From IMG/VR virus record IMGVR_UViG_3300034161_000018, positions 32,001 to 96,000 of that record: a DNA stretch of 64,000 nucleotides. The stretch is one strand, 5' to 3'. Below, in pieces: positions 1 through 64,000 of the stretch (positions within the stretch are counted from its first letter, which is position 1; every line of letters starts with the position of its first letter). Origin of the DNA: a virus. Its lineage: Duplodnaviria > Caudoviricetes. The notes beneath the pieces are model-generated. The model was not told where the DNA came from, ran no database searches, and was given only the letters and a program-made list of their open reading frames with translations. Made by a program: the position numbers and the translations under genes.

Positions 1-46
1 ATTGCTAGCGGCAACCCGAGTAGGCTAAGCGCTAAAAGGATTTCCA

Positions 47-814
47 TTAGAACGCTGGCAGCCCTTCCAGTTCGTAACCCATGATGAATTTGAAAAACGT
101 TTTGGATGGAAGCAAACCGCCTTCGATATACGTGCGGTAGCCAACCGGCCAACGCCAGCCTTTGTATTTCAATTCGCAGGAACCGTTTTGGCTCCCGTCC
201 CAACGGTTCGTACTCCAACCTTTGAAATGGTTGCGATGGGCTTTCGCTTCCACTTTTTCCAGTTTGGTCAGGAACGCATCTAGGTCAAACGTTTCGAGTT
301 TCATCCGAACCGGGAAAGGCAAACGTTGTCCAGCCGGGAAACGTTCTTTCGGATCGAACGGTGCGCTTTCACGCCAGAAGCCAGCGGTCTTCGGCTCCTG
401 ATAGCAACCGATGTTTAGTTTGCACCACGTTTTCTGTCCGGAGAAACGCGGAATCTTTTTCGGCGCTGGCAATTCCTGAAACTCAGGCTGCGAAGAACTG
501 ATTCGCCCGGTCGGTGTGCCAAGACGCCGTTGTGCCGCACGTTCGACAATTTGTTTGCCGTTCTTGCGTTTCCAATGCAGCACTTCGCGGGCCGCTTTGG
601 TTGTCACCACTTGTTCAACGCCGTCGAAGAACTGCAACAGCGTGCCGCCAGCAGTCAACAGCTTTTTGATTTCAAACAGGGCCGTCGTGCTTTTCAGCAG
701 CAACGATTCCAGTTCTTCGATTTCCAGATTGGCGGAAACTCGGAGTTCCAACGCGCTCAAGTCTTTCAAATCTTGGCCCACCTTCTTTGTGAATTCTTTG
801 GCAATACGTTTCAT
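47..814 (-). CDS. hypothetical protein; C-terminal KGWS..NGS.E...WP.G..YI....PS..F motif
   Basis: 255-aa ORF abutting the next gene (ATGA overlap at 811-814); C-terminal motif resembles a phage/bacterial family that I recall normally carries Zn ligands. Confidence 0.75.
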   Translation of the reverse strand: MKRIAKEFTKKVGQDLKDLSALELRVSANLEIEELESLLLKSTTALFEIKKLLTAGGTLLQFFDGVEQVVTTKAAREVLHWKRKNGKQIVERAAQRRLGTPTGRISSSQPEFQELPAPKKIPRFSGQKTWCKLNIGCYQEPKTAGFWRESAPFDPKERFPAGQRLPFPVRMKLETFDLDAFLTKLEKVEAKAHRNHFKGWSTNRWDGSQNGSCELKYKGWRWPVGYRTYIEGGLLPSKTFFKFIMGYELEGLPAF

Positions 815-1293
815 TTAAGCCCCGGTGTCAGTCTGTATTCAGAGGAAAGGCGCAGCCGGTGTACGCCGTTTTCGTCGATGTAATAGCGCCAGTTGCGATC
901 TTCCTCACGGAAGTTTTTCGGCGTGCGTTTGTTGTGCGGCCCGACGTGTCGCAGATAAAACACTGCATCCCAAACCAAATCTTTCAGCGGTTTGTTTTTG
1001 GTGTACGGCAATTCGCGCACCAGCTTGTCGGTAAACTCGCCGTCGATTACCCAGTTCGCATACACTTCAATTTGAAACGTGCGCTTTGCGTCAGCGGCTC
1101 GGCGCAGGTCTTCAAAAATACCGTCCTGCAAAAGATAGTAGGTCAGCGCCCCGCCGTATGCCGAAACATACGTGCGCGTATTGAAGTGCGAAATGAACAA
1201 CGGTTCCGCGCAAAACATTTCAGTGTTTACGCCACGACGTTTGACCAGCGGAGTTTGAACCGGAACCTCTACGGTTTTGTCCGCGAGCCTCAT
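811..1293 (-). CDS. hypothetical protein
   Basis: 160-aa ORF with 4-bp overlaps at both ends. Confidence 0.8.
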   Translation of the reverse strand: MRLADKTVEVPVQTPLVKRRGVNTEMFCAEPLFISHFNTRTYVSAYGGALTYYLLQDGIFEDLRRAADAKRTFQIEVYANWVIDGEFTDKLVRELPYTKNKPLKDLVWDAVFYLRHVGPHNKRTPKNFREEDRNWRYYIDENGVHRLRLSSEYRLTPGLK

Positions 1294-2216
1294 GATGGCG
1301 ACTTCACAACAACGGTCAACACTTCAACATTATCGGCAATCTCTTTCAGTGCCGGATTCTTGAAGCGGAACGGAAGCGCAAACATGCACTTGTCGAGTTC
1401 CCGATTTGGTTCGGCGTATTCCACAAACACCGTCGAGTCAACGATTAGGTGCAGGCGCTGGCCCGGCCCTTCGTGTTCGCGAATCTTTGCAACCGCCGCA
1501 ATCAGTTCAACCGGCGATTTCACATGCAGGAAAGCGTGCGGGTCGGGTTTGCGTTCCAAGGCGCGTTTGTCGAATTCGATGCGTTGAATCTTCGACAGGC
1601 TGTTCATGGAAAACATAATCACGTTTTCACGATTGCGAATGCGGCTTACCAGAATGGTTTCGATTGCACGCTTTACAATGCGATTATCGTCACCGACCAT
1701 CAAGCAATTGTAGGAACGGGACGGGCGCGGTTTTTCTGAAACCCCAAACGCCACCATGCTACCGGCAGGAATTCCCCCTTTCAACTTTTCGTCCCGCAGC
1801 GGCAGGCCGGTTTCCAGTTTCTCCGACATTTGTTGCGGAGGCATACGCACGCGGGTTTGAACAGGAAGCGCGTTCCACGCTTTAATCTTTTCTTGGCCGA
1901 TTGGTGAAGCCATAAACAGGCGCCACATTCGATCATGCGATTTCATACGGCGGTCACGGTCGCCTTCTTGCGGATAGTTGTCAAACAGAAATGTCGAAAT
2001 GTCCGCGCTATCCAGTGCGAAGATTTTGGAGGTGCCGTCCGGAAGGATCAAATAGCTGACAACGTTTTCGATTTCCAAAAACGCTTGCCCTTGTCCCCAC
2101 TTCTTAACCAGTTTCACAACACAGCGCGGAAACTGTTTGGCGAAAGCGAACTGCATGCGCTTCAACATCATTGCTGCGCGTTCTTCTTGGGTGCGTTTAC
2201 CTTTTGGTGGTGCCAT
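1290..2216 (-). CDS. hypothetical protein, possible degenerate RecA-like/P-loop domain at the C-terminus
   Basis: Start reset to MAPPKGK (2216); LHLIVDS resembles Walker B, but no Walker A is seen. Confidence 0.7.
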   Translation of the reverse strand: MAPPKGKRTQEERAAMMLKRMQFAFAKQFPRCVVKLVKKWGQGQAFLEIENVVSYLILPDGTSKIFALDSADISTFLFDNYPQEGDRDRRMKSHDRMWRLFMASPIGQEKIKAWNALPVQTRVRMPPQQMSEKLETGLPLRDEKLKGGIPAGSMVAFGVSEKPRPSRSYNCLMVGDDNRIVKRAIETILVSRIRNRENVIMFSMNSLSKIQRIEFDKRALERKPDPHAFLHVKSPVELIAAVAKIREHEGPGQRLHLIVDSTVFVEYAEPNRELDKCMFALPFRFKNPALKEIADNVEVLTVVVKSPS

Positions 2217-2382
2217 GATATTAAGTCCTGAACCTGAGAGAAAGAAGAATTGCTGTGATGAAAATAAAAGCGTAGCCACAAACATTCGCTGGCGTAGCTT
2301 CGGAGTGTTGCAGCATTACGGCGGCGCCTCCAGCTACTGCGGCGCAAGCGTACCAGCGAATGTTCATGTTTCGTTTCCTTGT

Positions 2383-2670
2383 TTATTCGAGATATTCACG
2401 CGCTTTCAAAATGTCGCGCCAGTACCAAACCAAACCGTCTTTGTTGCACATACCGTCAACGACGAGGTGACACAAATCATCAAACGTTTCTGCAACGGTT
2501 CGCTGGTCGTAACGCTGGTGAACATCCAGCTTGCCGTCTTCACGTTGATAAATGTGCATTTCGCTTTTCGAGCCGGTCTGCATATCGAAGCACACGCCGA
2601 ATTCGGTTTTACGGATTTCGACCTGTACGCCTTCCTCAATCGCTTCGAGAATCGCCTGATGAATTTGCAT
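2383..2670 (-). CDS. hypothetical protein
   Basis: 95-aa ORF in a tightly packed minus-strand run. Confidence 0.75.
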   Translation of the reverse strand: MQIHQAILEAIEEGVQVEIRKTEFGVCFDMQTGSKSEMHIYQREDGKLDVHQRYDQRTVAETFDDLCHLVVDGMCNKDGLVWYWRDILKAREYLE

Positions 2671-2671
2671 T

Positions 2672-2956
2672 TTAGTTTCCCCGTGTGCCAGAACGGTCTA
2701 CGAAATGTTCACCGTCCGAATTGGTTTTCGTGTGGCGGGCGTTGTCCAGCGCTTCGTCGAGAGATTGGCCGGTTGCGCTGATCCAACCGTGATCTTTGAC
2801 GTGCCAAACAATGCGATGTTGTTTGTAGGTGCCCGTCGAATCGAAGTCCACCGAAACACTGGCAAACCGACTGCGCTCTTTCAACCAGTGGTAATTCGCC
2901 AGATCGTTTTTCAGAACTTCGTTTTGTTCGGCCAGATACTCGGGTGTGTTTTCCAT
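2672..2956 (-). CDS. hypothetical protein
   Basis: 94-aa ORF, 1-bp gaps to neighbours. Confidence 0.75.
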   Translation of the reverse strand: MENTPEYLAEQNEVLKNDLANYHWLKERSRFASVSVDFDSTGTYKQHRIVWHVKDHGWISATGQSLDEALDNARHTKTNSDGEHFVDRSGTRGN

Positions 2957-2957
2957 A

Positions 2958-3311
2958 TTACACCTGTTGGATTGGAGTACGGCGAAGTTTATCTACGTCC
3001 TTCTGCGCTTGTTTGCGAGCGGCGCGTTTGATGGCGTAGGCCAGTGCGTCTTGATATTCCTGTTCGTAAACTTTGTTGTAAAGTTTTTGTACGTCTTCTT
3101 GAACACGTTCGTCGGTCATGGCGCTAAGAACCAAATCTTCGACGTGTTTGCGAATCTGCGCACGCACCGGGCCGAGCTTCTGGCCGTAGAAAGAATTGTC
3201 GCTCAGCAGATTCGTTGCGACCTTATTGAATTCGTCGGTCACAACTGTTTGAAGTCTTGCTGCAATGTCGCGCTTGATCTTGGAATCGTCTACTTCAAAA
3301 TCTACTTTCAC
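2958..3311 (-). CDS. hypothetical helical protein
   Basis: 117-aa ORF, tight packing. Confidence 0.75.
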   Translation of the reverse strand: MKVDFEVDDSKIKRDIAARLQTVVTDEFNKVATNLLSDNSFYGQKLGPVRAQIRKHVEDLVLSAMTDERVQEDVQKLYNKVYEQEYQDALAYAIKRAARKQAQKDVDKLRRTPIQQV

Positions 3312-3313
3312 GC

Positions 3314-3718
3314 TTAGGCTTCCTGTTGTTGGTCAGTGTTTTCTGGTTTGGCGATTCGCTCAAACCGCGCCGGAACCCGTTCGCCCTGTGAATCGTTTGG
3401 CGCAGTGTCGAACAGTCGGATGGTTTCACAACCGCGCAAAGCTTGGTGAAGCAAGCGCAACATTTTTCCGTTGTACGGGCCTTGCCCCGCCAGTAGAGTC
3501 GTAATGCCAAACGTTTGTCCGACCGGCATCCTTTCGATTTTCGCCATGCAGCGTTTTACCCACGCTTCGTCGGAACAGTGGTCTTCCAGATATTGCAATT
3601 GTTGCGTCAACAGTTTCTCGACCGCTTCGTTGAACTGCAAACCGGCAACGCTTGGTTCGTTCACGATTCGGCCAACCAGTTCAGCACTCAATGCAACACC
3701 AGTGTTTACGCGTTCCAT
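3314..3718 (-). CDS. hypothetical protein
   Basis: Start reset to MERVNTG, just after the stop of the upstream gene. Confidence 0.7.
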   Translation of the reverse strand: MERVNTGVALSAELVGRIVNEPSVAGLQFNEAVEKLLTQQLQYLEDHCSDEAWVKRCMAKIERMPVGQTFGITTLLAGQGPYNGKMLRLLHQALRGCETIRLFDTAPNDSQGERVPARFERIAKPENTDQQQEA

Positions 3719-3720
3719 TG

Positions 3721-4044
3721 TTAGTCTTCCTTGTACAAGAATTCGTGATCGAAATTCAGTTCTTCCGGATTCGGATTGAAACTCGGATTCGGTGGGTCGG
3801 CCTCGCCAAGCAGTTTTAGGAGGTCTTTGTTTATGATGTTTACCGTGGCCCCTTGCATCCACTTTTTGTTTTCTTCCATGCGCTCGCTGGTAATGCTGAA
3901 AGAACCGTGGTTGTCTTGGTGCGAAATGCTCAGGCCGTGTTTGTCGTAAAGCTCAAACAATTCCTTTTTGAAATCTTCGGCCTTCCGTTCGTTTGGCGAG
4001 AGCGGCGGCGGGTAATCATCGGAACCACTAAACAGTCTCACCAC
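3721..4044 (-). CDS. hypothetical protein
   Basis: 107-aa ORF (GTG start), tight packing. Confidence 0.7.
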   Translation of the reverse strand: MVRLFSGSDDYPPPLSPNERKAEDFKKELFELYDKHGLSISHQDNHGSFSITSERMEENKKWMQGATVNIINKDLLKLLGEADPPNPSFNPNPEELNFDHEFLYKED

Positions 4045-4291
4045 GTTGTTCGTCCTCCTGCATTTCCCGCACAGTGATTTTCATAACCTGTTCTTCGGAA
4101 AACTGGCCGTCGTTAATAAGTTCCTCCAGCGCATCACCGGCGCTACGCAAAACATCGGCCAGATAGTTTGGGCGGAAAACTCCAGCCGCATCGCGCAGCG
4201 GATACGAACGGGTCAGTTCGATTGTCTCAAACGGATTGCCCAAGTCGATTTCCGCTTCGACGATAAACATCTTTTGTTCGGTGCTTGCCAT
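4028..4291 (-). CDS. hypothetical protein
   Basis: 87-aa ORF directly after the stop at 4292. Confidence 0.75.
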   Translation of the reverse strand: MASTEQKMFIVEAEIDLGNPFETIELTRSYPLRDAAGVFRPNYLADVLRSAGDALEELINDGQFSEEQVMKITVREMQEDEQRGETV

Positions 4292-5026
4292 TTAATGAAC
4301 CTCGTAACCCGGAACGTTCAGGCGTACCACGGTGCGGTTGCAGTCAAACGGAACCGGCAAACTTTCGTGAACAAACGTCACGTTCCCGGCGTAGGCCATG
4401 TTCGCTTCAAACATCATTTCGCGCATATGCGAAAAGTCCAAATGCGAAACATCGCCGCCCTGTCCAATCACACCATCCCATTCGCCAATCATTGCGCGGC
4501 AAGCTGGAATGTTTGAAGCGAGAATAATCGCTTCGGTCGGCCAGTAGGTTTCCATCGTGCGGTGCGTATTGTGTTGCCCAATCATTTCGATTGTGCGGTG
4601 CCCCGGCGTTGGCGTTGTTCCGTGACGCGGCCCGCTTGGCCCTGTGCGGTGACGGCCCGGTTCGGTACGGTGTCCAGCGAGAAGAATTTCGGTTTCACGC
4701 GGCGCAGTAAAATGTTTTGGCCGAACGTTGTGTTGCGGTTCTTCCGGCTTTGGATTTCCATGCGCGTTGTATTGCGGAACCCAGTAACCGTCAATGTGCA
4801 TTCCGCCGCGACGGTGCAACTGTTGGGCCGGTACAAACTTTTCGTCAACCATCAGAAAGATTGGGCCGTCAGTATCAACGCCGTCGAGCATTTGTTCTAC
4901 GGTCGGCGCCCAGCGTTGCAGGTCTTTCGGCAAACCTTTCTTCTTGGTGAATTCGCGCATGTACACGCGCTCGGCCATGAATTCTGGAAACTGAACAGCG
5001 CCAATTGTTTGAACGATACTTTGCAT
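4292..5026 (-). CDS. putative 2OG-Fe(II) dioxygenase-like (DSBH) protein
   Basis: Start MQSIVQT with upstream AGGGA; HxD (MHIDG) plus distal His (FVHES) and terminal R-x-V-V-R, the facial-triad and 2OG-binding pattern. Confidence 0.55.
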   Translation of the reverse strand: MQSIVQTIGAVQFPEFMAERVYMREFTKKKGLPKDLQRWAPTVEQMLDGVDTDGPIFLMVDEKFVPAQQLHRRGGMHIDGYWVPQYNAHGNPKPEEPQHNVRPKHFTAPRETEILLAGHRTEPGRHRTGPSGPRHGTTPTPGHRTIEMIGQHNTHRTMETYWPTEAIILASNIPACRAMIGEWDGVIGQGGDVSHLDFSHMREMMFEANMAYAGNVTFVHESLPVPFDCNRTVVRLNVPGYEVH

Positions 5027-5037
5027 TTCTATTTCCC

Positions 5038-5277
5038 TTACCGGAGGCCAGTGGTTGCCGCGATGATTACGGAATACGCTGTGCGACGGTTGCGCATTTT
5101 GTTGAGTTCGGACGCCTGCTTTTCCGCAACCGCCTGATCGGAAAAGTGCATTGCGTGTTGGCCGACGCCCGTGTGGCACACGCCGCCGTTCGCCATAAAC
5201 ATCGAAACGTAACGCGTGTTTGGAACGGTGTTGTCACGGATGATAAAAAGATCGACTTCCTTTTCTTCGGCCATCAC
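5038..5277 (-). CDS. hypothetical protein
   Basis: 79-aa ORF, ATGA overlap. Confidence 0.7.
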   Translation of the reverse strand: MMAEEKEVDLFIIRDNTVPNTRYVSMFMANGGVCHTGVGQHAMHFSDQAVAEKQASELNKMRNRRTAYSVIIAATTGLR

Positions 5278-5792
5278 TCAATCTCCAAACCATCAACGCG
5301 TTCGCGCAGTTCGTTCGACTCTTTGTACGAATCCTGCAATTGTTTGTACCACTGCATATGCTGATCGAAATCCAGTTCTGCAAGTGGCGTGAATTGGAAA
5401 GTTCGCGAAGTGGTGCCACCCATTCGGTCGAAGTGGTCTTCGATTTCCCACGTCAACAGTCCCGGCTGAAAGTGCGTGAGCAAAGGCGTTTGGCCTTCGT
5501 CCATCACATACCGGCGCAGGTCTTCGACTTCGCAAAGGTCGAGGTCTTCCAGAAACCCGATAACGCCGTCGCCGGTTTCTTCTTCAAACTCTGGCTCGGT
5601 CGCCAAACCTTTTTCGCGCAGCCATTCGACCAGCACGTCGTCATTGATTTGCAGAAACGTTTGGATTTCGGAAACAGCGAGTTCGGCAGGAAACAGCGAA
5701 CCATCGGTTTCGTCTTCCGGTCGGAACAGGATTTGCCCAATAAGGGTTTTCAACTGTTCGGGAGTTTTCACAATTACTTGCAACATAGTCAA
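5274..5792 (-). CDS. hypothetical acidic protein
   Basis: 172-aa ORF, 4-bp overlaps. Confidence 0.8.
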   Translation of the reverse strand: MTMLQVIVKTPEQLKTLIGQILFRPEDETDGSLFPAELAVSEIQTFLQINDDVLVEWLREKGLATEPEFEEETGDGVIGFLEDLDLCEVEDLRRYVMDEGQTPLLTHFQPGLLTWEIEDHFDRMGGTTSRTFQFTPLAELDFDQHMQWYKQLQDSYKESNELRERVDGLEIE

Positions 5793-6259
5793 ACCTCTCT
5801 ATCGGTTCCGATAACCATATGGTCGCCAAGTTCAAACGAAACTTCGTCTTTCGTTGCAATCCAGTAGTCGAGCAAGGCGCTGAAATTGTCCACGATAGAA
5901 TGGCACAAACTATCGCGGGTGATTGACGAACCGCCGTGTGGTTGCGGCAGAACGTGCGGCTCTGTCATTTCGCAAAGGTTTGAATAAACGTCTTCGTAAA
6001 TCGACGACGCTTTCATGTCTGCGTTAGAACCGGCTTTAATGTCCATGAGAAACGGCAACTGCAATTTGAGCGCATCGAGTTCGTGCATCAAATCGTTTAC
6101 AGCTTCTAGCGTGATCGACTCGCCGTCTTTGCCGGAGATAAAGTTTGTGCCGAAAATGTATTGCGCAACCATATGCAGCAACACAAGTTTATCGGCATTC
6201 GACTTACGTTGCATCATGGCGTTAATGCGGCCCTGTGCAGTTGCTGGTGTCATGGTCAT
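5789..6259 (-). CDS. hypothetical protein
   Basis: 156-aa ORF, tight packing. Confidence 0.8.
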   Translation of the reverse strand: MTMTPATAQGRINAMMQRKSNADKLVLLHMVAQYIFGTNFISGKDGESITLEAVNDLMHELDALKLQLPFLMDIKAGSNADMKASSIYEDVYSNLCEMTEPHVLPQPHGGSSITRDSLCHSIVDNFSALLDYWIATKDEVSFELGDHMVIGTDREV

Positions 6260-6260
6260 T

Positions 6261-6494
6261 TCAAATATCCCCTATGCAACGAGCGCACTTTTCTTTAGAG
6301 AGTTTTTTCCGAAGGTGCGTGATGGTGTTATCCGCGACAAACATATCCTTGCGCAACGAATCGTTTGTTTCCTCCAGCGAATTTATTTTCCAGACCAACA
6401 CAGTGATTGCGTAGGTCAGGCCAGCGATCAAAACGGTGACAACGCAAATCAGCGCAGCCAGAATGATTAGATCGAAAGACAGTATATGGTTCAT
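6261..6494 (-). CDS. small membrane-anchored coiled-coil protein
   Basis: N-terminal hydrophobic stretch LIILAALICVVTVLIAGLTYAITVLVW followed by a heptad-like segment. Confidence 0.75.
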   Translation of the reverse strand: MNHILSFDLIILAALICVVTVLIAGLTYAITVLVWKINSLEETNDSLRKDMFVADNTITHLRKKLSKEKCARCIGDI

Positions 6495-6601
6495 TGGTGC
6501 GGCCCCAAGTGTTTAGCGTTAAGGCCGACCTTGGCCTATAAAGTTTCCATCGCAAAATCCTAACTACTTAATAGGTGGTGGCGTCCATGCCTGATTGATC
6601 C

Positions 6602-6769
6602 TTATTCCGCGACTTGCGGAGGGTGCAGCAAGGAAACCGATTTGATCGGCCCCTTGAATTTGAAACAGCGCTGGATGAAATCGCGCACGTCTTCCTCAGA
6701 CTTTCCGTATTCTTCTTGCGACGGTTGGTCTGCGCGTTCAAACTCAATTACATAAAGTTGTTCGGCCAT
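6602..6769 (-). CDS. small hypothetical protein (55 aa, MAEQLYVIEFERAD...), missed by the ORF track
   Basis: Translated by hand; AAGGAG RBS 5 nt before ATG; fills the gap after 6779. Confidence 0.7.
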   Translation of the reverse strand: MAEQLYVIEFERADQPSQEEYGKSEEDVRDFIQRCFKFKGPIKSVSLLHPPQVAE

Positions 6770-6778
6770 CTTGGCTCC

Positions 6779-8041
6779 TTAAAATTTCAGTTTGGTAACT
6801 TTGCACATACGGCACGGCGCCTCATTTACGTGTCGTACAGCCTTGCGAAACATTTTTGCGCCTGCATCGTTGGTCAACACAATGTCGCCCCGGCGCAGAT
6901 AAAGTTCGTCAACGTTGCGGCCAGCGATTCGCACGTCTTCGTCAACGAAATGCACAAGCTGCCCATCCGTTTTGTCGGTGTCGTATTCCATCAACGTGAC
7001 GGCGTGCGTGTAATCATCGGCCCAACGCAATTGCGAAATGTCACCCATCGCTTCACGGAACGATTTGTCAATAACTGCAAACAATGCCTGTGCGTTAAAC
7101 ACTTTGGCAATTGGCTTTTCAACTTTCGGAGCGCGTGGTGCCCGAATGATTGGTACGCTGCCCTTTGGCCGACGTGGGCGAATGATTGGAACATGCGAAT
7201 CACGTTCGGCAATATGATCGAACGCAACACGCACAACCGTTTTCGCTACCACAACCTTTTGCGCCTGTTTCGCCAGCGCCTTGTTTAGCTGGTCGATGAA
7301 TTCAGGCTCGCTCGGCCAGAAGGTAATCAGTTCGCGGAATTGTTCGTGTGTGCAAACAACCGTAAACGTCGCGGAATGTTTCATGCGGTCGCCGATTCGC
7401 ACGACAGCCTGTTTGATAATCCCGGCCCATTCCTTTTTCGGAATCTTTGTTTGAACCTTTGGCACGACGGGTTGCGGCGCCGAGACGTGGCCTTTCTTCT
7501 TCACAATTACCACGCTGAATTTCCCGAAAGTCACATTGCCCGCGAGAAACGAAACCTTGAGCGCAACCGTCCGCATCAGGTCGCGGAACATATTTCTGAA
7601 ACGCCCGTCGAAGTCCGCTGTTTTGTAGAAGGCCAGCACGCGAGTTTCAAAAGCCGCTTGGGTAATCGTGTATTCCGGGTGACGATTGTGCTCGAAATCT
7701 TCGACGAACGAATCGCGCAAACGAATCATATGCGAAGCCCAATCACATTTCGCGGCGCGCTTCGGTTCTTCCATAGGAACCAGTTCAGTTTGGTTCGGTT
7801 TCATGTACGCCAAAACAAAACCACGGCCTTGCGGCTGCATCAAATAGTTTTTGCTGCTCAGGTATTGGCGAACCTGCATGGTGATTTGCGGCGTGGACGT
7901 GTGACCGAAATAATGTTGCACCAGATCGTTGTACTTCTTGCGCGAAACAACATAAGTGTCTTGCAGCGAAGTATTCAGGTGGCTCAGCATTCCATTTGCC
8001 ACTTCGACGATGCTGGGATTTGCTTGAACTAAAGAAACCAT
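6779..8041 (-). CDS. hypothetical basic protein
   Basis: 420-aa ORF (GTG start, AAGGA upstream). Confidence 0.8.
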   Translation of the reverse strand: MVSLVQANPSIVEVANGMLSHLNTSLQDTYVVSRKKYNDLVQHYFGHTSTPQITMQVRQYLSSKNYLMQPQGRGFVLAYMKPNQTELVPMEEPKRAAKCDWASHMIRLRDSFVEDFEHNRHPEYTITQAAFETRVLAFYKTADFDGRFRNMFRDLMRTVALKVSFLAGNVTFGKFSVVIVKKKGHVSAPQPVVPKVQTKIPKKEWAGIIKQAVVRIGDRMKHSATFTVVCTHEQFRELITFWPSEPEFIDQLNKALAKQAQKVVVAKTVVRVAFDHIAERDSHVPIIRPRRPKGSVPIIRAPRAPKVEKPIAKVFNAQALFAVIDKSFREAMGDISQLRWADDYTHAVTLMEYDTDKTDGQLVHFVDEDVRIAGRNVDELYLRRGDIVLTNDAGAKMFRKAVRHVNEAPCRMCKVTKLKF

Positions 8042-8047
8042 CGTGAA

Positions 8048-8218
8048 TCATCCTTTGTGGTGCGGGCCGTAAATAGCGTTCATTACTTTGCATTCAGATT
8101 CTGCCGTGATGGCGCGGCGTTTCCATTCGCGTAGCTCAAAGGCTTGGAAAATAATCAACGCAGCTTCCACTAAAACGCCGACCAACATAATTGTCATCGC
8201 AACATTTTCAGTATTCAT
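8048..8218 (-). CDS. small membrane protein (56 aa, MNTENVAMTIMLVGVLVEAALIIFQAF...), missed by the ORF track
   Basis: Translated by hand; one TM helix; fills the gap. Confidence 0.65.
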   Translation of the reverse strand: MNTENVAMTIMLVGVLVEAALIIFQAFELREWKRRAITAESECKVMNAIYGPHHKG

Positions 8219-8270
8219 GGCAGAACCCCGTTTGAGTCAGCGGCCCTTTCGAGCCGCAAACATTTTTGTG

Positions 8271-9875
8271 TTACTTCGTGGCGGCTGCGGATTCGCGTTC
8301 GATGCGATTCAGCAGGTTTGCATATTGCGCGAAGGTTTTGATTTCAACCGACAGTTCTTCAACAGCCAGTGTTGGCTGGCCGGTGCCGCTGGCGACAAAC
8401 ACGTCAGCGAGGAAACGCACGGCATTGCGCGGTTTGAATTCCAGCGACAGGTCGAAACGTTTGCCCGATTGCAGTTTGCCGGTCAGGCGGTAAACGTCGT
8501 TGCCTTCGTCTTTGGTCAGCTTGAATACAAACTTTTTCTGTTTCGCCAGCGCACGGATTTGGTCGAGGAACGCGGTGTCCTTGGCCGCTTGTTTTGCGTC
8601 GAGAGCGCTTTGCACTTCTGGCGAATTGTTTGCACGTTGCGCAGCTTGCAGCAAGTCGATACGGGCCGCGATGTTGCGTTGCGAATCCAGAAGCTGGCGC
8701 AGTTCGGTTTCAGCCGCTGCATTCCAAACTTTTTCTGGTTTGGCTTTCACAACCGGAACAGCTTTCGCGCCCGGTGCCGCTGGTGCCCGCGCTTTCAAAA
8801 CGGTGCGCGCTTCGACCGGGCGTTTGTCGCCGAGGATTGCGTCGGAAATCAGCGCCAAATCATTTTGGCCTTTTGCGCGTGGTGCGCGTTTCGGAATCGG
8901 CTTCGCGGCCAGTTCAGCTTTGGTCGGCTTGCCTTTCGCGGCTGGCTTTTTCGCTGCGGCTTTTTTGCCGTCTTCGATGGTCTTGGCAACTTGAGCCACA
9001 ATCGGGCCTTTGTTTCCATTCAGTTTTTCAACCGGCTTTTTCGGTGCTGCGGTTTTGCGGGTGCCGTTTGTAGTAGTGGCAGTCATGTTGTTCCCCTTGG
9101 TTTCGATTTTCAAAAGTTGGATTGCGTTGCGAAGTGCGGTCAGTGTTGCGCCTTGAGCGGTGAACGGTGAAACGTTGAACGGAACTTTGCGGGAGTCTTG
9201 GCCCATTGCATCAAGAAAAACACTTTCAAGCTCAAACTCAAGCTCACGCCCGATTCGCTCAAACTTGAAATGCAGCGAGTTGGGAATTCCGTTCCAGTCG
9301 AAAATCATATGGGCCGCGTATGGCTTACCCAATTCGTTGCGGTCACTGGATTCAGACAGATGCAACGAAATGTATTTCAGCGGTTTATGTTTGCACCGTT
9401 TCTGCGCCTGTTCAAGAATGAAGCGCAGCACTTTGTTTGACTGTTCCTTGTCGGCCTTTTCGGCAGCAACATCTTTCAGGAACTTTGGAAGGCGTGCGCG
9501 GAATGCTGCAAACACCTCTTTGAGAATAGTCGGGCCGATTACGATCAGGTCGCCGGTTCCGCCCACGCCCAATTGTTTGTGGCCCATTGTGCCGTTGCCG
9601 TAACGAACATTCAGGATTTTGAAAACCGGGCGCTGGTTTTCGTATTCGCCAGTGTGTGCCGCTTCGATAAACCATTGCAGCACGTAGCCTTCGACAGTCG
9701 CCACGCCATGCGCTTTAAACACAGTGGTCTTAGTCGGCTTGTCGGTTTCCAAATCGAAACGTTCGTGATGCGCGTCATACACGCGATGGAAATTTGTTTG
9801 GAACAGAGCTTGATTCAAGCGGAGTTTGAATTGATCGCGCATTTTGGTGCGCTCGCCTTTGGTCATGCGGATCAT
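8271..9875 (-). CDS. hypothetical protein with a Lys/Ala-rich (histone H1-like) central region; in-frame second start at 9086
   Basis: Start MIRMTK with AGGA RBS; AAKKPAAKGKPTKA-type low-complexity segment. Confidence 0.8.
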   Translation of the reverse strand: MIRMTKGERTKMRDQFKLRLNQALFQTNFHRVYDAHHERFDLETDKPTKTTVFKAHGVATVEGYVLQWFIEAAHTGEYENQRPVFKILNVRYGNGTMGHKQLGVGGTGDLIVIGPTILKEVFAAFRARLPKFLKDVAAEKADKEQSNKVLRFILEQAQKRCKHKPLKYISLHLSESSDRNELGKPYAAHMIFDWNGIPNSLHFKFERIGRELEFELESVFLDAMGQDSRKVPFNVSPFTAQGATLTALRNAIQLLKIETKGNNMTATTTNGTRKTAAPKKPVEKLNGNKGPIVAQVAKTIEDGKKAAAKKPAAKGKPTKAELAAKPIPKRAPRAKGQNDLALISDAILGDKRPVEARTVLKARAPAAPGAKAVPVVKAKPEKVWNAAAETELRQLLDSQRNIAARIDLLQAAQRANNSPEVQSALDAKQAAKDTAFLDQIRALAKQKKFVFKLTKDEGNDVYRLTGKLQSGKRFDLSLEFKPRNAVRFLADVFVASGTGQPTLAVEELSVEIKTFAQYANLLNRIERESAAATK

Positions 9876-9905
9876 TTTGAATTCCTGTTCAGATTGCCTA
9901 ATACG

Positions 9906-9932
9906 AAAAAGGGCGACTCCACCGAATCGCCC
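9906..9932 (-). terminator. Rho-independent terminator
   Basis: Minus strand GGGCGA-ttcggtggag-TCGCCC-TTTTT, right after the 9950 gene stop. Confidence 0.85.
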
Positions 9933-9949
9933 GAACATTTCGTTTTACA

Positions 9950-10969
9950 TTATGCCGCTTTTGCGCGGGTTGCTTTGACCAGACATACAGCGGCTTTGGT
10001 TGGCTTCAACACTTTAGAGAAGTGCGAACCTTTCGACTTGGCGGCTTCCAGTTCCTTGATTTCGGAAAGGGTCACGCCGCTGTATTCGTAAACCGCGCCG
10101 GACTTGAAAGTCACGGTCAAAGTTTTGCGCGCTTTCTCGTAGCTGGCGCCTGCAATGTTTGTGCTGGTGCCGATTTCCAGAACGCGCACGCCTTCTTTCA
10201 TTGCGGTAGTGGCTTTCGGTGCGGTCTTGGCTACGGCAGTTTCTTTGCCGAGTTTGACGCGCAAGTTGCCACGGTTGTTGCGTTCAATGTCGGTCAGAAC
10301 AATGCGCGAACCTTTGTCAGTCACGGCAACGCGGGCGTCGAGTTTGTGGTCGCGAACAATGCGGATCACTTTCTCTTTCGCACGACCGATCAAAACTTCT
10401 TGATCGCGAATGTCGGTGCCTTTCAGTTCAGCGGCTTCCGAAGTGTTTGCAACTTTTGCCGCTGGAGTTTTGGTGGCCGCTGGTTTGGCTTCCACTTCTG
10501 GCTTAACGCGCAGGTTGCCACGGTTGTTCCGTTCAATGTTTGCAACTGGAACACGAACACCACTTTCCAGCACTGCAACGCGGTTGCCTTCCGGCGCCTT
10601 CACAACGTTTGCAATTTTTTCGCGAGTGCGGCCAACCAGAATAACCGAACCTTTCAGTTCAACAGTGGTGAATTCGGTCTGCGCAGTTTTCGCCGCTGGT
10701 TTGGTTTCGGCTTTCGGTGCAACCGGTTTAACCGCTGGCTTGGCGCCCGGTTTGGTTTCGCCTTTCAGGGCAGTGACGACTTCGGTTTGTTTGGCTTTGA
10801 AATCTTTCAGCCAGTTTTTCAGTTCGCGGTAAGTAACGCCGTTGCCCAAATCAGCCGACAGTGCAAACATTTGTTCGCCGGTTTCTTTCTTGTGGGCGTT
10901 CGCCAGTTTCACCAGTTGGGAACCAGCAGCGAACAGGATGGCAGCGGCGGTGTGAGTGTTAGTGGTCAT
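9950..10969 (-). CDS. KTSC-domain nucleic-acid-binding protein with two tandem beta-rich repeats and Lys/Ala-rich linkers
   Basis: C-terminal STNIAGASY..KTLTVTFKSGAVYEYSGVT....L..AKSKGSHF matches the KTSC pattern; two IERNNRGNLRVK repeats; AAGGGG RBS. Confidence 0.8.
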   Translation of the reverse strand: MTTNTHTAAAILFAAGSQLVKLANAHKKETGEQMFALSADLGNGVTYRELKNWLKDFKAKQTEVVTALKGETKPGAKPAVKPVAPKAETKPAAKTAQTEFTTVELKGSVILVGRTREKIANVVKAPEGNRVAVLESGVRVPVANIERNNRGNLRVKPEVEAKPAATKTPAAKVANTSEAAELKGTDIRDQEVLIGRAKEKVIRIVRDHKLDARVAVTDKGSRIVLTDIERNNRGNLRVKLGKETAVAKTAPKATTAMKEGVRVLEIGTSTNIAGASYEKARKTLTVTFKSGAVYEYSGVTLSEIKELEAAKSKGSHFSKVLKPTKAAVCLVKATRAKAA

Positions 10970-10993
10970 GTTGAATCCCCTTGCGTTTCGTTT

Positions 10994-11023
10994 AGTATGA
11001 AATGTTTGATTGAGTGAGTTCAA
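10994..11023 (-). promoter_or_regulatory. possible sigma70 promoter for the KTSC gene
   Basis: Minus strand TTGAAC-N18-CATACT, about 25 nt before ATG. Confidence 0.35.
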
Positions 11024-11028
11024 TCCAA

Positions 11029-11051
11029 CTAGCGACTCCCTGAATCGCTAG
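11029..11051 (-). terminator. stem-loop after the 11063 gene
   Basis: CTAGCGA-ttcagggag-TCGCTAG; weak U-tail. Confidence 0.55.
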
Positions 11052-11062
11052 GAAAATTTATC

Positions 11063-11404
11063 TCATTCGTTCCACGGGAAACCTTTCGGCGTCACCATGA
11101 TTTCGCGTTCGTCTTTAAACAAACGTTTTTCGACCGGCACTTCATGGTAGTCCACAAGCGCCTCCATTTCTTCTGGCGTACCGGCGAAACGGAAAAGCGG
11201 AATCCACTCGTCTGTTTCGTATTGGTACGTCCATTTACTGTTCGCCCATTCCGGCGACACGTCCACCAACCGAACATCCATATGGGATGTTTGCGTCGGG
11301 TAGAGTTCACCGTCTACCGGAATCCGCAGAAACGGCGAGTCGCGCAGTTCCAACGTTTCGATTTCGGCCAGTGTGTAAGTTTGGCCGCGTACTGGATACG
11401 TCAT
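11063..11404 (-). CDS. hypothetical protein, first gene after promoter cassette 1
   Basis: Start MTYPVRG with AAGGGG RBS. Confidence 0.8.
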   Translation of the reverse strand: MTYPVRGQTYTLAEIETLELRDSPFLRIPVDGELYPTQTSHMDVRLVDVSPEWANSKWTYQYETDEWIPLFRFAGTPEEMEALVDYHEVPVEKRLFKDEREIMVTPKGFPWNE

Positions 11405-11421
11405 GTTGTCCCCTTTCCGTT

Positions 11422-11538
11422 GAACTTCCACTAAGTCGTAAGTGTCAGTGTATCAGGCACGCTGCGCCGAACACGTAGTCAATATAGCACGAAACCCCGC
11501 AATGGGCAGGGTTAAGGCTTACGGTTTAAAGGAGGTTC
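11422..11538 (-). promoter_or_regulatory. promoter cassette copy 1: inverted 21-bp sites flanking an extended -10
   Basis: GAACTTCCACTAAGTCGTAAG (+, 11422-11442); GAACCTCCTTTAAACCGTAAG (-, 11518-11538); TGC-TATATT on minus at 11481-11489. Confidence 0.75.
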
Positions 11539-11554
11539 CGGAACCGCCCCGGCA

Positions 11555-11989
11555 TTAGCGGGCCAGCGTTCCCATTACCCTGTGGATTGTGTCGGCGCGG
11601 TTCAGCAGATTTTGCGCGAAGTCGTACAGGCTCATTTCGCCAATGTCCGAGGAACTGAGTTCTGCAAACATTTCCGTAATGGCCGAACGGAACAGGCGCG
11701 CAATCTTGAGCACGTCGTCGTGCCGGTCGCTGGAAATCTTTTCGTCGCAAACGCTGACAGAAATGCGCAGCGCCATCGGCAAAGAAACGCGAACCAGATT
11801 CGCAAGGAAGTCTTTGTCTATGTCAAACATATCGAGAGGCAATCCGGCCTCCAAATAGTTTACGGCTGGATAAGTCGGGTCGGGGCGCAGCGTGCGGAAA
11901 TTTTGTTCCAGCGCATACGCAAACTCTTTCGGACTCAATTCAGCGAAACGATCCATCAACATCGAAGGGTATTGTTTTGGAGTGTTCAT
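11555..11989 (-). CDS. hypothetical protein
   Basis: Start reset to MNTPKQ (TAATG overlap). Confidence 0.75.
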   Translation of the reverse strand: MNTPKQYPSMLMDRFAELSPKEFAYALEQNFRTLRPDPTYPAVNYLEAGLPLDMFDIDKDFLANLVRVSLPMALRISVSVCDEKISSDRHDDVLKIARLFRSAITEMFAELSSSDIGEMSLYDFAQNLLNRADTIHRVMGTLAR

Positions 11990-12180
11990 TAGTTTTGTTC
12001 CTGATTGTGTTGTTGAACCCGCGAATCGCAGGCGTCTGATTTGGTGCAGTGTCCGCCAGTCCACGAACACGCATAGCCGTTGTGACTGGTTCCGTTCCGG
12101 GCCGCGTCGATCTTCATTCGCAGCGGGCAATTTGTTTGTGAGTGGCCCGGATGGTTTTCATGATTTCCACGGTGCGGCAT
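11989..12180 (-). CDS. small Cys/His-rich protein
   Basis: TAATG-coupled start MPHRG; four Cys (NCP..ACS..HCT..ACD). Confidence 0.5.
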   Translation of the reverse strand: MPHRGNHENHPGHSQTNCPLRMKIDAARNGTSHNGYACSWTGGHCTKSDACDSRVQQHNQEQN

Positions 12181-12419
12181 TAGTGACAAACTCCTGTGAG
12201 GAACGCGACCTGTTCAATTAGTTTGTAGCAAGACAGCGCCAGCAGCGCGTGGAAAATCCACGGCAGCCGAATGTATTCGTAACGGAAATTCGCAGCAACG
12301 TACAGCGGGTTTTCGTTGTGCTTCTTTTCCTCGCGGGCATTCACCTTGCGCAGATACCACTTGATCCAGATGAAACCAATAATCCCCGAAACCGCCAGTG
12401 CTAAAATAATCCAGTTCAT
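12180..12419 (-). CDS. small membrane protein (2 TM)
   Basis: MNWIILALAVSGIIGFIWIKWY and LPWIFHALLALSC hydrophobic segments. Confidence 0.75.
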   Translation of the reverse strand: MNWIILALAVSGIIGFIWIKWYLRKVNAREEKKHNENPLYVAANFRYEYIRLPWIFHALLALSCYKLIEQVAFLTGVCH

Positions 12420-12431
12420 TGCCGTAGTCCT

Positions 12432-12887
12432 TTATCGTCTTGCGACTTTCTTTGTCGTCGCCTTCTTGAGCGTCGAATGCGGGAAGCCGTGATTTTCGTC
12501 CGCGTACAGAATGCGGTTTAGTTCCAGCGAATTGTCGGCGAATGAAATAATGTCGAAGGCCAGTTGCCCAGCGCTATCGAAACAAACCGCCATGCCGCCA
12601 GACGGATCAAACATTCGTGCAAACATTACGCCGCCTTCTTTCGGTTTCAGCACAACGAAACGCGGAGCCGACCTAGAGTTCACAACCGGTTCCACCGTTG
12701 TGTCTGCATCCTCGAAATAAATTGCATCGTATTCCGTGGCGGCGATTCCCATCATGCCTGCAAGTTCGTCCGCTGAAAGTTCGCGGTCACGGAATGGAAT
12801 TCGCACGCGGGTCAACTGTGAAGCGTCGAGCACAAACGTTGCGATTCCGCCGTGATGGAACCAGAAACCAAACAGACCAGTTTTCAC
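12432..12887 (-). CDS. hypothetical protein
   Basis: GTG start with GGGAGG RBS. Confidence 0.8.
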   Translation of the reverse strand: MKTGLFGFWFHHGGIATFVLDASQLTRVRIPFRDRELSADELAGMMGIAATEYDAIYFEDADTTVEPVVNSRSAPRFVVLKPKEGGVMFARMFDPSGGMAVCFDSAGQLAFDIISFADNSLELNRILYADENHGFPHSTLKKATTKKVARR

Positions 12888-12918
12888 GATAACCTCCCGA
12901 GCCGAAGCTCGTTACAAA

Positions 12919-13398
12919 CTATTCGCTTTCTTCTTCGTGGCGCCCAAGGTGAGTGCCAGAAACTTCGCGATGAACTTCAAACATCGGTTCGGACGTTTTC
13001 AGCAGGCGTCTCGCTTCGCCTTGCGTGTGGCAGAAATCGTAAATGTCCACGCGCTTTTCCGATCCTTCTTCGGTCAACTGATTGTCGTAACCGATTCGGG
13101 CGTCGAAGAATTGCCAACTGCGTTCGGTGATTTCCACCACGCTTTTCGTGATTGCAATCGGAGGTGTCAGGCAATGGTCAAATACGATTTCGACCGACAC
13201 GTTTTGTTTGAGGAAAGTTTTGCTGGTGCGTTCCTCAATGCAAACATCCAGCAACGGTTTCAGCGCCGCCACTTCTTTAGTGGTCAGGTGATAGTTTAGC
13301 GCGGCTTCGTGGTTCTGGTCGATGATGAAAAACGGCTTGCGACCTTCTGCGTAAATCCAGAAGCCGAGGATTGGTTTCAGTTTTGGAGTGCGTGCCAT
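12919..13398 (-). CDS. hypothetical protein
   Basis: 159-aa ORF, GGGAG RBS. Confidence 0.8.
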   Translation of the reverse strand: MARTPKLKPILGFWIYAEGRKPFFIIDQNHEAALNYHLTTKEVAALKPLLDVCIEERTSKTFLKQNVSVEIVFDHCLTPPIAITKSVVEITERSWQFFDARIGYDNQLTEEGSEKRVDIYDFCHTQGEARRLLKTSEPMFEVHREVSGTHLGRHEEESE

Positions 13399-13413
13399 GT
13401 TTGTGTCTCCCGA

Positions 13414-13638
13414 TTATGTGCGACGAATGCCGCCGTTGTTTTGTTTCGGTTGAGTGATGAGCTTGTCCAGCCTGTAGAAACAGTATGCGACCACGCAAAC
13501 AATTGCGTAGGCCAGCGCTTTCATTTGCCAGTGCGCAGCCATTAATTCCATGCCGCCTTTCTGGTACATCAGCCAGCCGGTGACGGCAGGCAAAAGGAAC
13601 ATCGGTAAAACGTAAAACAGAAACGTGCTAACTTTCAT
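13414..13638 (-). CDS. small membrane protein (2 TM)
   Basis: FLFYVLPMFLLPAVTGWLM and ALAYAIVCVVAYCFY. Confidence 0.75.
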   Translation of the reverse strand: MKVSTFLFYVLPMFLLPAVTGWLMYQKGGMELMAAHWQMKALAYAIVCVVAYCFYRLDKLITQPKQNNGGIRRT

Positions 13639-14108
13639 ACGCGTTGCATACCCTTCTTTTTCTTCCGCTTCGGCGCGCTGCCAGTGGCAACCCGCGCAAT
13701 GGTTTCGTGTTCTTTGGCGTGGCGTTTCGCCCGGTCAGATTTCTTTTCGTGTTTGACCTTAGAATCCCCGCCAAGTAAATCGTTGCCCTGATCCATCGTC
13801 ATTGAAACGTCAAACACAACGTCAACATTTGGCCGTTGCGGTTTCGGCATTCGTGCGCTGGCTTCCGGCGACTTGTGCGAAATTGACGCTACAGGTTTCG
13901 GGCGTTTCTTCACAACCACAACCGGGTCGGGCCGTGGTACGTCAATGCGTCCGGCCAAACGCAAAAGCAATCGAGTGGCGACCAGTGAGAGCGTGGCGAC
14001 TTCCTCCAAAGTGTTTGCGTCAACAGTGGAAGCGGTTTTGCCGTTGAGCAAGGCCAACGCTCCCGCTAACTGCCGTGTGCCTTTCTCAAACAAAACTGCG
14101 TTTTTCAT
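13635..14108 (-). CDS. hypothetical basic protein
   Basis: GAGG RBS; Lys-rich C-terminus. Confidence 0.75.
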   Translation of the reverse strand: MKNAVLFEKGTRQLAGALALLNGKTASTVDANTLEEVATLSLVATRLLLRLAGRIDVPRPDPVVVVKKRPKPVASISHKSPEASARMPKPQRPNVDVVFDVSMTMDQGNDLLGGDSKVKHEKKSDRAKRHAKEHETIARVATGSAPKRKKKKGMQRV

Positions 14109-14115
14109 ATTCACC

Positions 14116-14307
14116 TCAAATGTTTACGTCGATCCCGCAAGTGTCGAGTTCGCCCACCATTTCAATTTGGCGGTACGCATTCAGCTTGCGCATCGTTTCA
14201 CAACTCGGAACATCCGGCACCAGCACAACGTCCATCGAATCTCTTGCAGCGTCTTTCCGAACATCCGAACTTTTGTAATCGGCTACCACGTTACCATTGC
14301 GTTCCAT
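14116..14307 (-). CDS. hypothetical protein
   Basis: 63-aa ORF, GGAG RBS. Confidence 0.7.
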   Translation of the reverse strand: MERNGNVVADYKSSDVRKDAARDSMDVVLVPDVPSCETMRKLNAYRQIEMVGELDTCGIDVNI

Positions 14308-14319
14308 GCTGACTCCAAA

Positions 14320-14778
14320 CTATTTTCGTTTTTTCTCCTTGGGTTTCGGCATGACAGGCCGCATCATAACGAACCGTAGGACGAATTGGCTTTGGTTGGT
14401 AAAGCGACTTCGTGCAGCGTGTTTTTCGATCACGCGCAGAAGTGTATCGGCAAACTCAAACACTGCCCGCTGTGCAGGCGACGGCAAAACTTCGGTCGGC
14501 GACTTCTCCTTAAACAATAATCTGAATGCCTTGGCGCGTTGTTGTAAACGCACGGCCCTCATTTCGTAAAGCGCGTCGGCCAGTTTCAGAATCTCCCGGC
14601 AATCGAAGTTTACGAAAGTGAGTCTGTCCGGGTCAGCGTCTGCAAACTTTTTCAGTTCGGCAACGCCGTTGTATCCCGAGTGCTTTTTCAGAACAGCGGG
14701 GAATGCTTTGAGCACTCCCGCCGTGGTGGTGCAGGCAAAGCTTCCGCTGGCGATCACGCTAACAATGTTTGTGTTCAT
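14320..14778 (-). CDS. hypothetical protein
   Basis: Start reset to MNTNIVS with GGGGA RBS. Confidence 0.75.
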   Translation of the reverse strand: MNTNIVSVIASGSFACTTTAGVLKAFPAVLKKHSGYNGVAELKKFADADPDRLTFVNFDCREILKLADALYEMRAVRLQQRAKAFRLLFKEKSPTEVLPSPAQRAVFEFADTLLRVIEKHAARSRFTNQSQFVLRFVMMRPVMPKPKEKKRK

Positions 14779-14797
14779 AAATCCCCAGCGGAGCATT

Positions 14798-15508
14798 TTA
14801 GTAGGTCAGTGAAACGCGGCGTTTGCCGAGCGGTCGGTTGAAATGGTCGGCCAGTGTTGTGTCGGCGTAATAACCTTTCGAGTTCAAGTAGCAGCGGTAC
14901 GCGACGGCTTCCGCTTCGTCTTGGTCTTCTTCACCAAAATAAAGGTCGTCGTATTTCACCGCGCAAATGTCGGTGTGGTCGCATTCGGTAATCAGAATCT
15001 GGTGAAATTCTTCGCCATACAGAAAACCTTTGATATGGTCTTCGTTGTCGGCGTCGTCGCCGGTGTATTCCGAAAGCAGGCGATTGGTGTCAACTGCCGT
15101 GCGGCTGTTGCTGAATTCCACAAACGACATAAACTTGCCGTCGTCTTTGTGAACAATTTCCATGAAGTCGAAACCCGTAGGAACGCGGATAACGTGGACG
15201 CTGTTTTCCAAAAGATTGCGACGATTGTGCGGCAAGTTGTAGTAGAGTTCAGCGACCGGCGACAGGCAAAGCGCGGCACGCAAAACAGTTTGGTAATCGC
15301 CCTGCATGATTGCAACCGGCGTCGTGATATGCGCGTTTTGCTGGTTGCGGATTTCAACGAGGAACACGCCGTAACGATTGTCCTCGGTGTCGAAAGTTTT
15401 TGCAATGTCTTCCAGTTGGCGTTTGTTGCGCGGCAGTGCGAAAGCGCTCAACAAAACATTGCCGTAAGATTGGTTGCTTACGTTTGTAGCCAGTTCCAAA
15501 TAACGCAT
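14798..15508 (-). CDS. hypothetical protein
   Basis: 236-aa ORF, AGGGGA RBS. Confidence 0.8.
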   Translation of the reverse strand: MRYLELATNVSNQSYGNVLLSAFALPRNKRQLEDIAKTFDTEDNRYGVFLVEIRNQQNAHITTPVAIMQGDYQTVLRAALCLSPVAELYYNLPHNRRNLLENSVHVIRVPTGFDFMEIVHKDDGKFMSFVEFSNSRTAVDTNRLLSEYTGDDADNEDHIKGFLYGEEFHQILITECDHTDICAVKYDDLYFGEEDQDEAEAVAYRCYLNSKGYYADTTLADHFNRPLGKRRVSLTY

Positions 15509-15539
15509 GGTGATTTTCCCCTGAAATGTTTGCAGTGAA

Positions 15540-16049
15540 TTAGTTTGCAGCTTCGGTCAGGCCGTCGTCTTCGTCTTTCAACGACGGCAGTTGTTCGTGC
15601 TTTTCTTCGCCGTAGGCCAGCAGTGCCATTGCTTCCAGAACCGGCATTGAAACGTTGTCGTTCTTGTCGGTGAAGTATGGCGTCACGCTCGCGAAGTCGT
15701 CGAGGTACGAAATGATTGCGAACGGTGCCCAGCGGGAAACGCGACCATCACTGCAAACAACGCGGTGACGAAATCCCGAATCATTCCAACCGGCGCCAAC
15801 TTCTTTGGTTTCGATCTTGTAGGTTTTCGGCAGCGCACTTTCCAAAACAGTTTCGCTGATTTCGATGTTGCTCGCGAACCCGATAACTTCATCGACGGTC
15901 AGGTCGGAAAGTTTCTTGCCGGTGAAATGGCTCAGGCGTACAACGTTGCCGTCCGCAATGCGGAACCCGTAACCGCGACCGATACGCACAAATGAAATCG
16001 GCAGGTCTTTCAGGCGGGCATTAACTTCTTCAAACTTTTGCTCAGACAT
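15540..16049 (-). CDS. hypothetical protein
   Basis: 169-aa ORF, AGGGA RBS. Confidence 0.8.
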   Translation of the reverse strand: MSEQKFEEVNARLKDLPISFVRIGRGYGFRIADGNVVRLSHFTGKKLSDLTVDEVIGFASNIEISETVLESALPKTYKIETKEVGAGWNDSGFRHRVVCSDGRVSRWAPFAIISYLDDFASVTPYFTDKNDNVSMPVLEAMALLAYGEEKHEQLPSLKDEDDGLTEAAN

Positions 16050-16104
16050 TTCGATTGTCCCTGAATAGATCGGAGCGCCGAAAGGGCGCCCCGTGTTGCG
16101 GTGA

Positions 16105-17589
16105 TTAGTTGCGCGCTGCGGTCACTGCCGCCGAAACGGCTTCGGTGCAGATTGCAGATTTCTTGGCGAGGTCAATCAGGCGCTCGCGAATCTTTTTGTC
16201 GGTGAAACCTTTGTGGGCAATATCAACCGCCACACAAATGCGTTCCAGTTCTTCGCGGGTCGTGTGCGACAAACTATCGCGCAGCGAAATGATTTCGTTG
16301 GATTCTTTCGGTTCGGCGAAGTCGTCATCTTCTTCGTCGTCTTCGTCTTCGTCCTCGAAATCTTCTTCGTCTTCTTCTTCGTCGTCCACCAGATCAAAAG
16401 TTTCGTTGAACCGTTCCTGTGCCGCGTGCAAATCAGCCTCGGAACTGGCAATTAAAACAGTGACCATCACGGTTTCGTTGTCGTGAACAGTTTTCGCGTC
16501 CAGAACAACAACCGAAGGGTCAGCGGTGAACGCTTTGTGCATTGCGAGCTTCGCGACTTCGTGGATGCTCTCAACTTTTTCGTTGCTCAGCAGAATGCGC
16601 GCCGGGGTTTCTTCTTCTTCTTCGTCGTCGATTTCTTCCGCTTCAAATTCGTCATCGTCCGAATCATCTTCGTCTTCGTCGTCTTCCATTTCGACTGTTG
16701 GGTCGAAGCCGAAGTCTTCCCACTCGCAAACATTTGCAACGAACGGTTCAAACTCCAGCAAAATATCTGAACCTTCGGTCAGGCGGCTTTCGTCCGCCAA
16801 ATCCGTAATCGCATCTTTCAGTTCACTGAGAATCTGGAAAGGCGATTCAAAGTAAGCTGGTTTGAAACGCTCGCTCGGAATGGCCGGAATGTTTTCGACC
16901 GATTCTTTGAAGTTGTTGCGTTCTTCTTTGCGGCGGTAATCGGCGAAGTCGATCAACTGATAACCGAGTTCGACGATTGAGTCGCGGTCGAAACCGAGTT
17001 TGTTTGGCAGAGTTGCCGGAATGAACGTGGCGCGTTCTTCTTCGGTCGCATCCTGTTTCGGGGTTTTGACTTCCAACCCTTCTACCAGCGACAGCAGCGA
17101 CGAATAGGAAACCAGACGTTTCAAATTGTTTGCAGCAACCGCCAGCGATTCGGTCGGCCAGATACCGATTACTTCACCGCCGAGAGTAACGCGGGTCAAT
17201 TGCAAATCGCCTTCGTAATCTTCCGGCGAGAATTCGTTGCCGTCCACGTCGTCGCGAACCACGATCAAAACATCACCGTCTTCGTCCGGCTCCAGTTCGT
17301 CGCGGCATTCTTCCAGTTCTTCCAACAAACCGGAAACCAGTTCTTCGCCTTCAACCAGCGTCAAACATTTTGCTGGCGAGTAACCGACGAAAAGATTCAC
17401 TTCCAAATCTTTGTTCAACGTCGCCAGCAGGTAATCGTTTTCGCGACCTTCTTTATCGGCGGCGTCCGGATTGATTTCAGGGTAACTACCCACAACTGCG
17501 GCGAACCCATAAAGTGCTTGCGGTTGCACTTCGCCGTTTTCGTCCATTGCGCGAATGATTACACGTTGGCCGTTTTGGTATTGTTGCAT
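16105..17589 (-). CDS. highly acidic protein with a C-terminal small helical (SAP/HeH/Rho-N-like) motif; first gene after promoter cassette 2
   Basis: Two poly-D/E tracts; C-terminal LSHTTREELERICVAVDIAHKGFTDKKIRERLI; AGGAG RBS. Confidence 0.75.
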   Translation of the reverse strand: MQQYQNGQRVIIRAMDENGEVQPQALYGFAAVVGSYPEINPDAADKEGRENDYLLATLNKDLEVNLFVGYSPAKCLTLVEGEELVSGLLEELEECRDELEPDEDGDVLIVVRDDVDGNEFSPEDYEGDLQLTRVTLGGEVIGIWPTESLAVAANNLKRLVSYSSLLSLVEGLEVKTPKQDATEEERATFIPATLPNKLGFDRDSIVELGYQLIDFADYRRKEERNNFKESVENIPAIPSERFKPAYFESPFQILSELKDAITDLADESRLTEGSDILLEFEPFVANVCEWEDFGFDPTVEMEDDEDEDDSDDDEFEAEEIDDEEEEETPARILLSNEKVESIHEVAKLAMHKAFTADPSVVVLDAKTVHDNETVMVTVLIASSEADLHAAQERFNETFDLVDDEEEDEEDFEDEDEDDEEDDDFAEPKESNEIISLRDSLSHTTREELERICVAVDIAHKGFTDKKIRERLIDLAKKSAICTEAVSAAVTAARN

Positions 17590-17641
17590 GGGTGAATCTC
17601 CTGAATTGTTTGTGTGTTGCCTGTGCGGGCAAGGTGCCCTT

Positions 17642-17756
17642 AAACTTCCGCTAACTCGTAAGTGTCAACATGCGGGGTGCGGATTTCCCAGCTAAGACAT
17701 TGTATCATACTGGCCCCGGATTGGAATAGCCTACGCTTACGCGCTAGGGTACGTTC
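17642..17756 (-). promoter_or_regulatory. promoter cassette copy 2: inverted 21-bp sites flanking an extended -10
   Basis: AAACTTCCGCTAACTCGTAAG (+, 17642-17662); GAACGTACCCTAGCGCGTAAG (-, 17736-17756); minus strand ATTCCA-N17-TACAAT with TGn. Confidence 0.8.
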
Positions 17757-17787
17757 CCCCGGCCCGTTTTCCGGAATCCAGAAACGC

Positions 17788-17812
17788 GAAAGGGGAACCG
17801 CAATGGCTCCCC
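17788..17812 (-). terminator. terminator hairpin upstream of cassette 2
   Basis: GGGGA...TCCCC stem followed by TTTC on minus, just after the 17819 stop. Confidence 0.6.
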
Positions 17813-17818
17813 AATCGT

Positions 17819-18436
17819 TTACATATCGTCGTCGTCGAACTCGTCCGAATCGTCGTCTTCATCTTGAACGCGCCGCGCCTTTTTCTGAGGCTGGCCGTTA
17901 ACTGGAACGCAACCGTTTGGAATGGCGCGCAGAATCCACGGTTTGGTTTCGAGCAACGTCCGGCGTTGTGTTTGCAGTCGGTCGCGTGCGTCTTCCAAAT
18001 CGTCCAGCGGGTCATTCACCGCCGAACCCAAAACATTGCGCAGCGATTCGATTGCCGCGTTTACGTGCGCAATGTCGGAGTCGATTTTGTCGAGTTGTGC
18101 TTGTTCCTGAATCGCCAACACTTCCAAAACGTTTTTCGCGAACTGAACTTTCTCGCGCTGGTTTACAGGCAGACGCCAGCCGGGAGGCGCCGCTTGGATT
18201 TTCGTAGTGCGTCCGGGCGATACCTGTTCCACTTTCGGGAACTGATTGGTTTCCACCAGATAGTTGCGAATCAGGCGTTGCACGGCGCGGCCATTCATCG
18301 TGGTGAAAAACAATTGCGCGCCGGTAGGTTCAACCAGTTCGATCACGCTTTGCGCTTGCTGTGCAGAAAGTTCGGGCGCAATTTGGCGCAGCCGTTCTTC
18401 CAACATTTTTACGATTTCAACCCGCTTAACAGTCAT
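17819..18436 (-). CDS. hypothetical coiled-coil protein with an acidic tail
   Basis: 205-aa ORF, ATGA overlap. Confidence 0.8.
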   Translation of the reverse strand: MTVKRVEIVKMLEERLRQIAPELSAQQAQSVIELVEPTGAQLFFTTMNGRAVQRLIRNYLVETNQFPKVEQVSPGRTTKIQAAPPGWRLPVNQREKVQFAKNVLEVLAIQEQAQLDKIDSDIAHVNAAIESLRNVLGSAVNDPLDDLEDARDRLQTQRRTLLETKPWILRAIPNGCVPVNGQPQKKARRVQDEDDDSDEFDDDDM

Positions 18437-19104
18437 GCCATTTCCCTTTCGGTTTTGGTTAGGAACGCGTCAATCTTTTTGCGGATACGCGACGTGCCGA
18501 TCAAGGCTAGGCCGTTCTCCACTCTCTGAATATCTTTTACAGTTTCCAGAATCTCTGCCGCCATTTCCTCACGGCGGATATGCAGCGCCTTGCGACGGAG
18601 CAACAACCGGTTGGCTTCTATTTTGAAAGTGTCGCGGCGCCGTTTCCAAATTGGAGCCATCGCAGGTTTGCGTTCCAAACGTTTTGCTTTGTGTTGTTCG
18701 GCAGCTTGGCGACCGGCTACAACATCGGCCATCAGTTCCGGGTCGTCGTCTTCTAAAGCGATTTGTTCAAGTTCTGCATCCCACGTCGATTCGTAAACAA
18801 ATGGCGTGTCGCCGGGGCTTTCGGAAATGTAGTTCTGCAATGCGTCCAACACTTTCGGCTCAATGTTTGCACTCGGCACGTCATCGAGAATTGGCAGAAT
18901 GGTACGGGCCAGAAACTCGTTGCGTTCATTGATTTGGCGATGCAGGTTCGCCATGTTTGCGGAAACCGAAGGATCGAGTGCAACCGCCACGTTCCACTGA
19001 ATCAGATTTTGCAACGTGGTCATTGGATCAGCCGGATCGAAGTCACAGTGGCTGATAATGCAAAGTTGTTCAACTGCGGTTTGGAAAGTGAATGATTCAC
19101 TCAT
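18433..19104 (-). CDS. hypothetical coiled-coil protein
   Basis: Start reset to MSESFTF, overlapping the upstream stop. Confidence 0.75.
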   Translation of the reverse strand: MSESFTFQTAVEQLCIISHCDFDPADPMTTLQNLIQWNVAVALDPSVSANMANLHRQINERNEFLARTILPILDDVPSANIEPKVLDALQNYISESPGDTPFVYESTWDAELEQIALEDDDPELMADVVAGRQAAEQHKAKRLERKPAMAPIWKRRRDTFKIEANRLLLRRKALHIRREEMAAEILETVKDIQRVENGLALIGTSRIRKKIDAFLTKTEREMA

Positions 19105-19444
19105 TTTCGCTAATGTCCTTTTTCGATTTCTTTGGAACGACAGGGCCGTCAACCAGATAACTGAGTGGGGCTTCGGTTAGAACACGCTCAAGGTTTCGGG
19201 CCAGCCGGGTTTCGCGGGCGGTTTCCAAACGGGCGCGCATTCTGATTTCGGAAAGCTGGGCTTCGCGCAAGTCGAAATATTTCTTGGCGAAGTCGTCGCG
19301 TTCAACTTCCGTTTGTTTGCAGCGTTGCTTCCACATTGCGGCGCGCATAAAGTCACCGATCCACAGAAGCAAAAACAGAATGGCCAGCAGTATCGCTACT
19401 GCCAGCCAGAAGTTTGAAATGAAGTCGTCGAAGTTTAGCGTCAT
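19097..19444 (-). CDS. membrane-anchored coiled-coil protein
   Basis: FWLAVAILLAILFLLLWIG TM followed by a charged helix. Confidence 0.75.
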   Translation of the reverse strand: MTLNFDDFISNFWLAVAILLAILFLLLWIGDFMRAAMWKQRCKQTEVERDDFAKKYFDLREAQLSEIRMRARLETARETRLARNLERVLTEAPLSYLVDGPVVPKKSKKDISENE

Positions 19445-20049
19445 TCTGTTTTCCTCAGATCATGGTAAACACATTTGGAATATTTCTTGGCGAAAGCCAG
19501 AATCTCGCGGCGCTGTTTGAAAGGCAGCGTGTTGAAAAACTCGGGGTTGTTGCAGCAAACAACGTGTTCCGGTTTTACTGTTTGGGCCAGCGCAACAACG
19601 TGTTCACCTTCGTCACCATTCCCGCCATTCAAATAACCTTGCGCAGCGAGGCGGTGCGTTTCGTTTGCCCACAATGCCGCTTCCTTAAACGCGGCCTCCA
19701 CGTCGAGGATGCGGCCAAACTTTTCAATTTTCACCACAATCCAATCGGTCGGGCGTGCGCTGTTTGTTGACGCGTACTGCAAATCGAATCCAGCAGCGTG
19801 CGTAGGGCAATCGGTTGTGCAAACAATTTTGCCGGGAACGAGAGAGTCCAGTTGGTCGCGGTGCATTTTCCGGTAAACAAATTCCGGCATGGGCGACGAT
19901 TGTTTGCCGATCAATTCAGCGGCAGCCAACGCCCCGGACACGCAATAAACCCGGTGGCGTTTGTGGCGATACCGACTGTTGATCCATTCGTCACCGTTTA
20001 CGTGATAGGCCAAATGTTTGATGATTTGGTCGGCGGTGCGTTTGTTCAT
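19441..20049 (-). CDS. hypothetical protein
   Basis: 202-aa ORF, 4-bp overlaps. Confidence 0.8.
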   Translation of the reverse strand: MNKRTADQIIKHLAYHVNGDEWINSRYRHKRHRVYCVSGALAAAELIGKQSSPMPEFVYRKMHRDQLDSLVPGKIVCTTDCPTHAAGFDLQYASTNSARPTDWIVVKIEKFGRILDVEAAFKEAALWANETHRLAAQGYLNGGNGDEGEHVVALAQTVKPEHVVCCNNPEFFNTLPFKQRREILAFAKKYSKCVYHDLRKTE

Positions 20050-20324
20050 CGACGCGTTCTCTTTTCGTCCAAACGTTTGTGCAGAATGCGGATTGCTTCA
20101 CTGCCTTCTTGAACCGTTTTAACCAAGGTCATGATGTGCGCGTGCTGTTCCATATTGTTCAGCAGCAAATCAGCGTTGCCCTTTTCCAAAACCTTGATGT
20201 GCTGGTTCCGAATTTCAGACATTTTCTTGTGGTGGTTTTTCCGAAGCCACAAAGTCAGCACCAGACAGCCAACGGTGAGACATGCCATAACGACTTGAGC
20301 CAATGCCGAGTATTTTCCAAACAT
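20046..20324 (-). CDS. membrane-anchored coiled-coil protein
   Basis: ALAQVVMACLTVGCLVLTLWL TM; GGAGG RBS. Confidence 0.75.
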   Translation of the reverse strand: MFGKYSALAQVVMACLTVGCLVLTLWLRKNHHKKMSEIRNQHIKVLEKGNADLLLNNMEQHAHIMTLVKTVQEGSEAIRILHKRLDEKRTRR

Positions 20325-20325
20325 T

Positions 20326-20769
20326 TCAAACCTCCTTGATTGCGCGTCGGGCGTGGTCAGTGAACTGTTTGTTCAACCATTCCAGATTACAGTCGCGCAT
20401 GAAATAAACGATGTTGCCGTTTTCGGTAACGCCTTGCTCAACATCTGCCGGGTCGATGTGTTCAGCCATTCCATCGCGGAACGCTGTGATTTCGTCGGCG
20501 CGGCGATCCAACACAAACTGGTATTCTTCCAAACTTTTTTGGTCGCGACTTTGGTTGAACATCACAACCATCGTCAGGTCGTTGCTGGTTTCGTTTTCGT
20601 CACGGAGGCGCCAAACAAAGCGGCGCATCTTGCCGGGGGCCATGCTGGATTCCGCCATTTCGACAACGCCTTTAAAGCAGACGCCGTGATACTGCGGATT
20701 GTGGCCGAGCACTTTCAGAAAATCTTCTTTGGACATTGAAGCATCGACCAGCGCAGCGCAGAAAATCAT
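20326..20769 (-). CDS. hypothetical protein
   Basis: 147-aa ORF. Confidence 0.8.
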   Translation of the reverse strand: MIFCAALVDASMSKEDFLKVLGHNPQYHGVCFKGVVEMAESSMAPGKMRRFVWRLRDENETSNDLTMVVMFNQSRDQKSLEEYQFVLDRRADEITAFRDGMAEHIDPADVEQGVTENGNIVYFMRDCNLEWLNKQFTDHARRAIKEV

Positions 20770-20993
20770 TTTGGTTCGTCCTTCGGGAAAACCCGTTCTT
20801 TGGTCACAGCGTTGTAGACGTGAAAGCCGACTGGATTAATCTCGCCCATTTCAGCAGCGCACGTTTTCGCATTTTGTTCGTCTTGAAATTCCGCGCCAAT
20901 CTTTTCGCGGTTGATGTAACCGGTGCGATTCAGGGTCGGGCCGAAATACGGTTTGCCGGTGTAGGCACGGCTGGCCTTGATAACGTGAAACAT
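20766..20993 (-). CDS. hypothetical protein
   Basis: 75-aa ORF, tight packing. Confidence 0.75.
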   Translation of the reverse strand: MFHVIKASRAYTGKPYFGPTLNRTGYINREKIGAEFQDEQNAKTCAAEMGEINPVGFHVYNAVTKERVFPKDEPK

Positions 20994-20994
20994 T

Positions 20995-21279
20995 TTATTC
21001 GTCCTTTAATTGGCTGTTCGTAAAACCGAGGATTGGGATTTTCATGTACGTGCTGCAAACTAAATAGGTGTCCCAACCAATGCGCGCATCCGGGCCGTAG
21101 GCTTCGACACGAACTGTTTGCAGCGTCAGTTCCCGGTCGAGTTCTTCTTGCGTGAACGGGAAACCAGATTCCAGCGCCAGCTTTTTCGCGTGGGCGATCA
21201 CTGCGCTTTTCGTTGGTTCCAGTTCGACAACCGTTTCCATTGAAGCGGCAAGCGAGCCGCGATGTTCGCGAAATTTCAT
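20995..21279 (-). CDS. hypothetical protein
   Basis: 94-aa ORF, GAGGA RBS. Confidence 0.75.
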   Translation of the reverse strand: MKFREHRGSLAASMETVVELEPTKSAVIAHAKKLALESGFPFTQEELDRELTLQTVRVEAYGPDARIGWDTYLVCSTYMKIPILGFTNSQLKDE

Positions 21280-21288
21280 TTTGAATCC

Positions 21289-21597
21289 TCAGTGCAGAAC
21301 AGGAATGACGGATTCGATTTCGCCACCAAACAAACCGAAAGTGCTGGAGCGCAATTCATCGTCCGGCCACGGCTTCATCCGGTTTTCATCTTTCCAGATT
21401 GTGTCGGCGTCCATTTGCACGACGATGGTGTCAGGGCAGCGGCACTGATTATCGCGAATTCCCAAAACGGTGCCAGTGCCGGTCGTGCCGTGGCGGGTCT
21501 TCACTTTCACGCGGTCGCCCTTCTTGATGATTAAGCGGCCCGAATCAGACTCGAAAGAATCCAGCAGACCAGAAGTGTTTACAGTTACGTCATTCAT
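21289..21597 (-). CDS. hypothetical protein, possible SH3/KOW-like barrel
   Basis: IKKGDRVKVKTRHGTTGTGTVLGI resembles KOW/SH3-type starts. Confidence 0.7.
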   Translation of the reverse strand: MNDVTVNTSGLLDSFESDSGRLIIKKGDRVKVKTRHGTTGTGTVLGIRDNQCRCPDTIVVQMDADTIWKDENRMKPWPDDELRSSTFGLFGGEIESVIPVLH

Positions 21598-22199
21598 TTT
21601 ACAGCCTCCGAAATGTTGAGAGAGTTGACTGCGGCAATCATTTTGTCGAGTCGGGCTTTGAAACTCTTAAACGATTTGAATTCGATTCCCCACGCTTCAC
21701 ACTCACCCAACACGTCCCACTGGCTTGTTGTGAGTTTGGTTTGGTTGTGGGCCTTCATCCCCTCAGTGGTCGCGTTAATTGAGTAGGCCAAATAATCTTC
21801 GTCTTTGCATTTCGAGTTTCCCATCGGGACTTCGATGTTGACTTCGATAACCGCGCCGGATTTACCAATTGGCAGCGAAAACCTTTGTTCGCCGAAAAAC
21901 TCGGAATGGTTCCAAACAGTTGGAACTTCAAACTGCGGGTCTTTGTGTGCGTAATGTTTGCGGTCGAGTTTGAATCCGGCGTCAACCAAAGCGGCTGTCG
22001 ATTTGGTGAAAGCAGGCAGCAACTTTTCCAACGGGGCGCGGCGTTGTGCGATAAAAGTTTCCGGCGCTATCTTGTGGGTCTGTCCATAGCTCAGAACTAA
22101 AGCACGTTCGCGCAGCGGGCGCAGTTGGGCTTCCAGTCGGGCGATTTTCTTTTTCAGTTCTGCGGCTTCGTCGGCGTGTGCTTTAGTGAAACGTGCCAT
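21594..22199 (-). CDS. hypothetical protein
   Basis: 201-aa ORF, AAGGA RBS. Confidence 0.8.
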   Translation of the reverse strand: MARFTKAHADEAAELKKKIARLEAQLRPLRERALVLSYGQTHKIAPETFIAQRRAPLEKLLPAFTKSTAALVDAGFKLDRKHYAHKDPQFEVPTVWNHSEFFGEQRFSLPIGKSGAVIEVNIEVPMGNSKCKDEDYLAYSINATTEGMKAHNQTKLTTSQWDVLGECEAWGIEFKSFKSFKARLDKMIAAVNSLNISEAVK

Positions 22200-22226
22200 G
22201 ATTCGATTCCTTGAAATGTTTGCAGG

Positions 22227-22508
22227 TTAAACGGTGAAGTGGAATTCTTCGACCGGCATTGCGACGGCGCGGCTTTCTGCGCGGTTCCAGTCGCACGCGT
22301 AGAAACGTTCGCGAACCAGCATGTCGTTTTTGTCGCGGCATTCCAGAATCACAACACACGACGATTCATACGTGCAAAGCTTGTTGGCCTGTTCGACCAT
22401 AAACTTTTCGGTCGTGTTGAAATGTTGGAACAGGCGAGTACGCATTTCGTCGCGGATTTCAAAACCCACAACCTTGTTGCCTTTCGGTGAAATTTTAATC
22501 TTGGCCAT
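22227..22508 (-). CDS. hypothetical protein
   Basis: Start reset to MAKIKIS with AAGGGGA RBS. Confidence 0.75.
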   Translation of the reverse strand: MAKIKISPKGNKVVGFEIRDEMRTRLFQHFNTTEKFMVEQANKLCTYESSCVVILECRDKNDMLVRERFYACDWNRAESRAVAMPVEEFHFTV

Positions 22509-22518
22509 GTCTATCCCC

Positions 22519-22719
22519 TTACCATTCTGCGTATGCTTGTTTGCCCAATGCAACAACTTGAGCGACCGAAAGTTTGTCGAGCGGTTCATCGGTCAGGTCT
22601 TCTAACCGGGCTTTCGTATCGCGGAAGTGGAAAGCGTAGCTGCCACCGGCGCCCAACCGAAACTCAATTCCGGTTCCAATCAATTCGCGATTCACCGCGT
22701 CAGTGTTTACGTGTGCCAC
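22519..22719 (-). CDS. hypothetical protein
   Basis: GTG start with AGAGGA RBS. Confidence 0.65.
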   Translation of the reverse strand: MAHVNTDAVNRELIGTGIEFRLGAGGSYAFHFRDTKARLEDLTDEPLDKLSVAQVVALGKQAYAEW

Positions 22720-22747
22720 GATTCTGTCCTCTGAAAATGTTTGCAGT

Positions 22748-22894
22748 TTAGATCGAGCTACGGAAACGGCGCTGTGCATTACGAACCTGTTGTTCGCGGG
22801 CCTGTTCGGCTTCGATCAGTGCGCTATTCCACTGCCAAGTTTTGCGGGCAGTGCGGGAGGTTTTGTTTTCGGCGGTCTGAGTGTTTGTACGCAT
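22748..22894 (-). CDS. small hypothetical protein (48 aa, MRTNTQTAENKTSRTARKTWQW...), first gene after cassette 3, missed by the ORF track
   Basis: Translated by hand; GGGGA RBS. Confidence 0.65.
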   Translation of the reverse strand: MRTNTQTAENKTSRTARKTWQWNSALIEAEQAREQQVRNAQRRFRSSI

Positions 22895-22943
22895 GGCAAT
22901 GTGTCCCCAATTATTATGTTTGCAGGAAGGTGGCGGTGTGCCT

Positions 22944-23059
22944 GAACTTCAGTTAAGTCGTAAGTGTTAACTTGCGGGCTGGTGTTTCCCGAGTATTGAC
23001 ATTATCCCATAGCGGGCCGGGATTGGAAATCAGTTACCCTTACGGCCTAGTGTACGTTC
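22944..23059 (-). promoter_or_regulatory. promoter cassette copy 3: inverted 21-bp sites flanking an extended -10
   Basis: GAACTTCAGTTAAGTCGTAAG (+, 22944-22964); GAACGTACACTAGGCCGTAAG (-, 23039-23059); minus strand TTTCCA-N17-GATAAT with TGn. Confidence 0.8.
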
Positions 23060-23087
23060 CCGTCTGGTTTCCGGGGGCCAGAAACGA

Positions 23088-23116
23088 CGAAAGGGCAGCA
23101 CAGGGCCACCCTTTCG
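23088..23116 (-). terminator. terminator hairpin upstream of cassette 3
   Basis: CGAAAGGG...CCCTTTCG stem immediately after the 23119 stop. Confidence 0.65.
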
Positions 23117-23118
23117 GT

Positions 23119-23589
23119 TTACACAACAGCCGCCAGCGGAGTTACGCGCAGTCGGTCGTCCAAACGTTTGAACAGTTGCAGGATGTAGCTGACTTGGAAA
23201 TAAAGTTCTTCCGAGTCTTCGTGAATGCCAAACGTTTGTTGCAGCGCTGCCAGAATACGCCGAGCCAATCCGGTCGAACCGATGCTCAGTTTTTCCAAAA
23301 TCAGCAAACGCGTAAACAAATCAAAAACCACGGATGGTTCTTTGCCGGAGCGCACAGCCAGTTGGGCCAAACCATTCAGCGTCGGTTCGATTGCCAACAA
23401 CCCGATTGGGTTTTTGATTCGGAAACCGATTGGTGCCGAAACGTTTGGATCACCGCTGTGAATCGCTTCGACGTAAAAATGGTCACGCACATGCTCGCCA
23501 ATATCTTCGGCAGTCAGCGGAATGTCAGAGCCGAAAACCGTGACGCCTTTGTAGTGCCAGTCTTCGACGTGTTCTGGAAGTCGTTGCAT
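23119..23589 (-). CDS. hypothetical protein downstream of the endolysin
   Basis: 156-aa ORF. Confidence 0.75.
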   Translation of the reverse strand: MQRLPEHVEDWHYKGVTVFGSDIPLTAEDIGEHVRDHFYVEAIHSGDPNVSAPIGFRIKNPIGLLAIEPTLNGLAQLAVRSGKEPSVVFDLFTRLLILEKLSIGSTGLARRILAALQQTFGIHEDSEELYFQVSYILQLFKRLDDRLRVTPLAAVV

Positions 23590-23592
23590 GTT

Positions 23593-24306
23593 TTACCCTT
23601 TCAGGGATTTCAAAAGCGTAGCCTTCTCGTTGTCGCAACGATCTTCGATGCTTTTCTGAGTAGCGATGCTGCTACTTTTGAAATACGTCGGAACCGTGCG
23701 CTTCTTGAAGTCTTGCACTTTCGTAATGAGTTGTTCGTCAGAATCAGTAGGCAGCGCGGGGCTGTTGATAATGACACCGGTTGCTTTGCCGTATTGCACG
23801 GAAGTGGAATAAACCATTTCACGCACGGCTTGGTGGCGCTTGTCCAGATGATACCCGGCAGCGTCCAGCTTTGCGGCCTGCGGATCATAATGCGATTCGC
23901 GAATGTACTGGGCTTGCGCCGTCGCAAATTCGTCACCACGTTTTGCGGCAACGGATTTGTAAATTGCGTTGAACGCGTCGGTGCCCGGAGTCTTGCCGTT
24001 GAATTCGGTAAACGGTTTCCCGTAAACAGATTTCAGAAACGCGGCCATCGTTCCGGAGTTGGTGCTCAGTTGGTGCTTCCCGTAGGAAACGCCGCCGTTG
24101 TCACCTTTGCCAGTGCTCACAGTTGCAACACCACGCCCACCGGATTCGTAGAGTTCGCTAACCCATCCGGTTACGACTGCTGGAGTATTTGGCATTTCGA
24201 TTTCCTCTGGTTTTACTTCCGGTACTGGAACTGGAACCGGCGCCGGAACTTGTGGTTCGGGTGCCCGCCGAAACAGCGACAGAAACAGGTCGAGTAAAGT
24301 TTTCAT
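23593..24306 (-). CDS. endolysin / muramidase (lysozyme-like, VgrG3-C-terminal-like family)
   Basis: SELYESGGRGVATVSTGKGDNGGVSYGKHQLS catalytic-Glu motif; Pro-rich N-terminal linker; same domain as in 36243-39437. Confidence 0.8.
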   Translation of the reverse strand: MKTLLDLFLSLFRRAPEPQVPAPVPVPVPEVKPEEIEMPNTPAVVTGWVSELYESGGRGVATVSTGKGDNGGVSYGKHQLSTNSGTMAAFLKSVYGKPFTEFNGKTPGTDAFNAIYKSVAAKRGDEFATAQAQYIRESHYDPQAAKLDAAGYHLDKRHQAVREMVYSTSVQYGKATGVIINSPALPTDSDEQLITKVQDFKKRTVPTYFKSSSIATQKSIEDRCDNEKATLLKSLKG

Positions 24307-24382
24307 AGTAGTGGCCTCTTTGTGTCACTAACTATAAATTCTTCAAATCAGAGAAAATCGAATGCTTTTATTTCGGCAATTG

Positions 24383-24592
24383 TTACAGGTCGTGTTCCAC
24401 CAACATGCTGGCCTTGTTGGTCAACGGTTCGAGTTTTTCGTCGCCGCCTTCCGCTTGATATTCAGCGAGTGGCAACAATTGGAAAACGTGAACTTCTTTG
24501 GCGTTCTTGTCGTGACCTGCGCCGAGAAATTCAAACCCGGCTTCTGCCAGTTTGTTGTCTTCTTCAATGCTGTAGGAAAACACAAGGTTCAT
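24383..24592 (-). CDS. hypothetical protein
   Basis: Start reset to MNLVFSY (ATGA overlap). Confidence 0.65.
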   Translation of the reverse strand: MNLVFSYSIEEDNKLAEAGFEFLGAGHDKNAKEVHVFQLLPLAEYQAEGGDEKLEPLTNKASMLVEHDL

Positions 24593-25074
24593 TGTGCTTC
24601 CCCTTGCGCGACTTCGGCAATCGTCGGATCGAGCGAAGCCAGTTTCAGTTTGCCGCGTTCGGTTCCGGCAGCCGGAAACCAATTCATCAGCGGGCCGTTT
24701 GCACGCGACTGCATCAGTTCGACATAACCTTTTCCAACTTCGTCTTCGGTGCCGAAAGGAACAAACATCGAATATACCATGATGTGGTGCGGGTCTTTGT
24801 GAACGACTTGATTGTTTGGCAGTGCGTGGCGCAGTTTGCCTTTCACTTTGCACACGCCGATTTGACCAGTCCAGCCGACGTATTCAAACGCGCCTTCGTC
24901 GTTGATTCGCAGAACCACAAAAATGTGATTCAGTTTCAGGCCGGGAATCTGATTGCCTTTGGCATCCCGTTCGCCCGAAGGCATTGCACGGCCACCCGGC
25001 AGCGTTATCCAACGAACGCGACGGCCAGTTTTCTCGCCAGTTACTGTGAGGCGGTTCTTATAACGTTTGCTCAT
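24589..25074 (-). CDS. hypothetical protein
   Basis: Start reset to MSKRYK with AAGGAG RBS. Confidence 0.75.
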   Translation of the reverse strand: MSKRYKNRLTVTGEKTGRRVRWITLPGGRAMPSGERDAKGNQIPGLKLNHIFVVLRINDEGAFEYVGWTGQIGVCKVKGKLRHALPNNQVVHKDPHHIMVYSMFVPFGTEDEVGKGYVELMQSRANGPLMNWFPAAGTERGKLKLASLDPTIAEVAQGEAQ

Positions 25075-25951
25075 TTTGCAGTTCTCCTTTAACGACGAAT
25101 TTGAATTCGACAATCAGTTTGCTGTAGCCACCAACGTGATGCGGCAACACCACAATATCAGGGCCAAACTTTTCAGTGAGTTCCATTGCGCGAGCAACAG
25201 GATCGCCCATGATGATTTCGCTTTCGCCGATTTGCTCAGTGGTCACAATGTCACGCAACAGCGGCCACGTTTCCCCGAAGGAATGGACGTAAAAGGTTTT
25301 CTTGCGCCAGTCCCAAACCATATGGACGTGCATGTTTTGCGTTTTGTAGAAAATGCCGCGACCGAATTCCAGTTGATCGGCGAAGCCTGTACTGCACTTC
25401 TGCCCGAATGGAATCCAGCGGCGGATTTCAAATTCGTGAATGATCCGTTGCGCGTAATGTTCCAGCGCGTACTCGCCAACCATGCGGTCGCTGCCAACAC
25501 GAAACAGCATGTCGTACAAGTCTTGATTGGATTGCAGCGATTTGCGGAACTCATGCAGGAACGTGCCGAGCAAAAGCACTTCTTGCAAATGAATTTCGGT
25601 GCCTGAGATAAACCCACCGGCCAGCAGCGGCCCGAGTCCCGGCGCTCTCCAGAAATGGTTTATGCCGTGGCGGTACAGCTTATCGCGTTCGGCCTGTTTC
25701 AAATAACCGATAGCGAATGGAAAATTGAAATTGTAGTAGCGCGTGTGATACTCAGCCTGCCGCTCGTAATACAGGTCGAGGTATTCGGCAATCATTACTT
25801 TTGCCGCGTCCGGAGAAATAGGATCATCCGGATACGGTTGAACATTTGCAAAGTAATGCACCTTGCCCTTTTCCAGATTCGTGAAGTCGATTTGCTCAAC
25901 CTTGTCGTGCAGATGGATGATTGGGTTTTTCGGTTTCAGGTGTTGGATCAT
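25058..25951 (-). CDS. hypothetical protein
   Basis: Start reset to MIQHLKPK (TAATG overlap with the SLOG stop). Confidence 0.75.
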   Translation of the reverse strand: MIQHLKPKNPIIHLHDKVEQIDFTNLEKGKVHYFANVQPYPDDPISPDAAKVMIAEYLDLYYERQAEYHTRYYNFNFPFAIGYLKQAERDKLYRHGINHFWRAPGLGPLLAGGFISGTEIHLQEVLLLGTFLHEFRKSLQSNQDLYDMLFRVGSDRMVGEYALEHYAQRIIHEFEIRRWIPFGQKCSTGFADQLEFGRGIFYKTQNMHVHMVWDWRKKTFYVHSFGETWPLLRDIVTTEQIGESEIIMGDPVARAMELTEKFGPDIVVLPHHVGGYSKLIVEFKFVVKGELQNEQTL

Positions 25952-26487
25952 TACGCGGCTCTCCTTTCTGCGACGTACTCTTTGATTTCTCGGCGGTGAT
26001 CTTTGCGTTGCAGATTGTAAACCGGTACGCCAAACAGGTCGGCCACGTTTATCGCAATGCCAGTCCCGCCAGTTACGTCGCGGTTGTATTCGGCCATAGT
26101 GGTTGCCCCGTCCGGCGTCCAGCACAGCACGAATTTAGATTTCTTGATTTCCCGTTCGTGACTACAAATGCCTAGAACCTGAAACACGTTGCGACGGAAG
26201 AACATCATCGTTTCGTATTTGTGGATTCGGTACGGGTAAACCTTCTTGAGAATCGAATCAGCAAACTTCAACTGCTCTTTCGAGTATTGCCAAATGCCGG
26301 TGGTGTGATCGTTGAAACCTTCCCACGGTAAAAGCAATTCGATGTTTGGCGAACCTAGAAAGAACGCATGGTCAGAACCGTCAGCTCCCCCGGTGCGGCA
26401 GCGGGAACGCTTTAACGCAGCGAAATTCTTCATTAGGTGAAAAATGTTTGCGGGAACTCTCCTGCTCCCGATCCCTGTCCACGGCAT
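25951..26487 (-). CDS. SLOG-superfamily (DprA/YspA/LOG-like) nucleotide-binding protein
   Basis: TGIGSR, TGGADGSD..F, RRNVFQVLG, VLCWTPDG, GGTG.AI..A...GVPVYNL: the hallmark SLOG motifs; GGAGG RBS. Confidence 0.8.
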   Translation of the reverse strand: MPWTGIGSRRVPANIFHLMKNFAALKRSRCRTGGADGSDHAFFLGSPNIELLLPWEGFNDHTTGIWQYSKEQLKFADSILKKVYPYRIHKYETMMFFRRNVFQVLGICSHEREIKKSKFVLCWTPDGATTMAEYNRDVTGGTGIAINVADLFGVPVYNLQRKDHRREIKEYVAERRAA

Positions 26488-26815
26488 CTTGAACCTCCGC
26501 TGCAAACGCGAGTCCCATCCTGTACGCGTAAAACAAATTGATGTTTATCAATGAGGTGGTCAAATCCGTTGCACGCAGACGGCGCTGCAAACGTTTTTCC
26601 AAACATGCAATACACGCCAGTTGCTTCGGTTCCAGAAACGCATGCGCCCACAATTCATCGTGAACCATGTACGGCTCGACCTGACATTTGCAATCCACAC
26701 AACCACGGAACGAACGGCGGGCGCGGGCCGGAATGGTCAGCGGCAAGTCTTTCACCCGGCGCTTTGCTGCCATTTCCAAAACTTCAATAATGTCATTGAT
26801 TGTTTCGAGGTTCAT
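26381..26815 (-). CDS. putative Zn-finger protein
   Basis: CVDC...YMVHDELW...LACIACLEKRLQRRL..DLT: two CxxC pairs. Confidence 0.7.
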   Translation of the reverse strand: MNLETINDIIEVLEMAAKRRVKDLPLTIPARARRSFRGCVDCKCQVEPYMVHDELWAHAFLEPKQLACIACLEKRLQRRLRATDLTTSLININLFYAYRMGLAFAAEVQDAVDRDREQESSRKHFSPNEEFRCVKAFPLPHRGS

Positions 26816-26887
26816 TTACGCGGCCCTTTATCTGCGCGGAATTCACGCGGGTTGTAGGTATTTGCTTTTGCGTCGAAGGCTTTCAGT

Positions 26888-27466
26888 TCAACCTTCCCGC
26901 CGCGCATTATCGAAAGTGAAGGCTCTGAACACGCTGGCGCTGCTTGAGATTTTCTCAGGGTGTCCGGCTTCGCGTTGCCAGTCTGCGCGGAACTGCCGAA
27001 CATGCTGGACGGCACAGCTTTTAAACGAGACACAAGCCTTTTGAAATTTAACTTGGCTCGACTTAGCCAGCTTGCTCGCACAATCTTCGGTCGAAATGTA
27101 CCGTTGTGTTTTGTAGTCATAACCCACGGCCTTGTAAAAATCCCAAAGCGATTCGTGGCGAATCCAGTTGGGTTCTGGTTGGAGTTTGAGTTTGTATTTC
27201 GCCAGTGATTGATTCAGCAAGCGGAAATCAACATCCCATTCGTCTTTGTCTTTCAGCGCTGTGCGGATGGCCGGATAGACACACGGCTTTTTGGTTTTAC
27301 GCGCTTTCTGAATTGCTTTCCACAGGCTGGTATTTTGCCCGCCGCGAAAAGCGGAGTAACTACGGATCGTGCGGTTGAAATTCGGATCGCCGAAGTTTGG
27401 CAATGGGAAAATGTGATGGTCAGTTGGCACGTTATTGCGCCACACGATTGCTGTGCAGTCAAACAT
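26888..27466 (-). CDS. hypothetical protein with HESLWD.Y.AVGYD.KT motif
   Basis: Start reset to MFDCTA, overlapping the upstream stop; shares a motif with the upstream gene. Confidence 0.7.
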   Translation of the reverse strand: MFDCTAIVWRNNVPTDHHIFPLPNFGDPNFNRTIRSYSAFRGGQNTSLWKAIQKARKTKKPCVYPAIRTALKDKDEWDVDFRLLNQSLAKYKLKLQPEPNWIRHESLWDFYKAVGYDYKTQRYISTEDCASKLAKSSQVKFQKACVSFKSCAVQHVRQFRADWQREAGHPEKISSSASVFRAFTFDNARREG

Positions 27467-27848
27467 TTTCGCGTACCCACTTTTTGGTTTTGTGATCGTA
27501 CCCGACAGCGGTGTACATATCCCAAAGTGATTCGTGTGTGAATGTTGGAACACCCGGAAGCAACGGCTCGTATTCGTGCCCGCTCTTTTCGCAACTGGCT
27601 TTCCAGCGTGCTTCGGTGTCGTCGTGCCACTTTTTCTTTTCAAACGGGCCGAGGTGAAACAGGATTGGCTTACCGTTCACCAGTGCGTCGTAATTACGTT
27701 TTGATTCCCGCTCAGAAAACCACGACATGCTGGTGATTGCCCGGTACGGATTGTGTTTCTCGGTCGGCTCACAAGTGAAAACGTGAATCTCGATAACATC
27801 ATCCCCTTTGAACAGGTACGTGATGTATTCCGGATTTCCTCTAGGCAT
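27459..27848 (-). CDS. hypothetical protein with HESLWD.Y.AVGYD.KT motif
   Basis: 129-aa ORF; C-terminal motif shared with 26888-27466. Confidence 0.75.
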   Translation of the reverse strand: MPRGNPEYITYLFKGDDVIEIHVFTCEPTEKHNPYRAITSMSWFSERESKRNYDALVNGKPILFHLGPFEKKKWHDDTEARWKASCEKSGHEYEPLLPGVPTFTHESLWDMYTAVGYDHKTKKWVRENV

Positions 27849-27861
27849 GTCGCGGTTCCTT

Positions 27862-28686
27862 TTAGCGTTGTGCCGCTTGTTTGTTTTGGTCAGCGACGTA
27901 TGCGCGCAACAAGTTCAGCGACGGGCCTTTCGCAGCTTTGAACATTGCTTGACCGACCGGCGTGTAGAACTTCGCACTTTCCAGAAAACGCGATTGGCTT
28001 TCGACCATTTCGTCCAGCGAAATAGTTTTGTCCAGTTTGTCTTCCAGTTCTTCGCGCAGACCTTCAATAACCGCGATGGTATCGACGTTGGTGCAGGCGT
28101 ACAGCATGTCGGCGTCACGAATGATTTGTTCGCACTGGCCGCGTGGTTCTTTCACGAACGGGAATTCGGTGATGCGGATGCAGTCTTCGGCGATTTGGAA
28201 AATCAAATCGAAGTTTGCCCACGCAATGCCAGTCGGTTCGATCAGCGTGGAGCGGTAGGCTTTCAGACCGGCGATTGCCAGTTCGATGTTTTGCAGATCA
28301 GGAACGTTGGCGGCAGTGTGGTTGAAGTCGTGGAAAACTGCGCCGAGCAAAATGCCCGCTTGTTCTTCATTGCTCAGGAATTCCGAAGGGAAGATTTCCA
28401 AAGCAGTGTGCGCAACGCCTTTGCAATGACCGGTGCTGTGGTAGCCATTGTTTACGCCGGAGTTGAAAGCGTCGAGATATTCCAACGCGCCCGGAAAACC
28501 CATCGAGGTCAACACAGCTTGCAAACGTGCTTCTTGCACGCGGCGCTGCAAAAGAATTGTTTGTGTCAGTGCGTTGATTGGCATGAGGATTTCGTCGTAG
28601 GTGTCAACGAGGCCGTTGGCAGTTTGGATTTTCGATTCCTGCACGCCGTAAACGGCTGCGGTGAAATCGCAGGTTGCTTGTCTCAT
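27862..28686 (-). CDS. HD-domain metal-dependent phosphohydrolase
   Basis: YHSTGH...V...LLGAVFHDFNH...IIRDAD: the H...HD...D signature. Confidence 0.85.
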   Translation of the reverse strand: MRQATCDFTAAVYGVQESKIQTANGLVDTYDEILMPINALTQTILLQRRVQEARLQAVLTSMGFPGALEYLDAFNSGVNNGYHSTGHCKGVAHTALEIFPSEFLSNEEQAGILLGAVFHDFNHTAANVPDLQNIELAIAGLKAYRSTLIEPTGIAWANFDLIFQIAEDCIRITEFPFVKEPRGQCEQIIRDADMLYACTNVDTIAVIEGLREELEDKLDKTISLDEMVESQSRFLESAKFYTPVGQAMFKAAKGPSLNLLRAYVADQNKQAAQR

Positions 28687-29213
28687 TTGTCGTCACTCCC
28701 TTCGTAGAATTTCAAATCGGCCAGATGCGCGTCCGGGCGATACTTTGCCAAATCGGTTGGCGTCATTGCACGAACTTGCGCAAGGATTTTGGTCAGCTTG
28801 CGCTTTCCTTTTCCGTCACGACCAGTTCCCCAGTATTCGTCCCACGATGCGTCTTCAATCAGAACGGCATTGTCGGTATCTTTCAACAAACGAAACAGAA
28901 CCGGGTTTTGTGCAAACTTGTGAGCCACGCCGCGCAGCATGATCTTGTCTTTGTTTTCTTCAAATTCAGGATCAAGTGGGCAGCCGCCTTTCGCACTGCC
29001 GAAATACTTTGCCTTCGACCAGTCAAACGCGTTGATGATCTTGGCGCGGAAGGTTTTGTTTTTGGTCTTGTGTGCCTGAAAGTAATGCTCAGCACTTTTG
29101 AACAGAACTGGCTTACCGCCAAACATCGCAATGAATGGGGCCGGGAACGGATTCGACAGAAACGCGTATTTGATTACGCGACTGGTGAAAAGAATTTCCT
29201 TTGGTTTCTTCAT
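28683..29213 (-). CDS. NADAR (YbiA-like) family protein
   Basis: FLSNPFPAP..F.SAEHYFQAHK...M......KF.QN....L..T....LIED..WD.YWGTG.DGKG...L..IL..VR. Confidence 0.9.
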   Translation of the reverse strand: MKKPKEILFTSRVIKYAFLSNPFPAPFIAMFGGKPVLFKSAEHYFQAHKTKNKTFRAKIINAFDWSKAKYFGSAKGGCPLDPEFEENKDKIMLRGVAHKFAQNPVLFRLLKDTDNAVLIEDASWDEYWGTGRDGKGKRKLTKILAQVRAMTPTDLAKYRPDAHLADLKFYEGSDDK

Positions 29214-29241
29214 TTGGATTCCTAAACCCATGTGACGCTCC

Positions 29242-29280
29242 AAAAGAAATGGGCAGCCTCGGCCACCCATTCTATTTTTC
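29242..29280. terminator. probable bidirectional terminator
   Basis: AAAAG-AAATGGG...CCCATTCT-ATTTTT hairpin between dUTPase and NADAR. Confidence 0.65.
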
Positions 29281-29282
29281 TA

Positions 29283-30134
29283 TCAGTCTACGCGAGCATA
29301 CGCGTCGATAGTTTTGTTGTACTGAACCGCCAGTTCGACAGTGATTTTGTCGTTGTCGATGTTACCGGCCAGCAACATGCCTTCGACAATATCGGTCAGG
29401 TGTTCGGAGTCTTCGCGACCGTCGGCCCAAACTTTCACGTAACGCGCCGGGTTGGCGAGGTAATCGTTTTTGCTGTACGACAGGCCGTGTTCTTTGGCGC
29501 CGTTCGCGGTACGGAAACGATTGAGAACCGATTTGCAAAGATACTCGGTCAGGAATTGTTCGATGGTGAAGTTTGGGAATACCACGAAGAACGCGTTGAA
29601 AAGATTTTCCCACGCGCCACACAGATCGTAAGTCGTGTAGGTGACTTGCGTTCCGATATGGCGACCGTACAGATTGGTTTGCAGGGATTCCAAATACTTC
29701 ACCGCTTGTTCGGCGCGGCCTTGTTCGGTATTCGGGCCTTCACCGCGATCAGCGCTGTGACGATCTTCGGCGTTGGTGAAACCTTGGTTCATTGCGTCGA
29801 GGTGCGTGTAAACCTGATTCGATTGTGCCCAGTAGAACGGCTGGCCGCTGCGCTGTACAACGTGCGTGAACGAAAGCAGGAAGTGCGCAACGTCGATCAG
29901 TTCCATACGGAATTGCGGTTTGTTGAATTCGGTAGTCGCCCACCACTTGTACGGCGTGTAGGAAATTGCTTCGCCGATTTCAACATTGATTGCGCGGCGA
30001 TACGCGAAACCGTGATTGTTTTCCAGAGTTGCGTTGCGCCACTGCACGCCGCCCATCAGATCATTCAGGTCAGCCTGAACATTCAGCATGGAAGTGAAAA
30101 TGACGGAATGGTTTGCGCGAATTGGTTGGTGCAT
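29283..30134 (-). CDS. dimeric (all-alpha) dUTPase
   Basis: Q..LN, VEIGEA....YKWW, ELIDVAHFLLS, K..LNRFR..NG..E..Y.K.W.DGREDSEHL motifs. Confidence 0.85.
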   Translation of the reverse strand: MHQPIRANHSVIFTSMLNVQADLNDLMGGVQWRNATLENNHGFAYRRAINVEIGEAISYTPYKWWATTEFNKPQFRMELIDVAHFLLSFTHVVQRSGQPFYWAQSNQVYTHLDAMNQGFTNAEDRHSADRGEGPNTEQGRAEQAVKYLESLQTNLYGRHIGTQVTYTTYDLCGAWENLFNAFFVVFPNFTIEQFLTEYLCKSVLNRFRTANGAKEHGLSYSKNDYLANPARYVKVWADGREDSEHLTDIVEGMLLAGNIDNDKITVELAVQYNKTIDAYARVD

Positions 30135-30171
30135 GGTTGCCTCGGTTGAGTGTGGTGTTCGTGATTAAAGT

Positions 30172-30357
30172 TTACAGTTTTCCTTCGCGCAGCTTCTTGG
30201 CTACGCTCGGACGGATGCGGGGTTTGCGGCTCAGGAATTGCGGGGCTTTGCGGCAGTCGATTCGGGCCTGTTGCTGTTCAAAGCTCCCCGGCGAAAAGGT
30301 GGACTTGCCGCCGTGGATTGTGTCGGTGACGATTTCGATTCCGTTGTCTTTGCTCAT
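30172..30357 (-). CDS. small basic hypothetical protein
   Basis: 61-aa ORF. Confidence 0.6.
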   Translation of the reverse strand: MSKDNGIEIVTDTIHGGKSTFSPGSFEQQQARIDCRKAPQFLSRKPRIRPSVAKKLREGKL

Positions 30358-30377
30358 TTTATTGCGTTCCAGAAATG

Positions 30378-30418
30378 AAAAAACCGTACTTACCCTTTAC
30401 AGTTTTGGGTAAGCACGG
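30378..30418 (-). terminator. Rho-independent terminator
   Basis: CCGT-CTTACCC...GGGTAAG-ACGG stem followed by a T6 run on minus. Confidence 0.75.
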
Positions 30419-30424
30419 CTTGGT

Positions 30425-31348
30425 TTACGCTGGTGGTGTCGGCTCGACGTATTCGGTCACGTCGGCCATTACTTCAACTTCCAGTTCGGTTCCAGCTTTC
30501 CATTTCGGAGTAGCTTTCAGCGCCAGCACGAAAGTGCCGAACGGCGAACCGGCTTCGTTGTACTCGGCGTTTTGGATATACGGTTTGATGAAACCGAAAT
30601 CGTAACGCTGAATCATTTGCACAGCGGTTTTGTCTGCCGACATTGCAGCGTCAGCGATTACAACGTGGCCGGAAACCGCGTTGCTCCAAATGTACCGCTG
30701 GCGCTTGTCGTCGAAGATCAACGCCCAACGGATTGGGTCGGTCGCGCCGGTTGGGTCAACGTCCAGCAACAGTTCGACGTTGTAGAGTTCGCAAACATTT
30801 TTCACGTCGGCATTCAGCGAGCCAACGGTAACGGCGAATGTCCAAAGTTCGGTTGGTTTGAGCGCAATGTCGTAAGTGCCGCCCGCACCGTAATTGGTTG
30901 CGTCGTTGCGTTTGCGAATCGCGATACCCATTTCGATGTTGGCGTTTTTGGTCAACGTGAAATCGTCAACCGGATTGCCCACACCGCTCAGCATGTATTT
31001 CTTGCCGCCGCTTTCAATTGCGAAAACGGTTTCCGTTGCAGGCGTGCCAGCCGGATAGGTCAGGGCCGCGACGAAATCAGGAACAGAAGGATGGCGCACA
31101 ACCAGAATGCCGCCGAGATAAAGCGAAAGATAACGGCCTTCGCGGTCGGTGACGATGTTGTCGATAATCAGCGTATCCGACTGCCCGTAGTATTTCGATA
31201 CGGTAGTGGTGAACGCTCCCGAATCTTGCAATTCCTGCATTTCAGCAGGCGTCAAAACAATCCGACGCACTTCGTTTGGGTGATCGCCAGCGGCAGCAAT
31301 CGCGGCAACCAATTGGTCAACCACGCCACCGTAGTTTTGTACATCCAT
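30425..31348 (-). CDS. hypothetical protein, possibly virion-associated (beta-rich)
   Basis: 307-aa ORF, GAGGA RBS, own terminator. Confidence 0.75.
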   Translation of the reverse strand: MDVQNYGGVVDQLVAAIAAAGDHPNEVRRIVLTPAEMQELQDSGAFTTTVSKYYGQSDTLIIDNIVTDREGRYLSLYLGGILVVRHPSVPDFVAALTYPAGTPATETVFAIESGGKKYMLSGVGNPVDDFTLTKNANIEMGIAIRKRNDATNYGAGGTYDIALKPTELWTFAVTVGSLNADVKNVCELYNVELLLDVDPTGATDPIRWALIFDDKRQRYIWSNAVSGHVVIADAAMSADKTAVQMIQRYDFGFIKPYIQNAEYNEAGSPFGTFVLALKATPKWKAGTELEVEVMADVTEYVEPTPPA

Positions 31349-31359
31349 TGGAAATCCTC

Positions 31360-31542
31360 TTACTTAATCGAGTCAGTGGTTTTGAAAATATCCCACTTGC
31401 GACCGAAAGCCCAAACGTAGACGACGAAATGAGTTGTGTATGAACCCGGATCGCGGCTCAAATAATACCAAAAGCATTTCGACTTGATTAGCGTGCGTGC
31501 CAGCCAAAGCTTGAGCTTCGCGGTTCCGGGTCTTTTAATCAT
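31360..31542 (-). CDS. small hypothetical protein
   Basis: 60-aa ORF, ATGA overlap. Confidence 0.6.
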   Translation of the reverse strand: MIKRPGTAKLKLWLARTLIKSKCFWYYLSRDPGSYTTHFVVYVWAFGRKWDIFKTTDSIK

Positions 31543-32285
31543 TGCGGCGAATGCGCTCTCAGGTCAGGGATAAGGTTTGGTTTTTGTTGAATGACGATTG
31601 GCATTGCTTCCGGTGTCAAACGCACAACGACTTCGCGCTGTTGTGGAAACCAACCAACGATTGGTTCTTGCTTGCCGAACAGGCCGGACGCATTAACAAT
31701 CGAAGTGGCGAAAGCATCGCAAAAGAAATCGCTCATGTGCGTGAAGGTCGGAATCAGTTTTGCAACACGATCCAAACCACGCTCGTTTACCGACAGATCG
31801 GTCAGGTACTTGGCCTGTTCCATAACCGTCAGTTCGCGCAAAACTTTGTTGTGGTACGGCTCACACGGAATCCGATGGGAATCAAATTCTGCAAGCGATT
31901 TGGAACCGGGATACGGCACGTCGTAATAGACGGCACCAATTTTCTCGTCGATGATTACGGGCGCGCACAAATCACACGGCTGCGCAGTCACATACATTTC
32001 GGCGCCGGTCAGATCAACGCCTTGTTCTTTCGCGTAATTGATTGCGTCGATTTCAGCATGGACGCAATCGCACAAATGCAAACCTTGGCCGGATGGAATG
32101 CCGTAAATCAAACGCTCGCAGATTTCTGGATGTTTGACTTTTGAAACCACACCGTTGAAACCGGATGCGACTTGCCGGTTATCTTTGGTGATGATGCAAC
32201 CGACTTTACGGCCCGAGGCGCACGTTACCTGATTGGCATACGTGTGTGCCAAGTCCATGAAAAACTTCGGCCAAAGTTTACGCAT
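31539..32285 (-). CDS. dCMP deaminase with a C-terminal extension
   Basis: KVGCII..D.R.VASGFNG, CVHAEIDAI, LTGAEMYVT.QPC.LC Zn motifs. Confidence 0.9.
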   Translation of the reverse strand: MRKLWPKFFMDLAHTYANQVTCASGRKVGCIITKDNRQVASGFNGVVSKVKHPEICERLIYGIPSGQGLHLCDCVHAEIDAINYAKEQGVDLTGAEMYVTAQPCDLCAPVIIDEKIGAVYYDVPYPGSKSLAEFDSHRIPCEPYHNKVLRELTVMEQAKYLTDLSVNERGLDRVAKLIPTFTHMSDFFCDAFATSIVNASGLFGKQEPIVGWFPQQREVVVRLTPEAMPIVIQQKPNLIPDLRAHSPQ

Positions 32286-32331
32286 TTGTTTTCTCCAACA
32301 GAGCGCGTTCTATAATGCGCGCCCTATTCTG

Positions 32332-32622
32332 TTATCGGGATTTGGTTGTGGAAACGATCACGCCTTCGGCCAACAAACGAGAATGGAACAACGAAACATC
32401 GTTGGTCTGGCCTTCAACATTAATGCAAGACATACCTTCGACTTGCTCAATGTCAATGTCCACGCAGAGTTCATCACGCGCCGTATTGATTGCGGCAATG
32501 AGTTTTTCTGCGGCATTCTCCCAAAGGTCAATATAGATTTCGAGGCGGGCGGGGCTTGCGGGCGGTTGTCCACAACGATTTATTCGTTGCCCCATTCCAA
32601 CATCAATTTCCTGTGAGTGCAT
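32332..32622 (-). CDS. hypothetical protein
   Basis: 96-aa ORF. Confidence 0.6.
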   Translation of the reverse strand: MHSQEIDVGMGQRINRCGQPPASPARLEIYIDLWENAAEKLIAAINTARDELCVDIDIEQVEGMSCINVEGQTNDVSLFHSRLLAEGVIVSTTKSR

Positions 32623-32662
32623 TTAAGTTTTCTTCCTTTGCTATCAGAGGTAGGTTTACAGT

Positions 32663-35128
32663 TTACTCACCCATGTAGCGACTGGCGTTGCTGCTAAGCG
32701 TGTTTGGCAAACCGGCAGTTGTGTCGGTCGTCGTTGCCAGCGATGGGAATATTGGCGCTTCCCATTTTCCGGCTTTCGACGAAACGTCTTTACCCATTGA
32801 GTACAGCTTGGCCCAAGTGGTTGCCTGTTTGGTTGTTTCGACGTTTTGGTATCCGCCATAACTGACCACTTTCTCGACGGAGTTGGCAAGCGGAGTCGCA
32901 CCTTTGCCACCAAACGAAAAGAGAGTTTCTTGACCAGCATAAAGCAGAGCCTTGTTAGTACGCGCCGAATCCGCAAGATATTCGTTCTGACCATATTGCG
33001 TCATAACCTTGGCGGAGATAACCGAAAGTTGTTGCAGGCTGGAAGCCGCATCGGTCGGCGAAACGTTACCGAAAGTTTTAACGTAGGATTCCGCGCCTTG
33101 TGTTAGCAGCAATTGTTGTGGGTTGGTGGAATTCGCAAACGCATTAACTGCGCGTGCGGTTTTGAATGGGTTGATCGTGATGTTGTTTGCGCCTAGACCA
33201 AAGCCCGTCGCGTCCATCAAGAAGTTTGAAGTTATTTTCCCCGCCGTTGTGTCAACCAACGGAAGCGTAAACGGAAGTTCCAAATTGCCTGCGCCCATTC
33301 CGGCACCTGCCAAATCCGCCGCCCAAATGCCGCCGCCGAGGACTTCGCCAACGAGAGCGCCTTTATTAATTCGGCCCCCAGTAGCAGCAGACACGATATT
33401 GTTAATGCGGAAGCCAGCAACGTCGCCGAAAGAACCAGAAATCCGGCCAATAGCAGCCGCTTTGAAACCTTGTGAATTACTTCGCGCATAATCAATGTCC
33501 GATGCAATACGGTTGACGTTGAACCCGTCTGTCAAACTCGACAACATATTTCCACTGAATGCGGTGACGCGTTGGAAATACGAAGTGTCGGCTGGAATAA
33601 CGTTTGCAGCTTTGATACTTGCGCCCAACGGCCCGCCGATATTGTCGAGTGCCGAAGTAGAAGAACGAACACCGTCCATTGCGCTGCGCATTTGTGCAGT
33701 CGGTGCCAAGTCGGTTGCAATACTTGGAACAGCCGGGAACACGGAGTTGAAATTGTCCAACGACTTCATGCTGTTCATTGCAGCCGTTGTTGCCGGAACT
33801 GGAATTCCGTTTCCTTCGCCCGCAACCAATTGCGAGGAAAGGTTTGTCGGTGCATTGGTCGCGGTGCTGATCGCTGCCGCTGCCGGAACATTGCCCGCCG
33901 CAGATGCCGTAGCATTTTGTTTTGTTGGAACCGTTCCAGAGTCTGCGCCTTCTTTGATCGGCACGGAAACAAAAGGACGATACAGGTAATGCGCTTCGGC
34001 GTAGCGCGCACCGTTTTTGATTTGAATCGTTTTGCCACCGAGAACGTATTTGCTGGAAACGTCGGCGCTCACTTGAGGCGTGCCGGATTTGTCGTTCTTC
34101 AGCAAGTACGCAACCGAGTCAAACGTTTTTGCTTCGGTGCAGGAATCCGTCAGCAGAGTCAGGCGCTCGCTAAACATCGAAAGGAAACGCAGATTTTGGT
34201 AATACGCGTTTTCGTAAAACTGGTGAACCGCATCGTCTTCGGCTGGCGCGGTGCCCGGATCGAAACCGGAATACGTCACACGCGAACCGCGCTCAATCAA
34301 TTGTTGCAACACGTCTTTGTTGAGCGGCAAACTGGTGCCAAGCAACGGAGCCGTGAGTTTCAAAATATCAACATCGGTGCCAGTGGCGGAATGCTGATAA
34401 TGCTTTTGCCCATAGTTGATATAATGGGCACCAACGCCGGAAGCACTTGCATCCCGCGCTTCACGAACGGAAACTACTGTGCCTTCTGTACCGGCGCCAG
34501 TCGTGTCATGCACAAACGTGTGGGTTGGTTTGTCATTCAAAACATCGAACAGGTTTTTGTAACGCAGGGTTTTATCCATTGTCACAATTCGCGCCATGCA
34601 CGATTGTTCGCCACTGTAACCACGCATCGCAACATCTTCGGTAAACGCAAGGCGCGTACAGTTGATATTGATCCACGTCATCAGGTCGTCAGTGTTTTGT
34701 TTCGGGCCGTCGTATTTCAAACCGCAGAGGCCAGCGATTTTTGCGAAAAGATCACTGGAACTCAAACGGTAAGCTTCGGTGAAAGCCCCGGCGCCCCAAA
34801 GCGGAACGTCGAGCAAACCAACAATTTCCAAACGCGGGCCACCGGAAGCGCGTGAACGCCTCCAGCCGAAAACCCGGAACGGACATTCGTTAATCGTTTT
34901 CGTGTCGCGGCCCATACGGATTACGATTCGAGAACCATCAGCGATTGCCAGTTCTTTGGACAGCGACTCTTTTTCGTCGTTGAGGATTAGTTGCAAAACG
35001 GGAAGCCCCATTCCGAAACCATCCATAATCAGAATGCTGCTCAGCATGTTCATAGAAGGCGGAACGCTTGAGCCTTCAATATCAATCGAACAATAGGCCA
35101 AGCCCTCAATACTTAGAGTCGCTTGCAT
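32663..35128 (-). CDS. putative baseplate hub / tail protein (gp27/VgrG-like N-terminus) with a long Ala/Ser/Gly-rich C-terminus
   Basis: Position after the gp53-like gene; beta-rich N-half; function inferred from synteny. Confidence 0.55.
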   Translation of the reverse strand: MQATLSIEGLAYCSIDIEGSSVPPSMNMLSSILIMDGFGMGLPVLQLILNDEKESLSKELAIADGSRIVIRMGRDTKTINECPFRVFGWRRSRASGGPRLEIVGLLDVPLWGAGAFTEAYRLSSSDLFAKIAGLCGLKYDGPKQNTDDLMTWININCTRLAFTEDVAMRGYSGEQSCMARIVTMDKTLRYKNLFDVLNDKPTHTFVHDTTGAGTEGTVVSVREARDASASGVGAHYINYGQKHYQHSATGTDVDILKLTAPLLGTSLPLNKDVLQQLIERGSRVTYSGFDPGTAPAEDDAVHQFYENAYYQNLRFLSMFSERLTLLTDSCTEAKTFDSVAYLLKNDKSGTPQVSADVSSKYVLGGKTIQIKNGARYAEAHYLYRPFVSVPIKEGADSGTVPTKQNATASAAGNVPAAAAISTATNAPTNLSSQLVAGEGNGIPVPATTAAMNSMKSLDNFNSVFPAVPSIATDLAPTAQMRSAMDGVRSSTSALDNIGGPLGASIKAANVIPADTSYFQRVTAFSGNMLSSLTDGFNVNRIASDIDYARSNSQGFKAAAIGRISGSFGDVAGFRINNIVSAATGGRINKGALVGEVLGGGIWAADLAGAGMGAGNLELPFTLPLVDTTAGKITSNFLMDATGFGLGANNITINPFKTARAVNAFANSTNPQQLLLTQGAESYVKTFGNVSPTDAASSLQQLSVISAKVMTQYGQNEYLADSARTNKALLYAGQETLFSFGGKGATPLANSVEKVVSYGGYQNVETTKQATTWAKLYSMGKDVSSKAGKWEAPIFPSLATTTDTTAGLPNTLSSNASRYMGE

Positions 35129-35461
35129 TTAAATACTCACTGTTCTGGTCGAGTTGTTTTGATTCAAGGCCGCTTGCAGACGCGTCGTCATTTCATTCAT
35201 GTCAGGAATTTTGATTTGCGTGCCGGTCTTAATATCAAACATATCGTCAATGTCGTTGTAGACCTGAATGTGCCACCAGTATTTTTCGTCCCGGTAGACA
35301 TTGTAGGCGATAAGCGGAGAGTTGTGTTGCTCGCCTGATTTCACAACGTAAAACTCGTAACCAATCGTTTCCTTGATCGCGTCGATTGCTTTGTCGCGCA
35401 AGGGATCAATTCCGAGTTCGTCGATAACCAGAAAAACAGAATGCTGACCGAGGTTACTCAT
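35129..35461 (-). CDS. baseplate wedge protein, T4 gp53/LysM-like
   Basis: PLIAYNVYRDEKYWWHI..YNDI.D.F....G..IKIP. Confidence 0.8.
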   Translation of the reverse strand: MSNLGQHSVFLVIDELGIDPLRDKAIDAIKETIGYEFYVVKSGEQHNSPLIAYNVYRDEKYWWHIQVYNDIDDMFDIKTGTQIKIPDMNEMTTRLQAALNQNNSTRTVSI

Positions 35462-36243
35462 TAGTTGCCTCCCAACAATTTCGCAACGTTGAGGACGCCC
35501 CAGCCGGAACCCGACTTCGCACCCGTACCAGCAGTGATGCTGTTTTGGAAAGCTTTAATCAAGTCTTCCTGTGTAGTGGTGAAGAATGTTTCAATGCTCA
35601 CGTTTACGGAAACGCCCATTGGTGTTCCGTTTTGGTCAAACATTGTGTCGAAGGTTGGCGTCACGTCCGTAATGATGCACGGACTTAGCGTCATGAATCT
35701 TCCAAGGTTTACAGTAATTACATCGCCGCCCATTTGCAATGGGTTGCCTTGCTGCGAAAAGTTGCCTTCCATGATTGCGTCAAGGTTGGCAACGGTCGGG
35801 CCGGGCGCACGAAGCGTTCCGCCCAAACCGTCTTCACTCGGAGCTGCCAGCGACATAAGCTGAATCAGTTTATCCATAACGTCAACTTTCGCATCGGTGT
35901 ACGCATGCAAAAGAAACGGAAGACTGATCGACAAATACGAACCGCCCGACCACACCGCACCAGACAGGAATTTCATTTTCGTTGTCTGGCCGGTGATTGC
36001 GGTTGCGCCCGCTTTAACCAATCCGTTTGCCAATGCACCGCCACCGTTATTCAGGTTGGAAAGTGGTTGGTCAAGCGGACGGTCAAAGTGGCTATTCAAA
36101 CCAAACGAAAAACTTTCCGGCAACGGAGTTGAGATGTTCAAGTAATCCTTGTTGTCTCGTTTTACGTTTAGTGTCGCCATGTAAATGTCGGACGTGTACG
36201 GTTTTGCCGCAGGCGTTGGAGCATTTGGAGTTGCGGTAGCCAT
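35461..36243 (-). CDS. baseplate tail-tube cap/initiator (gp48/gp54-like)
   Basis: LPESFSF...S.FD, SISLPFLL, PCIITDV...FD...D.NG.P..V.VNV...T tube-fold pattern; synteny. Confidence 0.6.
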   Translation of the reverse strand: MATATPNAPTPAAKPYTSDIYMATLNVKRDNKDYLNISTPLPESFSFGLNSHFDRPLDQPLSNLNNGGGALANGLVKAGATAITGQTTKMKFLSGAVWSGGSYLSISLPFLLHAYTDAKVDVMDKLIQLMSLAAPSEDGLGGTLRAPGPTVANLDAIMEGNFSQQGNPLQMGGDVITVNLGRFMTLSPCIITDVTPTFDTMFDQNGTPMGVSVNVSIETFFTTTQEDLIKAFQNSITAGTGAKSGSGWGVLNVAKLLGGN

Positions 36244-39200
36244 CAGAGGAATCCTGTGTTTACAAACACCAATCCAAAATCGCTAATCAACGCGGGGATT
36301 TCGTCGAGGGTCGGTTTGTCCGAACCTTTTGCGTCTCCACCTTTTCCACCGCCGCCCCCGCCCGCTGGGCCAGCCGGTGCAGGTTGTGCAGATGGTTGAT
36401 CTACTGCCATGCGAACATTTTGAACGGTGTCGAACGGTTGACGATTCGCCGCTTCCGGAGCCGCAGCTTGTGCAACAGCAGGCGCTGGTGCCGAAGCAAC
36501 TGGCGTTGCCATACTTGGGCGTTGCGAAATTGCAGGTTCCGAATTGTAAAACGATGGACTCGCTGGAGAAAACGGATTCATCGTTGCAGCAATTGAAGAA
36601 ATCAAAGGTTTTGCGTCGAGTGCCGACATTCCTGCCGGGGCCGCACTTGGCATTCCCGGTGAACCCGGCGCTGCGCCTCCCGGTTGATTTCCTTTTGTTC
36701 CATCTTGCGGTTGTTGTCCGGCACCCGCTGCAAGTTTTGCCGCAGAATCCGCGAGGGATTGTGCAGCTTGCGCGAGTTTATCCGTGCTTTCGGAACTTCC
36801 CGATTCAACAGCCTGTGCAGCTTTTGCAAAAGACGGTGCGCCCGGTGCAACCGGAATCGTTGTCGCTTTCAAAACATCCATATCGTTATCGAATGTAGGC
36901 GACGACGTTGGTGTCGGTGTTTGCACTTTTGCTTCTGGTGCAGAATCTTTTGCCGCAACAGCTTGCGCAGCTTTGTGAAACGACGGAGCGTTTGGAGCAA
37001 CCGGAACAGTGGTCGCTTTCAAAACTGCCATGTCATCCGCAACTGGTTTCGTTTCGGTATCCACAAGACTGTTTGCAGACGGTTGCAAAGTTGCTGCCGC
37101 TGTTTCAGCCGTTACCGTTTGGCCCGGTGTCGCAATTGGAGTTTCACCAGCAATCGGAGCTTCGACCGGTTTTGTAGTTGCGATTTCAGTTGGCGCTTTT
37201 GACGGAACTGTCATCAAGTCTTTCACGGAAGGCAAAGCAACTGGAGCGCCGGGGAGTGTAGAGTGTTCGCCTTGCAGCATTGGCGAATTGATATACATTC
37301 CTTGCGCAGCTTTTGCCTGCCGTTCTTCTGGAGTGCCGAGCGCTGCATCCATTCCGTTTTCCGCAATTGCACGGCCACCGAAATAACCCGCAGTGCCACC
37401 AATGAATCCGCCAATTGCAGCGCCGGGAATTGCACCAACGCCACCGAATGGCAAACCAATTGCAGCGCCGAGAGCCGCGCCGCCTTCCGCACCTGCCGCA
37501 GCGCCAGCCATACCGCCGCCGATACCGACAAGCGATTTTTGCTTTTGCTGTTTTGCCATTGTGTCGTCGTTGATTACTTCCGCAGCTTCTAAACCGGAAA
37601 GGCCAACGTTTACAACACCGCCGCCAACAGTACGCAAAAGGGAACGCCCGGTTCCTGCCGCAACGCCTTCGGCCACGCCAGTTGCAGCTTTTGTTCCGAC
37701 AACTTCTGCGCCTTTTTTCGCAACGCCCAAACCTGCCAAACCTAAACCGGCTTTATCGACCGTGGAAAGGCCAGCTTGTTCAACTTCGATTCCGTCAGCA
37801 CCAACGCCGTCTTCCATTACGTCAGAACCATTTGCCGAATCCGCTTTAATGTCTTGCGGTTTCATCGGCATGATTCCGATTGGCTCATTGCCTTTCGGTT
37901 TCTCGCCAGCATTCAACAGAGAGCCGGGGTCGGTTTTACCTTGCGCAACATCCGCAGCGGTTTTGCCGTCAGCCTTCTTGTCTTCGCCTTTCATCACACC
38001 TTGCGGATTCTTCTTTTCGTCTTCCAGAATCTTCTGCAAGGTTTTCTTTTCGTTCTCCGCACGTTGGGCCACGCTGCGTTGAACTTCGGCACTACTGGAT
38101 TTGAAATTGTTGCCCACGTTGTCGCGTTTGTAATCCTGCACTGCGCTGATAATGTCTTCGTCAGACATAGACGCCGTGTCTTTGCCCGCCAGCGCTTTCG
38201 ACATTACCGAAGAACCGCCGCCGTATTGTGTCGAAGTGGAATAAACCATTTCTTGCAATGCACGCGAACGTTTGGAAACATCGAGGCCGGTATCTTGCGC
38301 GAGTTTATTTGCCGCAGGATCGTAATGCGTGGCTTTCATGAAACCGGCTTGGGCTTCTTCAAAACCTTTTGAATCGTTACCTACGACTTCTTTGTATTTC
38401 GCGTTGAACTCCGCAGAACCCGGTTGCAGACCAGCGAATTGATCGGCGTATTTCGCACCTTGTTCGGAACGCAAAAACTTCGCCATCGTACCGGATTTGG
38501 AACTGAGTTGGTGAGCGCCATACGACACGCCGCCGTTATCGCCCTTACCGGTAGAGATTGTTCCGACGCCACCTTTGCCCGATTCAAACATTGCAGAAAC
38601 TGCGCCGAGTCCACCGAGACTTTCCAAACCTTTGTAACCAACAGCCGCAGCGCCAGCAGCCAAACCGCCTTTCAGAAGTTTTCCGCGCCAGCCACCGCCA
38701 CCGCCGCCAGTAAACATTCCTTTGGCGCCGCTCATTACGCGGGAACCCCAACCACCTTCGGCAGCACCAGCGCCCATACCTAAAAGCGAACCGCCCATAG
38801 ATTTTGCGCTGTTCCACAACTTACCGGCTTTGCCCATCATGCCGCCGCCAGTGGTTTGGATTTTTGGAACTTTGCCGCCTTTCTTGCCTTTGCCCTTTCC
38901 TTTTTTATCTTTGCCGCCAAACATATCCATTACGTCGGAAGCAAGATCGGCAAAACTATTCGACTGCCCATTGGAATCCGGGGCGCCAGCAACTTGTTTT
39001 ACCGGGAAAGGACTGGTGGCCTGTTGTTGGTATTTCGGTTCTGGTTTCGTGTGTTCACGATAGAGCAAATCGTAAAGCTTTTCCATCGTGACATTCAGGT
39101 TGTCCAGTTTGTGCGACTGGTCTTTCATCAACCCGGTTTGCGCGTCCAGAGTTTGCGATTGGCTGGTGATCGCTTTCGTCTGGATTTCAACATCGTCAGA

Positions 39201-39437
39201 ATTGTCGTTGCTGAAATTGTTTTCTACTTTGTGGTTTACCGTGTTGCCTTGCGATTTCGATTTGGCACTCGAATTCGGCGTGCCCAGCTTTGCACCTTTT
39301 GTACCCGGTGCATCGTCGTCGCCGAAGTGGTCACGCACGTCCACTTTTTCATTTTTGCGTTGTGGAATGTCTTGCATGAGGTCATGCTTCGACTGGTAGC
39401 GGCCAGCTACCTTTTCCATATCAATGAGTTCGGCCAT
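36243..39437 (-). CDS. tail-associated muramidase / tape-measure-like protein
   Basis: Central SAMFESGKGGVGTISTGKGDNGGVSYGAHQLS lysozyme domain, glycine-zipper hydrophobic segments and long low-complexity flanks, in the tail module. Confidence 0.75.
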   Translation of the reverse strand: MAELIDMEKVAGRYQSKHDLMQDIPQRKNEKVDVRDHFGDDDAPGTKGAKLGTPNSSAKSKSQGNTVNHKVENNFSNDNSDDVEIQTKAITSQSQTLDAQTGLMKDQSHKLDNLNVTMEKLYDLLYREHTKPEPKYQQQATSPFPVKQVAGAPDSNGQSNSFADLASDVMDMFGGKDKKGKGKGKKGGKVPKIQTTGGGMMGKAGKLWNSAKSMGGSLLGMGAGAAEGGWGSRVMSGAKGMFTGGGGGGWRGKLLKGGLAAGAAAVGYKGLESLGGLGAVSAMFESGKGGVGTISTGKGDNGGVSYGAHQLSSKSGTMAKFLRSEQGAKYADQFAGLQPGSAEFNAKYKEVVGNDSKGFEEAQAGFMKATHYDPAANKLAQDTGLDVSKRSRALQEMVYSTSTQYGGGSSVMSKALAGKDTASMSDEDIISAVQDYKRDNVGNNFKSSSAEVQRSVAQRAENEKKTLQKILEDEKKNPQGVMKGEDKKADGKTAADVAQGKTDPGSLLNAGEKPKGNEPIGIMPMKPQDIKADSANGSDVMEDGVGADGIEVEQAGLSTVDKAGLGLAGLGVAKKGAEVVGTKAATGVAEGVAAGTGRSLLRTVGGGVVNVGLSGLEAAEVINDDTMAKQQKQKSLVGIGGGMAGAAAGAEGGAALGAAIGLPFGGVGAIPGAAIGGFIGGTAGYFGGRAIAENGMDAALGTPEERQAKAAQGMYINSPMLQGEHSTLPGAPVALPSVKDLMTVPSKAPTEIATTKPVEAPIAGETPIATPGQTVTAETAAATLQPSANSLVDTETKPVADDMAVLKATTVPVAPNAPSFHKAAQAVAAKDSAPEAKVQTPTPTSSPTFDNDMDVLKATTIPVAPGAPSFAKAAQAVESGSSESTDKLAQAAQSLADSAAKLAAGAGQQPQDGTKGNQPGGAAPGSPGMPSAAPAGMSALDAKPLISSIAATMNPFSPASPSFYNSEPAISQRPSMATPVASAPAPAVAQAAAPEAANRQPFDTVQNVRMAVDQPSAQPAPAGPAGGGGGGKGGDAKGSDKPTLDEIPALISDFGLVFVNTGFL

Positions 39438-39443
39438 TGCAAC

Positions 39444-40391
39444 TTACCCCAAGGTTTTAATTCCCTTCGCACGCATTTCCGCTTCTTGACGATCTTTCGC
39501 CATAGTGGAGTGGTGGAATAGGAAAATCTTTGCTGGCATGTTCATATCAGGCTGCATGCCGAAACCGGAAAGCAGGTTGTAGCTGATATTGAAAATGTCA
39601 GTCTCGCTGTTGTCCGCAAAGAACGACAGCAGGCGCGGCGTGCTTTCGTGCATGAACGTGTGGTCACACATTTTGCAGTTCAACCGCATACGTTCCGAAA
39701 TGCCGTGGTGATACTTTTCGCGAATCGCCAAGATGCGCTCGTACAGTTCGCAATCCGGTTGGGAATTCAGGAACGCGAGTTTGGCTTTAAAGGTTTTGCC
39801 CGGTTTGATCCAGCGCGCCACCTCGGCCATGTGCAGCATCCATTTGTGTTCTTCGATGTAATCGTTGAAATCCGAAAGCGTGTTCACTCTCGGGAAATCA
39901 ATGTCGTCGAATTCGATTGTTTGCAAATCGTCGTCGAGGACATGAACTTGTGGCATCACGTTGGTGATGATTTCCACGTTGTTGTGATTACAGAGTTCAC
40001 GTTTGTACCCTTTGAGTTTCGCAGTCTTTTCATCCATGAACGGCGAACCGACATGGTTGTCTTCTTCGTGCGCCCAAAGGTATTGCTGGCATTTCCACGA
40101 AACTTGCAGCGGCACTTTTGGGAATGAGTGCTGGCGCAACCACGCCATCAAATATTCAAAGTCGCCGTCAGTCAAAAGCGAAACGTCCACACTGGTCGCC
40201 AGTTGCACTGCGCGAATAATGTGAAAGTATGGTCGGTCTTTACTGTGCATCGCGTGGTGCAAGAGTTGAAGTTCAGCAACGGTGAATTGCCGAATCAACA
40301 ATTGTTTAAATGGGTAAGGGGCAAAGCCCGTAGGCAAGCCCCCAATGTCTAAGAAGCGGGCGTCCCGCAGATATTGATCTTCATTGTTCAT
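39444..40391 (-). CDS. baseplate hub assembly protein, T4 gp26-like
   Basis: LP.GF.PY...L.IR.FTV.E, DF.YL..WLR, C-terminal CKMC; synteny. Confidence 0.6.
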   Translation of the reverse strand: MNNEDQYLRDARFLDIGGLPTGFAPYPFKQLLIRQFTVAELQLLHHAMHSKDRPYFHIIRAVQLATSVDVSLLTDGDFEYLMAWLRQHSFPKVPLQVSWKCQQYLWAHEEDNHVGSPFMDEKTAKLKGYKRELCNHNNVEIITNVMPQVHVLDDDLQTIEFDDIDFPRVNTLSDFNDYIEEHKWMLHMAEVARWIKPGKTFKAKLAFLNSQPDCELYERILAIREKYHHGISERMRLNCKMCDHTFMHESTPRLLSFFADNSETDIFNISYNLLSGFGMQPDMNMPAKIFLFHHSTMAKDRQEAEMRAKGIKTLG

Positions 40392-41167
40392 ACGAAAAAG
40401 GAAGCTGGTTCGATGGAAGTGGCGAAGTAATGAGTGCTACCGCAAACAGAACATTCTTTGCCGACCTGCCGACCGATACCGTGGCCGATGGTGGCGTTTG
40501 CTTCGGCTGCCGCTTCCATGAGCGACATATCATCCTGCGCGAACAGGATTTCGATTTTGTCTTTCAGTGTCCGGCCTTCGGCAATCCAGCGCGCCGGGCC
40601 AACAATTTTGTGATAGACAGGATCGGTAATCAGTTGATCGTATTCGACCATGTTGCGCACACGCGGGTAATCCAGTCGCGAATCCAGTTCAACTTCCGGA
40701 AGGAAAATCACACTGAAATCGGCGAAGGTCAACGGCGCGATGTTGTGAGTACCGCAGTATTTCAAATCGAAAAGCAGTTTGGTCGGGTCTTCCAGCATTG
40801 CTTGTTCTGGCGTACCTTCCGCAGCTTTCCAGTTTTCCGTGGTGCGAATCACGCGCTGAGTTTTGTAAATCTCGCGGGTGTCTTGGCGAATGTATTGCGT
40901 ACCGCTGCATTCCCAACTGGCCGAGACTTCACGCTTCAAACAATTGAAACGCTGCCACGCCAAGAAGAAATAAAAGTCGCCGGGTGTCAGCAGGCTCACG
41001 TCGAAGTCACACACTTCCTGCATTGCTTCAATAGCTGGCTGCATGTTTTCCAGAAAAACAGCTTTGCCCAACAGTCCCAGTTGCTTCGGGCGAAACGGAT
41101 TCAGGTGAACCTGTTTCACTTGATACGGGACGGTGCGAGAAGGAAGTGTATTGTTATCAAAGATCAT
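40388..41167 (-). CDS. baseplate hub assembly protein, gp26-like paralog
   Basis: LPS...PY....L.PF, LT.GDF.F...W.R, DYPRV, ARWI..G.T.K.K, CSVC. Confidence 0.6.
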   Translation of the reverse strand: MIFDNNTLPSRTVPYQVKQVHLNPFRPKQLGLLGKAVFLENMQPAIEAMQEVCDFDVSLLTPGDFYFFLAWQRFNCLKREVSASWECSGTQYIRQDTREIYKTQRVIRTTENWKAAEGTPEQAMLEDPTKLLFDLKYCGTHNIAPLTFADFSVIFLPEVELDSRLDYPRVRNMVEYDQLITDPVYHKIVGPARWIAEGRTLKDKIEILFAQDDMSLMEAAAEANATIGHGIGRQVGKECSVCGSTHYFATSIEPASFFV

Positions 41168-41663
41168 CGAGATACTCCATACTGTCAGTTGAAAAGTTTT
41201 GTTGAATGGTCAGTCGTTCGTTGGCGCTGGAAAGCTCCCAATTGTTCGACGTGGTTGGCCAACAATTCTTCATTTTAACGCGCATCACAGGATCGCCTTT
41301 CGTGTTCAACAACTCGAAAACCATATCCCGTTTGTAATTGCCCGGAAGATAGTAGTAACCTTCACGCGGATGGCGAATCTTTTCTTGCCACGTTTTCAGG
41401 TACTGCTTGGAACTTGCTTTCGAGTCCTCGTAAAAGGTAATGTCGAATGCAGAGATTTCCAAAAAGCCGGGGTAGTTCGTATATCGCCCACCTTCAAAAA
41501 CGGGTTTCACGTTAATCGAAGGGAAAGGCAAAGAAACCGTTTCGACATACGTTGTGTCGTAATCGAAAGGCAACGAAACACAATGCCATTTGAAAGCGAG
41601 CAGCGGACTGCCCTTTTCGCTTGACGTGCGTTCCGCAAAATCCTTTAACGTGAGAATTGCCAT
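41157..41663 (-). CDS. tail tube-like protein (gp19/gp54 fold)
   Basis: FDITFYED......L..W, Y..P..YKRD....LL...G......K..NCWP. Confidence 0.7.
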   Translation of the reverse strand: MAILTLKDFAERTSSEKGSPLLAFKWHCVSLPFDYDTTYVETVSLPFPSINVKPVFEGGRYTNYPGFLEISAFDITFYEDSKASSKQYLKTWQEKIRHPREGYYYLPGNYKRDMVFELLNTKGDPVMRVKMKNCWPTTSNNWELSSANERLTIQQNFSTDSMEYLDDL

Positions 41664-41680
41664 TTCAAACCTCGAAAACT

Positions 41681-41712
41681 AAAAAGCCCACGGCCCGGAG
41701 GCAATGGGCTTT
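41681..41712 (-). terminator. terminator after the tail tube gene
   Basis: AAAGCCCA...TGGGCTTT stem plus T-run on minus. Confidence 0.75.
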
Positions 41713-41718
41713 CTGCCG

Positions 41719-42228
41719 TTAGGCGCGCTCGTAGTAGTCGTAAGCGAATTCCACGTCTACTTGAATCGCTGTACCGCCAGCACCGTCAAACGAATAGTCC
41801 GGAACTTGCGTCGGCCAAACGTTGATGATGTTGTAAGTCAGCGAAGTTGCGCCAGTCTGATCGAAGATGTTGAGAGTTGCAGTCGTGGCGTAATCCTTTT
41901 TGAAGGAACCCGACTGAGTGTCGGTGCCGCGAATGAGTTCTGCCCAAGCTTCCAGCGCTTGCGTAATCCGGCCTTCATACGATTCGACAAAGCCGACCGA
42001 CATGGAGCCAGAGAAAACTTTACGCGCAGCGTGTTTTACTTTGTGGCCGAACAGTTCGATTTCAACTTCCGTGATCGACATGCCCGGCTTTACACCGGAA
42101 CGGCATTGCAGTCGAAGTTGACGGCCATCGGCCCCGTTGCCGGGAACTTTGGTGAACGTAAGTTCAAAGTTGTCGTTCAGCATCGGGTCATTGATACCCA
42201 ATACTTCTGTCAGAGTTACCTTAGACAT
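41719..42228 (-). CDS. major tail tube protein (T4 gp19-like)
   Basis: Directly follows the sheath; W.E.IR.T..QSG..K.DY...A.L..FD..G.....Y....VWP..V....D. Confidence 0.85.
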   Translation of the reverse strand: MSKVTLTEVLGINDPMLNDNFELTFTKVPGNGADGRQLRLQCRSGVKPGMSITEVEIELFGHKVKHAARKVFSGSMSVGFVESYEGRITQALEAWAELIRGTDTQSGSFKKDYATTATLNIFDQTGATSLTYNIINVWPTQVPDYSFDGAGGTAIQVDVEFAYDYYERA

Positions 42229-42241
42229 ATTTGCCTACCTT

Positions 42242-43840
42242 TTAAGCAGTGGCCGTCACGTATTCAACGGCGGTGGAAATTTGCCCGGTCTTCGCAACGG
42301 AAGTGGTAAACAGAATCCGCTTCCCGTACCGCGTCGGTTGGATGTAGTAAATCAATACCACGTCGCCGTTTGCGATTTGTTCTTTCGGGTTGGTTTCTTC
42401 GTCGCACTTCACTTTGTAGTTGTACAAACCGCGACCGGATTTGATCGGGCCGAGAATGTCTTCCACAATTTGCGCAAGCGTTTGCCACAGGAACGGATCG
42501 TTCGGCTCGAAAACCCCGACCATCGTTTCGTACTTGGCGCGTTTTTCAATCAGGTTAATCAGACGACGAACCGGAATGTCGGACAGTGCGGAACTGGCAG
42601 CTTGCAGAGTTTGCGCGCCCCAAACACAGAAACCGTATCCCGAAAGAACGTGAATGAAGTTAACTTGGTTTTGATCCATCATGTTCCGGTCGCCAAGTTT
42701 GTAACGTTGGGCAACATCGGAAACTTCGGAATCGAGAGCACCGCGATTCACACCGGCTGGCGCAAACCATTCGGCAGCGTTGGCGTCGTTGTATGCAAAC
42801 ACGGCAGCGACCACGCCAGAAGGCGGGCAATTAACGGACTGGCCGTCATCGGTCATTACCACAACGTCCGGCGTATACAGACCACCGAAAGAAGTATTTG
42901 CATTCAGCACGTTGCGACGGAAAGTCGAAGCGGCTTGCGAAGTTTGTTGATCGGACGGAACGTCGAGGATCGCGAAACAATCGCGGCGAGCAATTGCAAT
43001 TTCCAGCATGCGCTGTTGCACGCTCACGTCGGTGTAACCACAGTTAATCAAAATGGTTACTTCGACTTCTTCCGGTTCTTCAAACGCATCCCAACCTTCG
43101 ACAATATCGCCGACAGTCACAGGATCGCCGTCGTGGCCTTGAGCCAAGTCGCCGGAAATCACAGCGTTGATCGAACGGAAAGCACCTTCGGTTTCTTTCC
43201 ACTTCGGCGCGTCTTCATTCACCATTGCACGCAAGCGAGAATCCGCCGCTTCCAATTGGGTGATGATGTTTTTCTGTTTGCCGTAGCCGTCAGTTTTATC
43301 GCGCAGAGTGGCACGGTAAGTTTCTACCGGAACGCTCAGGTTGTCTTCGTAGATTTCCAGAATGAACAATTCATTTTCAATGTCGTTCACGTCTGGATAC
43401 ATCACGACACGAATGTTGTTGTTCCACGCGCCGGGGTCAGCCGCATAAAGGAACAAAACTTCTTCCGGCACTTGCGTGCGTTGCGTCGGGTCTTCGTAAC
43501 CTTGATCGGCTACTTTGATTTGAGCGTAACCGTCAATGAAACGAACGCTGATCGAACCGAACAAAGCGTTTACCGCTACCCGGTTGAACCACAGTTGATT
43601 CGAGTATTTCAGGAATTGCTCGGCGCAGAAGTGGGCAAAAGTCAAAGACGCATCGCGACGACCGAATTTCTTACGAAAATCGTTTACGTCAACGGCCAGC
43701 GTAGGAACGCCGACTTTACCGCGCTTCGATGGGCCAACAATCGCGCCAATGCTCGGGGCGGTTTTGCGAGCAGTTTGCGAATTATCTTGCTCGCCTCCGT
43801 AAACCCCAGCACTTGTGCTGCTACCGTTATACAAGGGCAT
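42242..43840 (-). CDS. tail sheath protein (T4 gp18-like)
   Basis: IVGPSKRG, RRDCFAILD, PPSGVVAA, WFAPAG.NRG, VWGAQTL, VRRL, FEPND: sheath motifs. Confidence 0.95.
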   Translation of the reverse strand: MPLYNGSSTSAGVYGGEQDNSQTARKTAPSIGAIVGPSKRGKVGVPTLAVDVNDFRKKFGRRDASLTFAHFCAEQFLKYSNQLWFNRVAVNALFGSISVRFIDGYAQIKVADQGYEDPTQRTQVPEEVLFLYAADPGAWNNNIRVVMYPDVNDIENELFILEIYEDNLSVPVETYRATLRDKTDGYGKQKNIITQLEAADSRLRAMVNEDAPKWKETEGAFRSINAVISGDLAQGHDGDPVTVGDIVEGWDAFEEPEEVEVTILINCGYTDVSVQQRMLEIAIARRDCFAILDVPSDQQTSQAASTFRRNVLNANTSFGGLYTPDVVVMTDDGQSVNCPPSGVVAAVFAYNDANAAEWFAPAGVNRGALDSEVSDVAQRYKLGDRNMMDQNQVNFIHVLSGYGFCVWGAQTLQAASSALSDIPVRRLINLIEKRAKYETMVGVFEPNDPFLWQTLAQIVEDILGPIKSGRGLYNYKVKCDEETNPKEQIANGDVVLIYYIQPTRYGKRILFTTSVAKTGQISTAVEYVTATA

Positions 43841-43896
43841 GTTGTGTCTCCAGTTAAAATCCCGAAAAACGATTGGGATTACCTTTAAATTATCCG

Positions 43897-45315
43897 TTAC
43901 GCCTTAATGAGCGTGCATCGCACCTCATTTTCGTCGAGTGCAAAAAGCTTCAACGTTCCAGCAAACGAACCATTCAGCAGAAACAGTCCGTTCACCGTCA
44001 ACGTCAACGGTTTGGAAATACTGTTATCGACTGGATCGGGCGTTTCTTCTACAACAGGATCAACGTGTTCGACGTGGCTAGCGATAACAGAATGCGCAGT
44101 CAAAACTACGGTTCCGCTAGTGCTGTAATCCGAATACGTTATTTCCAAAGTGTCACCGGGCAAACCGATTTCCGGCCCGACCGAAAGACTACCTCGAAAG
44201 ACGCTCATTCCCGGCCAGACTTCGTAAATCTCAACTGGCGTGGAAACATTGGTGCGTTGGTTCGTGACGAAAACTTCCACTTCCGTAGTAAACAAATCAA
44301 AATCGCTGACTTGAATTTCCAGATCGGAATAGATTTTCACGGTTGCTGCAACGTCGATCAAACCCGGAACAGTGTCAGGGTCTTTCACGGTTGCGATTTT
44401 GGAAACCAGACGCGACAGGCCAGTGCTGTCATTACCGTTTGCATAGGTAATTGTCAAAACGTCATTTGTGGTGACGCCCAGTTCATCGCCGGTATCCATA
44501 GTGCCCAGCGTAATCGAGCCAAACAAAACCGCAGGATCGGAAACAGCTTGTTCCAGAAATCCGTCAATCGCAGTGCCGGTGGATTCGTTCACGACTGTAA
44601 AAGTTTGAAACGGCGCGGTACTTCCGTTGTAAACGGCAATGCGCAATTTCTCACCGCTGATTACATAACGCTGAATCATCAGGTCGGTCGCTTTAACCGG
44701 ACTGACAACCGCAACGTCTTGCACAACATCTTGCGAAAGGCCGTGCTCGTTATGCGGATCGGTGAATGTGAAACGCAGAATGTCCGCGTCTTTGCAGTAC
44801 ATGGTGCCGTCGAAGTTTACGCCAGCATCTGCACTATTCAGGGATTGGATAAAACCGCGATACTCGTTTTTGCGAACGCAATGCAGCGTCACATATTCGG
44901 TTTCGCCGGAGTTGGTGTTGAAACATTCAACTGTGATTTTCTCGCCAAACAAATCGGCGTCGGTCACTGCAACGTTGATAAACTGCCCGGCGAGAACCGG
45001 TTCAATTGTCAGTGTCGCATTGGAGAATTGCTTTTGTTCTACACGATCTTCCAGCGGCGGGAGTTCACCAAACGCCGTCAGTTCCACACCGATTGGAAAT
45101 GGCGTGGAAATGGAAAGATATTGCCGCACGTCTTTCAACGTGTACGGATTATTCGGGCCAACGACAACATCGAGTTGTAGCAAAGTGGCACTCAGAATTT
45201 CCGTTGCAACATCTTGATGCCCTGCGCTCATACGGCGCACTTGATCGGTGACGGTTTGGCGAACTTGCGTGGTGATCGTTTTCGCGGTCGGTTTATACAG
45301 TTCGCGTTTACGCAT
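43897..45315 (-). CDS. virion structural protein (neck/collar region)
   Basis: 472 aa, repeated beta-rich units, between neck and sheath genes; function inferred from synteny. Confidence 0.55.
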   Translation of the reverse strand: MRKRELYKPTAKTITTQVRQTVTDQVRRMSAGHQDVATEILSATLLQLDVVVGPNNPYTLKDVRQYLSISTPFPIGVELTAFGELPPLEDRVEQKQFSNATLTIEPVLAGQFINVAVTDADLFGEKITVECFNTNSGETEYVTLHCVRKNEYRGFIQSLNSADAGVNFDGTMYCKDADILRFTFTDPHNEHGLSQDVVQDVAVVSPVKATDLMIQRYVISGEKLRIAVYNGSTAPFQTFTVVNESTGTAIDGFLEQAVSDPAVLFGSITLGTMDTGDELGVTTNDVLTITYANGNDSTGLSRLVSKIATVKDPDTVPGLIDVAATVKIYSDLEIQVSDFDLFTTEVEVFVTNQRTNVSTPVEIYEVWPGMSVFRGSLSVGPEIGLPGDTLEITYSDYSTSGTVVLTAHSVIASHVEHVDPVVEETPDPVDNSISKPLTLTVNGLFLLNGSFAGTLKLFALDENEVRCTLIKA

Positions 45316-46060
45316 TGTCTTCTAATCCTTCATCGTCAAAAACGACATTGCCCCCGTACTGGATTTTGCCACCGATAGTTGTAAGCATCGGGTCGCCGGT
45401 GGGCACGATACCAACTTGTGTTTGCACCGCTCCAGAGTTGTTGATTTTCGGAACTGCTTTCATGATGCCAGACCACAGCCGAACCGAAATGCTGCAAGTC
45501 ATATCAAACGAATCAGGATCAATCTCGTTGTCCTTGTCCGTTCGCGGGAAACTGATTGAGTTGGATTCGCCCTTCACGGTTACTTTCCAGCCGAAGTTTT
45601 CGTCTTCGACTTCAAAGTTTAGCGTGCCGGTGTTCAGCAACGTCAGACTTTTCAAACCGAATTGAACGGCTTGGAAAATGTCATTGGTGACGAAGTGAAG
45701 TTCCAGAGTCACAATCATCGGGAAGCCATAAAACTTCGCAACGGTCGAATTCGTTCCGTTGTCGCGATGGCCTTGCCCGTGACGCCGCATTGTTTTCGGC
45801 GCTTGTTCATCGACGATCATTTCAAAATTGTTCATCGACATATATGCGTATGGGTAGTGATTCCCACTGTTGTCATCCGGGCCGATGTTCTGGCGCAGGA
45901 CTGCTTTCACGTTGTTGCTTTGGATAATCGGCAACGGAATATCTTTGAAACCGAAAAACCTTTTGATTGCTGCATGTGCCCCGAGCAGCCCGGTAAAGAA
46001 CGGCGTGTTCTTATCAATGTTCTTGCTGAGCAAATCGAATTTTGAAAAGTCCATTGGCAA
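45308..46060 (-). CDS. putative tail terminator / neck protein (gp15-like)
   Basis: YPYAYM.......D, P..V.LEL.F..ND pattern; position before the sheath. Confidence 0.5.
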   Translation of the reverse strand: MPMDFSKFDLLSKNIDKNTPFFTGLLGAHAAIKRFFGFKDIPLPIIQSNNVKAVLRQNIGPDDNSGNHYPYAYMSMNNFEMIVDEQAPKTMRRHGQGHRDNGTNSTVAKFYGFPMIVTLELHFVTNDIFQAVQFGLKSLTLLNTGTLNFEVEDENFGWKVTVKGESNSISFPRTDKDNEIDPDSFDMTCSISVRLWSGIMKAVPKINNSGAVQTQVGIVPTGDPMLTTIGGKIQYGGNVVFDDEGLEDNA

Positions 46061-46072
46061 CGTCCAGAAATG

Positions 46073-46110
46073 AAAAAAGGCCGTAACAGGAAATCCCGAA
46101 ACGGCCTTTT
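46073..46110. terminator. terminator (possibly bidirectional)
   Basis: AAAAAAGGCCGT...ACGGCCTTTT. Confidence 0.85.
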
Positions 46111-46111
46111 C

Positions 46112-46546
46112 TTACAGTTGGATTGTGATGCGGCCAAATTTGGCCGGTGCTTCCGGCTCGCTATTGCTAGCGACGGAAACCAATTCATCATCATCGTGGG
46201 CGTCCGATCCGTCGGCATAGGCCAATGCCTCGGCAGACGGATTGAACTCTAGGAAATCGCCGTCATCCAATCGCGAATTATGCGTGTGAATGCTCGCCGC
46301 AATGGCTACAGCTTTTTCCAGCGAAATGTTTGGCCCCGCACCGTGAAGCGATGGTGCAATGGTATTTTCGCCAACAGGTGCGCCACCGACTTTAACGCTG
46401 CCCATTGGGCGGCGAACAAGTTCGGAGACGTAACTTTCAAACCCTTCCAGCGTGGTCGCTTGCGCGATTACACTATTTGCCAGATCGGTTTGCCCATTCC
46501 GGTGATGAAATGCAGCAATTGCCAACATTGTTTGAATGTCGCTCAT
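46112..46546 (-). CDS. hypothetical virion-associated protein
   Basis: 144 aa, AAGGAG RBS, directly after the MCP. Confidence 0.7.
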   Translation of the reverse strand: MSDIQTMLAIAAFHHRNGQTDLANSVIAQATTLEGFESYVSELVRRPMGSVKVGGAPVGENTIAPSLHGAGPNISLEKAVAIAASIHTHNSRLDDGDFLEFNPSAEALAYADGSDAHDDDELVSVASNSEPEAPAKFGRITIQL

Positions 46547-46565
46547 ATCAATCTCCTTTTAAAAC

Positions 46566-46593
46566 TGCAAAGCGGGGGCGCTCCCACTTTGCA
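46566..46593 (-). terminator. stem-loop after the major capsid gene
   Basis: TGCAAAG...CTTTGCA followed by GTTTT on minus. Confidence 0.65.
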
Positions 46594-46612
46594 ATTTCTT
46601 ATTCAGAGCTGA

Positions 46613-47704
46613 TTAAGCAACACGCTTGCCTTTAGCAACCGAACGGCTGTTAGCCAGAACGAACGAGAACGGCTCGCTCATCAACCAACCGCGCGAAGTC
46701 GAACCTTCAAAGCTGTTCGATGCTGGCTCGCTGCGAACACCGCCGCGAGTCGAGTAGGCCGCGTGGTTTTCGGCGGAAGCAACAACGTAGATTTCGCCCG
46801 GAGCCAAAACTTTCTGGTTCGGTTGACGGAATGCGTCGGTAATCAGAGTCATGCCGACCAGAGTACCGAGTTGGCCGTTCAGTGCCAGATCGTATTTGGT
46901 GATCGGATCGAGGAACGTTGCGAAATCGTTGGAACCGATAATGTCAGTCCAGAAATCGTTCGCGATCAGACAGTGAGCAACTGGCAAGTTCCAGCCAGCA
47001 ACAGCTTGGCGCAGACGACCGAGGTTTTTGGTGGTCAGTTCACCGGCGATGTATTCCATCGGGTTCATGACGCCAACGGTCAGGTCAGCAGCGGTTTTCC
47101 ACAGGCGGTCTTCTGCAACCATGATGGATTGCAAACCGTCGTTGTAGGCGTGTTCCAGCAGGTCGCCGTTTACTTGTTCCAGATCGAGAGTGTTTACGCG
47201 AACGTTCGCGATGATCTCGAATTCTTCCGGAGTGAAAACGCGTTGGCGAATTTGTTGGTAGCCAACACCGGTCGAAGAAGTTGCAACAACGGCGCTGGTG
47301 TCGTGAGCAGGCATCGGAACGCGTTGCACTTCACCTTGACGCAGAGTGTTACCAACAGCCAGTTTCCGCACGAAACCTTCGCGATCAGTTTGATCGTAGA
47401 TTTGTTGTGCGATGGAAGCGCCCAGCGCGTTCCATTTTTCTGGCGACTGGCGAGCTTCGGCCAGCATTTCACGGCGATCAGCCGCAGTTGCGATTTGTTG
47501 TTCAGGTTGTGCGTGAACGATTTGGCCGCTGGCAACCGCTTGCATCAGACCCGTCAGGTTGTGCATCAGGTCTTGTTTGCTGTAGGCGTTGATTTCGCCG
47601 GTCGAAGAACTCAGAGCCAGTTCACGGCTTTTGCCGAAACGCAGTTCTTCGATTGGGTTGCCGTTTGCCAGAATCATCTTGGCACCACGAAGTTGACCGT
47701 GCAT
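46613..47704 (-). CDS. major capsid protein (HK97 fold)
   Basis: Start MHGQLRG with GGAG RBS; size ~363 aa; position after protease and scaffold; GEIYVVA, G.L..L.G..LITD, W..SEPFSF..ANSRSVA C-terminus. Confidence 0.85.
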   Translation of the reverse strand: MHGQLRGAKMILANGNPIEELRFGKSRELALSSSTGEINAYSKQDLMHNLTGLMQAVASGQIVHAQPEQQIATAADRREMLAEARQSPEKWNALGASIAQQIYDQTDREGFVRKLAVGNTLRQGEVQRVPMPAHDTSAVVATSSTGVGYQQIRQRVFTPEEFEIIANVRVNTLDLEQVNGDLLEHAYNDGLQSIMVAEDRLWKTAADLTVGVMNPMEYIAGELTTKNLGRLRQAVAGWNLPVAHCLIANDFWTDIIGSNDFATFLDPITKYDLALNGQLGTLVGMTLITDAFRQPNQKVLAPGEIYVVASAENHAAYSTRGGVRSEPASNSFEGSTSRGWLMSEPFSFVLANSRSVAKGKRVA

Positions 47705-47734
47705 ATTTATTTCTCCAGAAAATGCCAAAAAGAT

Positions 47735-48430
47735 TTAGGCAGAAACGCGAACTTGCAGAGCACCGAAAGAACCGGCGTCAGTGGATGGGGTTGCCAGAAC
47801 AGTTACGTTCGACAGTTTCGGGCCAGAACCGCCAACAGTCAGGCGACCATCAACACCGAGGTTTGGATTGATAACGCCAGTCCAGTCAGCGGAGGCGTCA
47901 TACATGGTAGTGCCGACTTGGCCGTGCAGCGCCACGCCGATAATGCCTTGGTAGCTGGAAGCCAAACCGCCAATCGGCATGTCGCCGAGAATGGTGCGGG
48001 CTTCGGCCAGCGACGGCTCGTAAATGAATTGCACGTACAGAGCTTTTTTGGTCGCGCTGGCGAAGAACACCAGATCATTACCGGCCAGTTGAACTTCGGT
48101 TGCGTCGGCAGGAACGCCAGCAACAACTTCCAGTTTCACGCCGCCGACTTTTACCAGAATCTGGCCGGTCAGTGGAGTGCGTGGCAGTTCGACAACCAGA
48201 CTTTCCGGAACGCTGGAATTGAAAGCGTGCGGAATGTACGAAGGTGGGCTGTTGCGCGACATGCTGAAACCAGCAAACTGTTCGCCAGCGGCGCCGGTCG
48301 AAGGACGAACAACGGTGGTGCCGTTTTCAGAAACGAAAACCAGCGCGGTGCCTTCTTCTTCGATGATTACGCCAGATTGAACTGGCAGGTGTTCGGTGCG
48401 GAACAGGCGAGTAAGTTTTTGAACGTTCAT
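47735..48430 (-). CDS. capsid decoration/cement-like structural protein
   Basis: 231 aa immediately upstream of the MCP; EEG.ALV, FAGFS beta-tulip-like pattern; inferred. Confidence 0.6.
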   Translation of the reverse strand: MNVQKLTRLFRTEHLPVQSGVIIEEEGTALVFVSENGTTVVRPSTGAAGEQFAGFSMSRNSPPSYIPHAFNSSVPESLVVELPRTPLTGQILVKVGGVKLEVVAGVPADATEVQLAGNDLVFFASATKKALYVQFIYEPSLAEARTILGDMPIGGLASSYQGIIGVALHGQVGTTMYDASADWTGVINPNLGVDGRLTVGGSGPKLSNVTVLATPSTDAGSFGALQVRVSA

Positions 48431-48445
48431 TTTTCTCTCCGAGAA

Positions 48446-50329
48446 TTAACGAGCTTTACGACCGAAAGACAAACCTTGCAGGCGCTTGGCGAAGTCATCG
48501 GTGGATGCGGATGCGATGGAAGTTTCGCGGTGTTGTACAGGCTGTTGCACTTGACGATCAACAACCGGGCGACCAACCGGGAACGTGCTGGCGACGGAAA
48601 CTTCGCCTTGCGTTTGTGGATTCTGATGGTCAGCAACGGCTTGCGCCATTTGGTTCTGAACCGTCAGATCGTATTGCATGATTTGGCTTGCTTTCGCAAC
48701 CAGCGCTTTGTGGTAGCCGTCGCCGTGACGGGCAAAACATTGCGCAACCAAATCGGCGCCACCGGAAATACCAGCATCTTCAAGGGCAGTCGCCAGCGCA
48801 ACGCTGATCGGGTTTTGTGCTTCGCCTTTGTAGAAACCGGAATTGATACCTTGGCTCGCAGTAGCGATTGCAGCGAGGAAGCGCGAATTGAATTCGGCAG
48901 CGTCGTTTGCAGAAGCTTGAGCGATTTGTGCAACACGCGATTCGACTTGCGAAGTAACTTCCGCTTGTACGAATTGTTCAACCTTGATTTCCGGTTTGAT
49001 TTCCGTGAAACCAAGTTCGGTCATTGCAACAGCAACACCTTGTTCGGCAGCGATTGCCTTGAAGGTACGACCGAAAACGTCGGAAGCGAAGTTTTCAACT
49101 TTCGACGCCGAGGCAACAGCTTGCGCGAACGGAACGCCGTTGTGGAAAGCGTACCAGCGACCGTCACCGGCAATGTTGCCAGCGTAAGCCACGTCAACAT
49201 TTTCGATTTGCATTTCGTTGGCGGAAAGCGCGACGAAAGATGCAGCAACCGAAACCAGCGGTTCGGCAGCAACTACAGGAGCAGCGGCACTTTGCGGCTG
49301 ATCTTGAGTTTGCGATTGCGGTTCAGCAGAAGCTTGCGCTTTTACTTTTTTGCGCACGCCGCCAGCAGGCTTGGCCGAAGAAACGGAAAGAGTAATGGCT
49401 TCGTCGTCATCTTCGTCGAAATCATCATCTTCTTCATCGTCGTCGTCTTCATCGACTTCGGCGTCTTCGTCTTCTTCATCTTCGTCTTCGTCGTCGTTCA
49501 GATCGTCGAAGTCTTCGTCTTCTTCGTCTTCTTCGTCGTCATCGGACGCGGTTGCAATGTCAGCAGGGTCAATCAGACCGGCGCTGCAACCGGGGCAGAA
49601 CAGTGGCGATTCGTTGGAAGCGACGACATGAGTGCCGCAACTTTTGGAAACGCACATGAAATGATGCGCAGGAACATTTTCGCCAGCTTCTTCGGCAGCC
49701 GATGCAATCGCGGCCATGCTGGTTGGAACGTGTTCGGTAGCGACGGATTCAACACCTTGAAAGATGTGAAATGGCATTGCGCTGGCGCAAGCAACAACCA
49801 CGTCGTCGCATTGGTATGCGTGCGGTTGAATTTCGCCTTTTACCAGAGCGACGTATTGTTTGCTGGCTTCTTCAAAAGAACTCGCAAACGCAATCAGCGC
49901 TTCTTCTGGTTGACCAGCCGTTCCAGCAGTTTGATTTGGTTTCACGTTCGGATTTTCCAAGTCTGGCAGGTCAGAGGCACACGCCGGACATTTGTGCAAA
50001 AGCGCAGCATCGTCGGCAATGATATGCGAGTTACAACCAGCAGTGCATTGAACGTAGTGGGCTTCGACTTCGGTTCCGGAAGCGGACGCAAGACTTTCAA
50101 TTACACCATCGGCGGCTGTAACTGGAACAAGTTCTTCGCCATTCAGTGGATCGAGAATCTGAATACCGGTTGTGTCTGCGCTTGCGGTTGCGATTTGCAT
50201 CTCACCGTTTGCGCTGGCATATACCGAAACATCAGTGCCCGAAGCGACTGCCGCGAAAAAGCCTTTTGCCTGCTCCAGAGAGTCGCCCACCACAACGATT
50301 CCGCGCAGTTGCGCTTTATCTTTGGACAT
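48446..50329 (-). CDS. scaffold-like prohead protein with Zn-ribbon repeats and an acidic linker
   Basis: Start MSKDKAQ with TAGGAG RBS; C-x3-C...CPAC and C-x4-C...CPGC; poly-D/E tract; helical C-terminus. Confidence 0.65.
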   Translation of the reverse strand: MSKDKAQLRGIVVVGDSLEQAKGFFAAVASGTDVSVYASANGEMQIATASADTTGIQILDPLNGEELVPVTAADGVIESLASASGTEVEAHYVQCTAGCNSHIIADDAALLHKCPACASDLPDLENPNVKPNQTAGTAGQPEEALIAFASSFEEASKQYVALVKGEIQPHAYQCDDVVVACASAMPFHIFQGVESVATEHVPTSMAAIASAAEEAGENVPAHHFMCVSKSCGTHVVASNESPLFCPGCSAGLIDPADIATASDDDEEDEEDEDFDDLNDDEDEDEEDEDAEVDEDDDDEEDDDFDEDDDEAITLSVSSAKPAGGVRKKVKAQASAEPQSQTQDQPQSAAAPVVAAEPLVSVAASFVALSANEMQIENVDVAYAGNIAGDGRWYAFHNGVPFAQAVASASKVENFASDVFGRTFKAIAAEQGVAVAMTELGFTEIKPEIKVEQFVQAEVTSQVESRVAQIAQASANDAAEFNSRFLAAIATASQGINSGFYKGEAQNPISVALATALEDAGISGGADLVAQCFARHGDGYHKALVAKASQIMQYDLTVQNQMAQAVADHQNPQTQGEVSVASTFPVGRPVVDRQVQQPVQHRETSIASASTDDFAKRLQGLSFGRKAR

Positions 50330-50396
50330 AGTGGCTCCTAAACTGGATTGGTTTAGATTGTAGGAAATCGCTTTCCTGTTTAAAAAATTAGTGACT

Positions 50397-50792
50397 TCAA
50401 TTTTCAAGCATGATTCTAATCAAGCCACTGACTTTCCGTACAAGGGCTTGCTTGCTATCGTGCGAGCCAGTTCCCTCGAATTTTCGTTCCGAACCTTTTG
50501 AATTCAGCGTTGCGTTATACGCCCAGCCTTCTTCTCCCATAGCCAATTCCATTACTGCGTTGGCATTGTCTGTGGTTAGTTCGATACGGCAATTTTCGCT
50601 TTCGTTATCACCCACGGAATCATAGTCAACTTTCATGCTGACCAAACCCTGTCTGATTTGTGGGATTCGCTCCAAATAATGATCGAGGTGTTTTTCGTCA
50701 CTGTTTTGCGGAGCGTGAAAGTCATGAAGTGGTGCAGCGCCGGATAACGCTTTCAATGGAATGGTTACTTTCATTGTATCCTCCAGTTCCAT
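50397..50792 (-). CDS. hypothetical protein
   Basis: 131-aa ORF; alternative start at 50774 with GGAGG RBS. Confidence 0.7.
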   Translation of the reverse strand: MELEDTMKVTIPLKALSGAAPLHDFHAPQNSDEKHLDHYLERIPQIRQGLVSMKVDYDSVGDNESENCRIELTTDNANAVMELAMGEEGWAYNATLNSKGSERKFEGTGSHDSKQALVRKVSGLIRIMLEN

Positions 50793-50829
50793 ATTCTAAA
50801 AATTAGTACGAACAAAAATTTCAGACAAC

Positions 50830-50871
50830 AAAAAACCCGCACAAAGCACTAGGCTAAGGCGGGTTCTTTTT
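50830..50871. terminator. terminator
   Basis: AAAAAACCCGC...GCGGGTTCTTTTT. Confidence 0.8.
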
Positions 50872-51343
50872 ACGCTTTCAGGAGTTTTGGCAATTCTTCC
50901 ATTGTTGGCATATATTCACCTTGCGCCAAACAATGGGAAACGCAACCTTTTTGGGATGCGCAACCGTTTACGAAATCTACCCATTTGTTGTCCATTAAAT
51001 CAATGAACTGTTGTGGGCTGCCGCGCTCTTTATAGCGTTGCAGATATTCAGCTTTGCAATTCAGCGCTGGATAAACGATACCGAACGGAATGTCGTTATC
51101 AACCAACGCTTGGCGCACAACATCGTGAGTTGACGCGAGAATGGTGTAACCTTCCGCAATCTTTTCTTTGATGTGCGCAATGTAGTTTTGCGGAAACTCT
51201 GCTTTATCGAATGTGCTGCTATCCGAATCCAGAATCTTCTGGTCGCCGCGATCACGGAAAAGAGTGGATTTTCCAACACCGGGGAAACCGCAGATTACTT
51301 GAGGCATGTTGTTATCCTTTGCTAAGCTGAGCAATACTTTCAT
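50870..51343 (-). CDS. small P-loop NTPase/kinase
   Basis: Walker A GFPGVGKST, then DSDSS; nucleotide-kinase-like size. Confidence 0.8.
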   Translation of the reverse strand: MKVLLSLAKDNNMPQVICGFPGVGKSTLFRDRGDQKILDSDSSTFDKAEFPQNYIAHIKEKIAEGYTILASTHDVVRQALVDNDIPFGIVYPALNCKAEYLQRYKERGSPQQFIDLMDNKWVDFVNGCASQKGCVSHCLAQGEYMPTMEELPKLLKA

Positions 51344-51762
51344 TGAGGTTGAACCTTCGGTTGATTGGAACGCCAATTGATTGCATCGGAAAAACTCACT
51401 TGAGTAACCGGGCAATTAATTGATTCGGCATACGCACCAATATAGGTACGCGATAAACGTTCGACCAAAGCGTCGTGTCCGAAACGTTTTTCGTATTCGT
51501 CGCAGTTGTCTTTAAACGTCTTGTTTGCTTTTTCGCGTTCTTCTCGGTTTCCATGCGCTTGCTGAAATTGCAAGATTCCACGAACACCACGCGTAGGCAT
51601 TGGGTCGTAAATGTCCCGCATCAGACAATCGGCCATGTGAGTGCCGAGTGCAGCGGCGGAAATTTCGGGAGGCTCAGTTGGAGTTGCGATTGCACTCTCC
51701 ATCAATGCCGCAATACCTTTTACCAAATCCTGCTTTTCCATGGGAATATTTTCACTTTCCAC
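51340..51762 (-). CDS. hypothetical protein
   Basis: 140-aa ORF (GTG start), ATGA overlap. Confidence 0.7.
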   Translation of the reverse strand: MESENIPMEKQDLVKGIAALMESAIATPTEPPEISAAALGTHMADCLMRDIYDPMPTRGVRGILQFQQAHGNREEREKANKTFKDNCDEYEKRFGHDALVERLSRTYIGAYAESINCPVTQVSFSDAINWRSNQPKVQPQ

Positions 51763-51783
51763 GTTATTGCGTTTGAGGGAAGA

Positions 51784-51933
51784 CTATTCTTCGCAGCCGA
51801 TGCCTTCACCGACGCCGCTTTCTTCGCGTGGAACAACGTAAGCCATGAGGCCCGGTTGTTTGTAAGTGCCGTTAAACACTGCGCGAATCTCTGCGCGTCT
51901 ACGCATTTTTGCGCGCCACAATACTTCTGCCAT
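51784..51933 (-). CDS. small hypothetical protein (49 aa, MAEVLWRAKMRRRAEI...), missed by the ORF track
   Basis: Translated by hand; GGAG RBS; fills the gap. Confidence 0.6.
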   Translation of the reverse strand: MAEVLWRAKMRRRAEIRAVFNGTYKQPGLMAYVVPREESGVGEGIGCEE

Positions 51934-51938
51934 TTCGT

Positions 51939-52406
51939 TTACTCCGTTGTTTTACGTTCGGCAATATCGACTTCTTGAACAGAGTCGAACTCGAAAGATA
52001 CAAAGCGTTGCACAACTTGCCCGCTGCTTGCTTCCAGTGCGATTACGGTATTCAGGAATTCTAATTCCGAAAACACGGTATGGCGCACAGGTTCGCCGGA
52101 TTGGTTGTATTGCTGAATGGTCAGCGAACCAAAGTTGTCGTTGAATGCTGCAAACGTGTCGAGGTATTTTTGGTCGCCCAACTGGTCATAGAAACCGAGA
52201 GTAACGCGACCTTTTTTACCTTTTGGCATTTGCACTTGATCGACGCGCACCAATGCCATACGCACAGTGTCGAAGTTTTCCAAACTGTCCAGAAACGCAT
52301 CAGGCAGCGGAAACTTTTCGGAACCGCCCAGTGCGTGCAGATCGAAGTTGTCATTCAACAGCGGGTCTGGCATTGCCAAAACTTCGGCCAATGTGATTTG
52401 CGACAT
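51939..52406 (-). CDS. tail-tube-like paralog located in the head module
   Basis: MSQITLAEVLAMPDPLLNDNFDL vs tube MSKVTLTEVLGINDPMLNDNFEL. Confidence 0.7.
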   Translation of the reverse strand: MSQITLAEVLAMPDPLLNDNFDLHALGGSEKFPLPDAFLDSLENFDTVRMALVRVDQVQMPKGKKGRVTLGFYDQLGDQKYLDTFAAFNDNFGSLTIQQYNQSGEPVRHTVFSELEFLNTVIALEASSGQVVQRFVSFEFDSVQEVDIAERKTTE

Positions 52407-52417
52407 TTCGGTTTCCT

Positions 52418-53242
52418 TTAGCGAATCATCAGGGCGCGGGGATCAATCAAATGATCGCCGATTGCAGAAACATACGACGGGTCGCCGTAACCTTCGGTGT
52501 AACCGTTAACGCCGGAACGTTTGCCTTTATTCACCAACAGGCTCAATTCAAAACCTGTAATGTCGTGGCAGATGCGATAACACAAACGACCATCACCCAT
52601 TTGGCGGGTTGGTTGTTGTGGTTTGGTATGCGCGCACGGTTTACCAATTCCGCGACCGGCAGTGTGTCCGCAAATCGAACAGGTGTAGGAAGTGAAATAC
52701 ATTCCCATACTGTACGTGTTTAATTCGCGGTCGATCACGCGCTGAATCAATGCAGGATCGCGAGTGCGGTCAAGCGCTGCCAGTTTTACCAGTTTCACTT
52801 TATTTGGGAAACCGGGAATCGGGCGCAGATACGTGTCGAGAATAATCCCGCGAATCCATTCCGGTTTGTGTTGGTGTTCAACATACATCGGTTTGCCGCA
52901 CCACGTTTTGTACGCGAGGTGGCCTTGTTCCGTGTTGAACTTTGTGAGGTCTTTCAAACCAACCGAATCGCCGTTGGTGTTTGGCACGCCGGAAATCATC
53001 GACGGCACTGGAACCAGAATGTAGTCCCGAATGTCTTTCGACAATTTGTATTCTTCGGCAGCCTGACCGAGCCAAATGTTTGCATCGAGTGTGCGCCCTT
53101 CGCCGCCACTCTGTTCGTCAGTAAGATCGACGGAGCCGTTTTTGTTAACGTGCAATCCGTGCATTTCGGTAACGGTGCCGCCGGTCAATGCCGTGCCAGC
53201 AGGCGTTCCCACGGAAAACGAAAGAGACAATTCTTTTTTCAT
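52418..53242 (-). CDS. prohead (capsid maturation) protease with an inserted Zn ribbon
   Basis: PNTNGD, KP.YVEHQH (catalytic His), SMG (catalytic Ser), CSICGH...C.H insert, FELS. Confidence 0.75.
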   Translation of the reverse strand: MKKELSLSFSVGTPAGTALTGGTVTEMHGLHVNKNGSVDLTDEQSGGEGRTLDANIWLGQAAEEYKLSKDIRDYILVPVPSMISGVPNTNGDSVGLKDLTKFNTEQGHLAYKTWCGKPMYVEHQHKPEWIRGIILDTYLRPIPGFPNKVKLVKLAALDRTRDPALIQRVIDRELNTYSMGMYFTSYTCSICGHTAGRGIGKPCAHTKPQQPTRQMGDGRLCYRICHDITGFELSLLVNKGKRSGVNGYTEGYGDPSYVSAIGDHLIDPRALMIR

Positions 53243-53586
53243 TCTGAACCTGCATCGTAATTAGTGCGAATCCACTGGCGCGCAGTGGACATATCCAACG
53301 CTTTCGGATTCACCAACATTGTGTATCCTGAATCGTCGGTTTCAACGTGCGGTTCTGAATCGTGCGGTTTGTCGTGATGTTCAAACGGACTGAAATGCGA
53401 ATGCAGCAAACGCGCTTTCCAAATCGCCAAACCTTGATTGCGACCAGAACTGGCTTCTTGATCCATCTGCGAAGTATCGGCAGCAACCATGCCAATCTTT
53501 TTATCGCCGTCAAGTACCCACAAAACAGAACGTTTCGCCATAGGTAAATGACGTTCATCTGGATCACAGCGGAACGTCAAAGACAT
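53239..53586 (-). CDS. hypothetical protein
   Basis: 115-aa ORF coupled at both ends. Confidence 0.75.
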   Translation of the reverse strand: MSLTFRCDPDERHLPMAKRSVLWVLDGDKKIGMVAADTSQMDQEASSGRNQGLAIWKARLLHSHFSPFEHHDKPHDSEPHVETDDSGYTMLVNPKALDMSTARQWIRTNYDAGSE

Positions 53587-55215
53587 TTATTGTGCCTCGG
53601 TAATCATGAATTGAATTTCTTCACGGTCAAAGCGAACGCCCAGCGTTACCAAACCGCGATCCGTTGCAAAGTGGAAACACTTCTGCCCGTTTTCAATTTC
53701 GATTTCGGGCGCCACGTTACAAACGCGCTCAGTGATTTCCGCCAGTTCTTCGATGTTGACGCGGAACGTTCCGTAGAACATTGCGCCCGGTACGCCAGAC
53801 AACCGGCCTTCCGCAAGTTTTGCAACCGCGTTGAAAACATCCACTGCCAAATCGGAAGCATCGACACTGTTTGCTTTACCAAACATCTTGCCGCTCAGGT
53901 CATTCAGTTCTTCCGGGCTTTGATATTTCAAAACATCGGAAAGCTGATCGAGAATGGTGTTGATTGTTTTGGTATGCTGGTCGCTGAGTTGGAACGGTTC
54001 TTTCGACGCAGCCGTTGTAAACTCGGCGTCTTCCGAATCTTCCTCAGTCCAGTGTTTTTGCTTTTTCGGTTTGCGTGGCTGTACTTCTTTGGACTTGCCG
54101 CCTTTCGCTTTCTTGCGGCCTTCTTTAGCAAAATCTTCTGCGCTGATTTGATCGGATTCTTGATCGTCTTCGTCCGGGGCTTTGTTCCAACCCTTTTCGT
54201 CGTCCCACTCGAAACCCTGTTCGCGCATTTTTTCTTGGTGAATCTTGTTGCCGAGACGGTCAGTGCCGAGCAAAGCTTTTTTACCAACTTTGTCATTGGC
54301 ACCGGGCGTTACGTCTTTTTCGTCGCCGTAGGCCATGCCGTCTTCTTTGTTTTTCTTCTGCTTTTCTTTGTCGTGCATCCACACGTCCCAAAGAATTCGC
54401 GCACTCACAACCGCCAACGGAGCGGCGCCCATTGTCAGAGCCAAAACAGAAGTGCCGAGCAATGCAGCAATTGCCACTTGCGTCAGCACTCGTTTACCGG
54501 CCTGCATATCTTTCGGTTTGAGTTTCCGCGCACCTTGAAAAACCTTGTCCATCGCAGTGAGGCCACGATTAAACAATTGCGGGTGTTCCTGCACACGCTG
54601 ACCAACCACGTCAATGATTTGATTGCGGTTGTTGTCAATGTCACGACTGGCCGTTTGCAGTTGGTGCGGTTTGATATGCTGTAAAGCTTTGATACTGTGC
54701 GGGTTGATTACCGCTGCACTATCGCGATTGATTTCCGCGATTTGTTTTTTCACCGCGCTGTCCTCATGCAGACGAACAGCTTTCACTTCTTTTTCATTCG
54801 GTGCGTGCGGGTCGATAACCGAAAGCGATTTACCCGGCAGTTTGTGCCGATGCAGAACAGGATAGTTTTCACCATCCTTTTTCTTTTGCTGGTCTTCCTT
54901 TTTCTGGATTACAGCAGGCAGCGTATTCGCTTTTTCGTCTTTCTCTTTATCGTCCCGCTTGTGGTACGGCGTCGGGCGCGGATCGGCTTCAAGATGTTCT
55001 TCACCTTTGGCCGGTTTCTCGCTTTTGCTTTCTTTGCCGCTGGACGCCTTGTCGCCTTTTTTCAGATTACTGCCCGCTTTCTCCAGCAGGAAGCGGTGAC
55101 TCGATTTCGGGAACTGTTCCAGATAAGAGTGCTGGCCCTTCTTCGACAGTGCCAGAAATTCCTTCTTGCTCAACTTCTTGTTCTTGGCCGGAGCCAGCGC
55201 GAGAGCTACGAACAT
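53587..55215 (-). CDS. large Lys/Glu-rich protein with a central hydrophobic helix (putative virion/internal protein)
   Basis: 543-aa ORF; VAIAALLGTSVLALTMGAAPLAVVSA segment; head-module context. Confidence 0.65.
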   Translation of the reverse strand: MFVALALAPAKNKKLSKKEFLALSKKGQHSYLEQFPKSSHRFLLEKAGSNLKKGDKASSGKESKSEKPAKGEEHLEADPRPTPYHKRDDKEKDEKANTLPAVIQKKEDQQKKKDGENYPVLHRHKLPGKSLSVIDPHAPNEKEVKAVRLHEDSAVKKQIAEINRDSAAVINPHSIKALQHIKPHQLQTASRDIDNNRNQIIDVVGQRVQEHPQLFNRGLTAMDKVFQGARKLKPKDMQAGKRVLTQVAIAALLGTSVLALTMGAAPLAVVSARILWDVWMHDKEKQKKNKEDGMAYGDEKDVTPGANDKVGKKALLGTDRLGNKIHQEKMREQGFEWDDEKGWNKAPDEDDQESDQISAEDFAKEGRKKAKGGKSKEVQPRKPKKQKHWTEEDSEDAEFTTAASKEPFQLSDQHTKTINTILDQLSDVLKYQSPEELNDLSGKMFGKANSVDASDLAVDVFNAVAKLAEGRLSGVPGAMFYGTFRVNIEELAEITERVCNVAPEIEIENGQKCFHFATDRGLVTLGVRFDREEIQFMITEAQ

Positions 55216-56275
55216 GAACACCCACCTTTAATGCGTCGTTTAACAGGGACTCAGGAATTTCCCCGGTACATTTCGACAATGCGATTTGGAGATTTTCTTC
55301 GCCAGTTTTTTGTAGCCCGAGTCGCATGTACGCCACAGCCAGCAAATGATACGGCCAGTAGCTGTAATGCTCGTCTTTGAAAACCATAGGCACGTCTGGT
55401 TTTTCGGTAATCCGCAACGCACCACGCAGCATCCCGATGCACTGTTCGTACTCGCCGGTTTCAAAATACAGAAACGCAAGTTCACAGTACGGTTCGCGGG
55501 CTTCGGGGAATTCGTAGATGGCACGGAGTAGAGCGCGTTCGCAGGATTCCAGTTGATTCATTTTGCTCGCAATGTGTGCGATGAACCGGAAACTTTCAGA
55601 ACGGAATTGCGCATATGGTTCAACGTCCACATGCTTGAGGAAAATGTCGGTCGCCATTCCGTACTGTTCGCAGTACATCAGTTCGCGAGCGAAGTATTGC
55701 ATGGAACGTGGGTCTTTCGGATTTTCTTCGTAACCGATGCGGAGCAAATCCAAATAGTGGCCCGCACGTTTTGGTTCACTCGGCAAATGCACAACCGTAA
55801 CCGGCAACGTGTGGTGAATGTCGAAACCTTCCCGCGCAGGCATCAGGATTTCATGCGCTGGATAAGTCCAATAGAAACCACGGCGTTTGTGAATTGCGAA
55901 ACGTGGATAACTACACGTCACGTTCCCGCCTTTATCAAACGAGAAAATCAACGTGTAGTTTGCCGCGTCACCAGTGAAACCGTTTAGCTGTTCACGCCAA
56001 CCGTCAATCAGAATTTCGTCGAAATCGAGGGAAACGCAAAGATCGTAATCCAGCGGGATCAAATCCATTGCCGAATTACGTGCGCTGTCGAAACGGAATT
56101 CTTTGTGTACCGGCCAGATGGTTACGTTGGCGCCGCCTTCCCGCAAAAGTTCTACGGTGTTATCGGTGCTGCCAGTGTCCAGAACGAAAATTCCGTCCGC
56201 GTCTTTCACGGTGTTCAACCAGCGCTTGACGTTGTTTGCTTCGTTTTTGGCAATGGCGTAAACAGCTACTTTCAT
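55067..56275 (-). CDS. family-2 glycosyltransferase with C-terminal TPR repeats
   Basis: VAVYAIAKNEA, VLDTGSTDNT, FRFD.ARN, SLDFDE (DXD), W.YPAHE; helical repeats DPR..Y.AREL, REPY..LA..Y. Confidence 0.9.
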   Translation of the reverse strand: MKVAVYAIAKNEANNVKRWLNTVKDADGIFVLDTGSTDNTVELLREGGANVTIWPVHKEFRFDSARNSAMDLIPLDYDLCVSLDFDEILIDGWREQLNGFTGDAANYTLIFSFDKGGNVTCSYPRFAIHKRRGFYWTYPAHEILMPAREGFDIHHTLPVTVVHLPSEPKRAGHYLDLLRIGYEENPKDPRSMQYFARELMYCEQYGMATDIFLKHVDVEPYAQFRSESFRFIAHIASKMNQLESCERALLRAIYEFPEAREPYCELAFLYFETGEYEQCIGMLRGALRITEKPDVPMVFKDEHYSYWPYHLLAVAYMRLGLQKTGEENLQIALSKCTGEIPESLLNDALKVGVHVRSSRAGSGQEQEVEQEGISGTVEEGPALLSGTVPEIESPLPAGESGQ

Positions 56276-56290
56276 TTTATTGCTCCACGT

Positions 56291-56611
56291 TTACGCAGCT
56301 ACAGGTTTGACCTTGGCTACGCAATCAATGACGGTTTCAATAATGGCAAACGCACCTTCCGGAGTTTTCGCGACCTGCATATCAGTAGGCCACTCCACTC
56401 GATCAAAGTGCGAATCCGCTTTTACTTCTGCGATTTTCCAGCGCTCCCCTACAGCGCTGAGAGTTACAACGACAACCCCGAGTCGGTCGAAAATCACAAC
56501 CGACATTCTTTGCGGCAGGCCGTGTTTTGCGTCGTGTTCGGCCACCGTAATGTTGAGCGTGCCGGAGCGCACTCGGTCTAAACCTTGAACAAGTTCAATT
56601 ACTTCGGGCAT
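56291..56611 (-). CDS. hypothetical protein
   Basis: 106-aa ORF. Confidence 0.7.
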   Translation of the reverse strand: MPEVIELVQGLDRVRSGTLNITVAEHDAKHGLPQRMSVVIFDRLGVVVVTLSAVGERWKIAEVKADSHFDRVEWPTDMQVAKTPEGAFAIIETVIDCVAKVKPVAA

Positions 56612-56976
56612 TGATCGGCCTCGTAAATTGCAATTGCAACACGGGTAATCAGGTTCATCGCATCGAGTTCAGTGCGCGGCACGAAATACGGGAAACTTGG
56701 GAAAGCATTTCCGTATGCGTGGTGCGGGCTGACTTGTACAGCGTAGCGTTTTGCCTTTTCAACTTCTTTCAAGCTGATCCCAACGGAACCGCGCTTTCCG
56801 AAAATCGTCACACCGATACGTTGGTTGCCTTCGGTGAGGGACAAACGCAATTTACCGGCGGCGAAAACAGGCGCCAGATTCAGGCGGCTCTCGAAAGAAA
56901 CATTTTCTTCACCTGCAACCATGTTGGCAACGGTTTCAGCGATGGGAGTTTCTTGGACGACTAATGCTTCGGACAT
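56599..56976 (-). CDS. hypothetical protein
   Basis: 125-aa ORF directly after the ligase stop. Confidence 0.75.
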   Translation of the reverse strand: MSEALVVQETPIAETVANMVAGEENVSFESRLNLAPVFAAGKLRLSLTEGNQRIGVTIFGKRGSVGISLKEVEKAKRYAVQVSPHHAYGNAFPSFPYFVPRTELDAMNLITRVAIAIYEADQCPK

Positions 56977-58944
56977 TTACTGCACCTTGTATTTTCGCTT
57001 GAACTTCTCAAGCGTTAAGATTGGGATTTTCTTAACGTCAGCAATTTCCGTTTTGTTGTTGCTGACGCCTTCTTCTTTAATGATTAGCAGAGTTGCTTGG
57101 TTGACTGTGGAAGCTATTTTGCCACCTTGTTGCACAATCCACTTCTGCAAGGCTGCATCACGAACAGAAGTAAACAATACGGCTTGACCTTTCATGGCTG
57201 CGCCGACAACCGCTTCCTTCTTCGTTTCTACAAGTTCGATTCCATTGCGTTCAAGGAATTCGACAAAGGTTTTCAAGTTCGTAGCGATTTGTTTTGCCAG
57301 TTCCTTGAAACCTCTAACGCCGCGAATAGCTTGCTCCAAATCCCTTTCTGGTAAATTAACCCGGTCGAGAATATCTGGAATGGATTCTTCAATTGCGGCC
57401 AATCGGGAAGCCCCGATCTTATCACCGAAAGCAGCGCTGCCTTCTGCGACTTTGCCGAACGTCATGTTTGCTTTCGCTTTATCCAAAGCTGCCACAAGTG
57501 CGGTGGCGCTGGTGCGCTGGAAACCTTCCAGTTGCAGCAAACGTGAAACTTTGACATTGAGAATCTTTTTAACGGTGTCGATCTTGGCGTCCACCAGTTT
57601 CTGGATCGTGCCTTGTTTCAGGCCGTCAACTTCCAGAACGGTGAAGAAGTGCGTCAGTTCTTTCACAACGCGGAGATTGGTTTTGCCAACTACTTTGTCA
57701 TGCACAACGCGCAAATGCACGCCGTCAACAGTGTACGCACCATCTGGTTTCGATGGAGTTTTTGCAGCTTTCTCCACCGCCATGATGTACGGAATAACGT
57801 CGCCGGAACGGATCACCCGAATGGTCGCGCCTTTGTTGATTGGGCGAGGTTCATACGGGATTTGTTTTTTCTTCACCAGTTCCTGTTTGTAACCGTGCTC
57901 GATGTAGAAGTTGTTGTGGCCGGTAAACCATTCGACCATTACGCCACCGATCAAAGTCGGTTCGATCATGATGCGCGGAATCCAGCGACCGTGGCGGCTT
58001 TCTTCCCAAACAACATCTTTCACTTTCACCAACAGCGACGATTCTAGACTGTTGATCTTGAAAGCGTAGGCGTGTGTCGGATTTCCCGACTGCACAACTT
58101 TGTACGGAATGTCGCGAGCAACCACGATTCCGTCAATGTCACGTTTCGCCCCACCGCCTTTGCGCAGATTGTGCAATTGCGTAAGTTTTGCTTCGGTGAG
58201 TTCCGGATACGATTTCCACGGCACAACCATAAACCCAAGCTGTTTCGCGTAGGTCAATTGCTGGCTGATTGGTTTGCCAGCTTTGCTGCCCATGAGGATT
58301 TCGTAAACGACGAATTTGTATCGCGTGATATGCTCGCTCGGTTGGTTACGATTGAGCAGGCCACCGCCGTGATTTCGCGAGGTCGCAAATTCTTCGGCGT
58401 AGTATTTTTGGAATATGGCTTTGTCAGCAGTGAATTCACCACGGACGATAAACTCGCCTTTTTCCGAAATGCGTTGTGGAATGCGCAGCGCGTCCAGCAC
58501 ACCGGAAACGTCTTTACCAATCTTGCCATCGCCGCGAGTAAATGCACGCTGCGGAATGCCATTGGAATAAACGAGTTCCAGACTGATGCCGTCTTCTTTG
58601 TCGCTCACAACGTATGGGCCACCGGCACTCAGGAAAATCGAAATCTGAGTCGCGCCCGGTTTCAGTTTATTGAGACTGCCCATCGGAACAGGGAGCAGGA
58701 CTTTCCCGCCCCCTTTCACTGGCGCACCGATTTTTGGAACTTCACCGCCAGTCATGCCATAACGAGCGGTGTAGTTTTCGGACATAATGTCGTAGGCTTC
58801 ATCGGAAACCGGCGACTCGCCATCGTCGTGATAAGCATCATCCAAACCGTTGAGCAAGTTTTTCAACGCAATCTTTTTCAACCCTTTCGCATAGGCCAAC
58901 GGATCGCGGTGAATCAAACGCAAAGTCTGCTTATCAATTTTCAT
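56977..58944 (-). CDS. ligA: NAD-dependent DNA ligase
   Basis: Domain Ia (AYH...SPVSDEAYD), PMGSLNK, KEDG motif I, TRGDG..G.DVS, VRGE, RN..GG, DIDGIVV, AFK, IRSGDVIP, HhH repeats, C-terminal BRCT-like domain. Confidence 0.95.
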   Translation of the reverse strand: MKIDKQTLRLIHRDPLAYAKGLKKIALKNLLNGLDDAYHDDGESPVSDEAYDIMSENYTARYGMTGGEVPKIGAPVKGGGKVLLPVPMGSLNKLKPGATQISIFLSAGGPYVVSDKEDGISLELVYSNGIPQRAFTRGDGKIGKDVSGVLDALRIPQRISEKGEFIVRGEFTADKAIFQKYYAEEFATSRNHGGGLLNRNQPSEHITRYKFVVYEILMGSKAGKPISQQLTYAKQLGFMVVPWKSYPELTEAKLTQLHNLRKGGGAKRDIDGIVVARDIPYKVVQSGNPTHAYAFKINSLESSLLVKVKDVVWEESRHGRWIPRIMIEPTLIGGVMVEWFTGHNNFYIEHGYKQELVKKKQIPYEPRPINKGATIRVIRSGDVIPYIMAVEKAAKTPSKPDGAYTVDGVHLRVVHDKVVGKTNLRVVKELTHFFTVLEVDGLKQGTIQKLVDAKIDTVKKILNVKVSRLLQLEGFQRTSATALVAALDKAKANMTFGKVAEGSAAFGDKIGASRLAAIEESIPDILDRVNLPERDLEQAIRGVRGFKELAKQIATNLKTFVEFLERNGIELVETKKEAVVGAAMKGQAVLFTSVRDAALQKWIVQQGGKIASTVNQATLLIIKEEGVSNNKTEIADVKKIPILTLEKFKRKYKVQ

Positions 58945-58949
58945 GAACC

Positions 58950-60179
58950 CTACCTATTCATGCGTCGTTCTGCACGGCGCTTAATGTTTTGTAGTTCGTC
59001 TTCTTTGACACGGCCAATGAGTTTTACACCACCCGGAAGTTTGCGCACGTCGATACCCGACGGAATCGCCTGCTTACGAATATCCCCAGTGTCCATGTCG
59101 TACAGGTACAGCATATCCGAAACTTCCATTTCTTCAATCGCTGCGACGGTGAGCTTCTTGCCGTTGGCAAGTTGCAGGATCATCCCTTCCTCGACATATT
59201 CAATGTCGTCATCCTCTGTATTTACATTTTCCGCCGAATCGTCTTCTTCCGATTCATCATCGGTTTCCGCTTCGTCTTCGTCGGTGTCTTCCTCGAATTC
59301 GTCGAAGTCGTCATCGTCTTCTTCAAAATCGTCATCGTCGTCATCATCCTCGTATTCAAAATCAGAAACGAGGTCTTTGTGTTGATTGAGGAAGTTTTTG
59401 CCGCGCTTGGCTTGCTTGTCCAGCTTGTCTTCGTCATCTTCGTCGTCGTCTTCCCATTCCAAAACCTTTTCCGGTTTCGGTTTAGAAATACGCGAACGCT
59501 TCGGCAGCAAATGCGCAATGTCTTGCAGCACAGTGATACCGACTTGCTGGCGCGCACTTGGCAAAATGGTTGCGCCGCTAGTGATGTTTTCGTAAGTTGC
59601 TTCGCTGATGTTTACGCGTTCGCCACTTGGCAGAATCACGAAACCGCCACGCGCCGGAGTCCAGAAACGAACACCGACAATATCGCCTTTCTTCAATGGC
59701 GTGCGGGTTTTCTTGTGGTGCATTGTGGAAATCGGGATTGGCCCGTTCATCACTTCGCGCCACTGATAATCCGCTTTGTCGTACTGGCCTTCTTCCTTCG
59801 GCAGTTTTTCCGGTTTGTATTTCAGCGCGGTTTGTTTATCGTGAACGTCCGCACCTTTGATCTTCACGCGAGCATGACGCTGCCCGGTTTTTTCCGGTTT
59901 GATCGGAACACCCTTGTACTCTTTGAAATGCTTCATAGCCTTTTCAATGACTTCGGGTTTGATCGAACGGAAAATCAGATGCGGATATTTCGCGAGCACG
60001 ATTTGATAGCGACCGGCAGTTGGGCCGGAAACGGTTTTCTTCAAACCAATCAAATCGTCCTTGGCGACTTTCATAATGTGTTGATTGTTACCGGGATCGA
60101 ATTTGAATTCCGGCCCCGAGTTGGAGTACCACTGGAATTGCTCGAAATCGGCAGGCGCTGCCGCGATGGCGATAATCAT
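58950..60179 (-). CDS. hypothetical protein with a long acidic tract
   Basis: 409 aa; basic N-half, poly-D/E tract, small C-terminal barrel. Confidence 0.75.
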   Translation of the reverse strand: MIIAIAAAPADFEQFQWYSNSGPEFKFDPGNNQHIMKVAKDDLIGLKKTVSGPTAGRYQIVLAKYPHLIFRSIKPEVIEKAMKHFKEYKGVPIKPEKTGQRHARVKIKGADVHDKQTALKYKPEKLPKEEGQYDKADYQWREVMNGPIPISTMHHKKTRTPLKKGDIVGVRFWTPARGGFVILPSGERVNISEATYENITSGATILPSARQQVGITVLQDIAHLLPKRSRISKPKPEKVLEWEDDDEDDEDKLDKQAKRGKNFLNQHKDLVSDFEYEDDDDDDDFEEDDDDFDEFEEDTDEDEAETDDESEEDDSAENVNTEDDDIEYVEEGMILQLANGKKLTVAAIEEMEVSDMLYLYDMDTGDIRKQAIPSGIDVRKLPGGVKLIGRVKEDELQNIKRRAERRMNR

Positions 60180-62464
60180 AGAACCGTAATCTCTTTTGTC
60201 GAAGAAACCGTCTGACCTTGTGCAGAGTACACGGCAGTCAGCGTTGTTTTGCCCGCTGAATAAGGTCGGAAAGTTCCCGCCGAATCAACGGTGCCTACGC
60301 CACGATCAGACGATTGCCAAATACCAGCAACAAGCCGTGTTGCCCCATCCGAAAACTTAACCGACAATTGGAATTGCGCGGTGTTGGTTGTCGCAACAGA
60401 AGCGGGGCCAACAATTTCAGCGCTCAAAGGTCGGGAAATCAAATCATTGATCGTCACAACCGCTTGCGCTTTGATCGTCACACCGGAAGCGCTGTACGTG
60501 CCTTCGATTGTAACGACTGCCGCTTCCAAAATTGGTTTCGCAGTCAGCAGACCGTCTGCGGAAATGGAAGCAATGTTTGTGTTTGAAAGTGCCCACGACG
60601 GTTTGATTCGGGCAGTGCTGCCGTCCGCGTAAGTCACGGTGTAAATCAGTGTCGCCGTTTCACCAACGCGCATGGAACTCGGCGCAGCAATGGTGGCACT
60701 TTCCGGAACGTTGGCCGTGGTTTTCACTGTGATTGTTTTCTCAGCGGAAACCGTTCTGCCATTGTTGGAAAACACGGTGGAGATTTTTACAAACTTGTCG
60801 GAATCAACATCGCCGATTGCGGTAAACACGCCGGACGACGGATCAATTAGGCCATACGCTTTCGTGTCTTGATCCCAAGTCAGAATGCGCGGGCCGACAG
60901 TTCCATCGGTGAAATAAACCAACGCGGTAAACGTTGCGGCGCGACCTTCGACAATTGCATCTGGCCCGATAATGTCGATGCGTGCCGGATAAATCGTGGT
61001 GTCGATTACCGAAATATCTTTCTCCGCTGCAATCGTTGTGCCTTCCAACGAATACGATGCGGTGATTGTCGATTGTTTATTTTCGGACAAGTCAGGAACA
61101 ACGAACGTTCCGGTAATCGCGCCGATGCGACCGGCTGCCGGGTTCGAGTGTGCCCAATCATTTACGGCCACGGTTTGCTTTCGCCCATTGATAAAAGTTA
61201 CTTCAAGCGAATAGACGCCGCTGGTGTTTTCGTCCAGCGTATCCGGGCCGAGAATGCGCGCCGACTGCGGATAAATCGTGGTGTCCAAAACTTCAATGTC
61301 GATTTGTGCCTGCTTTGTGATTCCCTTGTAGGTGTACATTGCAGTGATGCGCGTGTCTTGCGTGCCGATTACTTTCTTCGCGGTGAAAATACCGTTTGCC
61401 GTAATCGTGCCTGCGTCCGCATTACCGACGCGCCAGTAATCCGGAACAACTGGAGAGCGCGAGCCGTTTGTGAAAACAGCAATCGCAGTAAACGTGGCGG
61501 TGCCGCCTTTATTGACAGTGGCCGGGCCGGTAACTTCCAGATTGGAAAGAACCAAAGTGGAGTCAACGTCGCGTACCAGAAGATCGACCGAATTCGCGAA
61601 CGACGATTCGGTTTCAACGTGAACGTATCGCGCTTTGATTTTTACGGAAACGTCTTGTTGAACGTTGTAAGCCTGAAAGCTGCCATCTTCGGAAAGCGTA
61701 CCCACCGAAGTGTCGCTCAATTCCCAAATGGGGACAATTCGTTTTACGGAATCATCTTCAAAAATCAGGTCTGCGGTGAATTGCACTTGTGTCAATTCGT
61801 TCACCGGCCCCGAAGGCCCGTTGATGCGCAGTTCGACAGGCCAAGGCCCATCATAAAGAATGTCATTGTCAGCCAATTGCATCCACTCCCCTATGACGCC
61901 ATCGTCAGTTTTTGTAATTACCAAAACGTCCCCAGCTTTCGGCGGCTTGCTTTGGCCCATATCAATTCGCAAATCCCCAACTTGCATATAGCGATTTGGT
62001 TCTTGCTCATGTTCATGGTCGAGGGGCGTGCGGGCGTCTGATAACTCTCTTGCGTTTGTGGTTACTGCACGATACTTTGTCGTCTTGCGAAAAATACCGG
62101 GTTTATCGGTCGAGGCTGGCCCAACTGCAAATCGCTCTATCTCACCAAACTCAGGCAAATCCGGATGCCAATATTGGAGTTCCGAAAAAACCTCAGAGTA
62201 GTCTTCAAGTTCGATCCATTCATTTTTAAACGGAGGTAACGGATTTTCCGAAACGCGACGGAGCACCGAACCGTAATAGCGTTCGTTTGTACAAACCCAA
62301 ATCACATTGAATGGAACGTTGAACCCCGGTTCTGTGTAGGACACAAGAACGGAAAAACTCCGCCCACCCGCGAGGATGGACAGAGTTACAGGGTTTACTT
62401 GAGACAAGTTGCGGTACAGTTGAGCAATGGAGATTTGCTGTTCCGCCCATTGACTCAAGTTCAC
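60176..62464 (-). CDS. Ig-like repeat tail fibre/appendage protein
   Basis: About six ~95-aa repeats (I.GP..V..G.TA.F.A...F.DG......W..S....G.I...G.F); fibre-like N-terminus with DAR.PLDHEH. Confidence 0.8.
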   Translation of the reverse strand: MNLSQWAEQQISIAQLYRNLSQVNPVTLSILAGGRSFSVLVSYTEPGFNVPFNVIWVCTNERYYGSVLRRVSENPLPPFKNEWIELEDYSEVFSELQYWHPDLPEFGEIERFAVGPASTDKPGIFRKTTKYRAVTTNARELSDARTPLDHEHEQEPNRYMQVGDLRIDMGQSKPPKAGDVLVITKTDDGVIGEWMQLADNDILYDGPWPVELRINGPSGPVNELTQVQFTADLIFEDDSVKRIVPIWELSDTSVGTLSEDGSFQAYNVQQDVSVKIKARYVHVETESSFANSVDLLVRDVDSTLVLSNLEVTGPATVNKGGTATFTAIAVFTNGSRSPVVPDYWRVGNADAGTITANGIFTAKKVIGTQDTRITAMYTYKGITKQAQIDIEVLDTTIYPQSARILGPDTLDENTSGVYSLEVTFINGRKQTVAVNDWAHSNPAAGRIGAITGTFVVPDLSENKQSTITASYSLEGTTIAAEKDISVIDTTIYPARIDIIGPDAIVEGRAATFTALVYFTDGTVGPRILTWDQDTKAYGLIDPSSGVFTAIGDVDSDKFVKISTVFSNNGRTVSAEKTITVKTTANVPESATIAAPSSMRVGETATLIYTVTYADGSTARIKPSWALSNTNIASISADGLLTAKPILEAAVVTIEGTYSASGVTIKAQAVVTINDLISRPLSAEIVGPASVATTNTAQFQLSVKFSDGATRLVAGIWQSSDRGVGTVDSAGTFRPYSAGKTTLTAVYSAQGQTVSSTKEITVL

Positions 62465-62474
62465 GATTTTTTCC

Positions 62475-64000
62475 TTATGCGTTAACGGTTACAGCAAACT
62501 TCGTAACCATTGGGCCAGCGAAGTCGATCCGCTGCACTTTCCACGAACCTGTAACGCCGCCAACAGTTACGTTAACAGTTGCAGTATCCGGAGTCGGTGG
62601 AGAAGGTTCGCCAACTACGTCATCCGGCCAGTTCACACCGGTCAGAGTTGCAGGGAAGTTGGAAACCAAATCCTGATACGACAGGCTGGAAATGTTCGCC
62701 GGGTAAGCAACGTACAGATATTCGTCGAGGCCGACCGAAGTATCAATAGTGCCGCCAGTTGCCGGAATCGTGCCGGTCATGATCGCATCGAAGAAAGCCT
62801 GCGGGCCAGACCAGTGATCGTATTGCAGACCGCCCGGAGTATTTGCATTCGTTACGCCGTACTCGATTTGTTGCTGAGTCAGCGGTTCGATGATGCCACC
62901 GGTGAAGTTTGCGTTTGCGAATTTCGCAACACCGAAACGAATTGCTTGCGCAGCCGCTACAGTGATTTGAACGTTCAGAGTCGGATTCAAATTCACACCT
63001 TGTTCCGAATAAGTTGCGCTCAGTTGAACAGTCGCCGCCGACGAAATCGGTTTTGCAGTCATCAGACCGGTATTGTCGATTGTCGCGTTGGTGGTATTCG
63101 CGGACAGCCACTGAGTCGGAGTTTTCGCGACTTCGGTGTTGTCTTTGTATTTCACCATCAGCGTGTACTGACCAGTTTGACCAGCTTGAACAGAAAGCGG
63201 GCCGGTGATTTTTGCGCTCACTGGATAGTTGATGTTGTCTTTCACAGTGATTGGTTTTTGCGCATTCAACGTCACACCTTTTTCGGTGTAAGTTGCTTTC
63301 AGCACAACTGCTTTATCGCCCGGAATGACCAGAGCTTTTGCAGTCAGGCGACCAGATACCGAAACAGTTGCGTAAGTCGAATCTTCCATCGACCACGATT
63401 GCGCGGATTTGGTTGCGGTAGTGCCGTCGGTGTAGTGAACCGAAAGAGTGTAATCAGAAGTGGTGCCCTGATTCACATTGCTTGCGCCGGAAATGGTGAT
63501 GCTATCCGGGTAAACATCGGTGTCACGAACCAGAACGTCGAGAGTCGAAGTTTTGGTAACGCCGCCAGAAGTGAAGCTTGCGGAAAGCGTTGTGGTTTTG
63601 TTGCCCGCGAGTGTAGATTGCGGAGTCAACACGCCAGCAACGAAATTGCCCGCTTGTGGATTCGACGAAGTGAAAGTTTGCGGGTTCACCAAATTGGTGT
63701 CGCCGTTGCTGTATTCCGCCACAACCAAATAGGTCTGTGCGGAAGCGCCTTTCAGCAATTCGCCCGGCCCTTGGATTTGCAAACCGGTCAAACGAACAAC
63801 ACCGCTCGCATCGCGAATGGTAATGTCGATGAAGTTGGAAATCGACACGCCGCTTTCTGGATGAATCCAAGTAGCTTTGACGCGAACGATTTGCTGTGCG
63901 AAAACTTCCAGCGCTTGGAACACGCCAGTGTTTTTGCCAACTTTGCCCCACTGGCCGTTGTCGATAACTTCCCATTCCGCTTGTACGGAAACGAAAGTGG
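62475..64000 (-). CDS. Ig-like repeat fibre/appendage protein (5' end outside the window)
   Basis: Frame stays open from 63923 to the window edge (TFVSVQAEWEVIDNGQWG...); same repeat pattern; distinct C-terminal tip domain. Confidence 0.85.
   Translation of the reverse strand, partial: TFVSVQAEWEVIDNGQWGKVGKNTGVFQALEVFAQQIVRVKATWIHPESGVSISNFIDITIRDASGVVRLTGLQIQGPGELLKGASAQTYLVVAEYSNGDTNLVNPQTFTSSNPQAGNFVAGVLTPQSTLAGNKTTTLSASFTSGGVTKTSTLDVLVRDTDVYPDSITISGASNVNQGTTSDYTLSVHYTDGTTATKSAQSWSMEDSTYATVSVSGRLTAKALVIPGDKAVVLKATYTEKGVTLNAQKPITVKDNINYPVSAKITGPLSVQAGQTGQYTLMVKYKDNTEVAKTPTQWLSANTTNATIDNTGLMTAKPISSAATVQLSATYSEQGVNLNPTLNVQITVAAAQAIRFGVAKFANANFTGGIIEPLTQQQIEYGVTNANTPGGLQYDHWSGPQAFFDAIMTGTIPATGGTIDTSVGLDEYLYVAYPANISSLSYQDLVSNFPATLTGVNWPDDVVGEPSPPTPDTATVNVTVGGVTGSWKVQRIDFAGPMVTKFAVTVNA

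Follow-up and report, generated by a model that had tools for sequence, protein, structure and literature searches.

Host-type promoters of an uncultured jumbo phage lie between mirrored copies of one conserved site: candidate control points of predicted early genes

Most jumbo phages lack an RNA polymerase of their own, and how they time transcription by the host polymerase is largely unknown (review PMC13282480). The window, a 64,000-nucleotide stretch of an uncultured jumbo phage genome of 274,896 bp, poses this question in concrete form. Three of its intergenic regions each hold a promoter caught between two inverted copies of one sequence. What reads these copies, and what would the reading do to the promoter?

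The first-pass annotation described three copies of this cassette with sites of 21 bp. Those three are real and their coordinates exact: all six 21-mers fit RAACNTNNNYTARNNCGTAAG with no mismatches, a pattern for which 100 shuffles give an expectation of 0 matches. The family is larger and the site longer than first described. The genome holds nine cassettes, and the conserved stretch extends to about 27 bp (RAAC.T.C..TA...CGTAAG.GTWA). A 27-nt weight matrix, a scan that the annotation had itself suggested, finds exactly 18 matches of at least 19 bits in the whole genome. These form nine inverted pairs rather than background scatter; the next-best match reaches 14 bits, and comparable sites occur only at cassettes.

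All cassettes share one order of parts: upstream site, weak -35, TGn-extended -10, short leader hairpin and gene-proximal site. The upstream site lies at about -44 to -64; the gene-proximal site, which is better conserved, falls within the 5′ leader at about +29 to +49. Both agree with the original estimates of -45 to -65 and +30 to +50. Measured centre to centre, the sites of window cassettes 1, 2 and 3 are 96, 94 and 95 bp apart, as first reported, with 31-32 bp between the -10 and the upstream 21-mer and 36-38 bp between the -10 and the gene-proximal 21-mer. The extended -10 boxes do lie on the minus strand, and minus-strand genes or open reading frames follow each of the three cassettes (Table 1). 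A relative in IMG/VR carries five cassettes. In 12 of the 14 cassettes of the two phages the distances from the sites to the -10 are fixed, at 31-32 and 35-39 bp. The spacing between sites is usually 93-97 bp, with one cassette at 128-130 bp. On both genome arms, the orientation of all nine pairs matches the direction of transcription.

Table 1. Features of the three window cassettes and their neighbouring genes (positions within the window)
Feature	Position	Strand	Details and basis
Cassette 1, upstream site	11512..11538	-	21-mer 11518-11538 plus 6-nt extension; ~-38 to -64; pattern match, 30.6 bits; 31 bp to -10
Cassette 1, extended -10, TGC TATATT (TGCTATATT)	11481..11489	-	sequence; promoter scoring
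Cassette 1, gene-proximal site	11422..11448	+	GAAC...CGTAAGTGT; pattern match, weight matrix, 40.4 bits
First gene after cassette 1	11063..11404	-	113 aa, no known family
KTSC-domain protein, next after first gene	9950-10969		
Cassette 2, upstream site	17730..17756	-	pattern match, weight matrix, distance to -10
Cassette 2, extended -10, TGA TACAAT (TGATACAAT)	17699..17707	-	-35 = TTCCAA; promoter scoring
Cassette 2, gene-proximal site / leader box	17642..17668	+	pattern match, 37.5 bits
Terminator-like hairpin with T-rich tail, ends upstream operon	17780..17812	-	~25 nt before cassette 2 upstream site; alignments
First gene after cassette 2	16105..17589	-	494 aa, no known family
Cassette 3, upstream site	23033..23059	-	pattern match, weight matrix, distance to -10
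Cassette 3, promoter TTTCCA, 17 nt, TGG GATAAT	23001..23029	-	consensus scan; extended -10 at 23001-23009 (TGGGATAAT)
Cassette 3, gene-proximal site / leader box	22944..22970	+	pattern match, 35.9 bits
Terminator-like hairpin of operon upstream of cassette 3	23088..23116	-	before cassette 3

The sites of a pair are not equivalent. Transcription covers the gene-proximal copy, which is nearly invariant; in cassette 1, its form on the transcribed minus strand, the leader box, reads ACACTTACGACTTAGTGGAAGTTC (about +29 to +55), and this site is identical in the IMG/VR relative and in metagenome contigs. The upstream copy keeps its consensus positions alone. When orthologous cassettes are compared, its non-consensus positions drift while the consensus is kept. 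Between the motifs, spacers and hairpin stems have diverged freely, whereas lineages that share no other DNA similarity have retained the 21-27-bp sites with their orientation and distances. Thus, selection acts on the sites, and their likeness is not a product of homogenisation.

The cassette promoters are the best host-type (sigma70-like) promoters in the genome: in a scoring of 104 upstream regions they take ranks 1-7 and eight of the top ten places. No T7-type or multisubunit phage RNA polymerase was detected in the genome (PF00940, PF00562 and PF00623 had no match), which makes early transcription by the host polymerase plausible, as the first-pass annotation had proposed. It is likewise plausible that the cassettes are host-polymerase early promoters placed before blocks of unknown genes, with transcription starts predicted from the -10 boxes. 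Could the sites instead be promoters for another form of polymerase, either an ECF-like or phage sigma form (GAAC, 17 nt, then CGTAA or TGTTAA) or a T7-type enzyme, with the upstream copy firing towards the genes and the downstream copy antisense? GAACTT, which resembles an RpoE/AlgU-type -35, is followed 17 nt further along by a (C/T)GT(A/T)A element, and the box and the T7 promoter have TACGACT in common. For PaBG, a weak second sigma-like gene has also been reported (PMC7412058). Yet no T7-type polymerase was detected, and a search for sigma region 4 and ECF-type domains (PF08281, PF04545) found no match in the genome. The single phage sigma detected, phrog_17569, probably serves a second motif class of its own, AAACTGTAAAC, which is abundant, co-oriented with genes and kept as CTGTAAA in Lu11, JA29 and PaBG. 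Moreover, the would-be spacer TA...CGTAAG is conserved as well as the would-be hexamers, and the best conserved copy would aim away from the genes. We therefore consider a second promoter type very improbable.

The phage belongs to the Lu11/PaBG group, and both namesakes carry the element. In PaBG, at least seven homologous cassettes carry inverted 25-bp sites at a spacing of 90-92 bp. Lu11 has kept ten gene-proximal boxes, only one of which has an inverted partner. This single pair, spaced at 80 bp, is the counterpart of the cassette at genome position 184936. The Lu11 homologue of the KTSC-domain protein (Table 1) likewise stands directly after a Lu11 box. Each phage has its own variant of the box, and the variant appears in both arms: CGTAAG here, CGTGA in Lu11 and TAACCACTA in PaBG. 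Lu11 and PaBG differ in this respect even though both infect Pseudomonas. Since both arms carry the variant of their own phage, the reader is probably phage-encoded. This fits the earlier proposal in so far as the regulator was taken to be phage-encoded. Among about 40 early or conserved proteins scanned, of 334 predicted genes, Pfam, PHROGs and Atlas found no DNA-binding domain.

Is the element read as DNA or as RNA? The transcribed box invites the second view. Across three phages, 22 of 24 cassettes place its start 32-36 nt beyond the -10. Before it stands a leader hairpin with stems of varying sequence (24 leaders, mean z = -1.54). In Lu11 and PaBG, and likewise in four cassettes from this phage and the IMG/VR relative, a start codon follows within 2-8 nt and the 3′ end of the box (GGAAG or GAGG) is the Shine-Dalgarno sequence of the first gene. 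The box also persists in Lu11 without an upstream partner. Such a leader, a terminal hairpin and a single-stranded box ending in a Shine-Dalgarno, might be read by a phage or host RNA-binding protein, a nuclease or the ribosome. The upstream copy would then be an ‘anti-box’ that masks the box in read-through RNA, or has it cleaved in an RNase III-like manner, and only transcripts begun at the promoter would express the first gene. The arms do pair in the predicted minimum-energy fold of the read-through RNA in 11 of 14 cassettes.

The way the arms vary speaks against an RNA stem. In this phage, arms of the same cassette match at 17.67 of 27 positions and arms of different cassettes at 17.92 (p = 0.77). 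The 119 arm-to-arm differences comprise 63 transversions, 26 wobble-compatible changes and 30 reverse transitions. Neither the arm-identity nor the substitution-type test thus finds compensatory or wobble-tolerant change between the arms of this phage, which differ at about 8 of 27 positions and are about 65-75% complementary. Cognate arms in PaBG resemble each other slightly more than non-cognate arms do (17.7 vs 16.7 of 25, p = 0.012), an excess that could reflect pairing or gene conversion, but the wobble test there runs opposite to pairing (7 vs 16). Rfam covariance models gave nothing relevant at E ≤1 over positions 11000-23500. Little read-through is to be expected in any case, given the terminators before several upstream sites; the sequence of the hairpin that precedes cassette 2 recurs before the cassette at genome position 160987. 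Finally, the box stays invariant even where the start codon lies 13-75 nt beyond it, as in most cassettes of this phage. Part of the conservation of the strong site could nonetheless act at the RNA level, to judge from its place in the leader. As an account of the whole pair, reading as RNA appears unlikely.

A promoter between inverted repeats may also recall an inverton, an invertible switch, or a miniature transposable element (MITE) bounded by terminal inverted repeats. At genome position 208.7 kb, a 574-aa frame does give a tyrosine-recombinase-like match to Phage_integrase, at a sub-threshold 19.2 bits; serine recombinases (resolvases) found no match in the genome. However, 9 + 5 + 7 cassettes in three lineages are all aimed at their own genes, and cassettes occupy orthologous places in different phages. 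The metagenome contigs that span cassettes, drawn from four runs, show 0 strand-switch joints, though contigs can hide rare variants. The imperfect match of the arms is a further difficulty, as is the divergence of the interiors, and no target-site duplications were seen in the flanks of two inspected cassettes. We give hardly any credence to either form of this idea.

Two protein-binding sites are a better fit than an RNA stem, a mobile element or an invertible switch: no RNA-type covariation and no inverted form was seen, variable positions of the strong site are variable in the weak one too, and phage-specific variants occur in both arms. This pattern fits two independent matches to one recognition sequence, and so sustains the original suggestion that a DNA-binding factor reads both sites. 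Our leading reading, to which we give about an even chance, is that the cassettes are host-type early promoters with two inverted 21-27-bp binding sites in double-stranded DNA for one sequence-specific protein encoded by the phage. The strong site, centred near +40, would lie just past the downstream edge of promoter-bound polymerase, and the weaker auxiliary site, centred near -54, would lie where upstream polymerase contacts end; as mirror images, both would be turned towards the promoter. Such a protein would most likely switch all promoters of this class in concert, and probably shut them down after early proteins have built up. It could do so by blocking or trapping the polymerase, whether or not it bridges the two sites.

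A fuller version is possible though doubtful: the cassettes may constitute a conserved control system of the Lu11/PaBG-group jumbo phages that lack an RNA polymerase. A single phage protein would recognise an asymmetric sequence of 25-27 bp, mirrored near -54 and +40 at each host-type early promoter. It would clamp or loop the promoter-bound host polymerase and switch the whole early regulon off or on at once, and the sequence would double as the region where translation of the first early gene begins. The cassette family would define the early promoter set of one such phage group, and the 27-bp site makes a precise bait for finding the regulator. The idea is directly testable, since the architecture is present in PaBG and the gene-proximal box in Lu11, and both phages are cultivable (the host of PaBG is P. 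aeruginosa PAO1 and that of Lu11 is P. putida).

How the two sites might cooperate is less clear-cut than the first-pass annotation supposed. It had read the spacing as nine helical turns of a DNA loop, and the distances do not bear this out. The two constant distances from the -10 (31-32 and 35-39 bp), together with fixed lengths, simply add up to the 93-97 bp, which are no tighter than these parts. Within a phage as well as from one phage to another, helical phase is only loosely kept (93-97, 128-130, 80 in Lu11 and 90-92 bp in PaBG). Because nine of ten Lu11 gene-proximal boxes lack an inverted partner, the downstream site would work without a loop, and cooperation between two sites would not be essential to the element. 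The arrangement expected of looping operators, two matches to one consensus around a promoter, is nonetheless present in nine pairs here and at least seven in PaBG.

Several known systems share parts of this design. The lac O1/O3 auxiliary operators are 92 bp apart, and gal OE and OI lie at -60.5 and +53.5. As here, a strong and a weaker copy of one sequence stand on either side of a promoter, 90-115 bp apart, with one copy transcribed. The lac and gal operators are dyad-symmetric and bound by known dimers or tetramers. The present site, by contrast, is asymmetric, with at most a weak pseudo-dyad; its pairs are inverted, their phase is loose, and Lu11 mostly does without the second site. The operators of P1 C1 and the ‘stoperators’ of mycobacteriophage L5 gp71 are asymmetric operator sets with which temperate phages maintain lysogeny. 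They, too, occur in many copies genome-wide in fixed orientation to transcription, and a protein bound to those that lie in transcribed leaders would block elongation. Here the sites occur at one host-type promoter class alone, always at fixed distances from the -10, and the only integrase-family match is weak and sub-threshold. The lambda nut and HK022 put elements likewise place a conserved element beside a hairpin in the first 30-50 nt of early transcripts. In the cassettes, however, the hairpin loop is not conserved, the hairpin comes before the box, the promoter is preceded by an inverted DNA copy, and Rfam has no match.

The closest described system is that of the PeSL (promoter-early stem-loop) cassettes of the T4-type phages RB49 and phi1 (Arbiol et al. 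2010, PMC2839356). The annotation knew of no description of such a system; repeated early-promoter cassettes had in fact been described, while a bracketing pair of conserved sites is absent from the PeSL description. Cassettes of both kinds recur in intergenic regions ahead of blocks of unknown genes and combine a strong sigma70-like early promoter with a terminator function and a Shine-Dalgarno; at both, the homology between related phages breaks. The PeSL inverted repeat is a single compact stem-loop, often GC-rich, in or beside the promoter; its structure is kept and it acts as a terminator (PMC2839356). Here, two sequence-conserved sites about 95 bp apart bracket promoter and leader without compensatory change, and the terminator is a separate hairpin upstream.

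The likeness in make-up and role to the PeSLs raises a last alternative, in which the cassettes would be terminator-promoter-leader repeats kept alike for the shuffling of early gene blocks, with arms that have no regulatory reader. Selection on the sites as such, amid diverged spacers and stems, is hard to square with this account, and recombination has no need of an inverted pair; as the sole explanation it strikes us as decidedly unlikely. Exchange looks instead like a by-product. The cassettes also serve as homology anchors where related phages swap gene blocks, and mark the exchange points of early blocks between relatives. In another vein, such compact, strong promoter-and-leader units may find use as genetic parts. 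Homology to the IMG/VR relative ends at the cassette edge in two of four orthologous cassettes, and metagenome contigs of relatives show gene-sized gaps and replacements within the early blocks.

The cassettes, in which an extended -10 promoter and its leader lie between two inverted sites of ∼27 bp with a 21-mer core, form a real, genome-wide family that is conserved across the phage group. The window belongs to a virus record of 274,896 bp with direct terminal repeats at its ends, and a 27-nt weight matrix made from the sites was run over this whole genome. Exactly 18 sites scored at least 19 bits, all of them in nine inverted pairs, and the best of the remainder reached 14 bits. The first-pass annotation had described a three-copy cassette; its architecture stands, while the matrix raises the count to nine in the whole genome. 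In all nine pairs the gene-proximal site (the box, which lies in the 5′ leader) is better conserved than its upstream partner.

The window holds cassettes 1, 2 and 3 (11422-11538, 17642-17756 and 22944-23059). Their six 21-mers were recovered where they had been placed and fit the originally proposed pattern without a mismatch; none would be expected by chance. The gene strand is minus in all three regions, and the order along it is the same: upstream site, poor -35, TGn-extended -10, leader of ∼36-38 nt, inverted second site, and finally a ribosome-binding site and start codon. When 104 upstream regions were scored for sigma70-like promoters, cassette promoters took ranks 1-7 and eight of the best ten places. 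The genes behind the cassettes had been called blocks of unknown genes, which holds in that they lack a Pfam or PHROG function, except for one KTSC-domain protein encoded second after cassette 1. Separately, contigs of related phages from four metagenome runs skip or replace window 22508-22720, 20996-21286 and 21599-22227, each amounting to roughly a single small early-block gene behind cassette 3.

Positions of the cassettes, their promoters and associated features
Feature	Position	Strand	Sequence
Five cassettes, leftward-gene arm	genome 13.6, 28.6, 43.4, 49.6, 54.9 kb		
Four cassettes, rightward-gene arm	genome 161.0, 165.7, 168.5, 184.9 kb		
Extended -10, cassette 1	window 11481-11489	minus	TGCTATATT
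Extended -10, cassette 2	window 17699-17707	minus	TGATACAAT
Extended -10, cassette 3	window 23001-23009	minus	TGGGATAAT
KTSC-domain protein, second gene after cassette 1	window 9950-10969	minus	
Repeated motif, examples	window 30171-30181, 32655-32665 (genome 62171, 64655)	minus	AAACTGTAAAC
PaBG site pairs	4390/4481, 12722/12814, 20560/20652, 98380/98472, 102083/102174, 108784/108874, 255073/255165		

Distances were measured in 14 cassettes, nine from this phage and five from a related IMG/VR virus record. The end of the upstream 21-mer is 31-32 bp from the -10 in 12 of the 14; in the 184.9-kb cassette and its orthologue a hairpin is inserted there and the distance is 64-65 bp. From the -10 to the start of the gene-proximal 21-mer there are 35-39 bp, and the centre-to-centre spacing is 93-97 bp (128 and 130 bp in the 184.9-kb cassette and its orthologue). 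With the -10 placed at -12 to -7, both sites come out close to the initial estimate, roughly -44 to -64 for the upstream one and +29 to +49 for the gene-proximal one, and they are roughly symmetric around the -10. The spacing had also been read as nine helical turns, a looping geometry, but the total varies at least as much as the distances that compose it: the nine turns arise because the two distances to the promoter are fixed. Looping between the two sites is at most a possibility, one to which the measured spacings lend no support.

Comparable elements occur in Lu11 and PaBG, two Pseudomonas jumbo phages of the same group. PaBG carries at least seven cassettes, with extended -10 promoters between inverted 25-bp sites at a spacing of 90-92 bp; its gene-proximal box, TAGTGGTTACGGACTTAGTTGAGGT, can be aligned by eye to that of this phage with one 1-nt indel. 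In Lu11, ten boxes fit ACACTCACG..TTAG.GGAAGTTT, most of which start 33-35 nt past a sigma70-like -10 (two are farther off), and one sigma70-like promoter before a box is already annotated in the Lu11 record. Since a start codon follows most Lu11 boxes after 2-5 nt, their GGAAG is a Shine-Dalgarno sequence. An inverted upstream copy accompanies one of the ten (134256/134336, 80 bp apart), and gene order identifies this pair as the counterpart of the 184.9-kb cassette. The gene-proximal box is therefore the old, primary element; its inverted partner is also old, because PaBG shares it, and dispensable, because Lu11 mostly lacks it. Some links between cassettes and genes are old as well, as homologues in these phages also follow boxes: the KTSC homologue of Lu11 (3711-4175) lies directly behind a box (4446), and, in Lu11 as well as in PaBG, a weak homologue of the 562-aa first gene after the 168.5-kb cassette stands just behind a box.

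Beyond these phages, a box scan of metagenomes returned mostly chance matches, the real ones being Lu11-like contigs (L074, L096, L106 and L111) and a known relative (L089). Searches with the box pattern in JA29, Yoloswag and Motura did not rise above the control. JA29 (MH460461; e.g. 220527, 224501, 232022, 233728) has an intergenic repeat of its own, CTCTGCAAA followed after 4 nt by TGTCCAAAA, whose sequence shows no relation to that of the cassettes; of ten copies of TGTCCAAAA listed, about eight are preceded by CTCTGCAAA. In Lu11 (JQ768459), most of whose boxes lack the inverted copy, one to three copies resembling CACGCGTATAGAGG lie before the -35 at several boxes (e.g. L014, L015 and L016). 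They include the palindrome ACGCGT and look like the box core read directly; possibly they represent another kind of upstream site, or a rearranged one.

Each phage has its own variant of the site, present in both arms: CGTAAG.GT here, CGTGA in Lu11 and TAACCACTA in PaBG. Lu11 and PaBG share Pseudomonas as host and yet differ in their variants, which suggests that the reader is encoded by the phage and is not a factor of the host. The most likely mechanism, to which we give about an even chance, is that a phage-encoded protein would read both sites on DNA and would control the host-type early promoters together, as a set. The first gene behind each cassette and 26 proteins that this phage shares with Lu11 and PaBG were scanned for a DNA-binding domain, and none was found.

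In the main rival, which we consider rather doubtful, the transcribed box would work at the RNA level and the upstream copy would serve as an anti-box. For 11 of 14 cassettes a read-through transcript would fold with its two arms paired, and in PaBG similarity is slightly higher between cognate than between non-cognate arms (17.7 versus 16.7 of 25; exact p = 0.012), but the PaBG mismatch spectrum is opposed to wobble tolerance (7 versus 16). In the phage studied here, complementarity between cognate arms does not exceed that between non-cognate arms (17.67 versus 17.92 of 27 matches; permutation p = 0.77). The 119 cognate-arm differences in this phage and its IMG/VR relative are mostly transversions (63), and the 26 that G-U pairing could tolerate compare with 30 of the reverse kind. 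Positions 1, 9, 10, 14 and 25, at which the nearly invariant gene-proximal site varies, vary in the upstream site too; in orthologous cassettes the upstream site is altered at many positions and keeps the consensus AAC.T.C..TA...CGTAAG. Judged from these alignments, the arms vary as two separate matches to a single recognition sequence would, and unlike the strands of a helix.

Most of 24 leaders contain a small hairpin a few nucleotides past the predicted start site, with stems that differ in sequence. Their folds have a mean z of -1.54 against dinucleotide shuffles (Lu11, -2.2; this phage, -0.76), and the hairpins support both the use of these promoters and the presence of the box within the mRNA. 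Rfam gave no relevant family match to the cassettes. Two functions for the box were set aside. Pairing with 16S rRNA, through a 9-mer complement near position 1492, is judged to be chance, being absent from the Lu11 and PaBG boxes; a leader peptide, encoded by a short ORF ending at the conserved TAG/TAA of the box, is contradicted by a frame that varies, by eye, among Lu11 boxes. Two leaders, and none of the others, carry sequences each one deletion away from what we take to be the RfaH-recruiting ops element, GGCGGTAGCGTG: GGCGCAGCGTG at window 11455-11475 in cassette 1 and GGCGTAGCGTG at genome ∼168490.

Rearrangement was also weighed as an origin of the inverted sites. An invertible promoter is very unlikely: the cassettes of three lineages all aim at their own genes, and relatives' contigs (∼90% identity, four metagenome runs) span the cassettes with no strand-switch joint. 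A search for a serine recombinase found none; a weak, sub-threshold Phage_integrase match (19.2 bits, genome 208722-209015) falls within an open frame of 574 aa that Lu11 and PaBG also retain. A mobile element is likewise very unlikely, given diverged interiors and positions that are orthologous across phages, and no target duplications were seen in the two cassettes inspected.

A literature search, whose coverage the Lu11 genome announcement falls outside, found no description of the sites and no PaBG transcriptome paper. Bacterial lac O1/O3 and gal OE/OI pair a strong operator with an auxiliary one, an arrangement resembled by the conserved site pair that here brackets the whole promoter. 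P1 C1 and L5 gp71 act at sets of oriented asymmetric operators, which the cassette sites resemble. The PeSLs are repeated units of early promoter, stem-loop and Shine-Dalgarno sequence ahead of genes of unknown function, and they mediate modular shuffling (PMC2839356). The cassettes share this general role, but PeSLs are defined by a compact stem-loop that lies within the promoter or next to it and terminates transcription, a feature not seen here. Two breaks in homology to the IMG/VR relative coincide with cassettes, one with the upstream edge at 28.6 kb and one with the downstream box edge at 54.9 kb, and early-block genes are missing or replaced in metagenome relatives.

Megablast against phage records gave no match for close relatives, and the only DNA-level match to known phages by remote blastn was a conserved ATPase segment (Lu11, Dickeya and Erwinia jumbo phages, Motura). 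The 334 predicted proteins include 145-149 with homologues in Lu11 and 143 with homologues in PaBG, phages that this one joins in the 'Lupandier' group (PMC7412058). Neither a T7-type nor a multisubunit RNA polymerase was found in the genome. It encodes one sigma factor (genome 180688-181701; phrog_17569, E = 1e-125), in which region 4 is not detectable. The motif AAACTGTAAAC occurs in ∼25 exact copies; among the copies listed with up to one mismatch, nearly all share the gene orientation, and those between genes are mostly found 35-90 nt before a gene. Its core, CTGTAAA(TA), is enriched before genes in Lu11, JA29 and PaBG; the motif probably serves the phage sigma as promoter. That the sites themselves are promoters of another polymerase is very unlikely, since the genome showed no enzyme to match and a different motif is assigned to the phage sigma. 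On the simplest reading, the cassettes would be host-polymerase early promoters and the CTGTAAA elements phage-sigma promoters, in agreement with a recent review on jumbo phages lacking their own polymerase (PMC13282480). Just upstream of the sigma gene, a 77-aa protein (genome 180445-180678) matches PF11195 (Thoeris anti-defence Tad2-like; E = 6e-19). Elsewhere, at genome 225-238 kb, collagen-like Gly-X-Y repeats (GGCCCAACTGGCCCGCAAGG) lie inside large plus-strand genes that look like tail fibres.
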